A stretch of 64,000 nucleotides of DNA from Candidatus Gottesmanbacteria bacterium (GTDB lineage: Bacteria; Patescibacteriota; Microgenomatia; 2-02-FULL-39-11). Below, one piece after another: positions 1 through 64,000 of the stretch. A program made the position numbers and the translations under genes. Every line of letters begins with the position of its first letter. Positions within the stretch are counted from its first letter, which is position 1. The notes beneath the pieces are model-generated. The model made no database searches. It had not been told where the DNA came from and was given only the letters and a program-made list of their open reading frames with translations. The stretch is from the NCBI GenBank assembly GCA_016186795.1, contig JACPKY010000002.1, positions 26,593-90,592 of the forward strand. The letters are read 5' to 3'.

Positions 1-603
1 GATGATCGAAATGTCCGCATTGAGGTGGGATACGGATTGGAGCAGTATGTCACAGATGCTCGTGCCGGAGATGTTATCCGAAACGATATCGTCCCAGCAT
101 TTCAGAAAAATGATTATGAGGGTGGGACGCTTGCAGCTGTGGAAGAATTACAAGGGTATATTTCCGGTGAAATTGTCCCGCAAAATTCCGGCGTTGATTC
201 GTATTCAGAGACTGTGAGGGAAATGCAGATATTTCTCGTTGGTGGAATATTTGCATTTTTTGTGCTCTCGACATACCTTGCCGGATATTTTGGGAGAACA
301 AAAGAATCTTGGCCAGGTGCAGTTCTTGGGGGAGTATTGGGAGGATTAGGGGGATTTTTTCTCGTGTCCGCTCTTGGGATGATCATTGGAGCAGGACTGT
401 TTGGCTTTATGGGATTTTTCTTTGATTATATTCTTTCAAAAAATTGGAAGTTTCAAAAGTCTCATGGGTATCCAACGAGTTGGGGAAGTACTTGGGGAGG
501 ATTTCGAACTGGCGGGGGATCGTCTGGTGGCGGTCCGCCAGCTGGCGGAGGCGGATTTGGCGGCGGATCATCCGGCGGAGGCGGAGCAAGCGGGAGATGG
601 TAA
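1..603 (+). CDS. TPM-domain (YgcG-like) membrane protein with Gly-rich C-terminal tail; 5' end runs off the window
   Basis: Frame 1 is open from position 1. RNVRIEVGYGLEQYVTDARAGDVIRNDIVPAFQKNDYEGG matches TPM-domain conserved core. A TM segment is followed by a GGGSSGGGPPAGGGGFGGG tail typical of this family. Confidence 0.6.
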   Translation, partial: DDRNVRIEVGYGLEQYVTDARAGDVIRNDIVPAFQKNDYEGGTLAAVEELQGYISGEIVPQNSGVDSYSETVREMQIFLVGGIFAFFVLSTYLAGYFGRTKESWPGAVLGGVLGGLGGFFLVSALGMIIGAGLFGFMGFFFDYILSKNWKFQKSHGYPTSWGSTWGGFRTGGGSSGGGPPAGGGGFGGGSSGGGGASGRW

Positions 604-984
604 GAAGTGATTTTATGTGATAGATTATTTTTATGATGATATATCATGTGGCTGTTACGGCGGGTAAAAAAATAACGATTCCGATAGAAATTCGAAGAAA
701 ATTTGGATTCATGCAAAGAACAAAAGCACGAATGAAAATCCGAGGTAATGCGATTCTCATCACCCCCTATAAAGAATAATTTTAAATCTTCAAAATAAAT
801 AGCAGATATAACTTCCAAAAACCCGCAAGGTTTGTGCGCTAATGCACATGCATGCGGGTTTCGTAATTTTTCCCCTACACGGTTTATCCTTGAAATACTT
901 ACTATTCCAAAGAAAAAACGTGTAGGGGTAGGAAAGAGGAAGCACCAAAGGTGGTGCGGTGGAAATGTGCTTCCTCTTTGCCGG

Positions 985-1467
985 TTACCGTCGCTTCGGA
1001 GGGGGCAAACCAAGCTCTGTTAGTTTGACGATGTTTCCTTGGATGGAAACCCACTCGAGCTGCTCAAGTTGTTTGGCAGCAGTTCGTGCCACGTCATCAC
1101 TTTGAGCGATTGGAAGGGTATGCGTGGTGTTGCCCCGCAATTCTTTGATCATTTGGAAATGATGAACGCCCAAATGCAAGTAGTACCATCTCCAAACGCC
1201 GGTTCTCGTATTGAGAACCTCGAATTTGTACTTTTCGTAGAGCGGCAGTCCTCGGCTCAAATCTAGTAGATCTTCTGGGTGAAGATCATACTGTTTGCCG
1301 AGAATACCGAGCGCTTTCCAAAGCTCCACGTAATCCTCAACCTGTGCGACTTGCTCCGCCGGTATATAAGACTCGCCGAAAAGACTTCGGAGAATCCACC
1401 AGTTGACCCGAAACACCTTGCGGAAAAGTCGCACTTTGTACACCTCATCCACCTGTTTTTTCATCAT
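985..1467 (-). CDS. hypothetical protein (160 aa)
   Basis: Long ORF with no recognisable motif. Confidence 0.4.
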   Translation of the reverse strand: MMKKQVDEVYKVRLFRKVFRVNWWILRSLFGESYIPAEQVAQVEDYVELWKALGILGKQYDLHPEDLLDLSRGLPLYEKYKFEVLNTRTGVWRWYYLHLGVHHFQMIKELRGNTTHTLPIAQSDDVARTAAKQLEQLEWVSIQGNIVKLTELGLPPPKRR

Positions 1468-1603
1468 CAGACTCCTTTCCTTTTCACACTTGCCGAACCG
1501 TATTTCAGACGCTGATTTTCTTGTTGCCTTTTCCTCCTTTTCCTTTTATTTGTTTGTATAAGAGCAAGATTATTACCTAGAAAAATGGCTCATAGTATAC
1601 CAC

Positions 1604-1650
1604 AAAAAAACCCGCCTTGATCGATGCGAGTATCGATATAGCGGGTTTTT
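1604..1650. terminator. bidirectional rho-independent terminator hairpin (cccgc...gcggg flanked by A7/T5 runs)
   Basis: aaaaaaaCCCGCcttgatcgatgcgagtatcgatataGCGGGttttt: GC stem with a T-run on both strands. Confidence 0.55.
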
Positions 1651-1836
1651 ATGGTAACGGACCTTTTCCCTCACTGAAAATCTTTGTTATTCTCATTTCT
1701 TTGTCATCCTGATCCGCCGACTGGCGGAGAAGGATCTCATACGAGAAAAACAAAGAATTGCAGTGAGGGTAGAGAGAGGAGATTGTGTTGGAGTGGAGCA
1801 CCGTGTGGTACGGTGAAAAACGGTGCTCCTCCTGTG

Positions 1837-2094
1837 TCATGCGATTGGCTGTCCTCTCACGTCGAAATTCGTGCGATTATAGGTACCGCGATCGTAAACG
1901 TGAAAGCGGTAGTTAGTCGCATCACCCGCAAGATCTTTTTTGAACTTTGTACGAGTGTTGGTATATGCTTCTGCTGCGGATGACGCCTCGACGTCGAATG
2001 GACCCTCACAATCCGTCCAACCCGTGTTGAAAAATTGTAGCGAAACCTGGAACGGGCGCATGTGGCTATTGACGTTGGGAGGGAATGCACTCAT
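1837..2094 (-). CDS. hypothetical small protein (85 aa)
   Basis: ORF only; the terminator lies downstream on the minus strand. Confidence 0.3.
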   Translation of the reverse strand: MSAFPPNVNSHMRPFQVSLQFFNTGWTDCEGPFDVEASSAAEAYTNTRTKFKKDLAGDATNYRFHVYDRGTYNRTNFDVRGQPIA

Positions 2095-2154
2095 GTTTCA
2101 CCTCTTCTGGATTTTATAGATGCGCGTTCACGACGCGCGTTTTATTTCGGTTCC

Positions 2155-2346
2155 TCAGAGACCTTCAAGTTGCAATGCACTTGTGCCGAGGCGCGATGCA
2201 ACTTTTTTTGCGATGAGCTCTTTTGAAGCTGATGTGCCGCTGGGGTTTTCATTGAAATAGTGTCTATCAGTTTGCCCCATCAGCTGGCGAAGTCTCTCGT
2301 AGAGCTCATACGCATCCGAGCTTAACACCACAGTACTCGTGTTCAT
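2155..2346 (-). CDS. hypothetical small protein (63 aa)
   Basis: ORF only. Confidence 0.25.
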   Translation of the reverse strand: MNTSTVVLSSDAYELYERLRQLMGQTDRHYFNENPSGTSASKELIAKKVASRLGTSALQLEGL

Positions 2347-2622
2347 TTTTTCCTCCCTCTCTTTCTTTTTTAAAGGGCGAACCCTTTTCCGATACGTTGG
2401 AAGGAAGTGTAGCCCTTTTCAATTTTTTCTGCAACTAAGTTCTTGTGCTTCTGATTCGTATCTGCTATCATAGAGAAAATTTCAAGATTGATAGACTCCT
2501 GTCCCGACCGCGTCGGGATCATCAATCTCAGAATAAGGAGATACAAACTTTGCAGGCAGAGATTGTATCTCTGCCCTTTTTAATTTTTAAAATAGATTTA
2601 TTTCTTTGGATGCAAAGTGCAT

Positions 2623-2782
2623 CCCTCATTTCTTTGTTCGGCCAAAGAAATGAGGGAAAGAAAGGCCGGCCGAATGGAGATTTTCATATTTCTCTAACCT
2701 CAGATGATCGGGGAGAGCTCTCGGCTATAGTAGTCGTTTCTCCACCTTCACCATTCGGTAAGAGAAATAAATGAAAATCTCC
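2623..2782 (+). promoter_or_regulatory. structured leader region upstream of rpsB (14-bp perfect inverted repeat 2623-2636/2643-2656; 12-bp IR 2676-2687/2771-2782; tgtttactg direct repeat at 2826-2843)
   Basis: Inverted repeats read directly from the sequence. Position is immediately 5' of rpsB. Confidence 0.3.
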
Positions 2783-2847
2783 AGCGGCAGATAATAAAAA
2801 TTACAAAGAATTTTGTTTTCTGTTAACTGTTTACTGTTTACTGATTT

Positions 2848-3642
2848 ATGCGTGACGTTACACTAAAAGAACTTCTTGAAGCTGGGTGTCACTTTGGCCA
2901 CAAAGTTGACCGCTGGCATCCGAAAGCCGCGGAGTTTATCTATCAATCACGGGATGGGCTCCATATCATCGACCTTGCCAAAACCCGTGAGGGAATACTA
3001 AAAGCTGGGGAAAAAGCATTTGCGCTTGGCAAAGAAGGGAAAATTCTCCTTTTTATCGGCACCAAACGTCAGGCAAAAGGTGTTGTTGCAGAAGCTGCTC
3101 GCAACGCCCGTGCGCCATTTATGACCAATCGCTGGGTGGGTGGGTTTTTCACCAACTGGGAGGCAGTTAAGAAAAATATAGAAAAAATCAACCGCATGCG
3201 GAAAGAACGGACTGACGGCGAATGGCAAAAATTTCCAAAGCACGAAATTGTGAAATTGGAAAAAGATCTTCGCAAACTCGAGATGGTGTATGGGGGCGTT
3301 GCTGATCTATTAGCTGTTCCTGATGCTGTTTTTATTGTTGATATAAAAAAAGAAATTATTGCGTTGACAGAAGCGCAGCAACGTCACGTTTCTATTCTGG
3401 CAATTGTTGATACCAATACCGATCCAAATAACGTTGACTTCCCCATTCCGGCAAACGACGACGCAGTAGGCAGTATTTCTTTTATCGCCAAATTTATTGC
3501 AGACTGTTATGCCGAGGGTAAGCTAATATTTGAGAAAACGGAAAAGGAAGCGCGGGAAAAGACAACCGAAAAACCGGCAGAAGAAAAAGCCCTGGAAATA
3601 AAAGAAAAAAAGAAGAGAAAAACGAAAAACCTAAAAAATTGA
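2848..3642 (+). CDS. rpsB: 30S ribosomal protein S2
   Basis: MRDVTLKELLEAGCHFGHKVDRWHPKAAEFIY... is the canonical S2 N-terminus. Lys/Glu-rich tail. Confidence 0.95.
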   Translation: MRDVTLKELLEAGCHFGHKVDRWHPKAAEFIYQSRDGLHIIDLAKTREGILKAGEKAFALGKEGKILLFIGTKRQAKGVVAEAARNARAPFMTNRWVGGFFTNWEAVKKNIEKINRMRKERTDGEWQKFPKHEIVKLEKDLRKLEMVYGGVADLLAVPDAVFIVDIKKEIIALTEAQQRHVSILAIVDTNTDPNNVDFPIPANDDAVGSISFIAKFIADCYAEGKLIFEKTEKEAREKTTEKPAEEKALEIKEKKKRKTKNLKN

Positions 3643-3683
3643 CAAAGAAGAAAAGCTCCAAATCACACAAATGACAAAATACA

Positions 3684-4136
3684 ATGATCACCATTGATCA
3701 ACTCAAAAAACTTCGGGAAAAGACTTCAGCAGGAGTCATGGATTGCCGAAAAGCCCTGGAAGAGGCAAAAGGCGATGAGAAAAAGGCTGAGGAACTTATT
3801 AAACAGTGGGCGTCCCAAAAGGCCGAGAAGAAGGCTGGCCGCGAAACATCTGCAGGACTTGTCGAGTCATACGTTCATGCAGGAAAAGTGGGAGTCCTTG
3901 TTGAAGTTTTGTGCGAAACAGATTTTGTGGCGAGAACCGACAACTTCAAAAACCTTGCTCATGAGATCGCATTACAAATTGCCTCAATGAACCCGAAAGA
4001 TGTCAACTCGCTTATGAAACAGGAGTACATTCGAGATCCAAAACTGACAATTGAAAAATTGGTGAAAGAAACAATTGGGAAGTTAGGAGAAAATATTAGG
4101 ATTGGGAAATTCGCGCGGATACGGCTTGGGGAGTAA
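3684..4136 (+). CDS. tsf: elongation factor Ts, short (150 aa) form
   Basis: LKKLREKTSAGVMDCRKALEEA (UBA-like N-terminal domain) and ETDFVARTDNFKNLAHEIALQIA. Sits immediately after rpsB. Confidence 0.9.
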   Translation: MITIDQLKKLREKTSAGVMDCRKALEEAKGDEKKAEELIKQWASQKAEKKAGRETSAGLVESYVHAGKVGVLVEVLCETDFVARTDNFKNLAHEIALQIASMNPKDVNSLMKQEYIRDPKLTIEKLVKETIGKLGENIRIGKFARIRLGE

Positions 4137-5862
4137 CTGCAGCGTTTTTCGCATAGAGTCGGCTTTTGACAAACAACGGAGATCGTTCTTTCACTCCTTT
4201 TCTATTTTCTACCTCTTGGATCGTAAGGGTTCCTCCAGTAAGTTTTTCCACTTGTGATAAAAACATTCTTGCCCGGGCAACAAATCTCCGAGGGCAAAGA
4301 ATGACTCCATTTTCAATTCGCCCGGCAAGAAATTGGTTGACAAATGTTCCTGCAGATGCGGGATCTCTTCCCACTAGCCACATTCCATCCCCATCAAAGA
4401 TCTGTACCATACTCTTATTTTTGGGAGTGGTTCCAATTTCATCATGAGTTAAGCGGCGGTGATCAAACCTCACGGCATACCCAGCAGGGTCAGCTGTTAT
4501 CGGACTTCTGTATACACCAGTATCGATATCTGCAATGACTGCGATATTTGGTCTGCGAAAAACTTTGGCAAGTTGTCGAACGATGGCTCCTCCTTCTCCA
4601 ATCAAAGCATAATCATATCCTGCTGGGATGGTGATGACCGCACGTTCTTCATCCCACGCGCCACCAATATATTTTAAATATTCTGTAAGTCCCTCTCGGG
4701 TGAAAGGAATGGCAACCTCTTCAAAGTGCGGTTTATTCCCATTTGCCGCCCATCTTTGCTGTTCTACCTCAACAATGAAGTACTCAACACCAGCCTTACC
4801 TATCCGTTTTATCCATGCCTCGCTTGAGCCTTTCAGTGTTGAGTAATGACAGTGAGTAAACGATGGCGCTTCTGGTTTCGGAGGCGATGATTTGGCAGCA
4901 CCAATAGCTTCAACATCAATGTGTCGTGGAATAATAATATTTTTCTTCCCAGGGTCATCTTCTCCGAGTGCGCTTGCTAAGGAAATTGACTTTGAAGGCT
5001 CAGTTGGAATTGGCTTTTCTCCTTCTTCTCCTTCAAAAAGGTTGGTTCCTGGATCTTGAAAAGACCCAGTTGTTTCCGGCTGACCCATTTCTGCATGACC
5101 TTTTACAATGTGTTCAGTATCAAGTGCTTGGAGTGTTTCTTGGTGAAGAGATTCACCAGCCGTCTCTTGCGGAGAAGTTCGGAGAGTGATTGTTGAAAAT
5201 TCCAGAGGTGATTCTGGTTTTGCTTCGGAAGGTTGGTATGAAAGAGTGCGTAGGAAACCGAAAAAGGTATATCCTTCGCGATTTAGAACGTCGCCTTTCT
5301 TTTCGATTTTCGGCCGTTCAAATTCATCTTTTTTCCCAATGATTTTGAAAAAGTCTCCCCGTCGAATAGCATACGCTGCATATCTTCGGTTTTCTCGAAC
5401 TGGAATAATTATCCGATCGTCTTCTTTCGACACTCCAATTTCATAGATAAGTCGGTGGCGCTGAGGTTCGCGGTGCGGATGTTCTGGGTCGAAAACATAT
5501 TTTTCCGGCCAGTGATTAAAAAATTGTTCAGCAGATTCACGGACGAGTTGATCGACATTGGAAAAATTCGGCTCTACTCGGATATATTCACTGTCAGAAG
5601 GGTTTTCAGAAAAATCCATTGTGAGAGAGGTTGCAACACCTACTCCTTCACGGGCACTTCCTGGTCCTGGTAAATGTTCCGAGGCAGGATAATTCCCTCG
5701 ACGTTTCTTGGGTAACGCCCTGTTTGGATTATAGACGAGGGAGGAATCCGCAAAATTCATTTGAGGAAGCGTCTTTACAACGTAAGGAGGCTGTTGTAGA
5801 TGTTCAGGAGCACTTGGACTAGGGCGCATCACTGGATTTTGTGGAAGATTTTCAAACCCCAT
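4096..5862 (-). CDS. large uncharacterised protein (588 aa), second gene of a two-gene operon; C-terminal half contains repeated GxxG (KH-like) segments
   Basis: Uninterrupted 588-codon ORF. IGKAGV, LIGEGGAIVRQL and KLTGGTLTI look like KH-type GXXG loops. No Walker A motif. Overlaps the tsf 3' end convergently by 41 nt. Confidence 0.55.
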   Translation of the reverse strand: MGFENLPQNPVMRPSPSAPEHLQQPPYVVKTLPQMNFADSSLVYNPNRALPKKRRGNYPASEHLPGPGSAREGVGVATSLTMDFSENPSDSEYIRVEPNFSNVDQLVRESAEQFFNHWPEKYVFDPEHPHREPQRHRLIYEIGVSKEDDRIIIPVRENRRYAAYAIRRGDFFKIIGKKDEFERPKIEKKGDVLNREGYTFFGFLRTLSYQPSEAKPESPLEFSTITLRTSPQETAGESLHQETLQALDTEHIVKGHAEMGQPETTGSFQDPGTNLFEGEEGEKPIPTEPSKSISLASALGEDDPGKKNIIIPRHIDVEAIGAAKSSPPKPEAPSFTHCHYSTLKGSSEAWIKRIGKAGVEYFIVEVEQQRWAANGNKPHFEEVAIPFTREGLTEYLKYIGGAWDEERAVITIPAGYDYALIGEGGAIVRQLAKVFRRPNIAVIADIDTGVYRSPITADPAGYAVRFDHRRLTHDEIGTTPKNKSMVQIFDGDGMWLVGRDPASAGTFVNQFLAGRIENGVILCPRRFVARARMFLSQVEKLTGGTLTIQEVENRKGVKERSPLFVKSRLYAKNAAVTPQAVSARISQS

Positions 5863-5901
5863 ACTTCCAGACTAGCAAAGGTCGTACTGGCTTGTAAAGC
5901 A

Positions 5902-7785
5902 TTATCGCAGTTTCATTTTTTTTGCTTGGTCCTCTGTCAATGTAATGTATCCGAGAAACAGGTCATTGGTATCATTGTAGAACTGATTCCAGAAAGCCGT
6001 CGCCAGATTTTCATTCGGAAAAAATATTGTATCCAATCCTCCCGGCTGAACCCCTTTTGCCCTTTTACTAAAGAATCGTAGGAATGTTTCTGACCTTATA
6101 ACAAGAGGAACGTAATGTTTAAATTCCAGTGGTCCATTTCCTGCCCCAAACTGTTCATCTTGGACAAAGTACTCAAGCCCGAGATAATTTTCCAGCTCAA
6201 TAAGGGGCATGATGTAGCGACTCTCAAGTTCGGATAAATGATACGAAGAAGCCAACTCTTCAAGCCTTCTTCGATAGGGAGGAAGTGGTGCATCACTTCT
6301 CTTTTTTGGGTTTGTCACGTGTGTTTTTAATGCGCTGACAATATATCTTGCCCACGGTTCGTGTATTTGTGAGAGACTTTCTTGGTACACCAGTCCGAAT
6401 TTCGCAAGAAGAATTTTCTGCTCGATTTCAGCTAAGATTGGAAGGGCGGTAAGAAATGTTGTGAGTCTATTTGTTCTCATTTTATGGCGGACATCGGTAT
6501 AGGTAGTAAATACTCCCTGGTCAGCATAGTGTGCCAAATACAGAAGTTGACCGCCAGAAAGGCGAGTTTCTTCTAGTTTCCGATACGCATCGAAGAAATT
6601 ATCAGAGGTAAAGGGAAGGGTAGGGAGGTTAGCAAAGCGGTCAGCTGCTTTAATTCGTGCAGCTCTGCGAATGAGTCTTTTTGATGGTAACTCTTTGATC
6701 CGCTCAAGCCATCTGGCGCCGTCTTCTTTCCCGATTTTCGTGAGGGATTTAAGAATAATCCATTGTTCGCGATTTAGGTGAAGGGGCAAACTTGATCCCT
6801 CCATGAGAAGTGTCGTATCGGTTGGTATATATGATGCATCTTCTCGGTGAAAATTTGTTTCCAAATCCTCAGGAATTTCATGGGTAAATGCCAAAGCCAC
6901 ATCGTCTGCAGCTTCAGCAAGGCTTACCGGGTCATTTTCGAGATCATCCTCAATCATCGTCCAAAGATACCAGGCAGTTGCCAGATAATGGCAGTACCAG
7001 TGTTCGTGGGTTTTTCTTGTGTTGTCTCCTTTTTGTTTGAGACGGACAGCGTCACTTTCTTGGGCAAAGCGCATAAACTCTTTAACTTGTGACGTATTGA
7101 TGCCTCGATTTCGCATTCGGAAAAGAAGCTGTTGTTCAATTTCTCTGCGGAAAGTTTCTTCATTTTGGTAACCCAAAAATCGATGCCGGTCAATTGTTTT
7201 CTGAGATGACCAGGGGACTTGCGCTTCCATCATTTTTTCGGTAAAGGCTGCAAGGTGTTCGGAAACATGTGTCACATGGGCATAATCCCAGTACATATCC
7301 CTTAGAAGAAGCGTATCGAAATTCCATCCGATGAGTCGTCTCTGAGGATTATTGGTAACCAGAACTCCTTGTATGGGGAGTCCATAGCGAATATCATGCG
7401 AAGTTATTCCTGTTGATATTCGTTGTACAAAAGTATGCGGTGCGTGTTCTGGGAGAAATTCGTCACTGACGTATCTTTTAAGGGAGGGGAGACGGGAGGT
7501 AAGATGATGATTGGAGTTTATACGCAAAATATCTTTTGCCTTTGCCTCAAGTTCTGGTTTTTTTGGAAGTGGCTTATCTCGAGCTTCCAGAAGTGCCCGG
7601 AGTAAAAATGGGTCGAACCGCTCCAACCCCAGAATATCCTCGAGCGCATCACTTTGGGATGAGTGGATCCAATCGGCAATTCTTGCAACGCTTCGCTGTA
7701 CAGGATACGGTAAATACGAAAGTACTCCGGCCGTTCCTTGCAAATTGTCCGTATTTCTTCGGGGGTCATTTTCAGGAAATGCCAT
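5902..7785 (-). CDS. large uncharacterised protein (627 aa) with His/Asp-rich region suggestive of an HD-type metal-dependent phosphohydrolase fold
   Basis: Uninterrupted 627-codon ORF. HVTHVSEH ... THEHWYCHYLATAWY ... EDDLENDP ... ADDVALAFTHEIPED clusters. Sits 40 bp upstream of the 588-aa gene on the same strand. Confidence 0.55.
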   Translation of the reverse strand: MAFPENDPRRNTDNLQGTAGVLSYLPYPVQRSVARIADWIHSSQSDALEDILGLERFDPFLLRALLEARDKPLPKKPELEAKAKDILRINSNHHLTSRLPSLKRYVSDEFLPEHAPHTFVQRISTGITSHDIRYGLPIQGVLVTNNPQRRLIGWNFDTLLLRDMYWDYAHVTHVSEHLAAFTEKMMEAQVPWSSQKTIDRHRFLGYQNEETFRREIEQQLLFRMRNRGINTSQVKEFMRFAQESDAVRLKQKGDNTRKTHEHWYCHYLATAWYLWTMIEDDLENDPVSLAEAADDVALAFTHEIPEDLETNFHREDASYIPTDTTLLMEGSSLPLHLNREQWIILKSLTKIGKEDGARWLERIKELPSKRLIRRAARIKAADRFANLPTLPFTSDNFFDAYRKLEETRLSGGQLLYLAHYADQGVFTTYTDVRHKMRTNRLTTFLTALPILAEIEQKILLAKFGLVYQESLSQIHEPWARYIVSALKTHVTNPKKRSDAPLPPYRRRLEELASSYHLSELESRYIMPLIELENYLGLEYFVQDEQFGAGNGPLEFKHYVPLVIRSETFLRFFSKRAKGVQPGGLDTIFFPNENLATAFWNQFYNDTNDLFLGYITLTEDQAKKMKLR

Positions 7786-7947
7786 ACTGACGGCTTATAC
7801 CATAATAGAGAGCTTGGTGGCAACTTTTCTTGCGTGAGGGCGTGCATGGTATAATCCGGCAAACCAGTTTGCACATTTACAGAGTGAGACGAGGACGGAA
7901 TTTTTTTTCTATCGGGCGGCAAACAAAAAAGGGAAAAGGAGGCAAAT

Positions 7948-8328
7948 ATGCCAGCTCAAGATTGGGCGAGTATGACATTTTCGAATGAAAACATTCGATA
8001 CATCATACTCAATTTTCGTGTTTTGTGGGGCCTGATCATTGGAATTTATGCGATACTATTAACTGGCGGTGTCATTGGTTCAAGTCCAATTGCCAGTTGG
8101 GGCTTGAAATACCTCCAGTGGCACGGCCGAACCGTCGTAGAAAAACAAGACGACACAAAGTTGATACCGCTCAAAGCGTATCTCTTTAAAACTTTGTGGC
8201 TTCTTGTTTTTATATGGTATCGCATTCATGTTTTTCCACGGGGAGGTCGAATGGCTTTTTCGCTAACAGGAGGGCATCGGATTTGTTCTGCGCCGATGCC
8301 TTTTCTCCATGTCATTCTGAGCAAGTGA
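7948..8328 (+). CDS. small hypothetical membrane protein (126 aa)
   Basis: RBS aaggagg 7 nt upstream of ATG. Hydrophobic segments present. The C-terminal codons overlap dispersed-repeat copy A. Confidence 0.5.
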   Translation: MPAQDWASMTFSNENIRYIILNFRVLWGLIIGIYAILLTGGVIGSSPIASWGLKYLQWHGRTVVEKQDDTKLIPLKAYLFKTLWLLVFIWYRIHVFPRGGRMAFSLTGGHRICSAPMPFLHVILSK

Positions 8329-8469
8329 AGCTCGTCATCTTTTTACTCGCCCTTTTCCCCACCTCGTCTCACTCTCTCATTTTCCACTCACAATTGACAT
8401 CGGGCGATTCCCTGTTATAATCTTGTTATAACAAGGGTATTTATGAACAGTTTCTAATGGAGGTGAGGT

Positions 8470-8715
8470 ATGATTCAAAAAATTATTAAAGTAGGAAATA
8501 GCGTTGCGGTGACGTTGCCAAATACATTCATTCAAGATACTGGCTTGAAGGCTGGTGATACGATTGCGGTAGAAACGTATCCTCAAAGAAAAATGGTCCT
8601 TATCAAACCTACGTCGGAAAAGAATCAAATGAGCTTGTCTCCGGAGTTTTTCTCGTGGCTTGAGAAAATAAGCAAGAAATACGAAAAAACAATAAAAGCC
8701 TTGGCGCGTGTATGA
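8470..8715 (+). CDS. AbrB/MazE (SpoVT-AbrB) family antitoxin
   Basis: IIKVGNSVAVTLPNTFIQDTGLKAGDTIAVE swapped-hairpin motif. RBS ggaggtgagg. Overlaps the downstream toxin gene by 4 nt (ATGA). Confidence 0.75.
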   Translation: MIQKIIKVGNSVAVTLPNTFIQDTGLKAGDTIAVETYPQRKMVLIKPTSEKNQMSLSPEFFSWLEKISKKYEKTIKALARV

Positions 8716-9098
8716 TCTACCTCGAGATAGATGAAGTCATTGCGATCCATGAGAAGATGCTAGAAATTGGAGGAGGACGAGAGGGAATAAGGGATTTTAC
8801 CCTGATTCACTCGGCAGTTGCCAGGCCGAAGGCAACATTTGCTGGAAAGCTTCTGTATCCAACTATTTGGCTTCAAGCTGCAGCACTGATCCAATCACTT
8901 ATTCGCAATCATCCATTCGATGATGGCAATAAACGCACAGGATTTTTTTCTACATTACGGTTTCTGGATCTTAATGGGTACGATATCAACGCAACAGAAG
9001 CTGAGATTATTTCCTTTGCCAGAAATGTTGACGTAAAGCGTCTTCCGATTGAAGATATCGCCTCGTTTCTCAAAAAGCACGCGAAGCGGTTAAAATAG
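8712..9098 (+). CDS. doc: Doc/Fic family toxin (death-on-curing)
   Basis: Fic motif HPFDDGNKRTG. About 128 aa. Translationally coupled to the upstream antitoxin. Confidence 0.8.
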   Translation: MIYLEIDEVIAIHEKMLEIGGGREGIRDFTLIHSAVARPKATFAGKLLYPTIWLQAAALIQSLIRNHPFDDGNKRTGFFSTLRFLDLNGYDINATEAEIISFARNVDVKRLPIEDIASFLKKHAKRLK

Positions 9099-9121
9099 TG
9101 AATTTCTGGTAGAATATCTTT

Positions 9122-9358
9122 ATGGTGTGGGATTACGATGAAGCAAAACTGAAACGGACAAAAGCAGGGAAGATATTTCTTCTTGAGAGAAGTATCAATT
9201 ATGGACAGAGGAGCAGGAAGAAAATTCAACTCCGGGAAGTGAAAAAATATTGGGATAAATTACATCTTTTTCCATTACAGAAGCGTCTGTTTGAGCTTTT
9301 CATATGGGGAAAATACCGCTCCTCTCCAAAGAGCAAGAAATCATTTTGGATGAGGTAA
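9122..9358 (+). CDS. hypothetical small basic protein (78 aa)
   Basis: ORF only. Confidence 0.2.
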   Translation: MVWDYDEAKLKRTKAGKIFLLERSINYGQRSRKKIQLREVKKYWDKLHLFPLQKRLFELFIWGKYRSSPKSKKSFWMR

Positions 9359-9510
9359 GAAAACACCCATTCCTCCTTATGTCGTCATTCTTCGAGCAAG
9401 CGAAGCGAGTCGAGAAGTAGTTGATGAAATTGAGGACAACACATTCGACGGGTTGGTTTTCGGCTGATGCGCCGAATGTGTTGTCGCTCAGTCGTTCAGA
9501 GATCAAAGGG

Positions 9511-9756
9511 TTAGCTCGAAAGCCGCGCGAGCATGTTTTTTACATCTTGCGATTGGCGTGCGGGGACGCCCAACTGCTCGAGGCGCACTTTGGAAAGCCC
9601 CGCCAGTTGCTCAGGTGTTTGAGCGACTCTGTGAATTTGCGAAACTGCATGGTCGGTAAGTCCGGGTAGGAGTTTTCGGAGTTGATCATATCCAACCCGG
9701 TTATTTTTGTGCGCGGCATTTTGCTGATCGCGCACATCGAGTTGTGAACGTTGCAT
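9511..9756 (-). CDS. small hypothetical protein (81 aa) in GC-rich island, possible HhH-like DNA-binding
   Basis: Internal Met MQRSQL preceded by GGAGAG RBS (revcomp of ctctcc at 9765-9770). LLPGLTDHAVSQI resembles a helix-hairpin-helix motif. Confidence 0.45.
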   Translation of the reverse strand: MQRSQLDVRDQQNAAHKNNRVGYDQLRKLLPGLTDHAVSQIHRVAQTPEQLAGLSKVRLEQLGVPARQSQDVKNMLARLSS

Positions 9757-9791
9757 AGTTCTCTCCTTACAATTCAGACTTGGAATTTGAA

Positions 9792-10235
9792 CTACTTGCC
9801 GCCGAACGCCTGGTGGAGCGCATTGCGCGCCCCGAGGGCATCGAGCTGATTGACACCAAGTTGTTCGATTTGCTCGGCTGTAATCGCGGCGAGTGCGGTG
9901 CGCGTGTTTGCTTTTCGCCACAGCGCGCGGATTTGCGGCTCATCGAGGTATAGCGAGACGACTTTTTGCACCTCTTCAAACGGAACAATTTTCTCCGCCT
10001 TTCGAGGTGTCTCGACGGCAAAGATCGTAATTGTTTTTCCGTTCCAGGTACCCGAACCGCGTCTTCCCGAAAGCTGAATTATCCTGCCAGCGCTGTACTT
10101 TTTCCGTCCACGATATCCGGCGCTCTTCCCGAGCCATTCGGAGATGATAACGGTCGCCGATGCTCCATTGATTCGTACGATTTCGTAGTTTTGGGCATCA
10201 TCTCCTATGCCAATAATGAGTTGTTGTCCTTGCAT
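9792..10235 (-). CDS. hypothetical protein (147 aa) in GC-rich island
   Basis: RBS GGAGAG 7 nt upstream. Same strand and operon arrangement as its neighbours. Confidence 0.5.
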   Translation of the reverse strand: MQGQQLIIGIGDDAQNYEIVRINGASATVIISEWLGKSAGYRGRKKYSAGRIIQLSGRRGSGTWNGKTITIFAVETPRKAEKIVPFEEVQKVVSLYLDEPQIRALWRKANTRTALAAITAEQIEQLGVNQLDALGARNALHQAFGGK

Positions 10236-10250
10236 GATTTTCTCTCCGTG

Positions 10251-10493
10251 TCAAGCCCGGTCCGCGGCGTACACGTCCACCAAAACTTCCGCTGCACCGA
10301 ATTTGAGCTGCCCCATAAATCTCTTGAGTCGGAACTGGGTGCCGGCGCCCCAATTCGGCTCGCCAAGGAATCCGTCGCTCGTCCCCTCTATTTTCTGGAC
10401 TGTGACGACGGATCCAATTTTGATCGCCCCCGTGACCTGGACAAAGACCGCTGCCCCAGGTGATCCGAGAGCAATTAACATTGTGCCTGCCAT
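10251..10493 (-). CDS. hypothetical protein (80 aa) in GC-rich island
   Basis: Strong RBS AGGAGGAG immediately upstream of ATG. Confidence 0.5.
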   Translation of the reverse strand: MAGTMLIALGSPGAAVFVQVTGAIKIGSVVTVQKIEGTSDGFLGEPNWGAGTQFRLKRFMGQLKFGAAEVLVDVYAADRA

Positions 10494-10592
10494 GGCTCCT
10501 CCTATCTTATCGGCCAGACCCGAGTCTTCGGATCTAGCGAATTGACACTTTCGGTACGATCTGTTTAGGCTATGCTATTTTTCCTCCTTTCA

Positions 10593-10650
10593 ATTGACGG
10601 GTCAGTCATGGAAAGAAACATTCTTTCCACAATATACCCGTCAATTTTTC
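10593..10650. terminator. nested hairpin (attgacgggt ... acccgtcaat with inner ggaaaga/tctttcc) followed by T5
   Basis: 10-bp perfect inverted repeat 10593-10602/10636-10645 enclosing a 7-bp IR, followed by ttttt. Confidence 0.4.
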
Positions 10651-10659
10651 TGAACGACT

Positions 10660-10850
10660 TGTTAAAGTACTTTTTCATTCCAACACAAATCTCCACGCAG
10701 AACGTGGTTATGTAGTGGGCATGAAATTTTTCTTTATGGTCATAATCTTTTTTCCAGACAATCCCGAGCATGTCGAAGGATTATCTGGTTTTCTTAATTC
10801 CTAACGTATTCGAAACTAGGAAAAACAGGGGTAGGAAAATTAGAAAAGTG
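10660..10850. repeat. copy 1 of ~170-bp diverged repeat element; core hairpin CCACGCAGAACGTGG at 10694-10708
   Basis: Core 10681-10740 aligns with 11491-11560 (about 80% identical), with weaker similarity in flanks (ttcgaaact...aggg...agg). Confidence 0.6.
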
Positions 10851-11049
10851 ATGACGACACGATTGCGTCTGATAAATGGATATCACCACGTTCCTTTTTT
10901 CCCTTTCTTTTAGGACCCCCCCTTTGGCCCTATGTAGAAAGCCCAGTCATCCGACAAAGGCTAACTACCTACGAAACTAAATATCAAAGGATAGATGGAT
11001 AAGGACAAAATGTTGTCCAAGACCTTTTGGGAGTTGGACAACATTTCTG

Positions 11050-11244
11050 CTATTTTGGGAGTGGGAGCAGGACCCACCCAACTGCGCTTATCAGGACAAT
11101 TGTGAGTACAACGACTACGGTCATCCTGATAAGGCGACCGTGTGAGAACCATAGCCAGAACCATTTGCCGGGATCCTCACCGTACACGACTTCTCCAGGA
11201 TCCCCGGAGACATGTGCACCTTGGGTTTGTGGATGCTTTGCCAT
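11050..11244 (-). CDS. small single-pass membrane protein (64 aa)
   Basis: Internal Met preceded by GGAGGAAAT RBS. The C-terminal MTVVVVLTIVLISAVGWVLLPL segment is a TM helix. Confidence 0.45.
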   Translation of the reverse strand: MAKHPQTQGAHVSGDPGEVVYGEDPGKWFWLWFSHGRLIRMTVVVVLTIVLISAVGWVLLPLPK

Positions 11245-11469
11245 ATTTCCTCCTTGAGAATTGAGTCTTTTCACTTGATCGATATCAAGTGAAAAGATTT
11301 ATGGCGAACTTGCGAGATTTTTTTCGATCGATTTTGTGCTTCTGTCCTCCTCCTTTCGGGTAAGTGATTGAATTTCCAATCCAAGCTAGCTAGGTTGATA
11401 CAAAATGCCCAAAATATATCAACAACATCTTGTGCCAACCTAGCTTTCCCGAAGGATTTTCTATCCTTT

Positions 11470-11640
11470 GACTTGTCAAAGAGCATTTTCCATTCCACCG
11501 CAAATCACCACGCAACCGTGGTTATGAGGCAGAATGAAATGTATTTTTCATCTGATCGTATTGTCAAAATCTAATGATGTTTTTTCAGTCTCGAAATTCT
11601 TCGAAACTCAAAGAACAAGGGAAAGGTGATGAGAAGAGGT
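11470..11640. repeat. copy 2 of ~170-bp diverged repeat element; core hairpin CCACGCAACCGTGG at 11508-11521
   Basis: Aligns to copy 1. Direct orientation, about 810 bp apart. Confidence 0.6.
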
Positions 11641-11737
11641 GCCGTGAGGGCGGAGACTGCGCGGGGCGCAGAATCTATCGCGCATGCGCGACAGTCTCCG
11701 CCCTTTTGGCGTCATCACTTTACCCTCATTCTTTGGG

Positions 11738-13084
11738 TCACGGCCCGTGTCCCGGTTGCTGCCCGCTTTGGCCTGCGGCGGGCGGATGCCGGCGCTGGTT
11801 GAGCCGTTGCTCCATCTCCTCTAGCCGGTGCTCGATTTCTTCTCGAGCGATATCGGTTGCCTGCTGACCACCAAAGGTGGTGAAGATTACGACCACGAGC
11901 CAAATCGCCGCCAGTAGCAAGCAACCTGCCCACAGATATGGTAATAAAACCCATTTGTCTGTGGCTGTTACGAAAATGAGGCAACCCAAAGCCAAATACA
12001 TCGGAAACTCGATCCAGTCGGGGATTTTCTCCCGAATGAACCGAGTGTGCCGCCAAAGCTCGCGGAGAAGCCAGATCACGATCCACCCACCGATCAGAAT
12101 GACGATGCCCCAAAAGACATATGGGAGCAGATCTGCGACTTGTTTTGCCGCGTTGGCTGCGGTGCCGACTACCGGATTGATTTCTTTCGAATCGAAAGAG
12201 CCGCCGAAGCAGCTCCCCTGAACTTTCGTTTCATTCGAAAGAACCTTTAGATCAACCCAACCGGTTCCTGCCTTCAGATCGTATGAGACGCTGGTTCCGT
12301 CCGACGCAAGGTAAGTTCCCTTGCAGTCGGGAATTGGTGTTCCCGTGGGGATGGGCGTGTTGGTAGAGGGAACCGGCGTGTTGCTCGGCGGAGGCGTGTT
12401 GCTCGGCGGAGGCGTGCGCGTCGGCGGTATCGACGTTCGCGTCGGCGGGGGGGTCCGACTTGGACCGAACCGAAGGGCGTTGGCCTTAGCCTGGGCGGTT
12501 TGTTCTACGGCCGCGGCTTGTGCCTGGGCGACCATTTCGGTCGCTTTGGCGGCCACCGTCGCACCCCTCTGTACTGCGTTGGCCGTCGCCGTTGGCGGCG
12601 GCGTGGCCGTGCAACGGGGGCCTCCCTGGAGTAGGCACGGCTGGTTGGCACGAAGATTCGCCAACCGCTTGAAGTCGCCCACTGATTGGGCTATCCAAGT
12701 CGACCCATCGGCCATCGCGACCGACTCAACCCTCCCCGCGGGTTGAGAGTCGGCGACGACGCCGAGCATAATTAGCCCGCACAAGCAAAGCGCGAGAAGG
12801 CCTATAATTATTGCTACCCCCCAGCGCCCTAGGGCGTCGATGTGCCCCGTGTGCAGTAGCACATGAGGCTGCTCGGCGTGTCCTCCGTGTCCGTCGGCTG
12901 CGTGCGGTGCGGCTCGTCCGTGCTCGGCGGCGTGCTCGGGCGGCGGATCATCGTCAGTCTCTTCGTCTTCGCCACGGCGGCGGAAACCGGAGAGGAGGCG
13001 CCAGGCCAAAAAAATTACCACCGCCGCTGCGATGACCTGCCATGGAACTGGCAGGTCATTTAGGAAGGAGAGAATTCCTTCCAT
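11738..13084 (-). CDS. GC-rich polytopic membrane protein with Pro/Thr-rich tandem-repeat linker (about 448 aa)
   Basis: RBS-like GAAGGAAG lies before the second ATG (MEGILS). There are at least 5 hydrophobic helices. PPPTRTSIPPTRTPPPSNTPPPSNTPVPSTNTPIPTGTPIP linker. His/Asp-rich N-terminal tail. Confidence 0.55.
   Translation of the reverse strand: MEGILSFLNDLPVPWQVIAAAVVIFLAWRLLSGFRRRGEDEETDDDPPPEHAAEHGRAAPHAADGHGGHAEQPHVLLHTGHIDALGRWGVAIIIGLLALCLCGLIMLGVVADSQPAGRVESVAMADGSTWIAQSVGDFKRLANLRANQPCLLQGGPRCTATPPPTATANAVQRGATVAAKATEMVAQAQAAAVEQTAQAKANALRFGPSRTPPPTRTSIPPTRTPPPSNTPPPSNTPVPSTNTPIPTGTPIPDCKGTYLASDGTSVSYDLKAGTGWVDLKVLSNETKVQGSCFGGSFDSKEINPVVGTAANAAKQVADLLPYVFWGIVILIGGWIVIWLLRELWRHTRFIREKIPDWIEFPMYLALGCLIFVTATDKWVLLPYLWAGCLLLAAIWLVVVIFTTFGGQQATDIAREEIEHRLEEMEQRLNQRRHPPAAGQSGQQPGHGP
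12350..12450. repeat. degenerate 18-21-bp tandem repeats (ggcgtgttgctcggcggag x about 5) encoding PPPSNTP repeats on the minus strand
   Basis: Direct reading: ggcgtgttgctcggcggag ggcgtgttgctcggcggag gcgtgcgcgtcggcgg... Confidence 0.7.
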
Positions 13085-13269
13085 GGTTTTTCTTCCTTCT
13101 GACCCGCACTGGGTCATGCCTCTTTCGAGGATGACGGGGTGCGAATCACTTTACTTCTTTTTTTGATTTTGATAGACGTACTGCGCGACGGAGGCAAGTA
13201 TTTTGTCCCCATGGAGCAGTACTCTATCATAGATTAAATAATTTTTATCACCTTTCCCTATGTTAATGT

Positions 13270-13296
13270 GCAAAAAAAACTCCCTTGTGGGGAGTT
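13270..13296 (-). terminator. rho-independent terminator downstream of the phd-relE operon
   Basis: The minus strand reads cacacgaaCTCCCcacaaGGGAGtttttttt. Confidence 0.5.
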
Positions 13297-13448
13297 CGTG
13301 TGCGCAATGTTTCCTTATTCCTACGCTCCCGAACTCCTCGTTCGGATAACAAAAGAAATAGTAAGGATGATATTGGCGTCTTTGACAATGTTCATCGTAT
13401 AGAGAGAGTTTATATCATATCCTATAGTTGCGTGTCAAGTACGGGAAT

Positions 13449-13700
13449 CTACTTGTAGATTTCTCTGCGGTGGCCAATAGAGAGAATAATTATTGTGTTT
13501 CCCTTTATATCAAAGACTACTCGATAATCTCCTATGCGGTATCTATACATACCAATATCTGAATTTATAAGTTTTTCAGCAAAAAATAGAGGAGCCTTTG
13601 AGGAAGCAAAAAATTCGAGCTTATCGCTTATTCGTCTTTGGGTAGGTTTAGGAAGTCTTCGGAATTCTTTGAGCGAATGAGAATTGAATTCTATGACCAT
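13449..13700 (-). CDS. relE: RelE/ParE family toxin
   Basis: About 83 aa. YRIGDYRVVFDIKGNTIIILSIGHRREIY is a typical RelE/ParE C-terminus. Lies immediately downstream of the antitoxin. Confidence 0.8.
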   Translation of the reverse strand: MVIEFNSHSLKEFRRLPKPTQRRISDKLEFFASSKAPLFFAEKLINSDIGMYRYRIGDYRVVFDIKGNTIIILSIGHRREIYK

Positions 13701-13982
13701 TTATAATCCAAGTTGTTTTTTTACCTCTTCCAAAGAGATAGTTTTTGTATCCTTCCGACTCTCTGCGATACGTGCGCGAAAGGTAGGAGAAGAGAGTGCT
13801 TCTATATCCTCTATAATACTTTGCCACATTTCATTTGGGATGAGTACGCCCAGTGGTTGGCCATTTTTCATGACGCGGTAAAACGAGGATGTTTTTTTTG
13901 CTTTTTCAAATAGTTTGGTCAAGCCCGCCTGGGCTTTCTGGATGTTGGTAAATTTTTCGTCACTGATAAGTTGTTGTATCAT
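13701..13982 (-). CDS. phd: Phd/YefM family antitoxin
   Basis: 93 aa. Abuts relE with no gap. Layout is the usual antitoxin-first arrangement, with a Phd-like N-terminal fold. Confidence 0.75.
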   Translation of the reverse strand: MIQQLISDEKFTNIQKAQAGLTKLFEKAKKTSSFYRVMKNGQPLGVLIPNEMWQSIIEDIEALSSPTFRARIAESRKDTKTISLEEVKKQLGL

Positions 13983-14041
13983 AATTACATGATTATATAA
14001 TTATATAATACTTCTGTAATATATGTCAAGTTTAAGGTGGA

Positions 14042-16432
14042 TTATCCCTTTTGAGGCGGATGATTTTGTGATATCTGAGGTTTGCGTGGGGGCTGTTGTG
14101 GAAGGCCAGTCAGTTTCGGCTTCAGAGGATTTTGGGCTATAGGATTGGGTTTTGGCTGTGGTGGTTGCGGTTTTTGACCAAGAGATGGTTTTAGTTGTGG
14201 TGTCTCTGCAACTGGTGCCTTAACTGGTGGCGCTTTTGGTTCCCACAGCTTACTATCCGGCTTTTTGGTGTAGCGTTCCTGGGAAAGTCGGAGAATCTTT
14301 TCTTTATTTTGGTTAATTGACCGTGGCAATGGCAAAGTTAAGGCATAAAAGGGAAGCGAGGTAAGGTTATCTATTGCCAATTTAATAATGACCTGATATG
14401 CACCCAGTGCAACTAAATCTTCTTCTTTGTACCACTGTCCGAACTCTCTTGATAGGGCATGGGCATCTTGTGCACCAATCACAAATGAGATAAGAGTACC
14501 CGCATTGCCAAAAATAGCTTTCTGGACTGTTTCATCGACCTGGCCGATATATTGATTGGCAAGGATAAGATCAAGGCGATATTTCCGCGCCTCAGAGAGA
14601 ATTTTGATAAAAGAAGTCGTGGCAAAGTTTTGGAACTCATCAACATAGAGGTAGAAATCGCGTCGCTGCGTCTCCATGACATTGACTCTGTTCATCGCAG
14701 CCAGCTGGATTTTGGTGATAAACATAGCTCCAAGTAGGGCCGCATTATCTTCTCCCAATTTTCCCTGGGCAAGGTTTAATATGAGGATTTTCCCCTGATC
14801 CATAATATCCTCTAGATCAATCGTTGATTGCGGGTGTCCGATAATTTGCCGGATTGTTGGGGATTGGACAAATTGTCCAACTTTATTTTGGATAGGGGCA
14901 ATCGCTTCACTTTTAAGCCTCGGGTGCATTTTCTCAAATTCGTTATGCCAGAAGTTTTGCAATATCCTATCCGGGACTTTCGTCAGCAGCTGTTGACGAA
15001 AATTTTGATCGGCAAGTAAATCAAGCGCCATAGGAAGTGTAGCATTGGGATACTCAAGAAGGGTGAGAACGACATTTCGAAGGATATACTCAAGTCGCGG
15101 TCCCCATGAATAGGCGTAGAGTTTGGAAAAAATTGACACAATTCCTGAGGCGACCAATTCCTTGTGAACAGGGTTTTTTATCTCCAAAGGATTTATCCAA
15201 AAAGGATGCTGTTGATCAAACGGCTCAAGGTAAATAACATCATTGAGCCGGTACGATGGAATATAGTTAAGAAGAATTTCGGATAAATCTCCGTGAGGAT
15301 CAATGACCGCTAGTCCTTCTCTATTTCGCATATCGTTTATGGCCATGTTTGCGATAAGAGTTGATTTACCGGTTCCCGTTTTTCCGATGATGTACATGTG
15401 TTTGCGCCTGTCCGGCCGTTTTATCCCAAAGGTCATCATCTGGTTTTTAAATTCAGATTTGGCGAAGAAATTTATTTCTTTTTTCTCTTCATCGGTAAGA
15501 TTTAAAGAAACCGGCAGATTTTGCGGCGGTTCTCCATGCATGTGTCTGCCCCAGGCGATATTCCGAATGCCAGCAAGAAGCATCGTTGGTGGATGCCAAA
15601 TGGTTGCCAGCTCAGCAGTATTCAAGATTTGGTTTCGCGGATAATGGCTTTTTTCCCGTTTGACAATACGGTTGAAGATCACTCGTTTCCAAAAAAATCT
15701 GGGTCTTCGAAGGACGAGCCGATTCCCTTCTCCCATGGCAAATGCGCCGAAAGCGCCTGCGACATTGGCCATAAGAGAAAGTGCATTGCTATGGGTATCG
15801 GCGCCAATAAGAAGTCGGATGTATGTTCGATATCCAGATTGATTTATTTTTTCCTCAATAAGTTGGGCGTGGGGGAACTGCTTGGTTTTCGTCGGTGCAG
15901 TAGGTGTTGGATCTGGAATTCCCCGTTCAATCATCCGGGCAGTATTTCCTTGCCAGTTAAAGTGCGGTGGTTCAATAATAATTTGAATAAGTCCGGATTG
16001 TTGAGGCGTAAATTTCGAAAGGACCCCAAGAATTGATGAGAGTGGATCAAGGTCTTTAAATTCCTCATGCCGTTTGATGGGGTAGTAGTATGGTGCTGCA
16101 AGCTGAAGATTGCCAACAGCCATATAGGGATTTTTGGCAATCTGCGGAACATAGTCATGTATTGGGGTAATAAGGAGTTTGTGGTACTGGGAGACCAGCT
16201 GACTTTCCATAAACGTCTGGAAGGATTTTGGCACAACAACACAAAAATGGATGGTCTGGTTGATATTGACGATTTCAAAAGAAAGTGTGCGGACTTTGAT
16301 CCACAGCCTCTTCCAATGGGGGATATGACCGCCGGGGAAGAGTGCTGAAAATACTTGCTGCATCGATGCGGGAGTCTCCTCGGCAGTTTTGGGGGAACGG
16401 ATTTCCAAGATGACTTTCTCTTCCTTTGCCAT
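14042..16432 (-). CDS. VirD4/TraG/TraD-like type IV coupling-protein-family ATPase (HerA/FtsK superfamily, DUF87-like) with Pro-rich C-terminal tail
   Basis: Walker A GKTGTGKST. Walker B region YLYVDEFQNF. ILANQYIGQ. C-terminal PKAPPVKAPV...PQPPQPKPNP low-complexity tail. Confidence 0.7.
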   Translation of the reverse strand: MAKEEKVILEIRSPKTAEETPASMQQVFSALFPGGHIPHWKRLWIKVRTLSFEIVNINQTIHFCVVVPKSFQTFMESQLVSQYHKLLITPIHDYVPQIAKNPYMAVGNLQLAAPYYYPIKRHEEFKDLDPLSSILGVLSKFTPQQSGLIQIIIEPPHFNWQGNTARMIERGIPDPTPTAPTKTKQFPHAQLIEEKINQSGYRTYIRLLIGADTHSNALSLMANVAGAFGAFAMGEGNRLVLRRPRFFWKRVIFNRIVKREKSHYPRNQILNTAELATIWHPPTMLLAGIRNIAWGRHMHGEPPQNLPVSLNLTDEEKKEINFFAKSEFKNQMMTFGIKRPDRRKHMYIIGKTGTGKSTLIANMAINDMRNREGLAVIDPHGDLSEILLNYIPSYRLNDVIYLEPFDQQHPFWINPLEIKNPVHKELVASGIVSIFSKLYAYSWGPRLEYILRNVVLTLLEYPNATLPMALDLLADQNFRQQLLTKVPDRILQNFWHNEFEKMHPRLKSEAIAPIQNKVGQFVQSPTIRQIIGHPQSTIDLEDIMDQGKILILNLAQGKLGEDNAALLGAMFITKIQLAAMNRVNVMETQRRDFYLYVDEFQNFATTSFIKILSEARKYRLDLILANQYIGQVDETVQKAIFGNAGTLISFVIGAQDAHALSREFGQWYKEEDLVALGAYQVIIKLAIDNLTSLPFYALTLPLPRSINQNKEKILRLSQERYTKKPDSKLWEPKAPPVKAPVAETPQLKPSLGQKPQPPQPKPNPIAQNPLKPKLTGLPQQPPRKPQISQNHPPQKG

Positions 16433-16700
16433 AGATGTTTGTAGTATACGGTAAAGAGGGGAAAGTATAAAGGGAAAATAGATAAAAAGGTGTGTATCCT
16501 ATCGTTTGACCGTAGTAAATTGTTATGGTAGGATCCTGCCACCTGTCTACTTTTTTTGGCACATTGAAATTGCGGATTTGAAATTGTGGATTTATTTTAA
16601 GAAACGTTCTTTTTTTGGCCGTACGTACCATTTCGAAAGAAAACCAAATCCAGATCAACAGGGTTTTCTTTCCATATTGAGGTAGAGGAGGGTAATAATC

Positions 16701-16967
16701 ATGCCACAACGCGTTCCAGATCCAAAACTGGTAGAGAAGGTAGAACGCCTTCTTCGTCACTTTCCGGGCCCACCGATGATACATTCCAAAGTGGAATTTC
16801 ATGTTCCCAAAGATGACGCCGAATTATCTGTAGCGCTTGACACGATCAGGCAAAGATACGGTCTCGATTGGGGACATAATCGTGTGTGGTTTGAAACATC
16901 GCTGTTTGATGCGAACTTCCGGAAACAACCTGACACAGGTCAGTCATATATCGTGTGGAAAAAGTAA
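16701..16967 (+). CDS. hypothetical protein (88 aa)
   Basis: Strong RBS gaggagggtaataatcATG. Confidence 0.45.
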   Translation: MPQRVPDPKLVEKVERLLRHFPGPPMIHSKVEFHVPKDDAELSVALDTIRQRYGLDWGHNRVWFETSLFDANFRKQPDTGQSYIVWKK

Positions 16968-17011
16968 GGAGAAAAAACCAAAAAAAATCTAATACAATCC
17001 GCAGATCAGGT

Positions 17012-17065
17012 TTGTGCACATGGCACAGGTAGACTCGCGTTTCCGCGATTATCTTTGAGTCTACC
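17012..17065. repeat. 17-bp perfect inverted repeat (atggcacaggtagactc / gagtctacctgtgccat) with 20-nt loop, followed by a T-rich run
   Basis: Read directly. Sits just 3' of the gene at 16701-16967. Confidence 0.6.
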
Positions 17066-17364
17066 TGTGCCATTATTATTATTGATTCTGGGCGGGTTTT
17101 GGTTTTTTGCTTGCCCGTCGTCCGGGCCCGTTTTTACCAAACCAAGCTCCACATGTATACGACTCCTCTTTAATATTGTCATTCTGATCCTGAGCGAAGT
17201 CGAAGGAGAAGAATCCCCTCTATACTATAGGATTGACTTTTTAACTGTCCCCACGTATACTTTCACACTATTACGCAAGGATTTCCGTCAAAAGTTTAAT
17301 TGCAAACTTTACAACGGAAATTTTATTGCGGATTGCACATTAATAATCCTTGAGAACAAACCCT

Positions 17365-17420
17365 TCGAATTGGGAACAGTGGAAGTACAAAAAACTTATT
17401 TCCAGCGTTCCCAATTCGAA
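17365..17420. repeat. 14-bp perfect inverted repeat (ttcgaattgggaac / gttcccaattcgaa)
   Basis: Read directly. Lies 20 nt upstream of the RBS of the 17441 gene. Confidence 0.55.
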
Positions 17421-17440
17421 ATAGGGGAGGGGAAAATATC

Positions 17441-17821
17441 ATGTCAAAAGGAGATACGAACATGTCAGCAACAAGAACAACAGGTGGCGCCGAGAGGAAT
17501 CGAGCTTTTGCTCGTCTAAAAGCCGCCGCGCGCGTCATGAGCTTAGGCATGAATCATATGCCGATTCCCTGCGACGATTGTGAGTTCCGTCGCTGGAAAC
17601 GCATGTTTCCGAGGATTGCCTACGCATCTCTTGACGAAGTGAGAAATGATTTGGTCCTTGTAGACGGGACACGGCGAGGGTTGCGTGATGGATTTAGGAC
17701 TTATGAAATCAAAAGTCCTCGTACGTCGCCGGCTAAGGGAATCACTCTCCACTCATGTCTGTCGCGTTTTATTTTTGGCAGACAACGGAATCAGCGACGG
17801 TTTTTGGCGCCACGGAGGTGA
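17441..17821 (+). CDS. hypothetical basic protein (126 aa), GC-elevated
   Basis: RBS aggggagggg upstream. A Cys pair, CDDCEF. Confidence 0.35.
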   Translation: MSKGDTNMSATRTTGGAERNRAFARLKAAARVMSLGMNHMPIPCDDCEFRRWKRMFPRIAYASLDEVRNDLVLVDGTRRGLRDGFRTYEIKSPRTSPAKGITLHSCLSRFIFGRQRNQRRFLAPRR

Positions 17822-18106
17822 GATGCGCCGATCATTAAAAATAACCGTCAGCCCATTTCGCTCAACGGTGAAATCCAACGGCGCAGCACGGGTGCCCCGC
17901 AAAAAGCCTCGCCATTTTCGCTGGGCATGGTGGCAGGTATTGCGCGACCCAATGGCGCTTCTTGCGTTGAATCACCGGCGACGAATCCGGGTGCTCGCTA
18001 GGCGTTCATAATAAAAAATATATCAGATTGGATTTACCGGAAATCCCCCTCCCTTTCGGTAAAAAGCCGATCTGATAATCTGTATTCTCAAGGAAGGAGA
18101 AATTTC

Positions 18107-18337
18107 ATGAACGGTACAGCACAACAAAGACTCAATCAGCTTGCACGCGCGATGAACACTCAACTCCAGAGTGGTTTCAAAGTCAAACTGGACAAAGAGT
18201 GGCTCGCGCGATACCGCGGACACCCCTACAGCGATCCGAAGGAAGTGGAAAGCGACTTCCGGGTGATCGGATGGAAAGGTACTAAGGTGCACGATCCGCA
18301 CAAATCTGGCTGGATGCAATTTACGCCAACAAGCTGA
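18107..18337 (+). CDS. hypothetical small protein (76 aa)
   Basis: RBS aaggaaggag upstream. Confidence 0.45.
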   Translation: MNGTAQQRLNQLARAMNTQLQSGFKVKLDKEWLARYRGHPYSDPKEVESDFRVIGWKGTKVHDPHKSGWMQFTPTS

Positions 18338-18818
18338 ACAACGCGTTTCATAGAGGGTAGCGTGCGACGCGATTAGAATGACTGTTTATTCAGTCAAACC
18401 AATCCCGTTGTCATGCTACTCTCTATAATTTCAATTTTCTTCCACTTACCATTCTTTTTTAACTTCTATGTTATTCTTATCCCCATTTGATCACCTTATT
18501 ATTCAAGAATCAATTCCATCGTTTTGACTCTTTATAGGTCCTATGGTAGCATCGCCCCAAGTTGGAAAAAGCATTCGCGTTTTTTCCAAACGCACATTAA
18601 CCACGCCACATCTTAGCACTCGCCTTACCTACTATTCGTAGCGCGGCTCGTGCTGCGTTTGTTGGCGGGTCTGCATCGCAAATGCAATGCATTTGCTCTT
18701 TGACATGTGAGAGAAAATTCTCCTTTCAAGGAGCAAGAACGATAGATTGATGATTCGTCGTCACTCTTTCGTTCTTGCTCTACCGGCCGAAAAAGTGTAT
18801 TCAAGAGAGGAGGCAACC

Positions 18819-19157
18819 ATGGCCCGTTCCAAAAGCAAAAATGTTCGGACGGTCCGATCCTACATTCCAGTTGCAAAGGGCAACTGGGTTCAGGTTTGGA
18901 TGTTAGAAAAAGGGGACTACGTTGTCCAGCGAGCTGATGAATTTCAGTCGCGCCGCTTGGGCATGAAAATCCTCTTTGCGGGTGGAAAAATCCAGTGTTC
19001 GAAAGGAAGGGTTATTTCCAAAGATCAAAGAAAGGGCATGGATCGCCCGCAGCTTTTGAGACCCGAAGACTGGGTTTTCAAAGTTCCGTTTAAGGACATG
19101 GCAGTTCATCCTGCCATGTACAATTACCCACCTTCGGGCGCGTTTTCGACTTCATAA
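18819..19157 (+). CDS. hypothetical protein (112 aa)
   Basis: RBS gagaggagg before the internal Met MARSKSK. A 12-bp IR sits in its 5' UTR. Confidence 0.45.
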   Translation: MARSKSKNVRTVRSYIPVAKGNWVQVWMLEKGDYVVQRADEFQSRRLGMKILFAGGKIQCSKGRVISKDQRKGMDRPQLLRPEDWVFKVPFKDMAVHPAMYNYPPSGAFSTS

Positions 19158-19169
19158 GGAGGCGACGAT

Positions 19170-19397
19170 ATGGATCCGAATCTAAAGAAACTTCTCGAGG
19201 TGGCGAATCAGACGCCAAACCAGCTCGAGTTCCCAACGGGAGCGGAGTTCGCTTATTGGCTTGCCGGTTTGGACAATACACGCTTCCTCACAAGTGCCAA
19301 CCTTCGTGCGGCCTTAGAAAGATCCGGTTGGGTACAAAACCCAAATCCCAAACCTGGGTTTGAGCAATGGCATGCTCCTTTTTCAATGGCACGCTGA
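19170..19397 (+). CDS. hypothetical small protein (75 aa)
   Basis: RBS aaggagg. Translationally coupled to the upstream gene. Confidence 0.45.
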   Translation: MDPNLKKLLEVANQTPNQLEFPTGAEFAYWLAGLDNTRFLTSANLRAALERSGWVQNPNPKPGFEQWHAPFSMAR

Positions 19398-19563
19398 TTC
19401 TCAGCTTCTCTCACGATCAACAACCATTGGGGGCGACTACTGTCGCACGCTCTTCGCGCACACTAGTTGTCCCCATATAATTCTAAAGTTGAGTATTGCT
19501 TGCTAATCAAATGATTACTTGATATTCTTAAGTATTATTATGAACCTCAGCGGATATACCTCG

Positions 19564-19707
19564 ATGACGACAAATGGACGGGTAGTTATTCCAAAATCAA
19601 TTCGAAAATATTTCAATCTAAAAGCGTCTTCTAAGCTTTATTTTGAAGTAAATAAAAATAACGAAATAGAAATTACTCCAGTTTCTACTAAAATATTGCA
19701 TAAATAG
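19564..19707 (+). CDS. orphan AbrB/SpoVT-domain small protein (antitoxin-like, 47 aa)
   Basis: MTTNGRVVIPKSIRKYFNLKASSKLYFEV matches the AbrB swapped-hairpin motif. Confidence 0.45.
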   Translation: MTTNGRVVIPKSIRKYFNLKASSKLYFEVNKNNEIEITPVSTKILHK

Positions 19708-19734
19708 AGTTTTCTATTATTCCTGTATAGTTTT

Positions 19735-20298
19735 ATGGATCAAGAAATTTTAGCCCAGACGAAACAGAAAATGCTCAAGGCGATTGAAGTTCTCAAGGAA
19801 GATTTGGGGACAATACGGACTGGCCGGGCAACTCCAGCGTTAGTTGAAAATGTTGTCATCACTTCCTACGGCGGGACGCAGCATCTGAAAATGAAGGAAA
19901 TGGCAACAATCACCACCGATGGCCCAAGAATGATTGTGATTTCCCCATTTGATCCTTCCATCATCCAAGATATTGAAAGAGGTATCAACGTAGCAAACCT
20001 TGGATTTTCTGCTGCTGTTGATGGAACCATTCTCCGTATTAGTATTCCACCGCTCACTGCAGAACGAAGGGCTGAGTTTGTCAAGCTTGCCCATGTGAAA
20101 GTGGAGGGGGGTCGGGTTATGGTTCGCCAAGTTCGTCACGAAATCATGGCAGATATTAAACGCAAATTTGATGCCAAAGAGATAAGCGAGGATGATAAAA
20201 AACGATTTGAAAAAGAAGTGCAAACAATTACCGACGAGATGATAGCGGAAATTGATGTTTTGCGGCAGCACAAGGAAACAGAACTAAGTGAGATCTAA
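19735..20298 (+). CDS. frr: ribosome recycling factor
   Basis: About 187 aa. KEDLGTIRTGRATPALVENV...RRAEFVKLAHVKVEGGRV is the canonical RRF sequence. Confidence 0.95.
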   Translation: MDQEILAQTKQKMLKAIEVLKEDLGTIRTGRATPALVENVVITSYGGTQHLKMKEMATITTDGPRMIVISPFDPSIIQDIERGINVANLGFSAAVDGTILRISIPPLTAERRAEFVKLAHVKVEGGRVMVRQVRHEIMADIKRKFDAKEISEDDKKRFEKEVQTITDEMIAEIDVLRQHKETELSEI

Positions 20299-20314
20299 AG
20301 CGAATTTAATTCAA

Positions 20315-20440
20315 GTCATTTCGAACGAAGTGAGAAATCTAGTCCCGATGTAATCGGGACGCATATGCATATAATTATTACGCTTTGCTAGATTTCTCAG
20401 TCGTCCCGACTGGCATCAAGACTCCTTCGAAATGACACAT
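20315..20440. repeat. ~125-nt imperfect long palindrome between convergent frr and the 20445-22151 gene (outer arms gtcatttcgaa/ttcgaaatgac; inner gagaaatctag/ctagatttctc; internal hairpins)
   Basis: Read directly. Probably a complex bidirectional terminator. Confidence 0.5.
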
Positions 20441-20444
20441 GAAT

Positions 20445-22151
20445 TTATTTGTTTTCCCTCTCAATAATTTTTTTCAATATTGCAAGACTAATAGCGTACG
20501 TTGGTTCCACTCCTTCATAGGATAAATTCCGGACTCCCAAATTTTTTGCTTTCGAGTAGGGTGTATCGGATGCATAGTGGGCAATGCCAATCTCAAACGG
20601 TGCATTGGTGAGACTGATAAAATCATTTTCAGCGTACCGATTGTAGAACACAAATTCATACAAAGCGTTGAAGTACGGCCCTGTTTCCATCTCGATGATC
20701 GTATACCCTTCCTGGTACCATTTCTTCACAAGATCCCCATTTTCCAAAAATGTCCCCTTGGCAGCAATTGTTTTTTGATCAGAAAGTACTGCGCCGGTTT
20801 TAAAAATTGTTTCAAAATCAGACGCACGGAGAGAATTATCAAAAACGTACAAATTCTTCGTATGCTGGTCAAAGACAGTTGTTGGAAGCAAGATATCTCC
20901 GATTTGCCCATTTAACGTTGCCGCTTTCCCCATGATGTAGACCCCTTTTATTCGTGCCACATTTTGTCCGATTTCAGTCAGTATTTGGTACGCTGCCCAG
21001 CCTAAGGGATAGTCGATATTCACAATTACCGCATCACTTTTTCCCAAGTTTTTCGTGTCAAGTTTCAATCTGGGATCAAGGGAAAGTCCTGCCAGTTTTT
21101 TTACTTCTATCACCTGGGTATCGATATCAAGATAGTGCGAAGAGGGAATGACATGAATTCCAAGTTTAGTCATAAGATGAGTTCTCCTCTTTTCGTATTC
21201 CGGGTGGGTTTTCCCGTATTTTTTGGCAATGTAGTAGAGGAAATTTTCCCGGTTTGCCAAGAAATCTCCCGAGTTTATCTCTCTCCAAAGCCGGAGCAAA
21301 GTCTGGTCGTGGGTTTTATAAAGATACTCAATCAAAAGTTTCTCATCGGCAAGAACATGTCTCAAAAGAAGGTTGACAAGGGAATGAGTATTACTGGAAA
21401 CAAAATAAAGTGGACGACTGAGGAAATTTAGATATTTAAGTTGATTTTCTATATGGTCCCACCACCGTTGTGTTGCCTTGGCGTATTCAACATACGATCC
21501 GGAAAGAAGTTGGACGGTAAACGAAACTTCCCTATACTTTATTGCCTGGAGGAATTTTGGGTACTCCTTCCCCCAAATTTTTTGCATTTTGGAGATATCA
21601 TCCTGGGATAAATGCTTTTTGGCTTCACTTTCGGTATCTTTGGCGTGACGAAGTTTCTCGTGGAATTTATTCCATTCGATCTGAAACGATGTCAGAAGTG
21701 TAATAAGATCGTCAACGTCGGTGACTGAGGCGATATAGACATAGAGTATCTCTTTCCCGTCAAAGTACATTTTCCGCCGCCGTCCGGGAGCCTCAACTTC
21801 TTTCAATTGGGAAAATTTAATAACGTTATGCTTTTTAAATACATCAAGGGATTGTCCGAGGATCACTTTTTTGACATTGGACATAACCTGCGGCAACCTT
21901 AAGAGTCCATAAATGAATGCGGAAGTATCGATAGTATCGGTACCTCCTTTTTCATGAAGGAGCGGTTTTGCCGCAATATGGGCATCAATCAGTTGGGCAA
22001 TATTGACTGTTCCAGACGATTTGAGAAGGGAGCGATATGTCCTTATGTAAATTTCTATCTCTGTTGTATTGAATGTTGTTTTTCCTTGGTGCATTGTCTG
22101 GTGTATTATATTCCATCTTTCCCTTGAATTACAGTGAAACGGACGGTACAA
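20445..22151 (-). CDS. nucleoside phosphorylase (PNP/UDP-1) family protein, AMP-nucleosidase-like, with long N-terminal extension
   Basis: C-terminal ...YTIIEMETGPYFNALYE... resembles the PNP_UDP_1 I/VEMEtAA motif. The roughly 300-aa N-terminal region has no recognised motif. Confidence 0.4.
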   Translation of the reverse strand: MYRPFHCNSRERWNIIHQTMHQGKTTFNTTEIEIYIRTYRSLLKSSGTVNIAQLIDAHIAAKPLLHEKGGTDTIDTSAFIYGLLRLPQVMSNVKKVILGQSLDVFKKHNVIKFSQLKEVEAPGRRRKMYFDGKEILYVYIASVTDVDDLITLLTSFQIEWNKFHEKLRHAKDTESEAKKHLSQDDISKMQKIWGKEYPKFLQAIKYREVSFTVQLLSGSYVEYAKATQRWWDHIENQLKYLNFLSRPLYFVSSNTHSLVNLLLRHVLADEKLLIEYLYKTHDQTLLRLWREINSGDFLANRENFLYYIAKKYGKTHPEYEKRRTHLMTKLGIHVIPSSHYLDIDTQVIEVKKLAGLSLDPRLKLDTKNLGKSDAVIVNIDYPLGWAAYQILTEIGQNVARIKGVYIMGKAATLNGQIGDILLPTTVFDQHTKNLYVFDNSLRASDFETIFKTGAVLSDQKTIAAKGTFLENGDLVKKWYQEGYTIIEMETGPYFNALYEFVFYNRYAENDFISLTNAPFEIGIAHYASDTPYSKAKNLGVRNLSYEGVEPTYAISLAILKKIIERENK

Positions 22152-22163
22152 TGGTGAGACTCT

Positions 22164-23297
22164 ATGATTCTTTCAGGTATAGTTTTTTTCATCATTCTTT
22201 CTATTTTGGTTCTTGTTCACGAATTTGGCCATTTTGTCGTCGCACGTATTTCCGGAGTGAAAGTTGAGGAGTTTGCACTTGGCCTTCCTTTTACTCGGGC
22301 TCTGTGGAAAAGGCGTCAGAAGGATGGCATGTATGTATCGCTGTATCCGGTTCTTTTTGGCGGATTTGTAAGACTTTTGGGTGAAGAAGGCCCAGAAAAA
22401 CGCGATGACCCCAAGAGTTTTGCTCATAAAAAACCTTGGGTGAGAGCAGCAATTTTAGTTGCAGGGGTATCAATGAATTTTCTCCTTGCGATTTTCTCTC
22501 TCTATCTTTTTTTCCTCCTTACCGGATTTAAAGCGTTCATCCCGGATTTTGCCAACTATACGTTTCACAACGCAGATCAAACTCGAAGAGTCATTGTCAT
22601 TGATGTTGCTGGTGATTCTCCTGCATCCCAAGCAAGTCTTCGCCAAGGGGATATTATTGTTGCAGTCGATAGTATTGATATCCAAAGTAGTGACCAGTTT
22701 CGCCAAGTAATTAAGGAAAAAGCAGGAAGTCCGGTTGAGTTAACGCTCTATCACCAGGTAGCACTGCGTCCATTTTCCAAAATGATAACTCCCAGGGAAA
22801 ATCCTCCCGAAGGTCAAGGAGCATTGGGTGTGGCGATAGGGAATGTTTATGAAGTTTCTTACAATTCATTCTCTCAAAAGCTTTTTTCAGGAGTGACTGC
22901 AGCTATTGACTGGTCTGGGTACACGGGAGTGATCCTTGGTACTTTGTTTCAAATATCTCTCAAAGAACACGATGCTGCGCCTGTTGTTTCCAACCTTTCC
23001 GGCCCTGTAGAAATATTTTCTACCGTTGATAGTCTTATTAAAATTGGGGGAGGAGAGTCTGTACTTCTCATTATCCAACTTCTCGCCATTATGTCTCTGA
23101 ACCTTGCGATTTTGAATGTGTTGCCATTTCCAGCTCTTGATGGCGGGAGACTTGTCTTTGTTATTATCGAGGGCGTAACGGGGAAGAGGTTAAAAGCCCA
23201 GTGGGAACAGTATATCCATCAGGTTGGTATGGCGCTTCTTCTTGCCCTGATGGTTTTGGTTTCCTTCAAAGATATCTGGAGAATATTTACGAAATAA
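22164..23297 (+). CDS. rseP: RseP-like site-2 zinc metalloprotease (M50) with PDZ domain
   Basis: HEFGH zinc motif in the first TM region. Central PDZ-like segment. C-terminal LDGG motif. Confidence 0.85.
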   Translation: MILSGIVFFIILSILVLVHEFGHFVVARISGVKVEEFALGLPFTRALWKRRQKDGMYVSLYPVLFGGFVRLLGEEGPEKRDDPKSFAHKKPWVRAAILVAGVSMNFLLAIFSLYLFFLLTGFKAFIPDFANYTFHNADQTRRVIVIDVAGDSPASQASLRQGDIIVAVDSIDIQSSDQFRQVIKEKAGSPVELTLYHQVALRPFSKMITPRENPPEGQGALGVAIGNVYEVSYNSFSQKLFSGVTAAIDWSGYTGVILGTLFQISLKEHDAAPVVSNLSGPVEIFSTVDSLIKIGGGESVLLIIQLLAIMSLNLAILNVLPFPALDGGRLVFVIIEGVTGKRLKAQWEQYIHQVGMALLLALMVLVSFKDIWRIFTK

Positions 23298-23307
23298 CGA
23301 AGATTCT

Positions 23308-23337
23308 TTGACATTGTCTTTCCATATTTGCTATACT
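23308..23337 (+). promoter_or_regulatory. near-consensus sigma70-type promoter TTGACA-18-TGcTATACT
   Basis: TTGACA at 23308-23313 and TATACT at 23332-23337. The spacer is 18 nt and carries a TGn extended -10. Confidence 0.5.
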
Positions 23338-23343
23338 ACCAGC

Positions 23344-23595
23344 AAAGTTACAAAAGCGTTTTAGTTTGGTTTCCCGCCAAACGATACTTCGGCAAGCTCA
23401 GTATACGCTGCATACGATGAGTATGACGGAAGAATAACCGTACAAATAGTTTCAAGTGTGTCATCCGCCAGCTGGCGGACGGAGCACTCACATAAGGTCC
23501 CGATAAAATCGGGATAAAACAAGGTGGTACCATGGTTCGGCTACGCTCACCACAAGCGGCGTAGACAACCGTCCTTGATAGGGACGGTTTTTTAG
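23344..23595 (+). ncRNA. candidate ~250-nt non-coding transcript or regulatory leader between rseP and proB, ending in an intrinsic terminator (ccgtccttgatagggacgg + T6 at 23566-23593)
   Basis: Bounded by a strong promoter and terminator, with no plus-strand ORF. Holds several hairpins, including the ccgccagctggcgg palindrome, tcccgataaaatcgggat, and a GGTGGTACC T-box-like motif. Confidence 0.35.
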
Positions 23596-23608
23596 TGGCT
23601 GTTAATGA

Positions 23609-24292
23609 GTGAAACGAATTTTACATCCACTTATAGTGAGGAGCATAGCGACGAATCTATTTATGGAAAAAAGAAAAATTCTTATCATCAAAATCGGCAG
23701 TTCTACCTTACTTACTCACAGGCTTTGTGTCGATGAGTATCGTATGAACCACATTGCTAAGCAAATAAAAATGATCCAAGATAGGGGATGGTCGGTTCTT
23801 CTTATTCTTTCTGGTGCTGTTGCCGTTGGCTCTCGATATATTGATATACCAACTGTTCGCAGTATTGGGAAAATGGCTGCAGCAGGTATTGGACAGGTGG
23901 AAATTCTTACAACTACAAAGTGTATTTTCCAATCGTTTGGCATGCGTATCGCTCAAGTACTTCTTACGAAGGACAATACTAATACAGAGAGGAAAAAGGA
24001 TATGTTGAAAACAGTAATTTCTCTTTATATTCAGAAAAAAATAATCCCGGTATTCAATGAGAATGACGTTTTAGATCTCTATAGTTTTGGAGGGAACGAC
24101 TACCTCGCCCAGTTTCTTGCAAAACTAGTTGGTGTTTCACGGGTTAGTATTCTTTCTTCATTGAAGACAAATGGATTTGGAGTTGGGGGTGGAGTATCAA
24201 AGCGGGAAATAGTTTCTGATCTTCAAAAAATGGCCATACCAACATTTCTTCTTAACGGGAAAAAGAAGGATTGCCTTCTGGAGGTTGTATGA
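23609..24292 (+). CDS. proB: glutamate 5-kinase (short form, no PUA domain)
   Basis: IIKIGSS, SGAVAVG, AAAGIGQ, AQVLLTKDN, IIPVFNENDV and FGGNDYLAQFLA match ProB signature blocks. Followed by proA. Confidence 0.8.
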   Translation: MKRILHPLIVRSIATNLFMEKRKILIIKIGSSTLLTHRLCVDEYRMNHIAKQIKMIQDRGWSVLLILSGAVAVGSRYIDIPTVRSIGKMAAAGIGQVEILTTTKCIFQSFGMRIAQVLLTKDNTNTERKKDMLKTVISLYIQKKIIPVFNENDVLDLYSFGGNDYLAQFLAKLVGVSRVSILSSLKTNGFGVGGGVSKREIVSDLQKMAIPTFLLNGKKKDCLLEVV

Positions 24293-25530
24293 ATATACAC
24301 AACTTACAAAAGATGTGTCAGGCACAGCAAATTCTCAGTACTGAAGGTAAGAGGAGAAAAGATTTATTTTGCGAAAGTTTAGCACGAAATATTTCGAAAA
24401 AGAAAGCATCCATAATATCTGCAAATGTTCGCGATTGGAAGAAAGCTATGAAGAAAAAATATGATTCGGCATTTTTAGATAGACTTCGACTTGATGAAGA
24501 AAAGGTTGATGCAATAGTCCAAAGGATATATACCGTAAAGGGACTAAATGCAGGCATTGGCAGTTGCATAGAAAGAGTGCTACTCCCAAACGGTGTTACC
24601 CTAAAAAGGATTCGCGTGCCTCTTGGAGTCCTTTTATTTATTTATGAGTCCAGACCGGAAGTGACCATAGATGTTGTAACTCTTGCGATCGGTTCTGGGA
24701 ATGCATGTATTTTAAAAGCGGGGAGTGAATCATGGTACACATCAACACTTCTTATAGACTTTGTGAAAAGAGCACTTTTCACGGCAGGCTTACCCCAGGA
24801 GGCAGTGTATTTTATAAAGTCAAAGAGTCGAAGGTCTCTCTATACCCTCCTTACGAAGACGAACTTCATTGACGTTGTCATTGCCCGTGGCGGATATGCT
24901 ATGGTACAAAATATACTCAAAAGATCTCGGATTCCTGTTTTGTGTCACAGCGAGGGAGGGGCACGGATTTATATTGATAGGACAGGAAATCTAGAAATGG
25001 CCAAAAAAATAGTACTCAATGCAAAAACAAGTAACCCCTCAGCATGTAATAGTTTGGATACAATTCTTGTTCATGAGGAAATTTCCCAAAAATTCCTTCC
25101 AGAGTTAGTACACCTTCTCATTGGCAACAATATCACGATTTACGGAGATAAAACTGCCCAAAAAATTTCAAAAGAAATTCTTCCAGCAACCCCAAAAACG
25201 TGGGAGGAGGAATTTTTATCTCTGGCCGTTTCTATAAAAGTAGTCAGAGGCGTTTCAGAGGCGTTACAGTTTATCTCCCGGTATACCAATCATCATAGTG
25301 AGGGAATTATTGCGAAGGATAAAAAAGTCATCGACATATTCACTAAATCAATTGATGCTGCAGCCCTTTTTATCAATTGTTCACCGAGGCTCCATGACGG
25401 CTTCGTTTTTGGAAAAGGAGCAGAGGTTGGTATTGCTACAGGAAAGCTCCATGCACGCGGTCCATTGGGACTGACAGATCTCACAACCTATAAATGGGTA
25501 GCTTACGGGAATGGGCAAATACGGGAGTAA
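24289..25530 (+). CDS. proA: gamma-glutamyl phosphate reductase
   Basis: Aldehyde-dehydrogenase-like sequence. CNSLDTILVHEEI and HSEGII match ProA blocks. Start overlaps proB (ATGA). Confidence 0.85.
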   Translation: MNIHNLQKMCQAQQILSTEGKRRKDLFCESLARNISKKKASIISANVRDWKKAMKKKYDSAFLDRLRLDEEKVDAIVQRIYTVKGLNAGIGSCIERVLLPNGVTLKRIRVPLGVLLFIYESRPEVTIDVVTLAIGSGNACILKAGSESWYTSTLLIDFVKRALFTAGLPQEAVYFIKSKSRRSLYTLLTKTNFIDVVIARGGYAMVQNILKRSRIPVLCHSEGGARIYIDRTGNLEMAKKIVLNAKTSNPSACNSLDTILVHEEISQKFLPELVHLLIGNNITIYGDKTAQKISKEILPATPKTWEEEFLSLAVSIKVVRGVSEALQFISRYTNHHSEGIIAKDKKVIDIFTKSIDAAALFINCSPRLHDGFVFGKGAEVGIATGKLHARGPLGLTDLTTYKWVAYGNGQIRE

Positions 25531-25536
25531 TCGAAT

Positions 25537-26364
25537 ATGAAAAAAAAGATAGGTATCATCGGGTGCGGACATATAGGGGCAGCGATCCTTACTGGATTTT
25601 TGTCGGCAAAAACTATTTCGCCGGAAGAAATTATTGTCTCCAATCCTGATATTGAGGACCTCAAGAAAAAGTTTCCGAAAGTTTTATTTACAACTCAAAA
25701 TAAAGAAGCAACAGAGGCGGAAATATGTATTTTGGCAGTAAGACCAAATATTGTTCAAGAAGTCTTGCGAGAAACTCGTCCAACATTTTTATCCAAGATA
25801 CTTCTTATTTCTACTGCCGCTTGTGTAACAATGGATCTTTTGCAATCGTACTTAGGCAAAAGTATCAAAATAATTCGTATCATGCCTAATTTAGGAGTAG
25901 CCTATGGACAGGGGATTATCGGATTTTTGGCAAATAAAAAAGTGACGAAAAAAGATAAAATATATTTCCGAAACGTTTTTTCCAAACTAGGACTGCTTGT
26001 TGAGTGCAACGACGATGAGACAATCGATAAACTTAGTATGATCTCCGGCTCCGGTCCCGGATATGCTGCATATTATATGGAAAATCTTGCAAAACAAGCT
26101 CAAATTTATGGTTTTTCACGTGATGTTTCACGGAAAATGGTCTTACAAACGTTTGCTGGGACTATACGAAGGCTGCAAAAAGAAAATCTTTCTTTTTCAG
26201 AGCTTTTAACTGGTGTTAGTACAAAAGGAGGAATTACAGAAGAGGTAATAAAAACATGGGATGAAAAGAAACTCCCACAAATTCTTTCTCAGGGAATTTC
26301 TCGAGGGTATGCTAAAATAAAACGAATAACTAATTCCTATTTCTTTGCTTCTCCAAAGAAATAG
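25537..26364 (+). CDS. proC: pyrroline-5-carboxylate reductase
   Basis: N-terminal Rossmann IGIIGCGHIGAAI. ProC-like C-terminal dimerisation domain. Operon context with proBA. Confidence 0.85.
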   Translation: MKKKIGIIGCGHIGAAILTGFLSAKTISPEEIIVSNPDIEDLKKKFPKVLFTTQNKEATEAEICILAVRPNIVQEVLRETRPTFLSKILLISTAACVTMDLLQSYLGKSIKIIRIMPNLGVAYGQGIIGFLANKKVTKKDKIYFRNVFSKLGLLVECNDDETIDKLSMISGSGPGYAAYYMENLAKQAQIYGFSRDVSRKMVLQTFAGTIRRLQKENLSFSELLTGVSTKGGITEEVIKTWDEKKLPQILSQGISRGYAKIKRITNSYFFASPKK

Positions 26365-26387
26365 TAGAAAGAAAACATTCAGAGGCA

Positions 26388-26732
26388 GTGAAAAATATGA
26401 GTACAATAGATGATTTTTTAAAACTCGATATCCGGGTTGGGAAAATTCTTACCGTTGAGGATTTTCCCGAGGCTCGGAAACCTTCGTACAAACTCATGAT
26501 CGATTTTGGTCCGGAAATCGGAACAAAAAAATCCAGCGCGCAACTGGTACAGTATTACAAGAAAGCTGATCTTGTCGGGAAACACATTTTGGGCGTTGTC
26601 AATTTTCCGCCACGCCAAATTGGTCCCTTTGTTTCCGAAGTTCTGACTCTTGGAGTTCCAGATGAAAATCATGAATGTGTGTTAGTTGTTCCCGATAAAG
26701 ACGAAGCAGTAATTGGAGGAAAGTTGTTTTGA
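26388..26732 (+). CDS. csaA: tRNA-binding protein CsaA/Trbp111 (EMAP/OB-fold domain)
   Basis: FLKLDIRVGKIL...DFPEARKPSYKLMIDFG is the conserved tRNA-binding OB-fold sequence. Confidence 0.8.
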   Translation: MKNMSTIDDFLKLDIRVGKILTVEDFPEARKPSYKLMIDFGPEIGTKKSSAQLVQYYKKADLVGKHILGVVNFPPRQIGPFVSEVLTLGVPDENHECVLVVPDKDEAVIGGKLF

Positions 26733-26750
26733 TTTTTTTCCTTTCTTTGA

Positions 26751-28202
26751 GTGGCCAAAGAAAGGAAAACCACTATGTTTGAAAAAAAAGAAATTGCAAA
26801 AAAATCCGTTAATCCTGACAGATGGTATACAGATGTAATATTGAAATCCGAACTTGCTGATTATTCACCTGTCCGCGGCTGCATGATAATTCGTCCCTAT
26901 GGTTATGAAATTTGGGAGAACATCCAAAACTATCTTGATAAAAAATTCAAGGAACTAGGAGTAAAAAATGCCTACTTTCCTACATTTATCCCCATGAGTT
27001 TTTTGCAAAGAGAGAAAGAGCATGTGGAAGGATTTTCCCCGCAGTTGGCAGTAGTTACTCATGGCGGAGGGGAGAAGCTCAGTGAACCGCTTGCTGTGCG
27101 GCCAACGTCTGAAACGATCATGTACGATACCTATGCTCGTTGGATCCAAAGTTGGCGCGATCTACCTCTTCTTCTAAACCTTTGGAATAACGTTGTGAGG
27201 TGGGAGAAAAGGACATATTTATTTCTTCGCACTGCCGAATTTTTGTGGCAAGAAGGACATACCGCACACGCGACATTTGATGATGCAGATACTTTTGCTA
27301 GAAAAATTCTTGAGATCTATACGGTTTTTGATGAAGATGTATTGGCGACTCCTGTTTTGGTAGGCAAAAAGAGTGAAAACGAGAAATTCCCTGGTGCCGC
27401 CATTACCTATTCGTTGGAAGCCCTCATGCCAGATGGTAAAGCTATCCAGATGGGTACATCACACCATTTAGGGGACAATTTTGCCAAAGCATTCAAGATA
27501 AAGTATCTGGATAAGAATGGGAGAGAGCAGTTTGTGTGGCAGACAAGTTGGGCAGAAACAACTCGGGTGATTGGGGCAATTATCATGGCCCATGGTGATG
27601 ATCAGGGTCTTATTCTGCCTCCAAATATTGCCCCAATCCAGGCAGTTTTTGTGCCTATAAAACTAAATGAAAAGGTACTTAACTATTGTCAAAAAATTTC
27701 TCAAGAGTTAGTAAAATCCGGTATTCGGGTACATATTGACAGTAGAGAAGAAAAATCAGTGGGATGGAAATTTCATGAATGGGAATTGAAAGGAATACCA
27801 ATTCGAATCGAAATAGGGGAGAAAGAGATGGAAAATGATGAATTGACTTTGGTGAGAAGAGATACTGGCGAAAAAGTCAAAAGTCAAAAGTCAAAAGTCA
27901 AAAGTGATACTGAGAGATTACTAAAAGAAATTCAAGATAATCTTTTTGAGAGAATGAAAAAATTTAGAGATGAAAATACTCATACTGTATCTTCCTATGA
28001 AGAATTTAAAAAAATTATGGCGACCCAAAAAGGGTATATTTATGCTTTCTGGTGTGAAGATCCAGTTTGCGAGGCAAAAATAAAAGAAGAAACCAAAGCA
28101 ACCACCCGGATTTTGCCATTAGATGCAAAAGAAGAAAAAGGAGAATGCGTTTACTGCAAAAAACCAGCTACTCACCGCTGGTATTTTGCCCAGGCATACT
28201 AA
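26751..28202 (+). CDS. proS: prolyl-tRNA synthetase (archaeal/eukaryote-like class II form)
   Basis: WYTDVILKSELADYSPVRGCMIIRPYGYEIWE. Class II motifs. C-terminal Zn-binding CxxC...CxxC. Confidence 0.9.
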   Translation: MAKERKTTMFEKKEIAKKSVNPDRWYTDVILKSELADYSPVRGCMIIRPYGYEIWENIQNYLDKKFKELGVKNAYFPTFIPMSFLQREKEHVEGFSPQLAVVTHGGGEKLSEPLAVRPTSETIMYDTYARWIQSWRDLPLLLNLWNNVVRWEKRTYLFLRTAEFLWQEGHTAHATFDDADTFARKILEIYTVFDEDVLATPVLVGKKSENEKFPGAAITYSLEALMPDGKAIQMGTSHHLGDNFAKAFKIKYLDKNGREQFVWQTSWAETTRVIGAIIMAHGDDQGLILPPNIAPIQAVFVPIKLNEKVLNYCQKISQELVKSGIRVHIDSREEKSVGWKFHEWELKGIPIRIEIGEKEMENDELTLVRRDTGEKVKSQKSKVKSDTERLLKEIQDNLFERMKKFRDENTHTVSSYEEFKKIMATQKGYIYAFWCEDPVCEAKIKEETKATTRILPLDAKEEKGECVYCKKPATHRWYFAQAY

Positions 28203-29194
28203 CCAAATGACAAAAATATTTTGGCGAGGATAAAAGAAATAAGTCCACAGATAGGGAAAGTAAGGATCCAGGCAATAACAATATTTGAAGCGACTAACCA
28301 GCGAACCTTAGATAGACTTTGAACTGAACCAACGCCCATAATTGAAGTATTAATAGTATGCGTTGTAGACAGAGGAATACCAAATCTGGTGGCAATTTCT
28401 ATAGCTGTTGCTGCCGCAGTTTCAGCAGCAAAACCGTGCTGTGGTTCTAGTTTAGTTAATTTCATTCCCATTGTTTTTATTATTCGCCAGCCCCCGATTG
28501 AAGTGCCTATTCCCATAACTGCCGCGCATAATAATATGACCCAGGATGGAACAATAAATTCTTTGGTAATTCCAGAAAGCAAAAGAGCCAGTGAAAATGC
28601 GCCGATAAATTTTTGTCCATCATTACTACCGTGAGAAAAAGCCATGAAAGCGGCAGAAAGTAGTTGCATTCTGCCAAAAATTCTTCTCACTCGACTAATA
28701 CCGGTATTTCTAAAGATCCAAGCAATAATTACAAAAATAATATAAGCTAATGCAAATCCCAAGAAAGTAGAAAAAAATAGGCCAACTATTACTTTTTGCC
28801 AGCCATCCCAAAGAAGAACATTTGGTCCACCAGAGGCCAAACCCGCTCCGGCTAGTCCCGAAATTAATGCATGACTTTCGGAAGTAGGGAGTCCATATTT
28901 CCATGCCAGTGAGCTCCAGACAATTATTCCAATCATGGCAGCACCAACAGTATAAAGATTGATTGCTTCAGTCCTGACTATCCCTTTGCCGATAGTTGCC
29001 GCAACAGCCGTTCCGGAGAAACTACCAATGATATTTAATGTGGTTGCCAGAAGGACCGCTTTCTTGGGTGATAGTACACGTGTTGAAACAACGGTGGCAA
29101 TAGCATTAGGCGCATCTGTTGCCCCATTTACAAATTCTGCCCAAAGAATTAGAAAAAGTACAAAGATAAGAACTAGCGTATTTGCTTCCATCAA
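28199..29194 (-). CDS. pit: inorganic phosphate transporter, PiT family
   Basis: GANDVANAIG-type motifs (NGATDAPNAIAT, GSNDGQKFIG). Polytopic. Confidence 0.85.
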   Translation of the reverse strand: MMEANTLVLIFVLFLILWAEFVNGATDAPNAIATVVSTRVLSPKKAVLLATTLNIIGSFSGTAVAATIGKGIVRTEAINLYTVGAAMIGIIVWSSLAWKYGLPTSESHALISGLAGAGLASGGPNVLLWDGWQKVIVGLFFSTFLGFALAYIIFVIIAWIFRNTGISRVRRIFGRMQLLSAAFMAFSHGSNDGQKFIGAFSLALLLSGITKEFIVPSWVILLCAAVMGIGTSIGGWRIIKTMGMKLTKLEPQHGFAAETAAATAIEIATRFGIPLSTTHTINTSIMGVGSVQSLSKVRWLVASNIVIAWILTFPICGLISFILAKIFLSFG

Positions 29195-29814
29195 AAGTTT
29201 TTGACAATTATTTCTTCTACTATATCAGCTGAATCTTCACATTCGTCTAGAATACTTTCCATATTTTCGATTAAATCTTTCCATTTAATAACCAAAATGG
29301 GATTTTTGCCGTTGTCAAAAAGATATTTGAATGCTTGTCTAATGAGCCTATCTCCTTCATTTTCCAAAGAGTGGATTTCAATAATGATTTTTCTCATTTC
29401 TTTTATATTTTTATTTTGCCCTTTCAAAAGAGTTACCAACTGTAAAACTTTACTTGTGGCTTTATTTATTACCTTTACAAAAGGTTTAAATTGGGGAATT
29501 TCTCGTTTGATATTAAAAAGCTCAATATTAGAGGTTAAATTTTCAATCAGATCGATTATATTATCAAGATTTCGTGAAAATATGTGAATATCTTCTCTGT
29601 CTATTGGAGTTATAAAGGTACTGTCGGCTTCATAGAAAAGTTTATGGCAAATAGTATCGGCTTCTTCCTCAAGTTCCCAAGTTTTCTTAGCAAGAGAATT
29701 GATATTTTTCGATCCTACTTTTACTCTTAGCAAGATATTACCACTAAGGTTGACTATTTTAGATAGCTCTATAAAAAGGTCAAAAAACCTAGGATTTTTG
29801 GGGAAAAAATCCAT
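29191..29814 (-). CDS. DUF47 (PhoU-like) Pit accessory protein
   Basis: Conserved pairing with PiT. Helical PhoU-like sequence. Overlaps the pit start by 4 nt. Confidence 0.7.
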   Translation of the reverse strand: MDFFPKNPRFFDLFIELSKIVNLSGNILLRVKVGSKNINSLAKKTWELEEEADTICHKLFYEADSTFITPIDREDIHIFSRNLDNIIDLIENLTSNIELFNIKREIPQFKPFVKVINKATSKVLQLVTLLKGQNKNIKEMRKIIIEIHSLENEGDRLIRQAFKYLFDNGKNPILVIKWKDLIENMESILDECEDSADIVEEIIVKNF

Positions 29815-29861
29815 AAGATAGTTTGCATTATATTACATATGTCTTTAAAATAAAGCCACTA

Positions 29862-30737
29862 ATGAAGACCATTGTCACCCATTTTGCTCCAGATGTTGAT
29901 GCTATTTCCTCAGTGTGGTTACTCAAGCGGTTTACGACAAGATGGCAGGAGGCTGACGTTGCATTTGTTCCGGCAGGGAAAACTCTCAAAGGCGATATTG
30001 TGGATAGTGATCCAAGTGTCATGCATGTCGATACCGGGATGGGAATGTTAGATCACCATCAGACAGATGAAGACACATGTGCTGCCAAAAGGACGTTGGA
30101 ATATGTTAGAGAGTTGGGAGAAGGGAAAGTTCGTATCCATCAGAAACATGCCGATGATGCGCTCGATCGAATGATTGATGTTGTGAATGATATTGATCAC
30201 TTCCGGGAGGTGTATTTCCCCAATCCCGCAGCTGATTACTACGATTTTGGACTCGTTGCGATCTTAGACGGGTGGAAGCTTTTGTACCCTGAAGATGATG
30301 GAAAAATTGCAACACTTGGAATGTTAGTCCTGGATGGAATTTATAAGAAATTCCAAGATAAAGTGTGGGCCGAACACGAACTATCGCAAAACGGTATTGC
30401 ATTTGAATCAAAGTGGGGGAAAGGTATTGCAATTGAAACAATCAATGATGAAGTCGTAAAAATGGCACAAAGGCAAGGATTTGTTCTTGCTGTTCGGAAA
30501 GACCCCAAAAAGGGGTATGTTCGCATCAAAGCAATTCCTTCCTCAGATGCAGATCTCACAATTTATTATAAAAAGCTGAAAAAGAAAGACCCCAAAGCTA
30601 CATGGTATCTGCATGCCAGCCGCAAGATGTTACTCAATGGTTCTGTGAAAAATCCAGAGAGTCAACCTTCTTCACTTCAACTTTCCGAACTTCTCAAAAT
30701 TCTTACGGCGAAGAAGAAGAAAAAAATGGTACAATAA
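29862..30737 (+). CDS. DHH-family phosphoesterase (nanoRNase/pAp-phosphatase-like)
   Basis: Motif I THFAPDVDAISS (DHH family HxxPDxDAxgS). Later GMLDHHQTDED fits a DHH-like motif. Confidence 0.5.
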   Translation: MKTIVTHFAPDVDAISSVWLLKRFTTRWQEADVAFVPAGKTLKGDIVDSDPSVMHVDTGMGMLDHHQTDEDTCAAKRTLEYVRELGEGKVRIHQKHADDALDRMIDVVNDIDHFREVYFPNPAADYYDFGLVAILDGWKLLYPEDDGKIATLGMLVLDGIYKKFQDKVWAEHELSQNGIAFESKWGKGIAIETINDEVVKMAQRQGFVLAVRKDPKKGYVRIKAIPSSDADLTIYYKKLKKKDPKATWYLHASRKMLLNGSVKNPESQPSSLQLSELLKILTAKKKKKMVQ

Positions 30738-30750
30738 AGATACTATTTCC

Positions 30751-31098
30751 ATGGACGAGTGCATTTTTTGTAAAATTGTCCTGGGCCAATTACCAGCGAA
30801 ATTTGTCTACCAGGATGATGATATCATTGCGATAAAAGATATTCATCCCAAAGCTCCTATACATCTTCTGGTTATGCCAAGGAAGCATCGTGAGTCTCTC
30901 AAAGACATAAAAAGGGAAGATCAGGAAGTCTTGGGGAAACTTCTCCTTGTGGTACAAAAGGTTGCGGCAGATGCAAAAATTGCCGAGGATGGTTATAAAG
31001 TTTTCATAAATAGCGGACACGATGCTGGACAAATCGTTTTCCATCTCCATCTCCATGTACTAGGTGGATGGAAAAAAGCACCAAGGTGGGATGTCTAA
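30751..31098 (+). CDS. HIT family (histidine triad) protein
   Basis: CIFCKI. HLHLHVLGG histidine triad. Confidence 0.85.
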   Translation: MDECIFCKIVLGQLPAKFVYQDDDIIAIKDIHPKAPIHLLVMPRKHRESLKDIKREDQEVLGKLLLVVQKVAADAKIAEDGYKVFINSGHDAGQIVFHLHLHVLGGWKKAPRWDV

Positions 31099-31160
31099 AA
31101 ATTTACAATCATTGTAAATTGATAATCGAAAATTAATAAAGAGGGGGTGTTTTATTTTTC

Positions 31161-31361
31161 ATGATATTTGTAAAGGCGGCTCCTGGAGATACATCTGATT
31201 CAGTTATCAGAAAGTTTACCAAGAAAGTCATTAACGAAGGACTTCTTCTTGAACTGAAACGGAAAGAATTCTATCAAAAGCCGTCAGAGGTGAAAAAAGA
31301 GGCAAAAAAAGAAATTGAACGGCGTAAGAGAGCTCGAAGACGGGCTCGCGCTCGCATGTGA
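31161..31361 (+). CDS. rpsU: 30S ribosomal protein S21
   Basis: 66 aa. Basic KRKRARRRARARM tail. S21-like N-terminus. Confidence 0.85.
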   Translation: MIFVKAAPGDTSDSVIRKFTKKVINEGLLLELKRKEFYQKPSEVKKEAKKEIERRKRARRRARARM

Positions 31362-31753
31362 TGGTAGAAGTTTTCATTAAGACCGAATCTCATTATTCTG
31401 TTAACCGCAAACGAATTCGAGATACAATCGAACGCTATCTTTTTGGGAAGGGTGTGAAAGGGAAAGCCGAGGTAAGTGTTGCAATTGTCGGAGATCGGCT
31501 TATGAAGAAATTAAATAGTAAATATCGAAGCAATGATAAGACAACTGTTGTTCTTGCTTTTCCACTCGCGGATGAGGGTTTGCGAAAACCATTCGTTGAT
31601 GTTCCAGATGGTGTGCTGAGGTTAGGTGACATCATCATCTCGTATCCTCAAGTGATTGAGCTTGCAAGTTCGGAAAACTGTCTAGTTGATGAGAAAATTG
31701 ATGAGCTTCTTATTCATGGATTGAACCACCTGTTGGGAACAGGTGAGGTTTGA
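31358..31753 (+). CDS. ybeY: YbeY-like rRNA maturation endoribonuclease (third His of metal motif degenerate)
   Basis: TTVVLAFP, LGDIIISYPQV and HGLNHLLG correspond to YbeY blocks. The terminal H of HGxLHLxGYDH is missing. Confidence 0.65.
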   Translation: MMVEVFIKTESHYSVNRKRIRDTIERYLFGKGVKGKAEVSVAIVGDRLMKKLNSKYRSNDKTTVVLAFPLADEGLRKPFVDVPDGVLRLGDIIISYPQVIELASSENCLVDEKIDELLIHGLNHLLGTGEV

Positions 31754-31783
31754 AGTATCAATATTGTAAATTGGAATTTAACC

Positions 31784-32818
31784 ATGACACTTTTTCTTAA
31801 ATACCGTCCTCAGAAGATCGATGATCTCGATTCAGAAGATATCCGAAATAGGCTCAAGACTATTTTTTCCTCATCATACATTCCACATGCCTTCTTGTTT
31901 GCCGGACCCAAGGGGACAGGGAAAACTTCAACTGCTAGGATTATTGCCAAGATCCTTAACTGTGAGAAAAAAGATCCAAATCCATGTACGAAGTGTCTAG
32001 CATGTAAGGCGATTGCGGAAGGGAGATTTCTTGACGTTGTGGAGATTGATGCGGCGTCAAATCGGGGAATAGATGAAATACGCGACCTTCGAGAGAAAAT
32101 TAAATTCTTACCGGTTTTGGGAAAAGTAAAAGTCTATATTATCGATGAAGTGCATATGTTGACAACCGAAGCGTTCAATGCCCTTCTGAAAACTCTTGAG
32201 GAGCCACCTTCACACGCAACATTTATTTTGGCAACGACAGAACCAGATAAATTACCAGAAACGATACGGTCTCGCTGTTCGATATTCACTTTCAGAAAAG
32301 CAACACCTGAGGAACTTGTTCATTCACTGAATCGTGTAGTAAAAGGCGAAGATGTTACTGTTTCCAAAGAAGTGGTAGAGCTCATTGCTCGTTCTTCAGA
32401 CGGTTCATTTCGCGATGGGACAAAGCTTCTTGAGCAGGCAATTTCAGAAGACGCGTTAACGATCGAAGGGGTCACAAAACTCATTGGACGTGATATTAAA
32501 TCTGCCAGACACCTTTTGGAACTTATTCTTGCAAAAAATACAACTGAAGGGTTGAAAGAGATGAGCCGTCTTGTCGAGAAGGGTACGTCAATGAGGTATC
32601 TTATTGAGGATATTTTGGAATCATTGCATACTATCCTACTCATTCAGCATGGCGTACTTGAGCGAAGTGACCTTGCCAAATTATCTCAAACGGTAAGTAC
32701 TCCAGATGTTCTATCTCTCATTCGGTTGTTTGGTCGTGCATTCGTCGACCAGAAAACAACATCGTTTCCATACTTACCTGTTGAGGTGGCAATTGTTGAG
32801 TGGTGCGAAGAGAAATGA
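31784..32818 (+). CDS. dnaX: DNA polymerase III subunit gamma/tau (short)
   Basis: Walker A GPKGTGKTS. Zn module CEKKDPNPCTKCLAC. Walker B IIDEVHML. SRC sensor. Confidence 0.9.
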   Translation: MTLFLKYRPQKIDDLDSEDIRNRLKTIFSSSYIPHAFLFAGPKGTGKTSTARIIAKILNCEKKDPNPCTKCLACKAIAEGRFLDVVEIDAASNRGIDEIRDLREKIKFLPVLGKVKVYIIDEVHMLTTEAFNALLKTLEEPPSHATFILATTEPDKLPETIRSRCSIFTFRKATPEELVHSLNRVVKGEDVTVSKEVVELIARSSDGSFRDGTKLLEQAISEDALTIEGVTKLIGRDIKSARHLLELILAKNTTEGLKEMSRLVEKGTSMRYLIEDILESLHTILLIQHGVLERSDLAKLSQTVSTPDVLSLIRLFGRAFVDQKTTSFPYLPVEVAIVEWCEEK

Positions 32819-32888
32819 GTTGTAGAGAGCGAATAAAAACGATAAAATAACATGATCATTATTCAGTTTTAGAAACGGAGGATAGAGT

Positions 32889-33173
32889 ATGTTTAATCCA
32901 TTTAAGGCAGTGGGTGATCTCAAAAGCATGCGAGATCAAGCAATGAAAATGCAGCAGGTATTATCCCAAGAGGAGGTTGTGGTGGAAGAGCATGGGGTGC
33001 GGGTAGTGATGAGTGGAGATCAGAAAATAAAAGAACTGACAATTGACGGTAAAGAAGATTGGCGGGTGAAGGAAGCAGTCGCAACAGCAATTAAAAAATC
33101 TCAAGAAATTGCCGCGAAAAAACTCACTGAAATGAGTGGTGGAATACAAGGGCTTCTAGGAGGAGGAAAATAA
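32889..33173 (+). CDS. ybaB: YbaB/EbfC nucleoid-associated protein
   Basis: 94 aa. MQQVLSQEEV...ELTIDG pattern. Lies downstream of dnaX, the conserved context. Confidence 0.85.
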   Translation: MFNPFKAVGDLKSMRDQAMKMQQVLSQEEVVVEEHGVRVVMSGDQKIKELTIDGKEDWRVKEAVATAIKKSQEIAAKKLTEMSGGIQGLLGGGK

Positions 33174-33194
33174 ATTATCAAAATTAAACAATTT

Positions 33195-33300
33195 CCAAAT
33201 CCCAACCCCAATCAACACCAATGTCCAAATCCCAAAATACAAAACGTTTTGATTATTGGTAATTGGTAGTATTGGATATTGAAATTGGTCATTGGATATT
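33195..33300. repeat. low-complexity imperfect palindrome (ccaaatccca-type repeats mirrored by ttggatattgg-type repeats around aaaacgtttt)
   Basis: Read directly. Not CRISPR-like, as there are no regular spacers. Confidence 0.6.
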
Positions 33301-33320
33301 GGTTATTATTGATTAATCAC

Positions 33321-34259
33321 ATGATTCTCGTCACCGGATCCCTCGCCTTTGACCATATCATGAATTTTCCAGGCAGGTTTGGCGATCATATCCTCCCTGA
33401 GAAGCTTCATATACTCAACGTCTCTTTTCTTGTTCCTGAAATGCGCAAAAGTTTTGGGGGAACTTCCGGAAATATTTCCTACACGTTGGCGCTTTTTGGA
33501 GTAGACGTAGCAATATTGGGAGTTGTGGGGTCAGATTTTGCGCCGTACAAAAAATTTCTTGAGGAAAACGGCGTAAAAACAACATATATTTTTGAATCGC
33601 ACGGACATTTTACCTCAACAGCTTTTGGCATTACAGATAGAGAAAACAACAATATCTGGGGATTTTATACCGGAGCAGATGACGTCTCTGACTCACTTTC
33701 CCTGGGTCAAGTGAAGGAATCAATCGAATTCGGTATTGTTGCTCCTCAAAAGCCAGAAACGATGCTTTCTATGATTCGACAGTATAAACGGAAGGCTATT
33801 CCTTATATATTTGATCCAGGGATGCAACTGCCGTGGTTTACGAAAGATCACTTGATTGAAGCATTCGAACACGCAAGTGTTGTAATTGGCAATGACTATG
33901 AAATGAGTGTGATCGAGAAAAAAATAGGGATTGAGATGCTTTCGGATTTTTGTAAAAAAGGAAAAATTATTATCACAACGTTGGGTGGGAAAGGATCACG
34001 GATAGAGAAAAAAGGTAAGGTGTTCGATATTCCTCCCGTCCGTGTTGAATCCAGAGATCCAGCGGGTGCCGGAGATGCGTACCGAGCAGGATTTATTGCC
34101 GGTTTTCTCAAAGGAATGTCTTTAGATGTATGCGGTCGGATGGGATCGGTTGCTGCAGCATATACTGTGGAGAAATTTGGGACAACGACGCATATGTTTA
34201 CCAAGAAGGAATTTGAAAGAAGATATAAGGAAGCGTATAAAGAAAATTTATCTATTTAG
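33321..34259 (+). CDS. PfkB-family carbohydrate/nucleoside kinase (ribokinase/adenosine kinase-like)
   Basis: N-terminal ILVTGSLAFDHI. PfkB signature 2 DPAGAGDAYRAGFIAG. Confidence 0.8.
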   Translation: MILVTGSLAFDHIMNFPGRFGDHILPEKLHILNVSFLVPEMRKSFGGTSGNISYTLALFGVDVAILGVVGSDFAPYKKFLEENGVKTTYIFESHGHFTSTAFGITDRENNNIWGFYTGADDVSDSLSLGQVKESIEFGIVAPQKPETMLSMIRQYKRKAIPYIFDPGMQLPWFTKDHLIEAFEHASVVIGNDYEMSVIEKKIGIEMLSDFCKKGKIIITTLGGKGSRIEKKGKVFDIPPVRVESRDPAGAGDAYRAGFIAGFLKGMSLDVCGRMGSVAAAYTVEKFGTTTHMFTKKEFERRYKEAYKENLSI

Positions 34260-34288
34260 CCTCTTAAATTCCAAATGACAAAACATCG

Positions 34289-35014
34289 TTGGATTTTGAG
34301 CTTTGGATTGTCATGTATAACAAACCCTTACTCTTATTCGACATCGACTGGACTCTTCTTAAGGGTGGTCTTGCCGAGCATGTCGATGGATTTACCTATG
34401 CATGGAATAAAGTTTTAGGGATCACTGCTCATTTGTCTGATTGGAAAGATTACCACGGACAGCCGGATGGAGTGATTCTTTCGAAAATTCCCGTTCTCTG
34501 CCATGGGGTAGACCAAGAAACTGTAAAGCTGAAACAAGAAGCGTTGAAACAGGCGAAAATAGATTATTTTTTTGAACACGCACAAAAAGATTATAAACAT
34601 CTTCTCATGCCGGGAGTCATTGATTTATTGCACGAGCTTGAAAAACGGACAATTCCCATGGTAATCGCATCAGGAAATCTTGAAAAAATTGGCTGGTATA
34701 GGTTGGAAAAGGCGGGAATCAAAAAATTTTTTCTGGGAGGAGGATGGGGAGATAGCGTTTCTTCAAAATCTGAGGCATTTTTGCTTGCTATCGCAGCCTC
34801 CGAAAAGATTCTTTTGCAAAAAATTCCCAAAGAACACATTTTTGATATTGGTGATTCACACTACGATATTGAAGCAGCAAGAGCAATCGGGATTCACTCT
34901 ATCGGTGTTTTGACGGGATTTGATTCGGAAGATGTATTGCGAAAAAGTGGCGCAGAATACGTATTAAAAAATCTTACTGATACAAAGAAATTTTTCGAAA
35001 TGATCAAAATATAA
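34289..35014 (+). CDS. HAD-superfamily hydrolase
   Basis: Motif I LLFDIDWTL. Motif IV GDSHYDIEAARAIG. Confidence 0.75.
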   Translation: MDFELWIVMYNKPLLLFDIDWTLLKGGLAEHVDGFTYAWNKVLGITAHLSDWKDYHGQPDGVILSKIPVLCHGVDQETVKLKQEALKQAKIDYFFEHAQKDYKHLLMPGVIDLLHELEKRTIPMVIASGNLEKIGWYRLEKAGIKKFFLGGGWGDSVSSKSEAFLLAIAASEKILLQKIPKEHIFDIGDSHYDIEAARAIGIHSIGVLTGFDSEDVLRKSGAEYVLKNLTDTKKFFEMIKI

Positions 35015-35051
35015 CAGGGAACATTGCTTTTGCAATTTTGAGGGTGGTATA

Positions 35052-35939
35052 ATGAGTCTTTCTATGAGTAATCACAAGCTAAAAAGTTGGGTATACCGTT
35101 CACCTGATAGAATTTCTCCGCACACGCTGCATATTGAGGTAATCGCAGATTACGGAGGGGGCCATAGTACTGATCACGCCTTTGCAGAAGTGCGAAATCA
35201 TTTCTTGCGTTTTGATAAGGGCAAAAAAATCCGCTTAGTTACCGAGCATCCGGTATTTGCTTTTTCCACTCTTGAGACAGGATTTTGGATTTCACAGGAA
35301 GGCCTTCACAGCGAGCATAAGGATCTGGTCATTTTTTCCAATACCGCTCCTCGCGGAGATGTTGTGTGGCGCGGACATGAAACACAAGGGTTTGTCTGTG
35401 GGATTTTGGATAACGGAATTCCTATCTTTGCTGTGAATGCTGGGTATAACCTTTCATTTGTAAAGGACCGCCTGAAGGGTTTATGGGAAGTGAAAGTTCC
35501 AAATGTCGGAACTCAGTTTCGATCTCGCGATTACTATCCCGAAGTGACGATGGCAATCCTTCAGGGTAATTCTACAAAAGTCGGCAAAGAGGTTAATCTT
35601 AGAGAAATTCCCGCCGTCCCTAACTTCGTTGTCGCCTCTGTTGACGGCTATGGAAATCTGAAAACAACAATTCGTCGAAGCTATCTTTCTGACAGGGTAC
35701 TTTCTAGTAAGAAAGTAAAAGTGACAATTAATAATGCTTCCCATATCGTATTAAATACGTTGGCAGGGGGACATGGGAAAGTTGGAGAGTTGTGTATGGT
35801 GCAGGGGTCATCAGGTGGGAAAAATAGAACATATATAGAATTTATCAGAATGCAAGGACGAGCTGCCGATGATTTTCACATTGATGGTCCACGGGATGAT
35901 ATGGGGAAAATTGTGATAGAAACAATAAGGGAAGGATAA
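35052..35939 (+). CDS. DUF62 family SAM hydroxide adenosyltransferase (SAM hydrolase, fluorinase/chlorinase-like fold)
   Basis: N-terminal IEVIADYGG corresponds to the DUF62 TDFG block. C-terminal VDGYGNLKTTI corresponds to the IDxFGNLITNI block. About 295 aa. Confidence 0.6.
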   Translation: MSLSMSNHKLKSWVYRSPDRISPHTLHIEVIADYGGGHSTDHAFAEVRNHFLRFDKGKKIRLVTEHPVFAFSTLETGFWISQEGLHSEHKDLVIFSNTAPRGDVVWRGHETQGFVCGILDNGIPIFAVNAGYNLSFVKDRLKGLWEVKVPNVGTQFRSRDYYPEVTMAILQGNSTKVGKEVNLREIPAVPNFVVASVDGYGNLKTTIRRSYLSDRVLSSKKVKVTINNASHIVLNTLAGGHGKVGELCMVQGSSGGKNRTYIEFIRMQGRAADDFHIDGPRDDMGKIVIETIREG

Positions 35940-35945
35940 CCGGAT

Positions 35946-38090
35946 ATGTACTACAAATCAATTCTTGACCTTATTGGCAATACTCCGCTTGTCCGCATCA
36001 ATAAACTCAATCCAAATCCCTCAAACGTTACAATTCTTGTCAAACTTGAGTACTTAAACCCCGGCGGAAGTATCAAAGATCGGATGGTGAAAGAGATTGT
36101 TGCGGAGGCAGAAAAGAATGGAGAGCTTAAAAAAGGGGGAACAATTGTTGAGGCCACATCCGGCAATACCGGAATCGGATTTGCCATGGTTTCCGCAGTT
36201 AAAGGATATAAAGCAATCTTTACCCAGCCCAACTGGATGAGTGCCAACAAGAGGAAGCTCATTGAAGCTTTTGGGGCAAAGGTTCATGTTTGTCCTACAG
36301 CAGTTCCAATTGATGATCCGCGAAGTTACAAAAGTACCGCCAAAAGAATTGCCAAAGAAAAAGGAGCTTATCTTTCAGATCAGTACAGTAACCCAGCAAA
36401 CCCTGTTGCTCACTACAAAACAACCGGCCGGGAAATTTGGGAAGCACTAAACGGGAAAATTGATTATATAGTAATTGGAATAGGGACAGGTGGCACCTCA
36501 ACGGGGGTAGTCAAGTTTCTTAAAGAAAAAAATCCCAAAATAAAATTTATTGCACCAGACCCCATAGGTTCTGTTTATAGCGGCAAGCTTGGTGCCTTCA
36601 GAGTAGAGGGAATTGGTCATATTTTTATTCCCAAAAATGTTGATTTATCCCTTGTTGATGAGTTTGTTCGTCTGGAAAGTAAGAAAGCTATTGAAATGGC
36701 AAAGCGGATAACTTGTAAGGAGGGGATTTTGGCAGGACCATCATCGGGGGCAGCTATGTATGCGGCAGTTGAAGTTGCCAAAAAAATAAAAGAAAAGGGG
36801 AAAGTAATCGTTGCTATTTTTCCTGATTCAGGGGAACGGTACCTGGATTATCTTTACGACGAAGATTTTGAAGTACCAGTTGTATCCAAACATCGAACGA
36901 AGGAGAATTTCTCAACTTCCGCAATCCATGGGCCAGTTTCTGATTTTCAAGACAGGAATGCTCTGGTTCCTCCGCTGTATCGATCCGCAATTTACAAATT
37001 CAAAAATGTTGAAGAAGCGGGGAAAATTTTTGAAGGCAGTAATCGTGCGGAAGAAAACAGATCCAAATACGTCTATACTCGCGGCAATCATCCAAATCAG
37101 CGTCTTTTGGAAAGGACCCTTACGAGACTTGAAGGTGGGGTGGATAGTGTTGCCTTTTCCTCAGGGATGGCGGCAATTACTTCTTTTGCCGAGACAATTC
37201 TTCATCAAGGTGATGAAGTGGTTGCCTCCAATGTTTTATATGGAGATACGCATAAATTTTTCAATAGTTTTGTCAAAAGGTGGGGGATAAAAACGACGTT
37301 TGTTGATATCACCAATCTTTCTCAGGTACAAAAAGCAATAAGTAAAAAAACCAAACTTATCTATACAGAAACCCCCACCAATCCGCTTTTAACAATTGCC
37401 GATATTGAAAAACTTTCTCAAATTGCCAAACAAGCAAATGCTATTTTGGTTATCGATAATACATTTGCATCCCCTTATTTACAACAACCGTTAAAATTGG
37501 GAGCCGATGTCGTTATCGAATCGACGACAAAATATATATCAGGACACTCCGATGCCTTGGGAGGTATTGTTATTGCCAAAAACCAAGATCTTATTATGGA
37601 ACTTTGGGGAACTCTTTTTGTCAAAGGCGCTCAGATGGATCCCGAAGTTGCAGCTCTATCGCTTCGGGGACTAAAAACGCTTGGTCTTAGGATGGAAAGA
37701 CATTGCCAAAACGCGCAAATTGTTGCAAAATTTTTATCCAAACACCCGAAGGTGAAAGTTGTGTACTATCCAGGACTTATTACACATCCCCAGCATGATC
37801 TTGCAAGAGTTCAGATGAACGGATTTGGAGGGATTGTTTCCTTTGAGCTAAAAGGTGGGATTGAGGAAGGTAAAAAATTTGTGAACAACCTGAAACTTTT
37901 CTCTCTTTCAGTAAGTTTGGGAGCTATAGAAAGTTTAGTAAACCATCCTGCGTCTATGACACAAAAAGTTATTCCGCAAAAGGAACGGCTCAAGGCAGGA
38001 ATTACCGATGGACTTATCAGGCTCTCAGTTGGAATTGAAGACGTTGATGATCTTTTGGCAGATTTGAGAGAGTCTTTTAATACGTTATAA
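35946..38090 (+). CDS. fusion protein: N-terminal cysteine synthase/cystathionine beta-synthase (PLP fold II) plus C-terminal cystathionine gamma-synthase/lyase (Cys/Met-metabolism PLP fold I)
   Basis: N-terminal LNPGGSIKDRM and TSGNTGIG are CysK/CBS motifs. C-terminal YTRGNHPN and TTKYISGHSDALGG are the Cys_Met_Meta_PP PLP-lysine region. Single 714-codon ORF. Confidence 0.8.
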   Translation: MYYKSILDLIGNTPLVRINKLNPNPSNVTILVKLEYLNPGGSIKDRMVKEIVAEAEKNGELKKGGTIVEATSGNTGIGFAMVSAVKGYKAIFTQPNWMSANKRKLIEAFGAKVHVCPTAVPIDDPRSYKSTAKRIAKEKGAYLSDQYSNPANPVAHYKTTGREIWEALNGKIDYIVIGIGTGGTSTGVVKFLKEKNPKIKFIAPDPIGSVYSGKLGAFRVEGIGHIFIPKNVDLSLVDEFVRLESKKAIEMAKRITCKEGILAGPSSGAAMYAAVEVAKKIKEKGKVIVAIFPDSGERYLDYLYDEDFEVPVVSKHRTKENFSTSAIHGPVSDFQDRNALVPPLYRSAIYKFKNVEEAGKIFEGSNRAEENRSKYVYTRGNHPNQRLLERTLTRLEGGVDSVAFSSGMAAITSFAETILHQGDEVVASNVLYGDTHKFFNSFVKRWGIKTTFVDITNLSQVQKAISKKTKLIYTETPTNPLLTIADIEKLSQIAKQANAILVIDNTFASPYLQQPLKLGADVVIESTTKYISGHSDALGGIVIAKNQDLIMELWGTLFVKGAQMDPEVAALSLRGLKTLGLRMERHCQNAQIVAKFLSKHPKVKVVYYPGLITHPQHDLARVQMNGFGGIVSFELKGGIEEGKKFVNNLKLFSLSVSLGAIESLVNHPASMTQKVIPQKERLKAGITDGLIRLSVGIEDVDDLLADLRESFNTL

Positions 38091-38110
38091 CTATTTGAAA
38101 GAAGAAGGAA

Positions 38111-39367
38111 ATGAAACAATATAAAGTAAAAGATATTAAATTGGCAGATAGCGGGAAGAAGAAAATTGATTGGGCTCGTGATCATATGCCGGTTGTTTCA
38201 GAAATTACTAAAGAGTTTTCAAAAAGAAAACCCTTTAAGGGGTTAACAATAGGAGCTAGTCTTCATGTAACGAAAGATACGGCTGTTTTGATGTACGCTT
38301 TAAGGACGGGAGGAGCCAAAGTTATCTTGTGTGGATGTAATCCGCTCTCAACTCAAGACGATGTTGCGGCAGCTTTAGCCAAAGACGACTTTCCGATTTT
38401 TGCCTGGAGGGGGCAAACAAGATTTGAGTACTATACGTCTATTGATTTTGTCTTGGATCACAAACCACAGATCACAATTGATGATGGTTGTGACTTGGTG
38501 GGTGTTGTCCATTCGAGAAGGAAAAATCTGATCCCCAATATATTGGGAGGATGTGAAGAAACTGCAATGGGAGTAAATAGGTTAAGAGTGATGGAGAAGG
38601 AAGGAGTTTTGAAATACCCTATGATTGCAGTTAACGATGCATACACCAAGCATCTTTTTGACAATCGATATGGTACTGGACAGTCAAGCCTTGACGGAAT
38701 CTTACGAGCAACCAATATCCTTTTTTCCGGAAAAACTATGGTTGTCGTCGGATACGGATGGTGTGGAAGAGGAGTAACAACGAGAGCCAAAGGATTGGGA
38801 TCCCAAGTGATTGTTTGTGAAATTGATCCGATTCGGGCTCTTGAGGCAGTGATGGATGGTTTTGGAGTGATGCCGATATCTGCGGCGGTCCGCATTGGTG
38901 ATATTTTTGTCACAGTTACCAGCAATAAAAATGTCATTACGTATGCTCATATGCTGACAATGAAAGACGGGGCGGTACTTGCAAATGCCGGTCATACCAA
39001 TGTAGAAATTGATGTGGAAACTCTTGATAAAAGAGTGAAAAAAAGAGTTGAAATTCGTCCTAATACTGTCGAATACTTTCTGCCGAACGGAAAAACGATA
39101 TACGTCTTGGGAGAAGGAAGAATTATTAATCTTGTTGCAGCTGAAGGGCATCCGTCAGAAGTTATGGATATGAGTTTTGCAACACAAGCATTATCTGCAG
39201 AATATATAGCGGTTCACCATAAAAAGCTTTTACCCAAAGTTTACAATACCACTATTGAGCAGGATCGGCGAATTGCGACGTTGAAACTTAAAACAATGGG
39301 AATTTCAATTGATACAATGACCGCTGCACAAAAGAAATACATGGGAAGCTGGACCGAAGGTACTTGA
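38111..39367 (+). CDS. ahcY: adenosylhomocysteinase
   Basis: GCNPLSTQDDVAAAL. NAD-binding VVGYGWCGRG. SAHH signatures. Confidence 0.9.
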   Translation: MKQYKVKDIKLADSGKKKIDWARDHMPVVSEITKEFSKRKPFKGLTIGASLHVTKDTAVLMYALRTGGAKVILCGCNPLSTQDDVAAALAKDDFPIFAWRGQTRFEYYTSIDFVLDHKPQITIDDGCDLVGVVHSRRKNLIPNILGGCEETAMGVNRLRVMEKEGVLKYPMIAVNDAYTKHLFDNRYGTGQSSLDGILRATNILFSGKTMVVVGYGWCGRGVTTRAKGLGSQVIVCEIDPIRALEAVMDGFGVMPISAAVRIGDIFVTVTSNKNVITYAHMLTMKDGAVLANAGHTNVEIDVETLDKRVKKRVEIRPNTVEYFLPNGKTIYVLGEGRIINLVAAEGHPSEVMDMSFATQALSAEYIAVHHKKLLPKVYNTTIEQDRRIATLKLKTMGISIDTMTAAQKKYMGSWTEGT

Positions 39368-39398
39368 AACTAAAGGGAAAAGGTCCCATAATTACACT

Positions 39399-40307
39399 AT
39401 GGCAAGTGTTATCTTTTCTGGAAATTCCAACCTAACACTTTCACAAAACATTGTCAAAGAACTCTCCCTCTCCTTAGGAAAAGTTGAAATTGTTCGATTT
39501 GCAGATTCAGAAATTCGGGTTCGTGTTGAGGAGGACGTTGAGGGAAAAGATGTTTTCCTTCTGCAATCACTCTCAAATCCAGTTGATGAACACCTCATGG
39601 AACTACTTTTGATGGCAGATGCTGTCAAACGAGGAGAACCAAGGAAAATTATCGCGGTTCTCCCATACCATGGATATGCGAGACAAGATAGAGTCCATCG
39701 TCCTGGTGAGTGTCTCTCAAGCCAAGTAGTTGCGAAACTCATCGAAACCGTCGACGTTGATAAATTGATTACCGTTGAGCTTCATAACGAATCACTGATT
39801 GGTTTTTTTAAAATTCCCGTCGTTCATATTTCGGGATTAACTGTCTTTCAAAAAGAAGTTGAAAAGATTGACAATGAAGTCGTCATCATCACACCCGATG
39901 CCGGAGCTCTCAAGCGTGCCCAGAAATTTGCCGAGGATTTAGAATTGCCCTTGGCACTTATTGAAAAAAAACGGGATTTGAATCAACCGCATAAAATTGT
40001 TTCAATGCGGGTTGTGGGGGATATCGTAGGGAAAACGGCAATTATTGCCGAGGATGTGATCGTAACAGGTGGAACACTTGTGAATGCTTCCTACGTATTG
40101 AAACAGAAAGGAGCAAAACAGGTTATTGCTGCGGCAACTCACGCTGATTTTGTTGGCGGAACTGATAAAATATTGCAGGAGTCTCCCATTGATCGTGTCT
40201 GGGTGACAGATACAATTACCATTCCTGATGATAAAAAATTTCCTAAGCTGCAGATTTTTCCTATTGCCTCAACCCTCGCTTCTTATATGCGGAAGATGGT
40301 AAAATGA
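39399..40307 (+). CDS. prs: ribose-phosphate pyrophosphokinase
   Basis: Canonical Prs N-terminus (SGNSNLTLSQNIVKEL...RFADSEIRVRVEE). PRPP-binding loop. Confidence 0.9.
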   Translation: MASVIFSGNSNLTLSQNIVKELSLSLGKVEIVRFADSEIRVRVEEDVEGKDVFLLQSLSNPVDEHLMELLLMADAVKRGEPRKIIAVLPYHGYARQDRVHRPGECLSSQVVAKLIETVDVDKLITVELHNESLIGFFKIPVVHISGLTVFQKEVEKIDNEVVIITPDAGALKRAQKFAEDLELPLALIEKKRDLNQPHKIVSMRVVGDIVGKTAIIAEDVIVTGGTLVNASYVLKQKGAKQVIAAATHADFVGGTDKILQESPIDRVWVTDTITIPDDKKFPKLQIFPIASTLASYMRKMVK

Positions 40308-40311
40308 GGGA

Positions 40312-40941
40312 ATGAAAATTATTCCCAAATCACTATCGAAACTCATTGAATCATTTGAGAAGCTTCCTGGAATTGGTCCGAAGACTGCAGGACGTCTTGC
40401 CTTTTATCTACTCCATGTTCCCCAAAATGAGCTCAATATGTTTAGCGACAATATCAAGAATTTAAAAATTGCGACAAAGTTTTGTTCTCTTTGCGGCAAT
40501 ATTGGTGAAACCGATCCATGCTCGGTGTGTGAAGACGTATCCCGTGACCATTCTTTTGTTTGCGTTGTAGAACAACCGTTGGATGTTGTTTCCATAGAAA
40601 AAACTGGTGCCTATAAAGGAGTCTATCACGTTTTATACGGAGCGATTAATCCATTACAAAATATCGGTCCCGATGAGATACGGATTGCTGAACTTATGAA
40701 ACGTATTTTCGGTGGGACTATTCATGAAATACTTCTGGCGACAAACCCTACCATGGAGGGAGAGGCAACAGCAATGTATATCAAAAGAGAAATTCAAAAT
40801 GCAATCCGCCAGCTGGCGGACAAAAGTCAAAATTCAATAAGAATAACCAGACTTGCACATGGGCTTCCTGTTGGAGGTGATATTGAGTATGCTGATGAAG
40901 TGACACTGTCTCGGGCGTTTGAAGGGAGGAGGGAATACTGA
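40312..40941 (+). CDS. recR: recombination protein RecR
   Basis: HhH N-terminus. C4 zinc finger CSLCGNIGETDPCSVC. Toprim domain. Confidence 0.9.
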   Translation: MKIIPKSLSKLIESFEKLPGIGPKTAGRLAFYLLHVPQNELNMFSDNIKNLKIATKFCSLCGNIGETDPCSVCEDVSRDHSFVCVVEQPLDVVSIEKTGAYKGVYHVLYGAINPLQNIGPDEIRIAELMKRIFGGTIHEILLATNPTMEGEATAMYIKREIQNAIRQLADKSQNSIRITRLAHGLPVGGDIEYADEVTLSRAFEGRREY

Positions 40942-41243
40942 TGCTTTCAAAAAAACTGTTACTTGGCCAACTGCAAAATGTTCCCGATCCAGAACTTGGA
41001 ATATCTATTGTTGAGTTGGGTCTCATTTATGATGTAAAGGCCGATACGAAAGGGAATGTCGAGGTCTTGATGACTCTGACCACCATGGGATGTCCACTTT
41101 TTGAGCTGATTGCAGATCCAATTAAGGCAACGCTGCAAAAACTTGAAGGAGTGAAAAAAGTGGATGTGGAGTTGACGTTTGATCCTCCATGGAGTCCTGA
41201 TAAAATGAGCAAAGAAGCAAAAGTGAAATTAGGGTTCTTTTGA
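40941..41243 (+). CDS. DUF59/MIP18-family Fe-S cluster assembly protein (SufT-like)
   Basis: 100 aa. NVPDPELGISIVELGLIY...TMGCP conserved Cys. Confidence 0.7.
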   Translation: MLSKKLLLGQLQNVPDPELGISIVELGLIYDVKADTKGNVEVLMTLTTMGCPLFELIADPIKATLQKLEGVKKVDVELTFDPPWSPDKMSKEAKVKLGFF

Positions 41244-41289
41244 AAAGCTAGTTTTCTATTTTTCGCAAAATAGGGTTCGTGGAAAGAGT

Positions 41290-41370
41290 CTGTATGCTGT
41301 ATTTCTCGGGAAATCCTTCGGAAATTACAGTTTCCGCTTTCCTTTTCGAAATACAGCAACATACTCTAAT
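41290..41370. terminator. long hairpin (gtatgctgtatttc ... gaaatacagcaacatac) after recR-DUF59
   Basis: About 14-bp inverted repeat. Flanked by caaaatag direct repeats. Confidence 0.4.
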
Positions 41371-41425
41371 CCACCTGCACAAATTTTGCTCAAAATAGAA
41401 AACTGCTTCTTATTTAAAACATAAG

Positions 41426-41923
41426 ATGGGGAAAATAATTAAATCTATTATTACCAATACGTTTGAGGCAGTCAAAGATTCTGCAAAACAGGTGGCTGAT
41501 ACCGTATCACCCGGATCGCTTCTTGAGCAAGCATTAGGAAAACAAAAGTCTCAAAGTAGTGAATTTACTGAATACCTCAAAAACGTTGGCGGAGAACTTT
41601 CACCAGAAGAACTTGAGAAAAAAAAGAAGGAGTTTTCCCAAAGCGATCAGGAAAAACTGGAAGAGACACGGAAAAAGCTTTTGCCCTCAGTTCCTGCACA
41701 TATGAAACCACCTCCAACGGCGAAAGGACCTCGGCCGTACGAGGCGACAATTCAGGAAGAGGAACGAAAGAAAGCACAAGCGGTTGAAATGCAAAAAAAA
41801 CAAGCTTCCCAACAAATCACTCCTCCATCGGGGAAGAAGGCACGAGGGTCACTTTTTTCCAAAAAGAAAAAAGCTACCCCTACCGGTTTCGAAGTTATGA
41901 AAGGGGATAAAAAGGCAGGATGA
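41426..41923 (+). CDS. Lys/Glu-rich hypothetical protein (165 aa)
   Basis: ORF with low-complexity charged composition. Confidence 0.4.
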   Translation: MGKIIKSIITNTFEAVKDSAKQVADTVSPGSLLEQALGKQKSQSSEFTEYLKNVGGELSPEELEKKKKEFSQSDQEKLEETRKKLLPSVPAHMKPPPTAKGPRPYEATIQEEERKKAQAVEMQKKQASQQITPPSGKKARGSLFSKKKKATPTGFEVMKGDKKAG

Positions 41924-41933
41924 GATTTAATAT

Positions 41934-43361
41934 TTGATATTGAATATGTTGCGTCTATATAATACTCTCACGCGAAAAATCGAGAATTTTGTTCCGTTAA
42001 ATCCACCGCTTGTCACCTACTATTCCTGTGGTCCGACGGTGTATGATTTTGCCCATATCGGGCATGCACGGACGTATGTCTTTTCTGATATTTTGCAACG
42101 AGTGTTGGAGTGGAGTGGATACAAAGTAAAACGGGTGATGAATATTACTGATGTTGGTCATTTAACATCCGATAGCGATACCGGGGAGGACAAGATGGAA
42201 AAGGGAGCGAAAAGGGAAGGAAAAACCGTTTGGGATATCGCAAAATTCTACACCGATGATTTTTTCGTGATGCTGCAAAAATTGAATATCAAAACGCCCC
42301 AAACGATTTGCAAGGCGACCGACTACATCAAAGAAATGATTGATTTGGTGAAAGTTTTGGAAAAAAAAGGTTTTACCTACACCATAGAAGATGGAGTATA
42401 TTTCGATACCGGAAAAATATCCGACTACGGAAAACTTACGGGAAAGTCAAAAGAAGAGTTGGAAAAAGGACAAAAAGCAGGTTTCAGGGTGGAAATCGTT
42501 CCCGGAAAACGAAATCCTATGGATTTTGCCCTATGGAAATTAACTCCCAAAGGAGTAAAGCGGCAAATGGAATGGGATAGTCCCTGGGGGAAAGGATTTC
42601 CTGGTTGGCATATTGAATGCTCAGCCATGAGTATGAAAGTATTAGGGCCTACTATTGATATTCATACAGGTGGTGTTGACCATATCCCTATTCACCACAC
42701 CAATGAAATTGCCCAAAGCGAAGCGGCAACCGACAAAAAGTTTGTCCGTTTTTTTCTTCATGGAGAGCATCTTTTCGTTGATGGGGAAAAGATGAGCAAA
42801 TCGAGAGGTAATTTTTACCGAGTTGCCGATATCGAAAAGAAAGAATACTCACCTTTGGCTCTTCGGTATCTTTTTTTGACTGTACACTATCGTACGCAGA
42901 TGAACTTTACCTGGAAGTCACTTAACGCCTCCCAAACTGCTCTTACTAACCTTTACGATCATATACGAAAGCATATCCAAAATGGTGCAAAAGAAGGGAA
43001 ATTATCAAAAGAAGCGCAAAAAGTAAAAAAAGAATTTGAAGAAGCGATTTCCTCTGATCTTTCTTTACCTCTTGCCTTGGCAGTCGTTTGGGATACGGTG
43101 AAAGGAAGACTTTCCTCTTCTGATATTTACACGTTGCTTCTCCAATTTGATACTGTGCTGGGTTTGGGTTTTTCCGATATTCACGTTTCTATTGCACCAG
43201 ATATACAAGCGCTTATTTTAAAGCGAGATGAAGCTCGGCGCAATAAAAATTTTCAGGAGGCGGATAAACTTCGAAGTATGCTTGAAAAAAAAAGGTTTGC
43301 AGTCAATGATACGTCGGTTGGAACTATCGTTATCCCCAGAAATAATAACGCTAAAAGATAA
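41934..43361 (+). CDS. cysS: cysteinyl-tRNA synthetase
   Basis: HIGH motif HIGHARTYV. KMSKS motif. Confidence 0.9.
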   Translation: MILNMLRLYNTLTRKIENFVPLNPPLVTYYSCGPTVYDFAHIGHARTYVFSDILQRVLEWSGYKVKRVMNITDVGHLTSDSDTGEDKMEKGAKREGKTVWDIAKFYTDDFFVMLQKLNIKTPQTICKATDYIKEMIDLVKVLEKKGFTYTIEDGVYFDTGKISDYGKLTGKSKEELEKGQKAGFRVEIVPGKRNPMDFALWKLTPKGVKRQMEWDSPWGKGFPGWHIECSAMSMKVLGPTIDIHTGGVDHIPIHHTNEIAQSEAATDKKFVRFFLHGEHLFVDGEKMSKSRGNFYRVADIEKKEYSPLALRYLFLTVHYRTQMNFTWKSLNASQTALTNLYDHIRKHIQNGAKEGKLSKEAQKVKKEFEEAISSDLSLPLALAVVWDTVKGRLSSSDIYTLLLQFDTVLGLGFSDIHVSIAPDIQALILKRDEARRNKNFQEADKLRSMLEKKRFAVNDTSVGTIVIPRNNNAKR

Positions 43362-43429
43362 TATCTAAGGTAATTATCATCGTTTGGTCTTTGAAATTTT
43401 GAAGGGTCTTTGATATACTTGCCCACATT

Positions 43430-43711
43430 ATGACTCATACATACGAGCTTTTGGTTATTTCCAAACCGGAAGAAAGAGAAGATACGGAAAAAAAACTCAC
43501 CGATCTTATTAAGATTCATCTCTCTGAGAAGGGACTTACCAAAAAAGAAGATTTAGGGAAGAAAGTTCTCGCATACCCGATTAACCGATTAAATGAAGGG
43601 CACTATCTTTTGTTTACATTGACTACCGAATCTGACAAAATACAATCGTTTACCCAAAAATTACGGTCATTTGAGGCGATTGTTCGACATTTACTGGTAA
43701 GGAGGAAATAG
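43430..43711 (+). CDS. rpsF: 30S ribosomal protein S6
   Basis: YELLVISKPEE. Context rpsF-ssb-rpsR. Confidence 0.9.
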   Translation: MTHTYELLVISKPEEREDTEKKLTDLIKIHLSEKGLTKKEDLGKKVLAYPINRLNEGHYLLFTLTTESDKIQSFTQKLRSFEAIVRHLLVRRK

Positions 43712-43714
43712 TCT

Positions 43715-44287
43715 ATGTCATCAAGATCTCTAAATAAAGTTATTCTCATTGGGAATCTTACTCGTGACCCGGAACTTCGATATACGCCAGCAGGAACTGC
43801 TGTTTGCACAATGGGAGTGGCAACGAATCGTTCTTGGACAACACAATCAGGTGATACCAAAGAAGAGACAGAATTTCACCGTGTGGTTGCCTGGAATAAA
43901 CTCGCAGAACTGTGTGCACAACTTCTAACCAAAGGCAGAAAAGTGTATGTTGAAGGTCGTCTTGCTACTCATTCATGGACTGCACAAGACGGTGCTCAAA
44001 GGTCCTCAACTGAGGTCGTTATTGAGGACATGATTATTCTTGATTCTCGGAAGAAAGTAGAAGGGAAGGAAGAGAGCGCAAGTATTCCAGAACGTCAGAT
44101 TCATGAGGAAAAAGTGACGGAGGCGACACCAGTACCCGCGAAGCCTTCGGATGATTCTCAATCACAAAAACAGACTACCTCCGCCAAACAGAAAACAAGT
44201 GAGAAGAAAAAAGAAGAAAAGGCCCAAGATACAAAGGAAACACCAGTTCCGACAGAGGATATCACACCTGAGGATATTCCATTTTAA
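43715..44287 (+). CDS. ssb: single-stranded DNA-binding protein
   Basis: NKVILIGNLTRDPELRYTPAGTAVC OB-fold. Acidic C-terminus ending DIPF. Confidence 0.9.
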   Translation: MSSRSLNKVILIGNLTRDPELRYTPAGTAVCTMGVATNRSWTTQSGDTKEETEFHRVVAWNKLAELCAQLLTKGRKVYVEGRLATHSWTAQDGAQRSSTEVVIEDMIILDSRKKVEGKEESASIPERQIHEEKVTEATPVPAKPSDDSQSQKQTTSAKQKTSEKKKEEKAQDTKETPVPTEDITPEDIPF

Positions 44288-44292
44288 CGTAT

Positions 44293-44538
44293 ATGGCAAA
44301 ATTTATTCGAAAACCAAGACGAATTATCAGACGACCAGGTGCATGCTATTTCTGTAAACAGAAAATGGACCCTGATTATAAAGATATCGAGACACTCAAA
44401 AGATCGCTTTCTGAGCGGGGTAAGGTTCTTGGTCGTCGTGAGAGTGGCGTTTGTCAAAAGCACCAGCATAGTTTGGCGCTTTCAGTAAAACGAGCTCGAT
44501 ACATGGCACTTTTGCCATATATTGTTCGTCCCTCATAA
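44293..44538 (+). CDS. rpsR: 30S ribosomal protein S18
   Basis: CYFCKQK...DYKDIETLKRSLSERGKV. Confidence 0.9.
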   Translation: MAKFIRKPRRIIRRPGACYFCKQKMDPDYKDIETLKRSLSERGKVLGRRESGVCQKHQHSLALSVKRARYMALLPYIVRPS

Positions 44539-44571
44539 GAAAATGAGAATGCTTCCAGTGTCTTTTACGAA

Positions 44572-45306
44572 GTGTATTTCATCGAAATGAAATCTGCCAT
44601 TCATATACCTCTCATAAAAAATGCAACTGTCCTCGTTCACGAGGGTGCGAAAGTGACACCCGAAACTGTTCTTGCAGAATTTTCACAAACGGTCGACGAA
44701 ATCATTGATGTTGCCAAAATGCTGGATATTTCACCATCGAAAGTTGGTTCCTTACTTACAAAATCTGTTGGAACTGAGATTCATTCTGGAGAAGTTTTAG
44801 CAATGAAAAAAGGTGTATTTTCAACAGCACTTTTAAAAAGTCCCATAGAGGGTACAATTACTCATCTGAACGAAAATGATGGAACAGTGACTCTCTCAAG
44901 GGTCGATATGGGAAAGAGTAACTATTCAATTCCACTGAAAGGAACAGTGAAGAAAGTTTCAAAGACTGGTATCGAGATAGAAGTTGAAGGAACGCGTTTT
45001 GAAGGAAAAGAAGGATTTGGAAAAGACGCGTATGGGCAGATACACGCGTACGAGAATAACGAAATTTTGACGAGTGTCGGTGTGGAGCTTGAAAATACCA
45101 TTCTTGCAACTAGCGAACTATCTGAAGAAGCTCAGGCAAAATGCGACGTTTTAGGAGTTTCAGCATGTATTGTTGCGAAACCGTTGGAAACGACTGCTTT
45201 TCCATGGATTTTCGTGTCCTCGGATGTATTTGCAAAAATATCCCATCTGAAGGGTTTTGCATGGGTTCGGCCGGAAGTGAAAGAGGTTATTATTCTTTCC
45301 AAATAA
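44572..45306 (+). CDS. hypothetical protein (244 aa) occupying the position where rplI (L9) normally follows rpsR
   Basis: No L9 motifs. Function unknown. Confidence 0.45.
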   Translation: MYFIEMKSAIHIPLIKNATVLVHEGAKVTPETVLAEFSQTVDEIIDVAKMLDISPSKVGSLLTKSVGTEIHSGEVLAMKKGVFSTALLKSPIEGTITHLNENDGTVTLSRVDMGKSNYSIPLKGTVKKVSKTGIEIEVEGTRFEGKEGFGKDAYGQIHAYENNEILTSVGVELENTILATSELSEEAQAKCDVLGVSACIVAKPLETTAFPWIFVSSDVFAKISHLKGFAWVRPEVKEVIILSK

Positions 45307-45307
45307 T

Positions 45308-46564
45308 ATGAAACTAAACGTTTTACGAAATATCATTCTTGGCATTTCCATCCTTGTGATCACTTTTGGTATTGGATACCGGGTCGGTCAAAAATCAACC
45401 TCAGTATCGTCTTCACTTTCTGCAGTTGAGATTGTTGGACAAACAAAAGGAAAAAATCCCACAGTTGATTTTTCTCTTTTTTGGGATGTGTGGGATCGAG
45501 TCGGGAAATACTATATTGATAAAGAGAAAATTGATCCTCAGAAGATGGTATACGGTGCTATCTCAGGAATGGTTTCATCACTTGGAGACCCCTATACGGT
45601 ATTTCTCCCACCAACTCAAAATAAAGAGGCAAAGGACGATTTGGGCGGAAAGTTTGAGGGAATTGGTGCACAGTTAGGAGTAAAAGAAAAAAAGATTGTC
45701 GTCATTGCGCCTCTGAAAGGAACACCTGCTGAAACGGCCGGCATCAAATCTGGTGATTGGATTGTGAAGGTCGATGGTAAAGAGACGCTTAACTGGACTG
45801 TTTTTGAGGCTGTTTCCAAAATTCGCGGTCCAAAAGGAAGTAGTGTTGAGTTAACGATTGTTCACAAAGATGCTTCGTCTTCTTCTGATATAAAAGTGAC
45901 TCGAGATACGATCAATGTGGCATCAGTTGAGTGGGAATTGAAAAATTTAAGCTGTTCTTCAGAGAACAATTGTAAAAAAGTTGTCTACCTGAAACTGAGT
46001 CGGTTCGGTGATCAAACCAGTGAAGAATGGAACAAAGGCATAAGTGAGATTTTACAAGCGCTACCGGGAACAGCCTCTCAAACGAACGATGAAATAAAAG
46101 GGTTGGTATTTGACCTTCGCAATAACCCAGGAGGGTATCTCGCAGGGTCAGTGTTTATCGCGTCAGAGTTTTTAAAAGATGGGATTGTCGTAAAACAGGA
46201 ATCAATTCGTTCCGGAAATCAGCAGTATTCCGTAGATCGGAAAGGTAGACTAACAAGTATCCCTATGGTAGTATTAATAAATAAAGGTACAGCATCAGCA
46301 GGTGAAATTGTTGCAGGGAGTCTTCAGGAACGGGCTCGAGCGAAACTTTTTGGAGAAACGACGTTTGGAAAGGGAAGCGTCCAGGAAGCACAAGAACTAG
46401 AAGGTGGTGCTGGAATTCACATAACAACTGCAAAGTGGTTACTCCCCTCAGGGAAGTGGATTAACGGTACAGGGATAGAGCCTGATATTGCCGTCACGAA
46501 TGATGAATCCAAACCGGAGGAGGATACACAACTTCTCAAAGCTCTCGAATATCTTATAAAGTGA
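45308..46564 (+). CDS. ctpA: C-terminal processing (tail-specific) protease, S41 family, with PDZ
   Basis: PDZ block GIKSGDWIVKVDG. S41 catalytic block LINKGTASAGEIVAGSLQE. Confidence 0.85.
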   Translation: MKLNVLRNIILGISILVITFGIGYRVGQKSTSVSSSLSAVEIVGQTKGKNPTVDFSLFWDVWDRVGKYYIDKEKIDPQKMVYGAISGMVSSLGDPYTVFLPPTQNKEAKDDLGGKFEGIGAQLGVKEKKIVVIAPLKGTPAETAGIKSGDWIVKVDGKETLNWTVFEAVSKIRGPKGSSVELTIVHKDASSSSDIKVTRDTINVASVEWELKNLSCSSENNCKKVVYLKLSRFGDQTSEEWNKGISEILQALPGTASQTNDEIKGLVFDLRNNPGGYLAGSVFIASEFLKDGIVVKQESIRSGNQQYSVDRKGRLTSIPMVVLINKGTASAGEIVAGSLQERARAKLFGETTFGKGSVQEAQELEGGAGIHITTAKWLLPSGKWINGTGIEPDIAVTNDESKPEEDTQLLKALEYLIK

Positions 46565-46571
46565 AAGGAAA

Positions 46572-47726
46572 TTGATGAAACGAGTCGCATTCCTTATTCT
46601 TTTACTTATTCTTCTTGTTGGAATCGGTATCAATACTGGCCAGATCGATGTTTCAAATGTCGGCAAGTTTTTGCAGCAAAATCAGCAAACGATACTTCCC
46701 GGACTCGATCAGATCAAAGTTGTTGAGGAAGAGTCGGTTGTAACAGATGTTGTTGAGAAAGTTTCTCCCTCGGTTGTAACGATATCGATTTCACGATCTC
46801 GATCTATTGGCAGTATTTTTGAGATAGATCCATTTGATCCCTTTGGGTCTTTTCGGAGCCCGGGCAGACGTGAGCCAATTCAGCAAGATATCGGGAGCGG
46901 TTTTATTGTTTCGGCAGATGGTTTAATTGTTACCAACAAACACGTCGTTTCTGATACCACTGCAAAGTATCGAGTAGTAACAAGTGATGATAAAACGTTT
47001 GAAACACAACAGATTTACCGCGATCCAGTCAATGATCTTGCCATCATTAAAATTAACGCGACTGGACTGAAACCCGTCACACTTGGTGATTCAGCAAAAA
47101 TGAAAGTAGGACAACGGGCAATTGCAATTGGAACGGCGCTTGGTGAATTTCGTAACACCGTAACTGTTGGTGTGATTTCAGGACTCGGGCGAGGAATAAC
47201 AGCAGGAAGTCCGTTTGAAGGGTATGTTGAACGGTTGGATAATGTTATCCAAACAGATGCTGCAATTAACCCGGGAAATTCTGGCGGACCACTCTTAAAC
47301 TCAGCCGGTCAAGTTATCGGAGTAAATGTTGCAGTGGCATCTGAAGGACAAAGTATAGGGTTTGCATTGCCAATCAATCTTGTCAAAGAATCACTTACCG
47401 AATTTAATAAAAATGGGGGAAAGTTTCAACGTCCGTATCTTGGAGTTCAGTACAAAATGATCACCCGAGATTTAGCCCTTCTCAACGACGTACCAGAGGG
47501 AGCATACGTCCAAGACGTTGTTCCTGATTCACCGGCAGAAAAGGCAGGGATTGACAGTGAGGATATCATAACCAAAATCAATGGCCAGAAAGTTACCGAG
47601 AAAGATGGAGGACTCTCAAGTATTATAGCCAAAAGTAAAGTTGGAGATACTGTGACATTGGAAATATGGAGAGAGGGAGAAACGAAAGAGATCAAAGTCA
47701 CGATAGGGGAGTATAGTGGAGAATAA
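46572..47726 (+). CDS. htrA: HtrA/DegP-family serine protease with PDZ
   Basis: Catalytic GNSGGPLLN. TNKHVV His. C-terminal PDZ. Confidence 0.9.
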   Translation: MMKRVAFLILLLILLVGIGINTGQIDVSNVGKFLQQNQQTILPGLDQIKVVEEESVVTDVVEKVSPSVVTISISRSRSIGSIFEIDPFDPFGSFRSPGRREPIQQDIGSGFIVSADGLIVTNKHVVSDTTAKYRVVTSDDKTFETQQIYRDPVNDLAIIKINATGLKPVTLGDSAKMKVGQRAIAIGTALGEFRNTVTVGVISGLGRGITAGSPFEGYVERLDNVIQTDAAINPGNSGGPLLNSAGQVIGVNVAVASEGQSIGFALPINLVKESLTEFNKNGGKFQRPYLGVQYKMITRDLALLNDVPEGAYVQDVVPDSPAEKAGIDSEDIITKINGQKVTEKDGGLSSIIAKSKVGDTVTLEIWREGETKEIKVTIGEYSGE

Positions 47727-47734
47727 AAGAAATT

Positions 47735-48442
47735 TTAGTTGGTAGTCTGAGTAAACTGCAATAAAGTATTTACTACTTTTTCAAGTTTTCCTTCTACGAT
47801 CTCTTCCAGATTGTGCCAGCTTTTATTGATTCGATGATCCGTAACTCGATTTTGAGGAAAGTTATATGTTCGAATTTTTTCAGCTCTCATCCCTCGTCCG
47901 ATAAGAAGTCTTGCAGTTGAAAGTTGTTGCTCTTTCTTTTGCTCTTCCACTTCCCAGAGTTTTGATCTCAGAAGCTCTAGCGCAATCCTTCTATTTTGCT
48001 CCTGACTTCTTTCTCGTTGTGCGGAGGTAACGATACCGGTTAATTTGTGTCTCAAGCGAACGGCAGTTGATACTTTGTTGACATTTTGGCCACCTTTTCC
48101 ACCGCTTCTATAAAAATCCCACTCCAAATCTTGCGGATTTACATAAATTTGGTTTTGTTCAATCTCAGGAAGTACTGCAACCGTTGCTGTTGACGTATGA
48201 ATGCGTCCCGACCTTTCTGTTTTCGGAATCCTCTGAACTCGATGGACTCCTGCCTCAAATTGAAGTTGTGAGAATGCATTGGGGCCGGTAATTTTTACAA
48301 CAGAATCGTCAAGGAAATCAACTCTCCAGCTTTTTATTGCCGCAAAACGAGTATACATGCGAAGTAAATCACCTGCCCAGATCTTTGCTTCGTCACCACC
48401 AGTTCCCCCACGTATTTCGATGATTGCTATATTTTGGTTCAT
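47735..48442 (-). CDS. prfA: class-I peptide chain release factor, RF1-like (PKT tripeptide, GGQ), lacking N-terminal domain 1 (235 aa)
   Basis: [37 protein letters not shown] carries the RF1 PxT-type motif. Protein starts at the domain-2 block [12 protein letters not shown]. Only 31 nt separate it from the upstream rpmE. Confidence 0.7.
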
Positions 48443-48473
48443 AGGGAAATTTACGGATTATTGCCAAAGCGAA

Positions 48474-48779
48474 TTAACTTCCTAACAGCATTTCTCGAAG
48501 TGACTTGGGAGATCGAATTTGTTCTTGTCGTTCAAGTTTTTTTTGTCGTTTGCTGGCAATGTGAGCTTTTTGTTCTTTTGCGATTTTCTGTTTCTGTTGG
48601 AAGCGATCTACCCTGCCCATCGTATCAACAAACTTCATTTCACCGGTAAAGAATGGATGACATTTGCTACAGATTTCGACCCGAATATTTTCTTTGGTTG
48701 AACCAATGGTGAAGGTAGTACCGCAGGCGCACAGAACCTGTGCGTTTGGATACCACTGAGGGTGAATTTTCGCTTTCAT
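48474..48779 (-). CDS. rpmE: 50S ribosomal protein L31
   Basis: [10 protein letters not shown]...CxCG...[10 protein letters not shown]. Confidence 0.9.
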
Positions 48780-48797
48780 AGAGTGCCCATTATAGCA

Positions 48798-49706
48798 TCA
48801 AGAGTGCAGTTTGTGAAGCGGGTGGTAGTTGAGTCTTCCTTCTGCGATGAATATCCCCCCGAAAATAAAAATACTTCCGACGATAAAGACAGGAGTAATT
48901 GTTTCCCCAAGAAGTGGATAGGCAAGAGTTGCAGCAACAACTGGATCAATATAGGCAAAAATGCCAATTTCTTGGCCCGGGATTTTTCGAATTCCCCAGT
49001 CGTAAAGAGTGTACGCAATCGTTGATGAGAGGAAAATCCCAAAAATGATTCCAAGTATTCCACGATAGTCAAGAGGGGGTATCGGGCGAAATGCCACCTG
49101 TTCAAAAAGAAAGAGGGGAAAGAAGCTATACGCCCCAATAAGAAATGACCAGAAAGTGAGAGTTTTTGCACTGTACCTATTGAGAATTGGTTTGCCGATA
49201 ATTGTATGACCAACTATTCCCAACGCTGCGATCAAGAAAAACAAATTTCCAATACTTTCTAAAGCAAAACCCTGTTCAAATAGGGGTTGGATGAGGAAAA
49301 GAAGCACCCCACACATACTAACCAGAAGTCCCAAAAAAGTTTTGAGGTGGAACTTTTCCTTCAAAAAAAGTAGTGAAAGTAAGTACAAAAAAGCAGGTGA
49401 GGAGGATGCAATGATTGGCATATTGATTGAAGGAGCAAGTTTGAGACCGAGGAAAAAAAATGAGATGTTTATAGTTATACCAAAGAGGGAGAAGAAGAAA
49501 AGCGCTGTCCAATCTTTTCTTGAAATTGTAAGATTTGGCAGCACAAATGGTAACAGGAGAAATGAAGCTCCAAGAAATCTTATAAAAGCCAATGTAAACG
49601 GGGGGATATTTTCCAGTGAAAGTTTAAAAATAGGAGAGGCCATCCCCCAGATGATATTTGCACTAATCAGGGCAACTATGGCTTTTCTATGTGAGGTTGA
49701 GAGCAT
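48798..49706 (-). CDS. EamA/DMT-superfamily transporter
   Basis: Ten hydrophobic helices. Duplicated EamA-like halves. Confidence 0.75.
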   Translation of the reverse strand: MLSTSHRKAIVALISANIIWGMASPIFKLSLENIPPFTLAFIRFLGASFLLLPFVLPNLTISRKDWTALFFFSLFGITINISFFFLGLKLAPSINMPIIASSSPAFLYLLSLLFLKEKFHLKTFLGLLVSMCGVLLFLIQPLFEQGFALESIGNLFFLIAALGIVGHTIIGKPILNRYSAKTLTFWSFLIGAYSFFPLFLFEQVAFRPIPPLDYRGILGIIFGIFLSSTIAYTLYDWGIRKIPGQEIGIFAYIDPVVAATLAYPLLGETITPVFIVGSIFIFGGIFIAEGRLNYHPLHKLHS

Positions 49707-50904
49707 GGGGCAGTTCCTTTAATTGCACCGTTTTTTGTGTACGGGTAGCGAGATTTTTCACGGTAACGGATTGCTTTCTTAACTCATCCGGGCCAGCTAT
49801 AAGGACAAGCGGCACCCCCTTTTTGAGTGCGTATTTGAGCTGTTTTTCTAACTTCTGATTTGGATCAGGAAAAAGATCGGTAGGAATTGCGTGCGATCGA
49901 AGAAGTTGTGCAATTTTTTGGGAATATCGAAGTGTCGTTTCGTCAAAAATTGTCACTAAAACTTTTGTTTTGGTAGAAATTGGTGGGAAAAGACCCAGTT
50001 CCTCCATCGCAAGAATAGTTCGGTCAAAACCGATAGCAAAACCAGTCCCTGGTACTTTCATATTTGAAAAACGCGATACAAGGCTATCAAATCGTTCTCC
50101 ACCCAAAAGACTGCCCGTTGGAAAGTCGCCAACAACTATTTCCCAAATTGGCCCGGTAGAGTAAGAGAACGAACGGGCAAGGGTTGGTTTATATTGATAA
50201 TTTTCTGTTAAACCGTAACCATCAAGATAGTCAAAAATCTTTTTCAATCTGTCATTCGGTTTATTATTTTTGATTGTATCAAGGAGTGTTTTGGCATCCT
50301 TGTTGGAAAAACCTTTTTGGTTTAATTCTTGTAAAACCCCTGATGCCCCAACCTTCTCTAATTTATCAATTGCTGTTATTGCTTTATACGGTATATCTTT
50401 ATAGAGTTCTCTGTCATTTATGATGGCGATGGGTTTTTTAAACCGTAGGTTCTTATAAATATCAATAGAAAGAGCAATCGTTTCTCCATCGGCAGATGCA
50501 TCTTCCACTCCAAAAATATCCGCATCACACTGCAGAAATTCTCTATACCTTCCTTTTTGCGGTTTCTCGGCCCTCCAGACAGTCTGGATTTGGTACCGTT
50601 TGAATGGAAGGGTGATTTTACTAGGATACTGGGCGATGACCCGACATGTTGGTACGGTTTGGTCATAGCGAAGAGCAACATCTCTTCCTCCCTGATCTTT
50701 GAATTTATAAAAAAGATGCTCGTCCTCGCCAATATTGCCGGTGAATGTTTCCAAGTATTCTATGGCCGGTGTTTCGATGGGGACGAATCCGTAAAGTTCG
50801 AAGGTTCTTCGTATGACATCGATAACATACTGGCGCTTCTGCGCATCCTCAGGCAGAAAATCGCGGAAGCCTTTGAGAATTTGTGGAGTTATCAGTTTAT
50901 TCAT
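49687..50904 (-). CDS. hisS: histidyl-tRNA synthetase
   Basis: N-terminal PKGFRDFLPED. Class II motifs. Anticodon-binding C-terminal domain. Confidence 0.9.
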   Translation of the reverse strand: MNKLITPQILKGFRDFLPEDAQKRQYVIDVIRRTFELYGFVPIETPAIEYLETFTGNIGEDEHLFYKFKDQGGRDVALRYDQTVPTCRVIAQYPSKITLPFKRYQIQTVWRAEKPQKGRYREFLQCDADIFGVEDASADGETIALSIDIYKNLRFKKPIAIINDRELYKDIPYKAITAIDKLEKVGASGVLQELNQKGFSNKDAKTLLDTIKNNKPNDRLKKIFDYLDGYGLTENYQYKPTLARSFSYSTGPIWEIVVGDFPTGSLLGGERFDSLVSRFSNMKVPGTGFAIGFDRTILAMEELGLFPPISTKTKVLVTIFDETTLRYSQKIAQLLRSHAIPTDLFPDPNQKLEKQLKYALKKGVPLVLIAGPDELRKQSVTVKNLATRTQKTVQLKELPHALNLT

Positions 50905-52028
50905 AAAATGATCATCTCTTTAGTCGATTTTGTAAGAATTTCCGCTCCTTTACTTCTTAATACTACCAAATCCTCAATGCGGACACCACCGTAGTCCTCG
51001 ATGTAGATACCGGGTTCAACAGTGACGACCATGTTTTTACCAAGTTTCTCCTTTGACCCCTTTTTTAGTCTTGGAGCTTCATGGATGGCGCATCCCACTC
51101 CATGACCCAACCCATGGGGATACGGGGGGAATCCTGTCTCCTCAATTATTTTTCGGGCGATTTTATCAACGGAACTTGCGGAAATTCCGGCAGTAAGAGC
51201 GTTGAGTGCTTTTTTTTGGGCTGCGAAAACTGTTTCATACATTTTTCTTTTCTGAAAAGAGGGAGTTTTATAGAAAATGACCCGGGTCATATCCGAGCAG
51301 TACCCTTTGAATTTTGCGCCAAAATCCAAAAGAATGAGACTTCCTTTTTGCACACGCCTTTTCGTTCCTGACATATAATGGGGGATAGCGGAACTTTCAT
51401 CAATTGCGACAATTGGAGGAAAGGAAACATCGTCACTATTTCTTTTGATAAAAGACTCTATCTCAATAGCTAGTTCCTTCTCGCATACTCCTTTCGACAC
51501 TTTCTTCAAAATATATGAGAATGCGCGGTCGGCAACCTCGGAGGCTATTTTGATTTTACCTATTTCTTCACGTGTTTTTATCACACGAAGATTTTCTACG
51601 ATCCCCTCGGTTCTTTTGAGACGAACAGAGAGCTTCTTGGAAAGAGATTCAAATTCAGAAAGAGTAAGATTTTGTTTCTCAACTCCCATGGATTGAGAGT
51701 GAGATTTCTGAAGGATTTTTTCGAGATGGTCAGATAGTCGAATATCATAAGTTATGCAAAGTGTTTTAAATTCCCTCTCTTTTTTGGGGTAGAGACCATA
51801 GGATGTTGGAAACGTAAGAAGGTACGCCTCTCTTTTGGTAACAAAGAGAAATCCTTCCCGTTCATTTGGAGATAAGCCAACAAACCCGGTGAGATATGAA
51901 ACATTGTACTGATCAGATATGAAAAGACTGTCGATGTGCAGCCGTTCAAAAGATTTCTGAAGGATTTGGATTCTATCGTGCATTTTGAAATATTTCTGTA
52001 TTGTACCAAACTTCGCTATACTATACAT
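50901..52028 (-). CDS. pepP: M24-family Xaa-Pro aminopeptidase
   Basis: HGLGHGVGCAIHE metal-binding block. Creatinase-like N-terminal domain. Confidence 0.85.
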   Translation of the reverse strand: MYSIAKFGTIQKYFKMHDRIQILQKSFERLHIDSLFISDQYNVSYLTGFVGLSPNEREGFLFVTKREAYLLTFPTSYGLYPKKEREFKTLCITYDIRLSDHLEKILQKSHSQSMGVEKQNLTLSEFESLSKKLSVRLKRTEGIVENLRVIKTREEIGKIKIASEVADRAFSYILKKVSKGVCEKELAIEIESFIKRNSDDVSFPPIVAIDESSAIPHYMSGTKRRVQKGSLILLDFGAKFKGYCSDMTRVIFYKTPSFQKRKMYETVFAAQKKALNALTAGISASSVDKIARKIIEETGFPPYPHGLGHGVGCAIHEAPRLKKGSKEKLGKNMVVTVEPGIYIEDYGGVRIEDLVVLRSKGAEILTKSTKEMIIL

Positions 52029-52856
52029 ATGACGAGCCCTTCATATCCATTAGAGCTATCAAAAGTTCGGGATTTTTTGATAAATATTTTACCCACGGCA
52101 GGACAGATAATTCGAAGATACTATCATGCTGAAATGATACCGCAGAAAAAGAAAGGGACGATTGATTTCGTGACTGTTGCTGATTTGAAGGCGGATGAGT
52201 TCTTACGAGACCAATTACACCGCCAGTTTCCTGATATTCCCGTTCTTACGGAAGAAACTGCACCGTCTGACTTGGACCAATATATCAAACACGAACTGCT
52301 CTTTATTGTCGATCCTTTGGATGGTACTGCCAATTTTGCCAGAGGTGATGCAAATTATTCCATCAGTGTTGGACTTTCATGGAAGGGACAATCCATTTTG
52401 GGGGTATTATTCGTTCCAGTATCCAGCAGGATGTTCTGGGCTCAAGCCGATCGAGACGGTGCGTATTGGAATGGAAGGAGAATTCACGTATCAACCGTTT
52501 CAAATCTTTATGAAGCAGTCGTATGCACGGATTGGTCCCACATTTTATCAACGCGCGATTCTACAACAAACTTTTTAAAAAAAGTATTTGGACATGTTCG
52601 GCAGATAAAAATACTTGGATCGGCTGCAACGAATTTATCACTCCTTGCGCTTGGAGCAATTGATATTTACAGCCATGTTCATCTCATGCCATGGGATACG
52701 GCAGCAGCTGTGCTTATTGCCCAAAAAGCGGGAGCGACTGTCTCCGATTCGAAAGGGTACGCTTGGAATGTTTTTACTCCGGATATTTTAGCCGCAAATA
52801 GTGTGCTTCACAGGAAAATGCTGAAGTTTCTTTCTGGGAAGAGAACATCAAAGTGA
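52029..52856 (+). CDS. suhB: inositol monophosphatase family protein
   Basis: DPLDGTANFARG and LTEET metal-binding motifs. Confidence 0.8.
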   Translation: MTSPSYPLELSKVRDFLINILPTAGQIIRRYYHAEMIPQKKKGTIDFVTVADLKADEFLRDQLHRQFPDIPVLTEETAPSDLDQYIKHELLFIVDPLDGTANFARGDANYSISVGLSWKGQSILGVLFVPVSSRMFWAQADRDGAYWNGRRIHVSTVSNLYEAVVCTDWSHILSTRDSTTNFLKKVFGHVRQIKILGSAATNLSLLALGAIDIYSHVHLMPWDTAAAVLIAQKAGATVSDSKGYAWNVFTPDILAANSVLHRKMLKFLSGKRTSK

Positions 52857-52879
52857 CCTTCAGAGGTTGTGTGTACCTA

Positions 52880-53689
52880 TCACGGTTTCTTTGTTGGTAT
52901 GGCGGATGGAGTAGAGGTATTACTTTTGGGAGTAATTTTTGGTGATACTGTTGCTGATGGTGAAGAAACAAGGGAACCTGTTTCTTGAGGTAGTATTGAT
53001 ACAAGGGTAATAAGTCTTCGTATTGAGACACGATTTACTTCTTTGGAGTTTGGAGTTGCCAGGGCATGAATTGAACTTCCGACGGCAAGTTTTGAAAATC
53101 CACCCTTCACGAGTCCCTTCATGGGGTCGATGAGAAACATCTGTGAGTACGTTTCGATATCAGCCAAAGTTTCTCCTTGAGCGTCTTTGATGGTGACAGT
53201 GTAGTTACTTTTTTCTATATTAGAAATCTTTCCGCTTAAAAATAGGAGAGGTGTTTGGCTATAGACATATTTTGCAATGAGGGTACCGCTATCTTCGAAG
53301 TACCCAATTGCCGAAATTGTATCGTCCACTTTCAATTTACGTACGTCCAGCTGGTTTCGAGTTGCTCCATCAAGAGTGAAAAATGTTGTGTCATCTGAGT
53401 ACGTGAGCGATTTTTCCCCTATCCGTGTTGTTAACGTAATTGATTTATCACTAAGCGTCTTAATTTTTCCACCAACTGCTCCTTTTTCGCTTTTTCGAAG
53501 CTCAGCGACTTTTGTGGCGATTTTATCTTTGAGTACTTCAATTTTTTTCAGCTTATCCAAAAGTCCAGAAGGTGTTGCTTCATCTGGCACAGGAGTAGGG
53601 GTTGCGGCGAGCATTGGAGAAGAGGTAACGATAAGGCTTGCTATGACTATGATACCTGTAATGAATATTTTTTTGAATGCGAATATCAT
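52880..53689 (-). CDS. secreted hypothetical protein with N-terminal signal peptide (269 aa)
   Basis: Signal peptide IIVIASLIVTSSPMLAATP. Thr/Ser-rich. Confidence 0.5.
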   Translation of the reverse strand: MIFAFKKIFITGIIVIASLIVTSSPMLAATPTPVPDEATPSGLLDKLKKIEVLKDKIATKVAELRKSEKGAVGGKIKTLSDKSITLTTRIGEKSLTYSDDTTFFTLDGATRNQLDVRKLKVDDTISAIGYFEDSGTLIAKYVYSQTPLLFLSGKISNIEKSNYTVTIKDAQGETLADIETYSQMFLIDPMKGLVKGGFSKLAVGSSIHALATPNSKEVNRVSIRRLITLVSILPQETGSLVSSPSATVSPKITPKSNTSTPSAIPTKKP

Positions 53690-53695
53690 AGAGAA

Positions 53696-54133
53696 TTAGA
53701 GTTCCTCAGGTGTGTAAAATACAGTGCGTGTTTCAGTTGCAATTTGTCCATTTTCCGCGATGTTGGTAAAGTACAGTGTATTTGCGCCTTCATTTATTTT
53801 GAGTTTTCCCTCAAACGTACCGGAGGCTGATGCTTCAACAATTTTACTCTCACTTTCTGATTCAAGAAGAATTTTTGTCGAAGGACCTGCAGATCCAACA
53901 ACCGAGAGTGTATTTGAATCAGAAACGCTCTGATCGGAAGGTGAAGTTACCGCGAATGAATTCAGTTGTACTTCCTTTGGCGTCATGGAAGGAGCAAATG
54001 ATGGAGAGATTGTCTCGGCAGGCAATGATTTTCTTGCTTGTGATAGAAGAGTTGGTAGGCTGGTTGCAGTGACAGCAACAACGCTTCCAACGACAAAACC
54101 GACACCAACCGCGATCAAAATATCCTGCTTCAT
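53696..54133 (-). CDS. secreted or membrane-anchored hypothetical protein (145 aa)
   Basis: Signal/anchor IAVGVGFVVGSVVAVTA. Ser-rich. Confidence 0.5.
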   Translation of the reverse strand: MKQDILIAVGVGFVVGSVVAVTATSLPTLLSQARKSLPAETISPSFAPSMTPKEVQLNSFAVTSPSDQSVSDSNTLSVVGSAGPSTKILLESESESKIVEASASGTFEGKLKINEGANTLYFTNIAENGQIATETRTVFYTPEEL

Positions 54134-54213
54134 AGGGTGTTATAGTGTAGACTTACTTTACACCTCTTGTCAAGGAAAATTAAACATGCTAAAGTCGAAA
54201 GACTTTTACTCTC

Positions 54214-54855
54214 ATGGAAATTACCTACCTCGGACACTCATCATTTAAATTACGAGGAAAAAACGCGATCGTAGTAACTGATCCTTTTGATCCCAAATTC
54301 GTGGGCCTCAAGTTTCCCAAAATACCAGCCGATATTGTTACCATTTCGCATGAACACCATGATCATAATTTCCGAGAGGCAGTTGATGGGACGCCAGTTA
54401 TTGTTTCCGGGGCGGGGGAGTATGAAGTGAAAGGAATAAAGATCATTGGGATAGATACATTTCATGATGCATCTCTGGGATCTGAACGAGGTGGAAATAC
54501 GATTTACCGCATTGAAATGGACGGAATCTCCCTTGTCCATTGTGGTGATTTAGGACATAAGCTTACCGAAGCGCAACTTGATACAATCGGGGATGTTGGC
54601 ATTCTCATGATCCCCGTCGGAGGATATTTTACATTGGATGCGGCTTTGGCATCGGAAGTTGTTTCTCAAATAACGCCAAAGATTATTATTCCTATGCACT
54701 ATAAGAGAGATGGGCTTACCAAAGACTTTGATGTGCTTTCTACCCTCGATCTTTTTCTGAAGGAAATGGGAAAGGAAGGAATTACACCGGTACCGAAATT
54801 GACTGTATCTCAAGACAAATTACCAACGGAAACGACGGTTGTGGTACTTTCATAA
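54214..54855 (+). CDS. MBL-fold metal-dependent hydrolase (UPF0173/UlaG-like)
   Basis: MEITYLGHSSFKL...DPF...HEHHDHN metallo-beta-lactamase motifs. Confidence 0.75.
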   Translation: MEITYLGHSSFKLRGKNAIVVTDPFDPKFVGLKFPKIPADIVTISHEHHDHNFREAVDGTPVIVSGAGEYEVKGIKIIGIDTFHDASLGSERGGNTIYRIEMDGISLVHCGDLGHKLTEAQLDTIGDVGILMIPVGGYFTLDAALASEVVSQITPKIIIPMHYKRDGLTKDFDVLSTLDLFLKEMGKEGITPVPKLTVSQDKLPTETTVVVLS

Positions 54856-54943
54856 TAGCAAATATCAACCTCAAATATCAAATACACTTATCAAAAAAAT
54901 AAATATTTTTTCTATTTGATATTTACTTTGTGTTTTTAATTTT

Positions 54944-56281
54944 ATGGTAGATGCCCGCATACCTCCACACAATGATCAAGCAGAAGCCTCAATACTTGGA
55001 GCAATTCTTATCGATCGTGATGCACTTGCCGAAGTCATCGAATTTGTTAGACCCGAATACTTTTATAAGGAATCTCACGCTGGGATCTATTCTTCGATGA
55101 TGTCTCTTTTCGAACGGCATGAGCCTGTTGATATTGTTACCGTTACTTCGCAACTTAAGAAAATGGGTATATATAAAAATGTTGGTGGGACAGCATATCT
55201 GACCGAGCTTACCAATATAGTACCAACGTCTGCCCATGTTGAGGAGTATGCAAAAATCGTCACCGACAATTACATCAAAAGACGTCTTATTGAGGCATCT
55301 TCGACTATTTCAAGTGATGCATTTGACGAGACGAAAGATGTCAAGTCAATTCTCGATAAAGCCGAAAGTGAAGTTTTGGCAATTTCAGAACGGCGGTCCC
55401 ATCAGGATTTTATTCCAATTAAAGATGCGCTTACCGAAAGTTTTGATCGGCTTGATGAGATTCATAAGCGGGGGGGGTCGTTACGAGGGGTTGCAACGGG
55501 ATTTTCGGATTTGGATAATCGACTTGCCGGTATGCAGGATTCGAACCTGCTTATTTTGGCCGCTCGACCAGGACAGGGAAAAACTGCATTTTCTTTAAAT
55601 ATCGCTCAACATGTTGCCGTTGCCGAAAAGACTGCCGTTGGTATTTTCTCTCTTGAGATGAGTAAGGAAGAGCTTGTCGATCGACTTCTCGTTTCCCAAG
55701 CTGATGTTGATGCATGGAGACTGAAAACCGGAAAACTTGCCGATAGCGACTTTACGAAACTTTCTCAAGCGATGGGCGATTTGGCTGATGCTCCGATCTA
55801 TATTGATGATACTCCCGGCATAAATATTTTTGAAATGCGCACCAAAGCAAGGCGTCTACAGGTCAATCAGAAAGTGAAGCTACTGATCGTTGACTATTTG
55901 CAATTGGTAGATCCAGGGAGGCGGTTTGATAATCGCGTCCAGGAAGTATCGATGGTTTCTCAGTCATTGAAAAACTTAGCCCGAGAACTCCATATTCCTG
56001 TCCTTGCTGTTTCCCAGCTGTCACGGGCGGTCGAAGCAAGAGGGACAAAAATTCCTCAGCTTGCAGATTTGCGAGAATCGGGGGCAATTGAACAGGATGC
56101 AGATGTCGTGATGTTTCTGTACCGGGAGGAGCAGGAACTTGAACAGTGGGGTCATCAAATTGTGAAGCTTCTTATTGCAAAACACAGAAATGGCCCGACA
56201 GCCGAAATTGATCTTATCTTCAAGGGGGATCGAATCCGCTTTTACTCTGTCGATAAAAAAGCCGCTGAGCCCTCGTTATAA
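54944..56281 (+). CDS. dnaB: replicative DNA helicase DnaB
   Basis: NDQAEASILGAIL N-terminus. Walker A ARPGQGKTAF. RecA-like core. Confidence 0.9.
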   Translation: MVDARIPPHNDQAEASILGAILIDRDALAEVIEFVRPEYFYKESHAGIYSSMMSLFERHEPVDIVTVTSQLKKMGIYKNVGGTAYLTELTNIVPTSAHVEEYAKIVTDNYIKRRLIEASSTISSDAFDETKDVKSILDKAESEVLAISERRSHQDFIPIKDALTESFDRLDEIHKRGGSLRGVATGFSDLDNRLAGMQDSNLLILAARPGQGKTAFSLNIAQHVAVAEKTAVGIFSLEMSKEELVDRLLVSQADVDAWRLKTGKLADSDFTKLSQAMGDLADAPIYIDDTPGINIFEMRTKARRLQVNQKVKLLIVDYLQLVDPGRRFDNRVQEVSMVSQSLKNLARELHIPVLAVSQLSRAVEARGTKIPQLADLRESGAIEQDADVVMFLYREEQELEQWGHQIVKLLIAKHRNGPTAEIDLIFKGDRIRFYSVDKKAAEPSL

Positions 56282-56308
56282 GAATTTTTCTTGCACTTAT
56301 TATCTTTT

Positions 56309-56397
56309 TGGTGGGCGGAGAGGGAATCGAACCCTCACGGCAGTTGACTGCCATAAGTTTTTGAGACTTACCTGTCTACCAGTTCCAGCACCCGCCC
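56309..56397 (-). tRNA. tRNA-Leu (anticodon CAA) with long variable arm and genomically encoded CCA
   Basis: Revcomp gggcgggtgctggaactggtagacaggtaagtCTCAAaaacttatggcagtcaactgccgtgagggttcgattccctctccgcccacca. Acceptor stem 7 bp with a G7-U66 pair. T-loop GGTTCGATTCC. Long variable-arm hairpin. Confidence 0.8.
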
Positions 56398-56458
56398 AAG
56401 GGAATTCGGATTGACTCCACCAATTATATTTTGTATAAGTGTAGTAGTCAAAAAGTAC

Positions 56459-57949
56459 ATGAATATTCACCTGAAAGCCTTAGATGTTGGGAAACTCGAA
56501 ACAGATGCACTGTGTGTTTTTGTTGGGTTTGAGAATCTGAGTTTCTTATCAAATCTTGATTCAAAGCTTTCTGGTGCACTTTTTTCTGTTGCCAAAAAGG
56601 AGAGTTTTTCGGGTAAACGTGATCAAAAACTGACTCTTTCTACCAATGGGAGAATTGGCGCATATAAAGTATTCCTTTTCGGTCTTGGAAGAAGCGATGA
56701 ATTTGAACCTATTATTCTTAAGCTGGCTGTTGCCCAAGCTGTCAAAGAAGTCAAAAAAATTCACGGGACGAATTGCGTCATAGAGCTACCGTTTGTGTTT
56801 TTGAAAAAATACCCAGTTTCAACCCTCGTTCAGTCGGTTACAGAGGCGCTTTATCTTTCTACCTACTCGTTTGATAAATATAAAAAGAAAAAAGAAAATG
56901 ATAAAAGCTTACAGGACGGGACAATTCATGTTTCTCCTCCTCAACTTTCAGCGGCAGAAGTTGCGGTGAAAAAAGGAACGATACTTGCAAAAGCTTCTTG
57001 CATGGCTCGTGATCTTGTCAATGAACCATCTCAAATCTGTACGCCCACGTACCTTGCAAAGATTGCATTGGAGATTGCCAAGAAAAACCCCAAAATAATT
57101 AGAGTGAAAATTCTTGAAAAAGAAGATGCGGAAAAGTTCGGGATGGGCGCATACCTTGGAGTCGCCAAAGGTTCAACCGAGCCGCCGAAATTTATCCACC
57201 TTACCTATACTCCGAAACGATCAAAAGGAAAGATTGCCTTGGTAGGCAAAGGAATAACGTTTGATACCGGTGGGGTATCTCTGAAAAGCGCCGAGCACAT
57301 GGAGACAATGAAGCTCGACATGGCAGGGGCTGCTACCGTCTTATCTGTATTTGCATACCTAACTCAACTTGAAATTCCGTATACAGTTTCTGGAATAATT
57401 GCAGCATGTGAGAATATGCCATCAGGAAGTGCAATAAAACCTGGTGATATTGTGACGTCCGCAAATGGAAAAACTATTGAAGTATTAAATACCGATGCCG
57501 AGGGTCGATTGACCTTGGCAGATGCATTTTCATATGTGATCAAAATCGTCAAGCCAGAGTACCTGATTGATCTGGCAACGCTAACTGGTGCCTGTATGGT
57601 GGCGCTTGGACAGGATATCACCGGTCTTTGGAGTAATAATAAAAAACTTCAAGATGAACTTATGAAAGCGGCGAAGGAGACTGGTGAGAAGGTTTGGCCG
57701 ATGCCTCTTGAGAAAGATTACAAAGAACTTATAGAAAGTGGTGTTGCCGATGTAAAAAATATTCAAACAGGGAGATATGGAGGGGCAATAACTGCAGCTC
57801 TTTTCTTGCAGGAGTTTGTTGATTCCGTGTCTTGGGCACACCTTGATATTGCCGGACCATCATTTGCCGAAAAGGAGACACCACTGACTCCCAAAGGAGG
57901 AACAGGATTTGGTGTCCGATTACTCCTTACATTCCTTGGTCAGTTCTAA
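56459..57949 (+). CDS. pepA: leucyl aminopeptidase (M17)
   Basis: NTDAEGRLTLADA signature. VGKGITFDTGG. Confidence 0.9.
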   Translation: MNIHLKALDVGKLETDALCVFVGFENLSFLSNLDSKLSGALFSVAKKESFSGKRDQKLTLSTNGRIGAYKVFLFGLGRSDEFEPIILKLAVAQAVKEVKKIHGTNCVIELPFVFLKKYPVSTLVQSVTEALYLSTYSFDKYKKKKENDKSLQDGTIHVSPPQLSAAEVAVKKGTILAKASCMARDLVNEPSQICTPTYLAKIALEIAKKNPKIIRVKILEKEDAEKFGMGAYLGVAKGSTEPPKFIHLTYTPKRSKGKIALVGKGITFDTGGVSLKSAEHMETMKLDMAGAATVLSVFAYLTQLEIPYTVSGIIAACENMPSGSAIKPGDIVTSANGKTIEVLNTDAEGRLTLADAFSYVIKIVKPEYLIDLATLTGACMVALGQDITGLWSNNKKLQDELMKAAKETGEKVWPMPLEKDYKELIESGVADVKNIQTGRYGGAITAALFLQEFVDSVSWAHLDIAGPSFAEKETPLTPKGGTGFGVRLLLTFLGQF

Positions 57950-57958
57950 CTAAATCTC

Positions 57959-59242
57959 ATGTCAGAACATCCCTTTTCGGAAGTTGTTCTCAATAAGCAT
58001 TTTCGCAATTTGTGGTTGGCTCAGATTTTTTCGCAAGTTGCGGTGAACATGCTGTCATTTGTACTGGCAATACGAGTGTACCAAGAAACACAATCAAATA
58101 CGGCAGTCTCTCTTCTTTTTTTAACATTCGGTATCCCCTCAATTATATTTGGGGTTTTTGCAGGAGGTATCGTAGACTATTTTGATAAACGCTCAATTCT
58201 TTTTTGGTGTAATGTCGTTCGCCTCCTTCTTTTTCTTGGGTTTTTTCTTTTTGCTTCCAATATTTTCTTTTTATATATTCTTGCGATTTCATTCTCATTG
58301 GTGACACAGATCTTTATCCCGGCTGAAGCTCCCGCAATACCAAATCTTGTTCCGAAAAAAAACTTGCTTGCCGCAAATTCTCTTTTTACTATCAGTTTTT
58401 ATCTTTCTACCATAACAGGATTTGTTGTTGCCGGGCCGATTCTTCGCATCTTTGGTGGTCGTGATGTCTATGTGTTCATGACGGTACTTATGGGATGTGC
58501 AAGTTTCTTTGCCTATCTTCTTCCGAAGATGGTAGTAAAAAGAACGACGCTTCCTTTAACTTTCTCATCTCTTTTCAAAGGAGTTGATGATGGTATTACC
58601 TTTATAGGTAGAAACGTCCGTGTGCGACAAAGTCTGATTCTTATGACATTTGCCCAATCACTTATTATGACTCTTTCAGTCCTTACCCCTGGTTTTGCAG
58701 ATAAAATTTTGTCTATTGATTTGACCGAGAGCTCCTATATCGTCATGGGACCTGCTGTAATCGGGCTTGTTTCCGGTGCACTATTTATTGGAGGGTATGG
58801 TATGAGATTTCTCAAGGGCACACTTATTCTTTTTGGAATTCTATTCACTGGTATTATTCTATTATGTCTATCGCTTCTGACACGGTTTGATTCCTCGTCG
58901 TATACACTTGCGTTCCCCAATGCGTCCCTTGTCATTGGGACCATTTTTCCGGTCATGATACTCTTATTTCTCCTTGGAATGATGAATTCATTCATCACCG
59001 TTCCTGCCAATACGATCCTTCAGCAGGATTCCTCAGGAGGGATACGAGGACGAGTGTACGGAGTATTAACGGCGTTAACCGGTGGAGTATCAATTATTCC
59101 TGTTGTATTTTCTGGACTCTTAGCTGATACAATTGGAGTAGGGAAGACACTAACACTCGTTGGTGGTATTGTTTTCGTTTCTGGAATTTACCATTACTTC
59201 CAACGTCAACGGTATAAAGTGATGTATTCCAAGAAAGGGTAA
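57959..59242 (+). CDS. MFS transporter
   Basis: 12 predicted TM helices. MFS-like N-terminus. Confidence 0.75.
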   Translation: MSEHPFSEVVLNKHFRNLWLAQIFSQVAVNMLSFVLAIRVYQETQSNTAVSLLFLTFGIPSIIFGVFAGGIVDYFDKRSILFWCNVVRLLLFLGFFLFASNIFFLYILAISFSLVTQIFIPAEAPAIPNLVPKKNLLAANSLFTISFYLSTITGFVVAGPILRIFGGRDVYVFMTVLMGCASFFAYLLPKMVVKRTTLPLTFSSLFKGVDDGITFIGRNVRVRQSLILMTFAQSLIMTLSVLTPGFADKILSIDLTESSYIVMGPAVIGLVSGALFIGGYGMRFLKGTLILFGILFTGIILLCLSLLTRFDSSSYTLAFPNASLVIGTIFPVMILLFLLGMMNSFITVPANTILQQDSSGGIRGRVYGVLTALTGGVSIIPVVFSGLLADTIGVGKTLTLVGGIVFVSGIYHYFQRQRYKVMYSKKG

Positions 59243-59252
59243 ATCAATTCCT

Positions 59253-60011
59253 ATGAAACCAATACTTTTTAGTATCGGGCCGTTTAACGTATACTCCTTT
59301 GGATTTTTGCTTGCCGTGGCGTTTATTTTCTCTACGTTCATTATATGGAAGTTTGGTCGGGAAGAGTTGAAAGAAGAAGAGTATTTGGACATGTATTTTG
59401 CAACAAGTTTTGTTGCGCTTCTCTCAGCACGAGCAATTTACATTCTCCTCAACTTTCAAGATTTTGGGACAAATATTCTCCGCTATATTTTAGTCCGTGA
59501 TACACCGGGACTCTCACTTATCGGTGGACTTTTCGGAGGCTTTCTCTTCTTGTACTGGTATGCGAAAAAAAAGCGGTACAACGTTTTGCACCTTTTTGAC
59601 CTTTTTGCCGTCAGTAGCTCTCTCGCACTCGTTTTTACGAAAATTGGACAATTCCTTGGAGGATCTGGGTTTGGAACTGAGACAGTGCTACCACTTGGTG
59701 TTCGTATTGTTGGAATAACTGGGATACGACATCCGGTAGAGTTATACGAAGCATTTTCACTTCTTATTCTCTCATGTGCCTTGTACGTACTTTATACGAA
59801 GAGTCTGCGGCGGAAGTGGCCAAAGGGACTTACTAGTGCAGTGTTTGTTTGGGGAGTGAGTCTTACAATCTTCCTACTTGAGTTTTTCAAGGTGCGCACG
59901 CTATACTTATATGCTATGAGTTTCAGACAGGTTGTCGCAGCAATTGGGCTTATTGTATTTCTTATTCCAATTATTCAACGGGTGCAATACCTGCGAAAGA
60001 AAGATATATGA
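59253..60011 (+). CDS. lgt: prolipoprotein diacylglyceryl transferase
   Basis: N-terminal IGPFNVYSFGFLLAVAF. Lgt signature region GGLFGG. Confidence 0.85.
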   Translation: MKPILFSIGPFNVYSFGFLLAVAFIFSTFIIWKFGREELKEEEYLDMYFATSFVALLSARAIYILLNFQDFGTNILRYILVRDTPGLSLIGGLFGGFLFLYWYAKKKRYNVLHLFDLFAVSSSLALVFTKIGQFLGGSGFGTETVLPLGVRIVGITGIRHPVELYEAFSLLILSCALYVLYTKSLRRKWPKGLTSAVFVWGVSLTIFLLEFFKVRTLYLYAMSFRQVVAAIGLIVFLIPIIQRVQYLRKKDI

Positions 60012-60382
60012 ATTTTCCTTTAAATGTATTAAAGAGAATTCACGAAAATCTGAGTCGAGAAAAGCATAAGATTAATACCACACTTTCATCACTCAAAGCT
60101 CAAGATCCATTTTCTGATCCGGATCGGCTCAATGACAACGCTGCATCCGATACAGATGCTATTGAGGAAATTTCACATGAGCGGATGGAAGCTCTTGAGA
60201 AAGAATTGAAGCGACGAATGGTCGATATTGAAGAGGCTCTTGAGAGGATTAAAAAAGGGACGTACGGACGCTGTCATTCCTGTAAGAAGATGATCGAAGA
60301 TGAGAGGTTGGCAATAAACCCCACTGCGTTGTACTGCGTTTCCTGTGAACGGAAGAGGGAATCAAAGGTGAAGGGTAAATAA
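60008..60382 (+). CDS. DksA/TraR-family C4-type zinc-finger protein
   Basis: Coiled-coil N-terminus. C-terminal CHSCKKMI...CVSC zinc finger. Confidence 0.7.
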   Translation: MNFPLNVLKRIHENLSREKHKINTTLSSLKAQDPFSDPDRLNDNAASDTDAIEEISHERMEALEKELKRRMVDIEEALERIKKGTYGRCHSCKKMIEDERLAINPTALYCVSCERKRESKVKGK

Positions 60383-60395
60383 CGTATCCGCTCTC

Positions 60396-61124
60396 ATGGA
60401 TATTCCAGTTCTTTTTGAAGATTTGGATATTGTTGCAATTGACAAACCGTCTGGGGTAATCGTAAATCGCGCAGAATCTGTCTCGGTTGCAACGTTGCAG
60501 GATTGGATGGATGCTCGTTACCGACTCCTTTGGAAAAAATATTCCCCTCACCAATTTCCAGTATTTTTTTCCCGTTCAGGCATTGCGCACAGGTTAGATA
60601 AAGAAACATCCGGTGTTGTTATTGCCGCCAAAACCCCTCAGAGTCTTGACCTAATTTTGGCGCAATTTAAGAGTCGACAGGTGGAGAAAACATATCTCGC
60701 ACTCTCTCATGGGAAACTTCCCAGTGTGTCGGGGACAATTCAAGCAAGTGTCGGCAGACTCCCATGGAATCGAGAGCGGTTTGGTGTTTTGCCCGGAGGA
60801 AGAGAAGCGGAAACATCCTATACCGTCAAAAGAGTATACTTCTTCAAGAAGGAATATTATTCTTTTCTTGTTATTTTTCCCAAAACCGGCAGAACACACC
60901 AAATCCGTATTCATCTCAAACATGTTGGTCACCCGATTGTTTCAGACAGTTTCTATGCAGGGCGGAAAATCGCAAGAAGCGATCGTATCTTTTGTCCCCG
61001 GCTTTTCCTCCACTCCCAAAGTATCACCATTCATCATCCGAAGACTTCGAAACTGATGACAATCGTTTCTCCACTTCCCAAAGATTTAGACGATGTTCTT
61101 GCAAAGATGGAACCTGTTAATTAA
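60396..61124 (+). CDS. rluD: RluA-family pseudouridine synthase
   Basis: Catalytic HRLDKETSGVVIAAKT. Confidence 0.85.
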   Translation: MDIPVLFEDLDIVAIDKPSGVIVNRAESVSVATLQDWMDARYRLLWKKYSPHQFPVFFSRSGIAHRLDKETSGVVIAAKTPQSLDLILAQFKSRQVEKTYLALSHGKLPSVSGTIQASVGRLPWNRERFGVLPGGREAETSYTVKRVYFFKKEYYSFLVIFPKTGRTHQIRIHLKHVGHPIVSDSFYAGRKIARSDRIFCPRLFLHSQSITIHHPKTSKLMTIVSPLPKDLDDVLAKMEPVN

Positions 61125-61169
61125 ATCTTTCCTCTTCACAACAGCCGATTTTTCTGATGTACTAGACAT

Positions 61170-62888
61170 ATGGAAGTTTCTTTTTCGTACGATTTAGTCG
61201 TTATTCTCTTTACCTCATTTGTGGGAGGAGTGGTTGCCAAGAAATTAAAGCTGCCAGTCATTGTAGGGTATGCGGTTAGTGGGATTTTTGTGGGGAGTAT
61301 TCTCAATCAGTACATTCCATTGACAAAAAGTATCAACAGTATTGCCGAAATTGGGGTGGCGCTCCTTCTTTTTACCGTCGGATTGGAGTTTACCGTTAAC
61401 CGGCTCAAAGAGTTGGGGGAAGTTATCTTTTGGGGGTCGCTTATTCAAGTACTTTTTACCATTTTGATTGGCCTTATTATTTTTCCACTATTTGGAATGG
61501 ATTTTTACACAGCACTCTTTTTGGGAGCTGTTTTTTCTCTCTCGTCAACAGCTGCGGTTCTGAAGGTACTTTCCGATCGAGGGGAGCTTGAGACTCTCCA
61601 TGGAGAAATGGCGGCTGGGTGGCTTTTCATGCAGGACTTATACACACTGCCACTTTTTATTCTCCTTCCAGCAATAGGAAGTATCATGTTGGGGGAACAA
61701 TCACAGATCTTCGTTTCAACAATAACATTTGGAAGAAGTATTCTCATAGCAACGATGGCATTTTTTGTTGTGCTTCTTTTGGGGAAACGGACAGTACCGT
61801 GGATATTTGGAAAAATTGCAAATCTTGGCTCCCGAGAGTTACTTTTAACAGCGGCTGTCGGGATGTGCCTCTTTCTAGCCTATCTTTTTCAACTTCTCGG
61901 ACTGTCCTACGCGTTGGGTGCTTTTGTTGCCGGGATTCTTCTTGCATCCTCAACAGCTCATCACGGAATATTTGCTGAAGTTCGTCCTTTACGTGATCTT
62001 TTTGCTACTGTCTTTTTCGTTTCCCTTGGATTTTTAGTTCGTCCGGAATTTTTTCTTGCCAACTGGGTTCTTATTCTTCTTTTGACTACCTGCGTCATCG
62101 GTATAAAGTTTTTCGTTTCTACGATATTAGTTATTCTCCTTGGGTACCATACGAAAACTGCAGTCCTCGTTGGCTTTTCGCTTGTTTCCGTTGGAGAATT
62201 TGCCTTTATTTTAGCCATTTTGGGAAACTCCGCACGTCTTATCACCAATGATACTTTCTTACTCATCCTCTCAGTCACATTTTTTTCTCTTATTGTCTCG
62301 ATACCCCTCCTATCAGTCTCGGATCGATTGTACTATTTCTTAAAGAGAATCGTACTTACATTTTTTCCTTTTGCAAAAACATTGGTGAGCCATCTTGATA
62401 TAAGTCCCCCTCGGGAGAGTTTTACGATGGAAAATCACGTTGTTGTGTTGGGACACGGTCGGGTAGGGAAGTACATATGCAAAGCGCTCGCCTCAGCTCA
62501 AATTCCCTACGTTGTTGTTGACTATAATCATGTTCTTGTTGACCAACTTAAAAAATCTGGTGTCACTGTCATCTATGGTGATCCAGCAGAAATTGACGTT
62601 TTGGAGTTTGCGCGTGTTCGGGAAGCTCGTGTCGTCATTCTTGCGTATGCAGACAGGCATACTCAGGAAGCGGTTATCACAAACACCTTGACACTGAATC
62701 CCTCTGCCATTATTATTTGCCGCACCCACTTTGAAGAGGATGCAAAGAAACTAAAAAGTTTGGGAGTTCACACTGTCGTTCAACCCGAATTTGAAGCAGC
62801 TATTTCGATGACTCAAATTCTTCTTCAGATTCTTGGGGAGGAAGAAAGTACTGTCCGGGAAAAGGTCATGCGTATCCGGACAAGCTAA
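61170..62888 (+). CDS. CPA2-family cation:proton antiporter with C-terminal RCK/TrkA-N domain (KefB-like)
   Basis: Polytopic N-terminal domain. VVVLGHGRVGKYICKAL Rossmann. Confidence 0.85.
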   Translation: MEVSFSYDLVVILFTSFVGGVVAKKLKLPVIVGYAVSGIFVGSILNQYIPLTKSINSIAEIGVALLLFTVGLEFTVNRLKELGEVIFWGSLIQVLFTILIGLIIFPLFGMDFYTALFLGAVFSLSSTAAVLKVLSDRGELETLHGEMAAGWLFMQDLYTLPLFILLPAIGSIMLGEQSQIFVSTITFGRSILIATMAFFVVLLLGKRTVPWIFGKIANLGSRELLLTAAVGMCLFLAYLFQLLGLSYALGAFVAGILLASSTAHHGIFAEVRPLRDLFATVFFVSLGFLVRPEFFLANWVLILLLTTCVIGIKFFVSTILVILLGYHTKTAVLVGFSLVSVGEFAFILAILGNSARLITNDTFLLILSVTFFSLIVSIPLLSVSDRLYYFLKRIVLTFFPFAKTLVSHLDISPPRESFTMENHVVVLGHGRVGKYICKALASAQIPYVVVDYNHVLVDQLKKSGVTVIYGDPAEIDVLEFARVREARVVILAYADRHTQEAVITNTLTLNPSAIIICRTHFEEDAKKLKSLGVHTVVQPEFEAAISMTQILLQILGEEESTVREKVMRIRTS

Positions 62889-63074
62889 AAACGTCAACAT
62901 TATTGACTTTTCTTGGTAACTTTTTTATAAAAATATATATGGGGCAATTTGGAGGATTCTTTAAAGGAGATAAGAAAAAACCCAAAAAAAGCACTCTTGA
63001 TAAAAAGGCTCAAGAGCTTGTTCGGAAGGAATCATTTATTTTGCCGAAGGTTGAAATCATAAAAAAAGGCAAAA

Positions 63075-64000
63075 ATGAAGCGTAGAAACCGAAGAACCAT
63101 AGTACGGTGGATTCTTCGGTTTCTTCCAGTCTTTCTTCTTACTGGGTGCGTCACTTTGGTTGTTCTTTTTCTTTTTCAAACGAGCCGCTGGGATGGAAAA
63201 AGCCGTTTTACACTTGTTCTCAACTCGCGACCCTTACTCGTGCTTTCCATAGAACCGGAAACAAAAAGGTCTGTTCTCGTTGCATTCCCTGCCAATACGC
63301 AACTTTCCCTGCCGTACGGATACGGAACGTACGTTGCCTCATCCGTGTATCCTCTTGGTAATTTAGATAAGAAGCGTGGAGGAGGAATGCTTCTCTCTCG
63401 AAGCATTGAAGAGACACTCGGAGTTCCAGTGTATGGATTCTTTTCTCTTGAAGAACAGGTTGAAATTTCTCTTACAACTGTCTCCGATACGGCAAAACTC
63501 AAAAGAGACTACTTTTCCTATATTGGAGTTATTCCTCGTCTTCCATCTTTTATCCAATCACTCTCGGGATCCCAAACAAATATTTCAATCATTGATCTCT
63601 TTCGTCTCTGGCAGGCAATTCGATCATTTCGGAGTGATACTGTTATCTTTATTGACGCGCAAAAAGAGGGTTTACTTTGGGAGGAAAAGCTTCCCGACGG
63701 GATTAATGTTTTTACAATTGACACGGACTCGTTTGGGAATCGGTATCCGGACATATTTCAAGATCATGAAGTCCGTCTAGAAGAAAAAAGCGTGGAAGTG
63801 GTCAATGCGACAGAAGTGGAAAGTGTTGCAAAGAGGTTTGGATGGGTACTTGAGACAATGGGTGCAGATGTCTTGGTCAAATCAACCTCGATGATCCCAG
63901 ATACAACTTCTTGTGTTATACACGTCCGGGTAAAGGAGATCTGGGATAGTGCCATTGTACAGCGGCTCATGCGGTATTACGGGTGCAAGAAAGGTGAGAT
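63075..64000 (+). CDS. membrane-anchored protein, possibly LytR-CpsA-Psr (LCP)-like; 3' end runs off the window (not in the supplied ORF track)
   Basis: 308 codons with no stop in low-GC DNA. N-terminal basic stretch plus a TM helix. An RSDTVIF motif resembles the LCP RSDT block. Confidence 0.4.
   Translation, partial: MKRRNRRTIVRWILRFLPVFLLTGCVTLVVLFLFQTSRWDGKSRFTLVLNSRPLLVLSIEPETKRSVLVAFPANTQLSLPYGYGTYVASSVYPLGNLDKKRGGGMLLSRSIEETLGVPVYGFFSLEEQVEISLTTVSDTAKLKRDYFSYIGVIPRLPSFIQSLSGSQTNISIIDLFRLWQAIRSFRSDTVIFIDAQKEGLLWEEKLPDGINVFTIDTDSFGNRYPDIFQDHEVRLEEKSVEVVNATEVESVAKRFGWVLETMGADVLVKSTSMIPDTTSCVIHVRVKEIWDSAIVQRLMRYYGCKKGE

Follow-up and report, generated by a model that had tools for sequence, protein, structure and literature searches.

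A candidate divergent RelA/SpoT-type hydrolase gene and a neighbouring orphan gene beside rpsB-tsf in Candidatus Gottesmanbacteria

Do two large adjacent genes that converge on rpsB and tsf belong to one accessory system, or are they neighbours of separate origin, and what might each of them encode? The genes, here called A (HYW55_01230) and B (HYW55_01225), lie on the minus strand of a 64,000-nucleotide stretch of a Candidatus Gottesmanbacteria contig (JACPKY010000002.1; the whole stretch is referred to as the window; Table 1). A sequence-only reading had taken them for an operon inserted after rpsB-tsf, consisting of an HD-type phosphohydrolase (A) and a KH-like protein (B), with a possible role in defence. 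The best reading, which we hold with moderate confidence, is that they are unrelated, probably co-transcribed genes, A a divergent RelA/SpoT-homologue (RSH)-type hydrolase and B an orphan, and that they do not form a conserved system.

Table 1. Features of the A-B region and its surroundings (window coordinates).
Feature	Coordinates	Strand	Description	Source
rpsB	2848-3642	+	downstream of A-B, convergent; conserved neighbour of the A family	tblastn across loci, gene tables
tsf	3684-4136	+	short, 150 aa; downstream of A-B, convergent; conserved neighbour of the A family	Pfam EF_TS PF00889, tblastn across loci, gene tables
B-tsf 3′ overlap (convergent genes)	4096..4136		41 nt	coordinates, sequence
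Gene B (HYW55_01225)	4096..5862	-	588 aa, ATG start	ORF listing
B residues 336-588	4099..4857	-	predicted alpha/beta region	AF2 single-sequence model
B residues 226-335	4858..5187	-	Glu/Pro/Gly-rich linker, no predicted secondary structure	DSSP, composition
B residues 1-100	5563-5862	-	resembles the linker, no predicted secondary structure	
A-B spacer	5863..5901	-	39 nt, no terminator-like hairpin	sequence, terminator scan
Gene A (HYW55_01230)	5902..7785	-	627 aa, ATG start	ORF listing
A C-terminal ~219 residues	5905..6561	-	family-specific, PWA and PGG blocks	alignment A2
A residues 254-408	6562..7026	-	candidate RSH-type HD (HD_4-like) domain	hhalign, HMMs, motif table
Glu303 codon GAA	6877..6879	-	stands in place of the invariant, Mn2+-binding Asp of the HD3 His-Asp pair	alignment
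A N-terminal ~253 residues	7027..7785	-	family-conserved, e.g., RFLG block	alignment A2
Small membrane-protein-like ORF	7948..8328	+	divergent from A	blastp, blastn
MazE+Doc TA module	8470-9098		confirmed	
ParE	13449-13700		confirmed	
Phd-like ORF beside ParE	13701-13982		named from its sequence only	

Coding Signal and Neighbourhood

The ORF listing bore out two minus-strand ORFs of the lengths first reported, with a spacer one nucleotide shorter than the 40 first given. Both ORFs are real and have native-like codon usage: at the stop-codon frequency of the window, the probability of such an open frame arising by chance is ~1e-11 for A and ~6e-11 for B; in frame 0, codon usage gives log-odds of 0.244 (A) and 0.274 (B) per codon, with the remaining two frames negative (22 reference genes have a mean of 0.345 ± 0.066 and a minimum of 0.251); and GC3 is 0.38 in A and 0.33 in B (0.365 in the reference set). 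No opposite-strand ORF exceeds 93 aa within B or 108 aa within A. Independent assemblies of SRR12113420 and SRR12113383 contain the identical DNA, so the A-B region is not a one-off assembly artefact. As the sequence-only reading had it, neither protein can be assigned to a known family: Pfam, NCBIfam, and PADLOC gave none for either at E ≤ 1, a PHROGs search of both returned only noise, and neither is clearly homologous to a ubiquitous housekeeping enzyme.

The TA modules noticed nearby were found again (MazE+Doc, and ParE), and they, like a foreign high-GC island, are no more than 6 kb from A-B. The small ORF divergent from A has a weak coding score (0.074); it is syntenic in locus L001 (45% identity) and weakly so in L006.

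Distribution and Synteny of the A Family

Searching 5.8e9 proteins with A returned two relatives besides the self match, and genome and metagenome scans added five further loci. The family (alignment A2) comprises 8 sequences of 570-710 aa in 8 distinct gene contexts, all Patescibacteria-like. The tsf gene adjoins the A-family gene in L001-L009 (the L010 contig stops inside A), and rpsB is present in every locus whose contig extends that far. Since this synteny is kept even though rpsB is only 57-77% identical across the lineages, it argues for vertical inheritance and not for island-borne spread. The A-rpsB-tsf linkage is a conserved ancestral arrangement, and the family is so far known only from a few Patescibacteria, always beside these two genes. 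The proposed insertion after rpsB-tsf is not supported for A; B alone sits in an insertion-like variable slot (between A and tsf). In the closest relative (L001) this slot holds a hydrolase-only RSH-like gene (L001:2760-5042, 760 aa, HD_4 E 1e-28, and a weak TGS match), and in L002-L008 it is empty.

B accompanies A in one of eight contexts, and the pair is thus not a conserved system, contrary to the operon first proposed. Co-transcription of A and B in the window is plausible and probable. Their shared strand, the short spacer without a terminator, the TA modules and high-GC island close by, and the silence of the standard libraries on both proteins would also fit an accessory, defence, or anti-phage system of two genes, in which A would be the effector (an HD nuclease or a phosphohydrolase) and B an RNA-binding sensor. 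We regard such a system as very improbable, because PADLOC and PHROGs offer no match, A travels with rpsB-tsf across lineages and mostly lacks B, no viral relatives and no flanking repeats were found, and the composition looks native.

A Candidate HD Domain in Gene A

Standard HMM searches detected HD_4 or HD in none of the A-family members, and the A2 profile had no match among PDB sequences. With hhalign, A2 aligned to an alignment of 120 HD_4 proteins over residues 254-408 with a score of 41.4 (P 1.1e-4, probability 56%). Controls were scored in -M 50 mode, in which the unshuffled alignment scores 36.1: column shuffles (n = 61) averaged 15.0 (sd 2.5, maximum 24.8), the reversed alignment scored 15.3, and motif-preserving shuffles of 8-column blocks (n = 44) reached at most 32.3. 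At HD_4 columns conserved to at least 85%, the A-family consensus residue is identical in 23 of 53, against 6 of 80 among the remaining aligned columns, and the 23 include every HD1-HD6 residue. Using unfiltered HMMs, 117 of the 120 HD_4 proteins outscored all 60 window decoys and 120 shuffles against the A-family HMM, and 7/8 A-family members ranked above all decoys against the HD_4 HMM; the window's A is the lowest-scoring member (only 2.0 bits, below one decoy).

All six motifs (as defined in PMC9293644 and PMC11554896) are present in order in A: R257 (HD1), H266 (HD2), H302-E303 (HD3), E306-D307 (HD4), D382-R383 (HD5), and N386 (HD6), followed by T389. The family keeps spacings of +9 (HD1-HD2), +4 (HD3-HD4), and +4 (HD5-HD6), and a Thr at N+3 in seven of the eight members (Ser in P0002); HD2-to-HD3 is +35/36 vs. 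+24 in known RSHs, and HD4-to-HD5 is +75 to +129 vs. ~+60. The four segments that had suggested an HD-type phosphohydrolase are all in the protein, at residues 170-177 (HVTHVSEH), 259-268 (THEHWYCHYL), 279-286 (EDDLENDP), and 293-303 (ADDVALAFTHE). The domain itself gained support, and two of these segments hold catalytic motifs of the RelA/SpoT-type HD domain (THEHWYCHYL contains HD1/HD2, ADDVALAFTHE contains HD3); HVTHVSEH is unconserved among relatives.

These comparisons show remote homology to HD_4 and point to the central region (~254-408) being a very divergent RSH (HD_4) hydrolase domain. The predicted structure of A is too poor to use (pLDDT 36) and its Foldseek matches are noise (Rel ranks 21st, E = 3), so they give no independent fold evidence for the domain; the model, at low confidence, makes the region entirely helical. 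The HMMER result, the hhalign probability, and the state of the model would also suit a coincidental resemblance, in which short acidic and His motifs recur in a helical protein of another fold, or of another HD-superfamily clade with another chemistry. We think this quite doubtful, since the six motifs follow the RSH order and are locally spaced much as in RSHs, identities are strongly enriched at the conserved HD_4 columns, the real hhalign score exceeds that of shuffles preserving the motifs, and decoys are separated in both HMM search directions.

On this reading, A consists of a central ~155-residue all-helical domain flanked by family-specific regions. The N-terminal region has no Pfam match, no significant match to RSH regions, and no detectable homologue; the C-terminal region shows no similarity to RSH synthetase, TGS, or ACT (hhalign P 0.27-0.47).

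Proposed Activity and the His-Glu Substitution

We infer both the substrate and the catalysis of A purely from its likeness to SpoT, Rel, and small alarmone hydrolases (SAHs), enzymes that degrade (p)ppGpp, a starvation signal of bacteria. The family most likely binds Mn2+ via His266, His302, Asp/Glu303, and Asp382, and would then strip the 3′-pyrophosphate from a (p)ppGpp- or (p)ppApp-like nucleotide; NADPH and other 3′-phosphorylated nucleotides are further substrates of HD_4-type enzymes (PMC11554896, PMC9765508). Its gene would have been passed down vertically beside rpsB-tsf in a small Patescibacteria clade.

The window's copy departs from this pattern at HD3. All seven relatives have the Asp, and His-Glu is found in the window's copy alone (codon context CAT GAA ATT CCT GAG GAT, with the same DNA in two other assemblies), alongside two changes in the loop between HD1 and HD2, G260H and Y263W. 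These three changes may modify or reduce its activity. The 2H2D residues are described as invariant in RSH hydrolases (PMC11554896), and a copy that lacks the invariant Asp of this Mn2+ site could be inactive. It might then be a catalytically dead pseudo-enzyme with a structural or regulatory role, possibly on the ribosome given the rpsB-tsf linkage; RelA, which retains an inactive HD domain (PMC3153485), is a precedent, and the copy's lowest family score against the HD_4 HMM would agree. However, Asp to Glu preserves the carboxylate, the remaining HD1-HD6 residues are intact, and the ORF is unbroken with normal codon usage; we consider a dead enzyme unlikely, though its probability is not negligible, and favour a divergent hydrolase.

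Gene B

B matched only itself among 5.8e9 proteins (word-indexed search) and among 1.84e9 representatives (exhaustive phmmer), and neither tblastn nor blastn found it in the related loci at the protein or DNA level; it is present on five contigs. On the best reading it is a recent orphan gene specific to this lineage, which either arrived in the variable A-tsf slot or originated there. Its missing homologues, the ~35-40% of the protein that looks disordered in the model, the 3′ end running 41 nt into tsf, and the poor Shine-Dalgarno spacing (GGAAG 1 nt upstream of the ATG) could speak for a nonfunctional B, a decaying or spurious long ORF such as an insertion remnant. This is improbable in our view, since a 588-codon frame is hardly expected by chance, the frame-0 coding signal persists in all four segments of the gene (0.155-0.394) with the other frames negative, and the whole-gene value falls among those of bona fide genes in the window.

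The AF2 single-sequence model of B has a mean pLDDT of 35.6, and only residues ~380-445 reach 50-68; the disorder of the linker is likewise a prediction of this low-confidence model. The three GxxG segments that had prompted the KH proposal (GEEG278, GKAG355, and GEGG422) are present, and there is no P-loop, as noted earlier. Of the three, GEGG422 alone has a predicted beta-alpha-alpha-beta setting, within an alpha-beta-beta-alpha-GxxG-alpha-beta arrangement (residues ~389-444, DNA about 4531-4698). In a phmmer search of the PDB, residues 335-439 aligned weakly with HEBP1 (E 0.0035-0.07, partly via a His-tag). Neither the KH-like nor the SOUL-like hint is significant, and B was not established as a KH protein. 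B looks like a soluble protein that combines a pair of folded modules with long disordered linkers, with a C-terminal alpha/beta module that is most likely ligand- or nucleic-acid-binding, which is as far as we infer a role for it.

Comparison with Known Systems

Similar to type II KH domains (Era, NusA, and ribosomal protein S3), GEGG422-425 of B lies between predicted helices with strands flanking, but B has no KH profile match (E ≤ 1) and no KH protein among its PDB matches (E ≤ 10), and the model confidence at this segment is only 50-68. The alignment with SOUL/HEBP proteins (HEBP1: 2gov, 4a1m) is repeatable and includes the YIGG and (I/M)T(I/V)P blocks; however, E reaches 0.0035-0.01 only when the His-tag of the target pairs with THCHY of B (0.07-0.4 for untagged targets), Pfam SOUL is not matched, and only half of the SOUL domain is covered.

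The L001 slot gene occupies the same position as B, in the same orientation between the A-family gene and tsf, and is unrelated to B. It has HD_4-type catalytic motifs in common with A, to which it is related at the profile level only; unlike A, it is easy to identify with Pfam and with Rel/SpoT structures. SAHs can serve as type IV antitoxins against toxic small alarmone synthetases (PMC7229694, PMC9293644), and with an RSH-superfamily gene beside A in L001 and abundant TA modules nearby, A might be imagined as an alarmone-hydrolase antitoxin, with the adjacent gene as its cognate toxin (B in the window, the RSH-like one in L001). We give this very little credence: B has neither a RelA_SpoT synthetase signature nor RSH similarity, the L001 neighbour matches Rel/SpoT across the hydrolase domain only and is therefore not a synthetase toxin, and a partner gene is missing altogether from most A-family loci.

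The nearest likeness of A is to the RSH hydrolases (HD_4 PF13328; SpoT, Rel, and the SAHs RelH, PaSAH, and Mesh1). A differs from them in falling under the Pfam HD_4/HD detection limit, in its inserts (~12 residues in HD2-HD3 and 15-70 residues in HD4-HD5), and in terminal regions that match no SYNTH, TGS, or ACT; A-family proteins have Tyr in place of the Pro that follows HD2 and F/L-x-N-L-x-T for the LHNMRT block, and the window's copy has His-Glu at HD3. Nevertheless, A shares the six ordered motifs with these enzymes, and its HD1-HD2, HD3-HD4, and HD5-HD6 spacings and the Thr at N+3 are the same as in long RSHs such as RelSeq (PMC9293644).

The A and B Genes

The two minus-strand reading frames of Candidatus Gottesmanbacteria that a sequence-only reading had picked out beside rpsB-tsf are located where it placed them, each with an ATG start: A (HYW55_01230) and, downstream of it, B (HYW55_01225; the coordinates of all features are collected in the table below). 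They are separated by a spacer of 39 nt (5863-5901), in which no terminator-like hairpin was found, and the last 41 nt of B overlap the 3′ end of tsf. The probability of frames staying open by chance is about 1e-11 to 6e-11 for A and B, and their codon log-odds are positive in frame 0 (A 0.244, B 0.274) and negative in the other frames; the codon-usage reference, 22 long genes of the window, averages 0.345 ± 0.066, the lowest value being 0.251. A has a GC3 of 0.38 and B of 0.33, against 0.365 in the reference genes. Two other sequencing runs (SRR12113420 and SRR12113383) yielded the same DNA on assembly, with 0 mismatches over 6.25 kb; other assemblies are 100% identical, leaving no population polymorphism to use at this locus. 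Both look like real, native genes, and B is probably an orphan passenger that is co-transcribed with A. Neither protein has a match at E ≤ 1 in Pfam, NCBIfam, or PADLOC, a PHROGs scan of the two returned only noise, and no Rfam elements were found in window positions 1-16000.

Features of the window (nucleotide positions) and of protein A (residues)
Feature	Position	GC3	Remarks
TPM-phosphatase gene fragment	25-603
160-aa ORF	985-1467	0.55	in the stretch between TPM and rpsB
rpsB	2848-3642
tsf	3684-4136		convergent to B
B	4096-5862(-)	0.33	588 aa
A	5902-7785(-)	0.38	627 aa
16-nt inverted repeat	7788-7803 / 7846-7861		88% complementary; just upstream of the A ATG
Small membrane-protein-like ORF	7948-8328		divergent from A; weak coding score (0.074)
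25-nt inverted repeat	8138-8214		88% complementary, 27-nt loop; within ORF 7948-8328
Sigma-70 consensus promoter	8394-8421(+)		TTGACA-16 nt-TATAAT with extended TG; 12/12 matches
Palindrome	8417-8440		overlaps the promoter
MazE-Doc operon	8470-9098
High-GC island	9500-13200		GC up to 0.63, about 0.44 around
147-aa ORF	9792-10235	0.57	no Pfam match
459-aa ORF	11738-13117	0.65	Pro/Ala-rich, membrane-protein-like; no Pfam match
Coupling-protein-like ATPase	14042-16432(-)		796 aa; TrwB_AAD_bind, TraG-D_C
HD1 of A	R257		invariant in 8/8 members; aligns to a 100%-conserved HD_4 Arg
HD2 of A	H266		invariant; +9 from R257
HD3 of A	H302-E303 (window's copy)		His-Asp in 7/7 relatives
HD4 of A	E306-D307		invariant
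HD5/HD6 of A	K379, A381, D382, R383, N386		invariant
Position of RelSeq T151 in A	T389		Ser in the relative P0002

A Divergent Candidate RSH Hydrolase Domain in A

In the alignment of the eight A-family sequences, which come from eight distinct contexts (27-56% identity to the window's protein), conservation is densest at residues ~254-408, where the conserved blocks are, in order, R-x-T-G-E-x-Y-Y-C-H-Y-L, x-H-D-I-x-E-D-L, K-x-A-D-R-x-x-N-L-x-T, and R-K-L-x-E-T. These correspond one-to-one with the six hydrolase motifs of RelA/SpoT homologues (RSH): Arg (HD1), His (HD2), His-Asp (HD3), Glu-Asp (HD4), Asp-Arg/Lys (HD5), and Asn (HD6) (PMC9293644). In RSH hydrolases Mn2+ is bound by HD2, HD3, and HD5, and the HD1 Arg (R44 in RelSeq) stacks on the base (PMC9293644); the metal ligands form an invariant 2H2D set, and the ED diad is also invariant (PMC11554896). 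The defining spacings are about 9-10 residues from HD1 to HD2, 3-4 from HD3 to HD4, and four from HD5 to the HD6 Asn (K-x-A-D-R-x-x-N).

We compared the family alignment with that of 120 proteins of the RSH hydrolase domain HD_4 (PF13328) using hhalign, which gave a single collinear alignment over A residues 254-408 (score 41.4, P 1.1e-4, 56% probability). For the controls we used the sub-alignment of the domain, which scores 36.1 unshuffled: shuffling by column gave a mean of 15.0 (sd 2.5, maximum 24.8, n = 61), shuffling by 8-column block, so that motifs are preserved, a mean of 22.4 (maximum 32.3, n = 44), and reversing the alignment 15.3. The A family has the HD_4 consensus residue in 23 of the 53 columns conserved at ≥85%, versus 6 of the 80 other aligned columns. 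With HMMER filters off, 117 of the 120 HD_4 proteins outscored every decoy and shuffle (60 window-derived and 120 shuffled sequences) against an A-family HMM (HD_4 median 8.9 bits, decoy maximum 4.1); in the reverse test with an HD_4 HMM, seven of the eight A-family members ranked over all decoys. The window's copy scored lowest with this home-made HMM, at 2.0 bits (relatives, 4.4-16.3 bits).

Standard searches pass over the domain. None of the eight members reaches the curated Pfam HD_4 threshold (27.2 bits) or has an HD_4/HD match at E ≤ 10, Pfam scans of all eight gave nothing usable, and phmmer and hmmsearch against PDB sequences returned nothing for A. The HD fold expected of such a domain has ten helices, with the motifs around a single cavity. 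An AF2 model of A built from three sequences has a pLDDT of 36, the HD region being helical in that poor model, and Foldseek against the PDB with the low-confidence models of A and B produced only noise. The resemblance to RSH motifs might also be coincidental, which we consider improbable, since the hhalign score exceeds all shuffle controls and the decoys are separated in both directions. Support from profile-profile comparison for remote homology between A and HD_4 is moderate, and residues ~254-408 of A quite probably form an RSH-type HD domain, an assignment that is well supported, though not by fold. The HD-type hydrolase that the sequence-only reading had suspected in A is supported by the same tests, with the HD motifs in order.

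The ~250 N-terminal and ~220 C-terminal residues flanking this domain are conserved within the A family and match nothing, RSH synthetase and TGS regions included; degenerate SYNTH or TGS domains were ruled out by this lack of similarity.

The window's copy departs from the rest of the family. Only here is the Asp of the His-Asp dyad replaced by Glu (Glu303, codon GAA), so that the HD3 feature is found in the A family and not in this member; this copy also has His where R-x-T-G-E has its conserved Gly, and Trp for Tyr, the latter likewise in P0002. Activity may persist, because the change from Asp to Glu retains the carboxylate; activity could well be altered or reduced, because position 303 is among the four invariant Mn2+ ligands. 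That A is a dead pseudo-enzyme in this genome, a reading on which the same two points bear, seems rather unlikely to us.

Distribution and Neighborhood of the A Family

Only two relatives of A were found among 5.8 billion clustered proteins, P0002 (56% identity) and P0003 (36%); pattern scans with the A alignment added five more loci, two in genomes (L006 and L007) and three in metagenomes (L008-L010), and no relatives of A or B were found on the viral contigs scanned. The gene adjoins tsf in L001-L009 (the L010 contig breaks off inside the A-family gene), and rpsB is seen wherever the contig reaches far enough. In L002-L008 the A-family gene and tsf are immediate, convergent neighbors, separated by a few to about 250 nt; in L009 the A-family gene lies on the far side of rpsB, past a 207-aa ORF resembling thymidylate kinase. 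Since rpsB is only 57-77% and tsf 65-83% identical across these loci, the linkage has survived considerable divergence. We conclude that A is inherited vertically and confined to its clade. L001, and weakly L006, also keep the small membrane-protein-like ORF that diverges from A. L007 (CAZFNL010000037.1) is titled "uncultured Gammaproteobacteria bacterium" and carries the A-family/tsf/rpsB block as in the Patescibacteria loci (tsf 72% and rpsB 60% identical to the window); its taxon label or binning is probably wrong.

A gene lies between A and tsf in two loci only, the window (B) and the sister locus L001, its closest relative. The flanks of these two align well (rpsB-tsf 73% nucleotide identity, A 66%), and the slot in L001 holds a 760-aa protein unrelated to B, with a clear HD_4 match (E 1e-28) and a weak TGS match. 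The content of this slot varies among the loci, and only in the window's lineage is it B; the idea of a conserved A-B pair falls away with this, as B matches nothing in the related loci. A defence system made up of A and B, one candidate function offered by the sequence-only reading, together with a DefenseFinder/PADLOC scan as its check, is highly improbable: PADLOC-DB returned 0 families at E ≤ 1 for either protein, with no component matched, A and B do not co-occur, and there is no mobility signature. We see very little chance, too, that an RSH-like A and its neighbor are a toxSAS-SAH-like toxin-antitoxin pair, as an adjacent small alarmone synthetase (RelA_SpoT, PF04607) is absent, B has neither a Pfam match nor similarity to RSH alignments, and the partner gene is missing from most A-family loci.

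The 760-aa protein (L001:2760-5042) is a long RSH-like protein in its own right. It matches Rel/SpoT crystal structures over the hydrolase domain only (residues ~53-290), and no RelA_SpoT synthetase domain was detected; it may represent a long RSH that is hydrolase-only, from a Gottesmanbacteria relative.

B, an Orphan Protein

No homologue of B was found among the 5.8 billion clustered proteins, an exhaustive phmmer search, made without a word prefilter against 1.84 billion representatives, returned only B itself, and none of the related loci has a match to its DNA or protein, whatever the frame. Repeats at its boundaries are only chance-level ones, with no insertion signatures; internal repeats are lacking, as is similarity to A or to the RSH-like protein of L001. 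A decayed or frameshifted copy of the latter's gene was rejected, there being no protein, six-frame, or DNA similarity.

The single-sequence AF2 model of B has a mean pLDDT of 35.6, and only residues ~380-445 reach 50-68. In this low-confidence model, no structure is predicted for the Pro/Glu/Gly-rich stretches ~1-100 and ~226-335, and two alpha/beta modules appear, the smaller spanning ~100-207 and the larger ~349-551. The best-modeled part (pLDDT 50-68) has a helix (389-398), two strands (402-404 and 409-412), a helix (418-421), GEGG (422-425), a helix (426-434), and a strand (441-444), an order of elements (~389-444) that we take to be type II KH topology. The three GxxG segments and the missing P-loop reported for B from its sequence are as described; no Pfam KH match was obtained, and searches of PDB sequences yielded no KH chains. 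The only recurring weak match among PDB sequences is HEBP1/SOUL (E 0.0035-0.01), which weakens to E 0.07-0.4 when THCHY of B is not aligned to the His-tag of the target. We rejected B as a SOUL/HEBP protein, as the match covers half a domain (of ~190 residues), is in part a His-tag artefact, and has no Pfam counterpart.

An orphan of this kind might be a non-functional ORF, a reading to which, given the open frame and codon log-odds of B, we attach little credence. We tentatively, and with low confidence, regard B as a soluble, lineage-specific protein of recent origin whose C-terminal module would bind a ligand or nucleic acid.

Surroundings of the Locus

By eye, TTGCCA-18 nt-TATAAG is seen upstream of A, within 7786-7947; its end is 8 nt from the ATG, and a Shine-Dalgarno sequence is lacking; together with the 16-nt inverted repeat there, this could mean a leaderless or near-leaderless A mRNA with an operator. 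Beyond the divergent ORF, the perfect sigma-70 consensus promoter precedes the MazE-Doc operon by about 50 nt, and the palindrome overlapping it could be an autoregulation operator. The high-GC island sits between the MazE-Doc pair and a ParE/Phd-like pair, and is probably foreign DNA; a VirD4/TrwB-type coupling-protein-like ATPase adjoins the ParE/Phd-like module.

On the other side, EF-Ts (tsf) has only 150-173 aa, in the window as in every related locus, and its match to Pfam EF_TS is confined to profile positions 1-76 of 204; this looks like a truncated form characteristic of the clade. The ~2.2 kb between the TPM-phosphatase gene fragment and rpsB hold only short ORFs with no Pfam matches, and in L002-L004 TPM is followed directly by rpsB; window positions 985-2800 may be another variable slot.

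Discussion

On the likeliest reading, the A family would be a clade-specific, SpoT-like, Mn2+-dependent 3′-pyrophosphohydrolase for (p)ppGpp-type nucleotides, with extra domains and a gene kept beside rpsB-tsf, a stable linkage that hints at a translation-related role. A more far-reaching reading, which we hold to be quite unlikely, makes the family an undescribed clade-specific branch of RSH hydrolases, its HD domain flanked by two novel domains and genomically locked to rpsB-tsf, whose substrate may be other than the cell's own (p)ppGpp: host-derived alarmones (given an episymbiotic lifestyle), 3′-pyrophosphorylated tRNA, or ribosome-bound nucleotides. B would then have been recruited to the same transcript as a de novo or very fast-evolving gene, and might compensate for the His-Glu variant of A or modulate it.

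With A as a SpoT-like hydrolase, the finding would be of interest to alarmone metabolism and to the biology of Patescibacteria (CPR), in which alarmone metabolism is poorly charted: a full-text search of the CPR literature on ppGpp and the stringent response found no paper centred on it, and CPR is not mentioned in the main text of the toxSAS/RSH paper (PMC7229694). Since so divergent an HD domain escapes the HMMs of RSH surveys and annotation, lineages with an A-type gene would be scored as being without a corresponding gene. Recognition of the domain turns a "hypothetical protein" into a directly testable enzyme with named putative catalytic residues, and the natural change from Asp to Glu at a supposedly invariant Mn2+ ligand provides a ready structure-function comparison with the His-Asp orthologues. 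B is, on present evidence, an example of orphan genes filling variable slots in streamlined genomes, and nothing more.

Compared with known RSH hydrolases, the A family has an HD1-HD2 spacing (+9) like that of long RSHs, whereas small alarmone hydrolases have an insertion there (PMC9293644); its HD2-HD3 spacing is +35/36 versus +24, and its HD4-HD5 spacing +75 to +129 versus about +60. The A/B locus is not a new kind of system; A would carry a known enzyme domain in a novel, strongly diverged form, with a new architecture and a narrow distribution.

Follow-up and report, generated by a model that had tools for sequence, protein, structure and literature searches.

A strain-specific accessory region of a Candidatus Gottesmanbacteria chromosome with two GC-rich units, one of them a putative surface-protein cassette

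The window analyzed here, a 64,000-nt stretch of a Candidatus Gottesmanbacteria (CPR/Patescibacteria) chromosome, raises the question of how several kilobases of markedly GC-rich sequence came to lie in a low-GC genome. The first-pass annotation described a single horizontally acquired island of about 3.7 kb, possibly derived from a phage or plasmid, or alternatively an assembly chimera. The GC jump itself was confirmed by sliding windows (up to about 0.70, compared with 0.42 for the host). The 300-nt windows outside 9200-13300 had a mean GC of 0.418 (sd 0.036, maximum 0.543), and those inside reached 0.697 (z up to 7.8). Instead of a single island, two GC-rich blocks were observed, block A (9440-10530, GC about 0.53) and block B (11600-13150, GC 0.51-0.67), and the roughly 1.1 kb between them (10530-11600, GC 0.39-0.48) was host-like. 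The five minus-strand genes of 81, 147, 80, 64, and 448 aa were present as described, with GGAG-type ribosome-binding sites, and the third-position GC (GC3) of all five was far above the host range (host ORFs: mean 0.364, sd 0.033, maximum 0.430). As the GC3 of the GC-rich genes (0.51-0.66) exceeded the 0.37-0.43 expected with host codon usage, amino-acid composition alone does not account for the GC excess.

The GC steps are abrupt, as would be expected if a low-GC organism had been joined to a higher-GC organism during metagenome assembly. This was excluded because independent assemblies from at least six runs (those compared at the borders were SRR12113383/384/420/422/424/430) carried 100% identical sequence across both borders of the GC-rich part, and the six were identical across all borders. 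Host-type promoter, ribosome-binding sites, and spacers were also interleaved with the GC-rich genes, and homologous loci from unrelated samples showed the same GC pattern, leaving a chimera with virtually no chance. The GC-rich "island" is real and not an assembly error, yet it is not one imported block.

The surroundings of the GC-rich genes were delimited by comparison with related loci, and the features concerned are as follows.

3684-4136, plus strand: tsf, left flank of the accessory region (Pfam)
4137-14041, no strand: strain-specific accessory region; the same two flanking genes lie 15 bp-4.9 kb apart in 11 related loci
8470-8715, plus strand: MazE/AbrB-type antitoxin (Pfam PF04014, 29.3 bits, cut-off 24.7)
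8712-9098, plus strand: Fic/Doc toxin (Pfam PF02661, 69.8 bits, cut-off 24)
13449-13700, minus strand: ParE/RelE toxin (Pfam PF05016, 41.5 bits, cut-off 23)
13701-13982, minus strand: Phd/YefM antitoxin (Pfam PF02604, 41.0 bits, cut-off 29.8)
14042-16432, minus strand: VirD4/TrwB-like ATPase gene, right flank of the accessory region (Pfam)

The tsf and VirD4-like genes are conserved and convergent, and they nearly abut in most relatives; the gap between them was at most 330 bp in seven of the 11 Gottesmanbacteria-type loci, compared with 9.9 kb in the present chromosome. The accessory region therefore exceeds its GC-rich part. It contains two GC-rich units, which are unrelated to each other, two toxin-antitoxin pairs, and further unknown genes. 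The toxin-antitoxin modules reported on either side of the GC-rich genes (MazE/AbrB-type and Fic/Doc on one side, Phd/YefM and ParE/RelE on the other) all scored above the Pfam gathering thresholds. When the presence or absence of the five GC-rich genes was checked at the tsf locus of related genomes, none of the 22 related loci carried any of them. Thus, the proposal of a horizontally acquired module is supported insofar as the region is accessory, and not supported insofar as it invoked a single imported island. Neither integrase, transposase, nor tRNA genes were detected, nor were flanking direct repeats, and the suspected phage or plasmid origin found no tblastn, pattern, or PHROG matches. 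The supposedly dispersed repeat at 9384-9417 had no second copy in the window at up to three mismatches, the best other match being 13 nt.

The first GC-rich unit and the spacer beside it comprise the following features.

9435-9485, minus strand: hairpin with a 16-bp stem that follows the operon and lies at the GC boundary on the left
9511-10493, minus strand: three-gene operon (80 aa, 10251-10493; 147 aa, 9792-10235; 81 aa, 9511-9756)
10656-10735, minus strand: repeat R, copy 1, upstream of the operon
11008-11046: palindromic hairpin after the 64-aa ORF
11050-11244, minus strand: 64-aa ORF with a single transmembrane (TM) segment and an AAGGAGG ribosome-binding site
11470-11548, minus strand: repeat R, copy 2, within the AT-rich spacer that precedes the 64-aa gene

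One product of the operon is small and beta-rich; the other two share paralogous SAM/(HhH)2-like domains, located at the C-terminus in the 147-aa protein and represented by the 81-aa protein itself. The earlier label of "HhH-like" proteins is thus upheld at the level of fold and only there; such a domain would bind nucleic acid or protein. Homologues of the operon proteins were not detected; for the 80- and 81-aa proteins, this applies to the smaller protein collections. This unit (Unit 2, 9435-10530) was probably gained in this lineage. The two copies of repeat R are 78% identical (E = 1.7e-9).

The second GC-rich unit (Unit 1) is built around the largest gene.

11738-13084, minus strand: gene for the 448-aa membrane protein, its start supported by the family alignment
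12375-12448, no strand: 18-bp tandem repeat encoding the PPPSNT/PPPTRT linker

The reported Pro/Thr linker encoded by tandem repeats and the TM helices were both recovered, the latter as four strong hydrophobic segments and one weaker. The topology predicted from the positive-inside rule begins with TM1 (13-31), an acidic/His-rich loop, and TM2 (92-110), continues with an extracytoplasmic region made up of a Cys-containing module, an Ala-rich helix, the Pro/Thr linker, and, at 251-305, a beta module bounded by Cys, and closes with TM3-5 and a charged C-terminal helix. In agreement with the earlier remark that the protein has no recognizable function, no assignment was obtained from Pfam, PHROGs, PADLOC, NCBIfam, or PDB sequences. 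The protein may be a variable, membrane-anchored surface protein; the evidence for its putative exposure at the surface is hydropathy together with a structure model of low confidence (mean pLDDT 57.8).

In word-indexed protein searches with this family, low-complexity Pro/Thr matches overwhelmed the results. When 1.84 billion representative proteins were scanned in full with HMMER, the family proved to be tiny, with six real homologue clusters and no homologue from a high-GC context. Its seven loci (the window and six others) all lie in low-GC contexts, and in all seven the family gene was 10-23 GC points above its own flanks. Its GC3 was raised by 0.17-0.35 over the host, and the offset tracked the host (r = 0.88, n = 7). 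For the 448-aa gene, the observed GC of 0.608 compares with 0.512 expected from its own amino acids and host codons, and its GC3 of 0.656 with 0.393 expected from host codons; about half of the excess corresponded to amino-acid composition (Pro, Ala, Gly, Thr, and Arg) and the other half to synonymous sites. Two pairs of loci were syntenic (the window with L008, and L010 with L013). Between the window and L008, the VirD4-like neighbor was 79% identical and the non-coding ends of the cassette were about 79-81% identical at the nucleotide level, whereas the cassette protein was 41% identical and domain-mosaic.

These data bear on the reading that one 3.7-kb block was recently imported from a higher-GC donor (a phage, a plasmid, or another bacterium), its GC being the donor footprint. 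The GC3 of all five genes far beyond the host range, their absence from the 22 related loci, the variable hotspot with toxin-antitoxin modules around them, and an operon without detectable relatives are consistent with such an import. However, the two blocks are split by host-like spacers carrying a shared repeat, the 448-aa family is GC-rich in seven of seven low-GC contexts with GC3 scaling with the host, and the protein scan for high-GC homologues, the search for mobility genes and repeats, and the phage and plasmid comparisons described above were all negative. As the cassette lies 10-23 GC points above the host wherever it is found, being GC-rich characterizes this class of cassettes, and the 448-aa gene does not appear to be a recent import from a high-GC donor, although a high-GC reservoir outside the sampled genomes is conceivable. 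The family loci already contradict import of the whole block, which is considered unlikely; import of the operon is possible.

Unit 1 and the sequence just upstream of it include the following elements around the 448-aa gene.

11607-11734, minus strand: 3' element of about 128 nt, a GC-rich long hairpin of -72 kcal/mol (covariance model, 126.8 bits)
11618-11630: distal arm of the 3' element, AGGGAAAGGTGAT on the plus strand, an exact inverted repeat of M1
13171-13228, minus strand: conserved 5' hairpin of the cassette leader, 18 pairs
13247-13271, minus strand: motif M1 of the cassette, GCACATTAACATAGGGAAAGGTGAT; the left inverted-repeat arm is formed by its final 13 nt
13277-13337, minus strand: a pair of overlapping hairpins, with a T-run after the second
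13409-13438, minus strand: candidate sigma-70-like promoter (TTGACA, 18 nt, TATAAA)

In order, the cassette has an upstream motif (GCACnTTAACA..AGGGAAAG), followed by a 5' hairpin that shows covariation, then the gene, and then the 3' hairpin, the far arm of which repeats the upstream motif exactly in inverted orientation. The same architecture was observed in the six family cassettes with enough flank and in one cassette with unrelated cargo (L025), located in the same hotspot of another genome. M1 is specific to the cassettes; L007 lacked it within 420 nt upstream, and the flank of L009 was too short to judge. In the 5' hairpin, nine of 18 pairs showed compensatory double changes among seven sequences, and the G-U pairs fell on the sense strand. 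The 3' element follows every family gene, as well as the second, tandem cassette in L010, and corresponds to no Rfam family; its pair counts come from an alignment produced by fitting to the covariance model, with three of its rows taken from the reverse strand. It folds equally well on either strand, and thus its RNA and DNA roles are not separable. The candidate promoter was proposed from aligned upstream sequences, with similar sequence upstream of the L008 and L006 cassettes, and was absent from the consensus-scan list. The hairpins at 13277-13337 either terminate the toxin-antitoxin operon or act as an attenuator within the leader of the cassette. No description of the architecture was found in the libraries consulted; this cassette type, an inverted-repeat-flanked gene for a putative surface protein, is rare and undescribed.

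Exact inverted repeats of 10-14 nt with locus-specific extensions bracket the gene in seven cassettes (one being L025), and they could belong to a phase-variable invertible gene. A site-specific recombinase encoded elsewhere would flip the segment between the arms at 13247-13259 and 11618-11630, so that the TTAACA element upstream would no longer be joined to the gene and its -10 region and the surface protein would be switched off. The arm extensions match within a locus and differ between loci (GGTGAT, GATGAT, GATGGA, and ATAGTGA), as expected from recombination between arms; the left arm lies inside the promoter-like motif, and the cargo is a fast-evolving surface-type protein. We give inversion a small but real chance, as no recombinase gene was recognized in the accessory region or beside the other cassettes, and in the six independent assemblies a single orientation was seen and neither arm coincided with a contig break. 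In addition, the right arm forms half of the long local hairpin, which would conserve it without inversion.

The same elements could be read as a mobile cassette, integron-like or a cargo-carrying non-autonomous transposon, which would bring its own composition along when inserting at preferred sites. In three genomes, the same hotspot is occupied by discrete units that have conserved ends but differ in cargo, two cassettes stand in tandem in L010, and the roughly 125-nt imperfect palindrome immediately after the ORF is attC-like in size and position. However, the attC core triplets GTT/AAC are not conserved (L010a and L013 have ATT), and the conserved sequence continues upstream beyond the repeat (GCACnTTAACA), indicating that the repeats are not element termini. 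Target-site duplications were absent, no integrase or transposase was found nearby, and the cassette shared by L010 and L013 occupies a syntenic position, as expected if it is stably inherited. Mobility of this kind appears quite improbable.

We favor, with a probability of about 0.6, a composite in which a strain-specific accessory hotspot region holds two unrelated GC-rich units, Unit 1 being an example of the surface-protein cassette type. Unit 1 (about 13271 to 11607, minus strand) would be a self-contained cassette that expresses a variable surface protein anchored in the membrane. M1 would act as a cassette-specific promoter-like motif, the 5' stem-loop would lie at or near the mRNA start, the Pro/Thr-rich, cysteine-bounded modules of the protein would face outward, and the very stable 3' stem-loop would end the cassette. 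Related cells may exchange cassettes through recombination, both at the hotspot and via the conserved non-coding ends, as suggested by three hotspot loci (the window, L008, and L025). The synonymous GC excess would be upheld by a cassette-linked force and not be the remnant of a high-GC donor; candidates are GC-biased repair of frequent recombination and selection for highly structured, stable mRNA. Composition, genes, hotspot, family, cassette architecture, and RNA covariation are shown by the data; inferred are the exposure of the protein at the surface, the exchange of cassettes, what causes the GC3 excess, and any function.

The setting resembles genomic plasticity regions, integration hotspots that are typically rich in toxin-antitoxin genes and lie between conserved core genes: presence or absence is polymorphic between fixed flanks (tsf and the VirD4-like gene), the content differs per genome, and two type II toxin-antitoxin pairs and deviant composition are present. 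It differs in the lack of a detected integrase, transposase, tRNA gene, or flanking direct repeat, and in the confinement of deviant composition to individual gene units instead of the whole insert. GC-biased gene conversion occurs in bacteria (Lassalle et al. 2015, PMC4450053) and would explain a raised GC3 limited to frequently recombining genes at a level following the host baseline; the likeness is drawn from the GC3 offset in the sequences (+0.17 to +0.35).

Like the present cassettes, integron gene cassettes (ORF plus attC) consist of one compact gene followed by an imperfect palindrome of similar length that folds as a long hairpin, and can stand in tandem with different cargos. The present cassettes differ in having their own conserved upstream promoter-like motif and leader, no conserved attC core triplets, and no IntI-type integrase in view; integron cassettes lack an inverted copy of the 3' arm as an upstream motif. 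Invertible switches (Hin/Gin-type and Bacteroides invertons) likewise have short exact inverted repeats around a control segment of a surface protein, with one arm within promoter-like sequence, whereas the segment bracketed here is a whole 1.6-kb gene with structured ends, with no invertase found and no second orientation in the six assemblies.

A hypervariable Pro-Thr-Asp repeat surface protein of Gracilibacteria (CPR) was read as an attachment protein under diversification pressure (PMC6851277). By description, it is alike in coming from the CPR, in its N-terminal membrane anchor, and in its extracellular Pro/Thr-rich tandem repeat. The Gracilibacteria case involves nucleotide-level hypervariation in one repeat array, whereas the present one is a multi-TM family with conserved flanks and a gene-wide GC excess.

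The interval between tsf and a VirD4/TrwB-like ATPase gene is a hotspot filled by what is best read as a composite accessory region, with one member of a rare, undescribed class of surface-protein cassettes and a three-gene operon that has no detectable homologues. The following features of the window are concerned.

3684-4136, plus strand: tsf, one border of the hotspot
9511-10493, minus strand: operon encoding proteins of 81, 147, and 80 aa
11050-11244, minus strand: gene encoding a 64-aa protein
11607-11734, minus strand: 3' element of the cassette, with its distal hairpin arm, M3, at 11618-11630
11738-13084, minus strand: gene encoding the 448-aa protein
13171-13228, minus strand: 5' hairpin of the cassette
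13247-13271, minus strand: M1, the upstream motif of the cassette
14042-16432, minus strand: VirD4/TrwB-like ATPase gene, the other border of the hotspot

The first-pass annotation, which had also allowed for an assembly chimera, was confirmed for the five minus-strand island genes (81, 147, 80, 64, and 448 aa) and for their ribosome-binding sites of the GGAG type. Independent assemblies of at least six sequencing runs contained contigs that encode the exact island proteins; these contigs were 100% identical to the window, and several of them crossed both borders and the inner spacers. As the junctions were 100% identical in the assemblies of six runs, the GC-rich region is not an assembly chimera. 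The toxin–antitoxin pairs described on its flanks were recovered as PF02604 with PF05016 and PF04014 with PF02661, all over gathering scores; each is an adjacent pair of small antitoxin and toxin genes, as in type II modules.

Using the VirD4/TrwB-like ATPase, a neighbor identified by Pfam, as the query, 22 related loci were fetched, and tsf and rpsB were convergent to the VirD4-like gene in 11 of them. In seven of these 11 loci, tsf and the VirD4-like gene were separated by 15–330 bp; two further loci had gaps of 1.2–1.3 kb, and the remaining two had gaps of 2.5 and 4.9 kb, compared with 9.9 kb in the window (4137-14041). The five island genes were found in none of the 22 loci, and the proposed check for their presence or absence in relatives thus showed them to be missing between conserved flanks. 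Because of this absence and the 9.9-kb gap, the accessory segment must exceed the GC-rich part and is mostly of host-like composition. Two large genes of host-like GC (588 and 627 aa) occupy 4096-7785, and their products had no match in Pfam, NCBIfam, or PADLOC; the 627-aa protein has a relative with 34% identity about 5 kb from tsf in another fetched locus (L028). An 81-aa coiled-coil-like protein (MLTKIDLLSIRN...) is conserved in the same hotspot at L025:14792-15037 (a Gottesmanbacteria genome from GTDB) and L032:12528-12773 (a Patescibacteria bin) and was not found in the window.

VirD4-like genes are common on Patescibacteria chromosomes and lie mostly far from virB4 (PMC12102498), and this neighbor alone is therefore no sign of a conjugative element. 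No integrase or transposase Pfam domain was found among the ORFs of the accessory region, no tRNA gene adjoins it (the sole tRNA gene of the window is at 56.3 kb), and no flanking direct repeats were found around it. Of the suggested horizontally acquired island, the absence from the same site in relatives was borne out, while the signatures of mobility were lacking. An origin from a phage or plasmid gained no support from tblastn searches against phages and plasmids or from scans of viral contigs, none of which returned relatives.

A local GC excess is routinely taken to mark horizontal transfer. Outside 9200-13300, 300-nt windows had a mean GC of 0.418 (sd 0.036, maximum 0.543), and within this interval GC peaked at 0.697. 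The GC rise was thus real, but the single island of about 3.7 kb described earlier resolved into two blocks, at ~9440-10530 (GC about 0.53) and ~11600-13150 (GC 0.51–0.67), separated by a host-like spacer of 1.1 kb (GC 0.39–0.48). A second copy of the supposedly dispersed repeat at 9384-9417 was not found in the window. Mild GC-rich patches (0.51–0.54) also occur beyond the VirD4-like gene at 17400-17900 and 18950-19250, where they overlap small Arg-rich ORFs of 126–136 aa. The GC3 of thirty host ORFs averaged 0.364 (sd 0.033, maximum 0.430). The excess is more than an effect of amino-acid composition, because the five island genes had a GC3 of 0.51–0.66, compared with 0.37–0.43 expected with host codon usage. 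For the 448-aa gene, amino acids raised the GC from 0.420 to 0.512 and synonymous choice from 0.512 to 0.608, about half each.

The three operon proteins had no match in phages, plasmids, or family libraries, and the only match of the 147-aa protein in a word-indexed search of 5.8 billion clustered proteins was itself. The small proteins had been described as HhH-like, of which the fold was recovered and the family assignment was not. A five-helix SAM-like/(HhH)2 fold was present in the C-terminus of the 147-aa protein and in the 81-aa protein; neither matched an HhH family of Pfam or NCBIfam at E ≤ 1, the Foldseek matches for this domain had E > 0.3, and the candidate hairpin reads LGV instead of the Gly-hydrophobic-Gly of HhH. 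The operon and the 64-aa gene each have, upstream in an AT-rich spacer, a copy of an 80-nt repeat (78% identity), which is probably a promoter or leader module common to the two.

Hydropathy and a weak AlphaFold model (built from 7 sequences, mean pLDDT 57.8) gave the following layout for the 448-aa protein: TM1 (13–31) followed by an Arg-, acidic-, and His-rich loop, TM2 (92–110), and, in the C-terminal part, three further hydrophobic helices and a charged C-terminal helix. The region of ~210 residues after TM2 contains a small Cys-containing module, an Ala-rich helix, a Pro/Thr linker, and a Cys-bounded beta module (251–305). The linker had been reported to be encoded by a tandem repeat, and an 18-bp repeat was indeed present. 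From the positive-inside rule, the Pro/Thr region would face outward. A variable Pro/Thr-repeat surface protein has precedent in a CPR genome (PMC6851277). The family proteins are mosaics, two of which (P0004 and P0002) are devoid of the beta module.

When 1.84 billion representative proteins were scanned in full with HMMER, six real clusters of homologues of the 448-aa protein emerged (E 2e-55 to 6e-20). The other 17 matches, all with E > 1e-5 and confined to the middle of the query, with its Pro/Thr-rich stretch and beta module, look like low-complexity matches. Word-indexed searches with the protein and the family profile were dominated by Pro/Thr words and returned just one or two family members, and the profile found no member among GTDB species genomes. 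Searches of Pfam, PHROGs, PADLOC, NCBIfam, and PDB sequences with the five proteins and their neighbors gave no match for the island genes.

GC of the 448-aa gene family and of its flanks in the window and in six fetched loci (L-handles)
Locus; gene GC; flank GC
Window; 0.607; 0.418
L006; 0.644; 0.411
L007; 0.580; 0.347
L008; 0.553; 0.393
L009; 0.557; 0.455
L010; 0.506; 0.388
L013; 0.486; 0.312

The family gene was 10–23 GC points above its flanks in all seven contexts. Its GC3 likewise exceeded that of neighbors (0.42 versus 0.12–0.28, 0.52–0.53 versus 0.21–0.42, and 0.56 versus 0.26–0.35) and tracked the host baseline with an offset of +0.17 to +0.35 (r = 0.88, n = 7 cassettes). In L008, which is syntenic with the window, the family gene directly follows a gene for a VirD4-like protein 79% identical to that of the window, while the two family proteins share just 41% identity; L010 and L013 have a common syntenic site different from that of the window and L008. 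No family homologue was found in a high-GC context. Since the gene is GC-rich in every low-GC context and no high-GC homologue was found, recent import from a high-GC donor fits poorly, and the foreign-donor composition proposed earlier does not hold for the 448-aa gene, the GC excess of which recurs in 7/7 low-GC hosts and scales with the host. These results point to a property travelling with, or maintained in, the gene itself.

M1, GCACnTTAACA(n1-3)AGGGAAAG, precedes the family gene in the window, L006, L008, L010, and L013. Upstream of the L007 gene (L007:1100-1300), M1 was absent, and short tandem repeats of the CTGAATTCTGAA type follow a 23S_rRNA_IVP-family gene. In 442 kb of fetched loci, the M1 core (TTAACA, 0–3 nt, AGGGAAAG) was confined to cassettes and always in gene orientation. 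A general promoter was rejected, as GCACnTTRACA occurs only once in the 64-kb window, and a DNA uptake sequence was rejected, as exact AGGGAAAGRTG occurs just 3 times in 64 kb. A metagenome-wide scan for the M1 pattern gave 41 loci, nearly all by chance, the real ones being only L047 (same contig as L010) and L069; the scan of viral contigs gave 11 matches and no cassette. Seven metagenome contigs (WLWI/WLWD; L049, L056, L059, L062, L066, L068, and L070) carry a near-identical, conserved 35-nt element, TGAGCACYTTAACAGAAGGGAAAGCARAAAMAAA, which fits the M1 pattern with no GC-rich gene after it.

The 5' hairpin, 20–75 nt past M1, has 18 pairs, nine of which show compensatory double changes among seven sequences. 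It also contains several G-U pairs on the sense strand, which points to an RNA structure in the leader. Directly past the stop codon of every family gene is the 3' element, a long GC-rich hairpin of about 125–128 nt with folding energies of −49 to −73 kcal/mol. A covariance model trained on three copies recovered the remaining ones (L013 weakly, E = 0.51) and one additional copy behind a second, tandem cassette of L010; neither the window nor the 22 Gottesmanbacteria loci had a further copy. In an alignment fitted to the model, 89.9% of cells were paired compared with 47–57% in slid controls, and folding showed no asymmetry between sense and antisense. Neither the 5' nor the 3' element matched Rfam at gathering thresholds, and E-value mode gave only chance-level miRNA and snoRNA matches (all E > 0.1). 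A diversity-generating retroelement target or group II intron was dropped: no RNA family matched, the Pfam-scanned ORFs had no reverse-transcriptase match, and the C-terminus of the 448-aa protein is transmembrane. Between the RelE stop and M1 (13277-13345), GGAGTTCG can pair with CGAACTCC, or AACTCCC with GGGAGTT, which is followed by eight T. From its sequence, this stretch resembles a terminator/antiterminator pair and could be just the terminator of the toxin–antitoxin operon or an attenuator of the cassette.

In M3, the AGGGAAAG part of M1 recurs exactly, in inverted orientation. The repeat is extended by locus-specific bases, with both arms agreeing within each locus. Exact inverted repeats of 10–14 nt flank seven cassettes.

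Inverted-repeat cores of individual cassettes (L010b, second cassette of L010)
Window; AGGGAAAGGTGAT
L006; AGGGAAAGATGATA
L008; AGGGAAAGATGGA
L010b; AAGGGAAAGGA
L025; AAGGGAAATAGTGA

A segment bracketed in this way could be an invertible switch; however, the six consensus assemblies show one orientation only, their contigs are unbroken at the arms, and no recombinase was found in the neighborhood.

Other cargos were found in cassettes of this kind. In the L025 cassette, which occupies the same VirD4–tsf hotspot, the cargo is a different GC-rich gene, for a secreted or membrane protein of 309 aa. The second L010 cassette (L010:11461-12776), with its own M1, 5' hairpin, and 3' element, encodes a 289-aa two-TM Pro/Thr-rich protein; L069 is a further cassette of this type (type B). 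Their long leader (CGGCCAATTCCCAA...GAGGCCATCC...) is conserved in both, which suggests a further structured leader RNA. In L032:12500-21900 (Patescibacteria bin FK_Sedi_A_Bin.134, JAMCUI010000004.1), at least six GC-rich genes (GC 0.53–0.58, GC3 0.55–0.73) lie downstream of the orthologous VirD4-like gene, one of which encodes a Pro/Thr-rich protein of 740 aa that has Cys/Trp-rich modules. Upstream of three of these genes is a repeated module (GCnCnTTAAnA, TGAATGATAACGGA, and a conserved hairpin, TTTGGCGCGAGAGAA...), and large GC-rich hairpins lie downstream of two units.

The cassette in the composite accessory region would be an autonomously expressed, variable surface protein, the alleles of which may be exchanged at the hotspot, and a process tied to the cassette may maintain the synonymous GC excess. 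Candidate processes are biased repair during recombination, a form of which has been proposed for bacteria (PMC4450053), and selection for structured, stable mRNA. On a wider reading, Gottesmanbacteria and related CPR bacteria would have a dedicated, undescribed variable-surface-protein cassette system (promoter motif, 5' stem-loop, GC-rich gene, and large 3' stem-loop), in which the matched inverted repeats act as recombination sites for inversion or allele swapping at the hotspot, and recombination or mRNA-structure selection keeps GC high despite the host's AT-biased mutation pressure; we give this tentative proposal about one chance in four.

The surface molecules with which CPR bacteria attach to the cells they live on are mostly unknown. 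A candidate for a role in attachment or antigenic variation is the 448-aa protein, which is rare, fast-evolving, modular, and predicted to face outward and has conserved control elements of its own. Its family, which stays 10–23 GC points and 0.17–0.35 in GC3 above whichever low-GC host carries it, provides a counter-example to composition-based island calling, and the persistence of this excess calls for an explanation other than horizontal transfer. A new regulatory or recombination device could be formed by the 5' hairpin, the 3' element of 128 nt, and the matched inverted repeat, none of which matches an Rfam family.

The 3' palindrome recalls an integron-like or transposon-like mobile cassette, a reading that fails on the defining features that can be tested. 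Integron gene cassettes combine attC sites having conserved AAC...GTT triplets with a promoterless ORF, and an IntI integrase and attI lie upstream of the array. Here, no integrase domain was found among the neighbors, the core triplet varies (GTT in the window, L006, and L008; ATT in L013 and the first L010 cassette, L010a), and each cassette, in contrast to a promoterless ORF, has a conserved promoter-like motif and leader ahead of it.

Follow-up and report, generated by a model that had tools for sequence, protein, structure and literature searches.

A duplicated intergenic module of predicted terminator and leader hairpins in an orphan-gene island of a Candidatus Gottesmanbacteria genome

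The window, a 64-kb stretch of DNA from an uncultured groundwater Candidatus Gottesmanbacteria bacterium, contains a patch of orphan genes, an island of same-strand genes with toxin-antitoxin pairs and hairpins 3′ of genes. Read along the minus strand, a gene for a 459-aa protein is followed by a gene for a 64-aa membrane protein and then by an operon encoding proteins of 80, 147 and 81 aa. All of these flanking genes are orphans. The 459-aa protein has a single relative, P0002 at locus L010; the 80-aa protein returns only low-complexity matches to repeat proteins, and no relatives were found for the 147-aa and 64-aa proteins. The 64-aa protein combines a long hydrophilic N-terminus with a C-terminal membrane helix and is no recognised toxin. 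In BLASTP, tblastx and blastn comparisons the 64-aa unit and the operon showed no resemblance, and the genes downstream of the two spacers described here are, judged by sequence, unrelated rather than paralogous. The spacers and a neighbouring hairpin are as follows.

11245-11737, minus strand: copy 2, the complete spacer from the 459-aa gene (stop codon 11738-11740) to the 64-aa membrane-protein gene (ATG at 11244)
10494-10935, minus strand: copy 1, the homologous part of spacer 10494-11049, upstream of the 80/147/81-aa operon (ATG at 10493)
11008-11046, minus strand: terminator-like hairpin with perfect 13-nt arms, directly 3′ of the 64-aa gene and upstream of copy 1

Copies 1 and 2 are homologous end to end, with a global alignment score of 123.5 against -15.1 ± 14.1 for shuffled sequences. 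The whole intergenic region has been duplicated, a conclusion we hold with very high confidence. The initial annotation had instead described a discrete element of about 170 bp; the homology in fact spans complete intergenic regions of 440-490 nt. Its most conspicuous part is a core repeat, 10656-10735 against 11470-11548, with 77.8% identity over 81 columns (blastn, E about 3e-11). Collinear with the core (offsets 790 and 813 nt) is a second, weaker block, 10788-10848 against 11579-11638, at 65.6% identity (E 0.004-0.08). The weaker similarity of about 100 bp noticed initially is the 3′ arm of the hairpin termed H1 below.

Within the core, the motif CCACGCA-N1-4-CGTGGTTATG occurs twice in 64 kb where none is expected, and the pattern CCACGCAN{1,4}CGTGGTTATG matches only at 10693-10712 and 11508-11526 (0.00 expected from 100 shuffles). 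Both copies retain the inner CCACG/CGTGG hairpin, although its loop or spacer differs in length (5 nt against 4 nt), and the core lies about 200 nt from the ATG at 10493 in copy 1 and about 264 nt from the ATG at 11244 in copy 2. The first impression of two genuine look-alike stretches, each with this hairpin, each upstream of a minus-strand transcription unit and both confined to the island, is therefore borne out.

On the gene (minus) strand, both regions share the same order of four hairpins, H1-H2-H3-H4, and this layout persists where the sequences of the copies no longer align. The predicted features of the two copies are listed below.

11605-11735, minus strand: H1 copy 2, beginning immediately 3′ of the 459-aa gene's stop codon; minimum free energy (MFE) -77.7 kcal/mol, z -8.7
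10815-10932, minus strand: H1 copy 1, diverged; MFE -39.8 kcal/mol, z -2.8; recovered by an H1 profile in nhmmer at E 1e-23
11488-11539, minus strand: H2 copy 2, imperfect hairpin with inner stem 11507-11522; -30.4 kcal/mol in its 91-nt context, z -4.4
10673-10726, minus strand: H2 copy 1, imperfect hairpin with inner stem 10693-10707; -22.8 kcal/mol in its 96-nt context, z -3.4
11388-11445, minus strand: H3 copy 2, 20-nt arms; -27.1 kcal/mol on minus, -19.8 on plus
10592-10646, minus strand: H3 copy 1, 26-nt arms; -30.3 kcal/mol on minus, -27.2 on plus
11348-11357, minus strand: GAAAGGAGGA box of copy 2, a start-less ribosome-binding-site look-alike, identical at 10/10 positions to 10582-10591
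10582-10591, minus strand: GAAAGGAGGA box of copy 1, likewise start-less and conserved in both leaders
11266-11297, minus strand: H4 copy 2, a perfect palindrome with 14-nt arms, just 5′ of the 64-aa gene's ribosome-binding site
10512-10538, minus strand: H4 copy 1, a short hairpin just 5′ of the 80-aa gene's ribosome-binding site, sharing AAGACTC with copy 2
11538-11567, minus strand: sigma-70-like TTGACA-18-TACATT in copy 2 only, 10/12 consensus, its -10 box abutting the 5′ foot of H2

The leaders as a whole are strongly structured (z -5.6 and -6.3), and most of the hairpins are more stable when folded as RNA of the minus strand. Long stable hairpins are also frequent in many other intergenic regions of the 64-kb window; since such hairpin-dense spacers are common, structure alone is not special here. 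Identity along the spacer alignment is highest in H2 (34/40), with a secondary peak of 25/40 at the GAAAGGAGGA box.

H1 is the largest of the four. In copy 2 its 5′ arm is purine-rich and its 3′ arm, the ttcgaaact..aggg..agg block, is U/C-rich; copy 1 has lost the GC-rich inner stem, and its fold is still 16 kcal/mol better on the gene strand (-39.8 against -23.8 kcal/mol). The same hairpin stands directly 3′ of the stop codon of the 459-aa homologue at L010 (-60.9 kcal/mol, z -5.2). Between copy 2 and L010 the outer stem comprises 19 pairs, of which 3 are compensatory (G-C to A-U) and none is broken; this count leaves out copy 1, the three-way structural alignment having been misaligned by MAFFT and discarded. 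A UCAUCAC stem leads into a U/C-rich tail, CUUUCCCUUGUUCUUUG in copy 2, UUUUCUAAUUUUCCU... in copy 1 and CUUUCCCUUGUUUUUU at L010. On the gene strand H1 thus has the form of an intrinsic terminator, a stable hairpin after a stop codon and then a U-rich tract, from which termination is predicted.

This arrangement resembles intrinsic (Rho-independent) terminators with paired A-tract and U-tract, in that the hairpin follows immediately on the stop codon, the stem closes just before the U/C-rich tail, an upstream A-rich stretch is able to pair with that tail, and compensatory changes conserve the structure beside the homologous gene at L010. It differs in its unusual length (about 120-130 nt), its composite stem and the distance of about 25-30 nt between the GC-rich inner stem and the U-rich tract. 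H1 is probably a terminator or a stabilising 3′ hairpin. A dispersed repeat family with CAAAGAAATGAGGG-like arms was considered for H1 and rejected, as that arm recurs only in the hairpin at 2623-2656, and no enrichment of AGTTTCGAA was found.

H2, of roughly 52 nt, is what had first been taken for the element, and it is the slowest-evolving part of the module. Folded as minus-strand RNA it reaches z scores of -3.4 and -4.4, against -2.7 and -2.5 for the plus strand. Copy 2 folds distinctly better on the minus strand (-23.5 against -15.2 kcal/mol), whereas copy 1 is nearly equal on both (-16.1 against -15.1 kcal/mol). Of the 18 pairs in the consensus of the two copies, 14 are invariant, 3 are maintained by G-U and 1 is compensatory (A-U to G-C), so that all 4 variable pairs still pair on the minus strand, with the reservation that the covariation comes from two copies only and that a consensus fold itself picks pairs valid in both. 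The high identity of H2 could reflect gene conversion instead of selection. Its minus-strand tails, UGAAAAAGUACUUUAA and AAUGGAAAAUGCUCUU, are A-rich, and H2 as an intrinsic terminator on the gene strand was discarded because a U-tract exists on the plus strand only.

The ompA 5′ stem-loop and REP-type intercistronic hairpins such as that of malE-malF are leader or intercistronic stabilisers. Like them, H2 is a stem-loop in a non-coding part of the predicted sense transcript and lacks a U-tail on that strand. Here it is duplicated before two units, and the candidate promoter of copy 2 would place the inner hairpin at the extreme 5′ end of the transcript. H2 has no sequence relationship to these systems and exists in two copies only, unlike REP elements with their many dispersed copies.

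Downstream of H2, H3 and H4 are the last two hairpins, immediately 5′ of the ribosome-binding site. The arms of H3 copy 1 (10592-10617 and 10621-10646) are 81% complementary and followed by TTTTT on the plus strand, which confirms the nested hairpin with a T5 run seen there initially. One block near the end of copy 1 (10562-10597 against 11228-11264) was considered as a decayed start of the 64-aa gene; this idea was dropped because the full-length collinear alignment pairs it with the GGAGG box at 11348-11357. A sigma-70 promoter was sought as -35 and -10 hexamers spaced by 16-18 nt in both copies, and was found in copy 2 only, where transcription would start within the 5′ arm of H2. In copy 1 there are indels at this position and no sigma-70 site of at least 9/12, and promoters of candidate-phyla-radiation bacteria may be non-canonical. 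Among the roles proposed at the outset, a duplicated promoter or leader module comes closest: the leader part stands, while a conserved sigma-70 promoter does not.

Relatives of the duplicated region were sought widely. No third copy was found in the 64 kb and about 16 kb of flanks (some 80 kb of genome), and JGI metagenomes, GTDB genomes, IMG/VR, plasmids and phages held no true match to the element. The pattern CAAATCNCCACGN{3,6}CGTGGTTAT had no match in IMG/VR or in GTDB genomes; its two matches in JGI metagenomes lie in high-GC coding DNA with dissimilar flanks and are attributed to chance. A looser 17-base pattern gave 12 IMG/VR matches, all within unrelated phage coding regions. Likewise, blastn of 10480-11745 against plasmid and phage collections returned nothing, nor did a locus search of GTDB genomes and IMG/VR with the alignment of the 459-aa protein and P0002. 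Seven Logan contigs (L001-L007) match the window at 100% identity wherever they cover the region and so carry no comparative signal. L010, the only related locus, has H1 and lacks H2.

At gathering thresholds, Rfam recognised only a tRNA-Leu in the whole window, and a permissive scan of 10400-11800 gave generic hairpin matches to miRNA models (15-30 bits against thresholds of 50-168). No relevant literature was found. The suggestion of a repeated cis-regulatory RNA family, with further copies or covariation of the core in related genomes, is not upheld by the collections searched or by L010. Since nothing similar was found elsewhere, the duplicated spacer is a local curiosity, not a new class of element.

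The reading we prefer is a one-off segmental duplication of a terminator-plus-leader module, an overall explanation to which we give only just less than an even chance. A single event, probably in tandem and with a unit of about 800 nt, would have copied the whole intergenic module: H1 of the upstream gene, then a leader of H2, H3, the start-less GGAGG box and H4, up to the next gene's ribosome-binding site. One copy now lies 5′ of the 64-aa membrane-protein gene and the other 5′ of the unrelated operon, and the shared module may subject both transcription units to the same post-transcriptional handling. Terminator-like hairpins stand 5′ of both leaders, so each unit plausibly needs start signals of its own.

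H2 is probably a stem-loop of the sense (minus-strand) RNA; that it has a function as such is possible, and we rate this as somewhat doubtful. It would then be a 5′-proximal or intercistronic determinant of stability or processing, or alternatively a structure hiding its own GGAG/GGTG box. An improbable extension is that H2, the start-less GGAGG box and the flanking hairpins constitute a lineage-specific cis-regulatory leader RNA of candidate-phyla-radiation bacteria; with as little likelihood, it might take the form of a translational or stability switch, or of the sense half of a module akin to a type I toxin system. Such a leader RNA would co-regulate two orphan units in a variable island adjoining a VirD4-like ATPase.

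Several other explanations deserve weighing. The duplication may be real while H2 and the other hairpins have no role, the conservation being stochastic or a later patch of gene conversion. This is consistent with the presence of just two copies and none found elsewhere, with an L010 locus that manages without H2, with the lack of a promoter conserved between copies, with the normality of hairpin-dense spacers in the window and with the modest gap between block identities of 78% and 66%. We consider it rather unlikely nonetheless, given that every substitution in predicted H2 pairs keeps pairing on the gene strand, that the diverged H1 copy 1 still folds with the gene-strand advantage noted above, and that the four-hairpin layout outlasts alignable sequence. 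On the plus strand, H2 and H3 copy 1 could be terminators that stop antisense transcription, or could form the 3′ termini of small antisense RNAs lying opposite the leaders, an arrangement known from type I toxin-antitoxin systems. There H2 is followed by TTTTTCTTTAT (copy 1) and GTATTTTTCAT (copy 2) while the minus-strand tails are A-rich, H3 copy 1 is followed by T5, a weak TTGACA-18-TAGGCT lies at 10542-10571, and the 64-aa gene encodes a small membrane protein. The type I loci zorO-orzO, tisB-istR and hok-sok have long structured 5′ UTRs, with tandem duplication as a further point of comparison; here too a small membrane-protein gene lies behind a long structured leader, with a start-less GGAGG box and a second, diverged leader copy nearby. 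Against these likenesses, no credible, strong or conserved plus-strand promoter was detected (at most 7/12 in copy 2), no antisense or divergent small-RNA promoter is detectable, and no plus-strand genes lie near the copies. Moreover, H2 copy 2 is weaker by 8 kcal/mol on that strand because three of its pairs turn into A-C mismatches, the N-terminus of the orphan 64-aa protein is long and hydrophilic, and the second leader serves an unrelated operon. Overall this alternative appears unlikely. A translational attenuator or small ORF fares worse and seems very improbable. Both copies do have a short ORF (MKNTFHSAS* in copy 2, MTIKKNFMPTT* in copy 1) that stops at a shared UAA where the inner stem is rooted (CAUAA|CCACG), and a GGAG/GGTG in the 3′ arm with a start codon behind it, from which an ORF of 37-75 codons extends through H3. 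GGUGGA-N7-AUG opens a 71-codon frame in copy 2, and an in-frame 3-nt indel lies within the block LFDKSKDRKSFG / YFNKS-FRKIDG. The short ORFs, however, have no ribosome-binding sites, and the frame is common to only 2 of 4 conserved patches, as chance allows. Only two ORFs, both on the minus strand, run across the copies (75 aa at 11271-11498, 68 aa at 10565-10771); comparing them by BLASTP gave nothing even at E ≤ 100, and neither has a Pfam match above threshold. ORFs of 40-80 codons are ubiquitous in the region, with 71 in 6.5 kb. The non-coding nature proposed initially is thereby supported.

The remaining alternatives concern DNA rather than RNA. CCACG-N-CGTGG could be an operator through which a regulator, perhaps a protein of the operon itself, co-controls both units. 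Conservation is strongest in the bases of the palindrome and its flanks (CAAATC, TTATG). A C-terminal segment common to the 147-aa and 81-aa proteins (E 8e-4) is rendered by a single-sequence AlphaFold model as a confident five-helix bundle (pLDDT 83-96), nearest to SAM-like and (HhH)2 nucleic-acid-binding domains. These fold matches are nevertheless all non-significant (E at least 0.37), and Pfam detected neither a helix-turn-helix nor another type of regulator domain among the neighbouring proteins. (HhH)2 domains bind DNA without sequence specificity. Half-site spacings of 5 and 4 nt would be poorly tolerated by a dimeric DNA binder, and the palindrome is 200-260 nt away from the start codons and has no conserved promoter next to it. 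The operator originally proposed is weakened accordingly and looks distinctly improbable. A mobile or recombination element is scarcely credible, be it a repeat of the MITE/REP type, a site resembling integron attC or a pair of att-like direct repeats around a nested insertion. The island has a suggestive setting, with same-strand orphans, toxin-antitoxin pairs and hairpins after genes, and as with attC sites there are imperfect hairpins of 60-140 nt 3′ of small same-strand orphans in a region with toxin-antitoxin cassettes. Unlike attC, however, H1 and H2 lack R″/R′ core sites (RYYYAAC / GTTRRRY), the island has no IntI gene, and its other genes do not share these hairpins. Only two copies exist in about 80 kb, both inside longer homology of 440-490 nt, with no terminal inverted repeats or target duplications and no adjacent integrase, the nearest tyrosine recombinase lying more than 5 kb past the end of the window. 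Nothing favours the att-like ends of a nested insertion entertained in the initial annotation: identity between the copies is only 78%, and a single 64-aa gene, with no recombinase, lies between them.

The present value of the duplicated terminator-plus-leader spacer is mainly corrective, in that an apparent element is its best-preserved patch. Hairpin-dense spacers are common in this genome, which calls for caution with similar matches elsewhere. Gene regulation in candidate-phyla-radiation bacteria is, to our knowledge, almost unknown. Should H2 turn out to function as a leader element, it would rank among the very few cis-acting RNA signals described in these bacteria and would mark two orphan gene sets as co-regulated.

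The source organism, Candidatus Gottesmanbacteria bacterium, belongs to the candidate phyla radiation. Both copies of the repeat analyzed here lie inside a ~15-kb run of orphan genes extending from tsf (3684-4136) to frr (19735-20298), and the minus strand is the orientation of all local genes.

Genes of the tsf-frr stretch
8470-9098: MazE/Doc toxin-antitoxin pair
10251-10493, 9792-10235 and 9511-9756, minus: 80/147/81-aa operon, in that order, downstream of copy 1; the 147-aa product (9792-10235) has the same sequence as NCBI protein HYW55_01260
11050-11244, minus: 64-aa membrane protein, downstream of copy 2
11738-13117, minus: 459-aa membrane protein
13449-13982: Phd/ParE toxin-antitoxin pair
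14042-16432: VirD4/TrwB-like ATPase

tsf and frr are usually close neighbours; here ~15 kb of mostly orphan genes separates them, and the interval (~4100-19700) looks like a variable island or mobile-element remnant. The P/T/A-rich linker of the 459-aa protein lifts the 12-13 kb region to 62.6% GC over a background of ~42%. A tyrosine recombinase (Phage_integrase domains) lies ~5.5-6.4 kb past the window's 3' end, at 16610-17536 of sequence L026, too distant to be linked to the island.

The initial annotation described two copies of a ~170-bp non-coding element around a CCACGCA hairpin. That repeat is confirmed. In blastn, 10656-10735 and 11470-11548 match at 77.8% identity over 81 columns (E about 3e-11), and the motif CCACGCA-N1-4-CGTGGTTATG, for which chance predicts 0 occurrences, has just two, at 10693-10712 and 11508-11526. 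A second block, 10788-10848 against 11579-11638 (65.6% identity), is collinear with this core. The true unit is the entire intergenic region, as collinear blocks in a sensitive gene-strand comparison begin immediately past the upstream gene's stop codon and reach the downstream gene's ribosome-binding site, and the score for aligning 11242-11745 globally to 10491-10935 is 123.5 (shuffles, -15.1 +/- 14.1). Identity in this alignment is highest in the core (34/40), with further peaks at 11605-11642 (about 24/40) and around a start-less GAAAGGAGGA box (about 25/40). This box (11348-11357 and 10582-10591, minus strand) is a strong ribosome-binding-site look-alike with no start codon after it, kept in both leaders ~100 nt ahead of the genuine ribosome-binding sites; one guess is a standby or decoy site. 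ORFs crossing the two copies have neither mutual protein similarity nor family matches, which bears out the non-coding assignment. A search with an nhmmer profile of the two copies found no others in the window or in ~16 kb of extra flanks from the same genome, and the repeat region has no Rfam match.

Folding of the minus strand gives an identical layout of four hairpins, H1-H4, in both copies.

Hairpins of the two copies, minus strand, with folding energies on both strands
11605-11735: H1 copy 2, giant hairpin (-77.7 kcal/mol, z -8.7); minus -77.3, plus -84.2 kcal/mol
10815-10932: H1 copy 1, giant hairpin (-39.8 kcal/mol, z -2.8); minus -39.8, plus -23.8 kcal/mol
11488-11539: H2 copy 2, ~52-nt imperfect hairpin; minus -23.5, plus -15.2 kcal/mol
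10673-10726: H2 copy 1, ~52-nt imperfect hairpin; minus -16.1, plus -15.1 kcal/mol
11388-11445: H3 copy 2, long hairpin; minus -27.1, plus -19.8 kcal/mol
10592-10646: H3 copy 1, long hairpin; minus -30.3, plus -27.2 kcal/mol
11266-11297: H4 copy 2, shortly before the genuine ribosome-binding site
about 10512-10538: H4 copy 1, shortly before the genuine ribosome-binding site

The minus-strand RNA is the more stable form for most hairpins, H1 of copy 2 being the exception, and the two whole leaders (the hairpin-rich stretches between H1 and the downstream ribosome-binding site) fold with z of -5.6 and -6.3. The nested hairpin and T5 run reported at copy 1 are confirmed at 10592-10651; the H3 pair are positional analogues of low sequence similarity, and AAGACTC is common to both H4 hairpins. 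Very stable long hairpins are also frequent elsewhere: a sliding-window scan of folding across all 64 kb places them in the spacers at 800-1000, 1640-1800, 2500-2680, 12990-13150, 16950-17150, 18300-18480, 18640-18820 and 20290-20450. Hairpin-rich intergenic DNA characterises this genome rather than the repeat, which makes the structured state of the two copies less surprising. Among these spacers, 1665-1770 forms a single hairpin of about 105 nt, and 2500-2680 holds three or four, one of which (2623-2656) has arms CAAAGAAATGAGGG, like the H1 5' arm.

H1 is most simply read, from comparative sequence evidence, as an intrinsic terminator. The 459-aa protein has one homologue among 5.8 billion proteins, the 367-aa P0002 (40% identity over 38% of the query), encoded at 371-1474 of L010, a 3.3-kb Logan contig from a different sequencing project. 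At the DNA level, L010 remains similar to the window beyond the stop codon and across H1 (67.6% over 173 nt), and it forms this giant hairpin too (-60.9 kcal/mol, z -5.2). All pairs of the 19-pair outer stem are kept, with three compensatory G-C to A-U changes and one G-U change, and a UCAUCAC-type stem followed by a U/C-rich tail is found in all three sequences. Together, these features make H1 a conserved structure at the 3' end of the 459-aa gene. The weaker similarity noted beyond the core (ttcgaaact..aggg..agg) is present, and is exactly the pyrimidine-rich 3' arm of H1. This arm (UCAUCACCUUUCC...; 11610-11633 and 10815-10855, minus strand; L010 1565-1596) is similar to the bacterial 16S rRNA 3' end, GAUCACCUCCUUUC, and the 5' arm is Shine-Dalgarno-like; the likeness is probably mere purine/pyrimidine arm composition. 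H2 is absent from L010, where the next gene begins ~40 nt past H1, so H2, like the remainder of the leader, is particular to the lineage of the window.

H2, which contains the repeat core, extends beyond the 5-bp CCACG/CGTGG stem to the whole imperfect hairpin, and its context is more structured on the minus strand (z -4.4 vs -2.5 on the plus strand for 91 nt of copy 2; -3.4 vs -2.7 for 96 nt of copy 1). Its 18 consensus pairs comprise 14 invariant pairs, one compensatory A-U to G-C change and three one-sided changes that remain G-U on the minus strand but become A-C mismatches on the plus strand. This pattern is suggestive of a sense-strand RNA structure, and only suggestive, since two sequences are compared and a consensus fold drops non-working pairs; the same asymmetry could arise from a coding-strand C-to-T mutation bias linked to transcription. 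H2 also resembles a plus-strand terminator, with a T-run directly after it in both copies, but it has neither a gene nor a credible promoter ahead of it on that strand. Short ORFs of 9-11 codons (11525-11551 and 10708-10743, minus strand; MKNTFHSAS and MTIKKNFMPTT) end on one shared, aligned UAA directly at the base of the inner CCACG stem, and longer ORFs begin in the H2 3' arm. A reading as small ORFs was considered, but the peptides are unrelated and the common frame is patchy; the shared UAA is probably chance, as the 9-11-codon ORFs have no ribosome-binding site.

The suggestion that the palindrome is an operator fares poorly, because its half-sites are unequally spaced, by 5 nt in one copy and 4 nt in the other, and a regulator domain was not found nearby. 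A segment of ~57 aa at the C-terminus is common to the 147- and 81-aa proteins (26% identity, E 8e-4). AlphaFold, run on a single sequence, models residues 80-147 of the 147-aa protein with confidence (pLDDT 83-96) as a bundle of five helices; the folds closest to it are SAM-like/(HhH)2 domains, every match being non-significant (E >= 0.37), which makes the segment a lead, not evidence. Each leader follows terminator-like hairpins (H1 for copy 2; a hairpin at 11008-11046 plus H1 for copy 1), so each unit should need its own start signals, and no sigma-70-type promoter is common to both copies. Copy 2 carries a good TTGACA-18-TACATT (11538-11567, 10/12 matches), from which a start site 7 nt downstream would sit in the H2 5' arm, with the inner hairpin at the RNA's extreme 5' end; copy 1 has indels and nothing comparable at the aligned place. 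An attC, att or other mobile element, including the nested insertion proposed initially, is not supported: there are two copies only, embedded in longer homology, without core sites or an adjacent recombinase.

The most economical account of the sequences is a single segmental duplication of a terminator-plus-leader module. The copies are offset by 790-813 nt and now stand ahead of genes unrelated to each other. Within the module, H2 evolves most slowly; its probable role is that of a stem-loop in the sense-strand RNA that may affect stability, processing or ribosome access. A repeated cis-regulatory RNA family, which the initial annotation had tied to further copies in related genomes, is not established, since neither further copies nor relatives were found in the collections searched. 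The duplicated leader is real and restricted to its lineage, and its general interest is low unless transcripts reveal a regulatory role.
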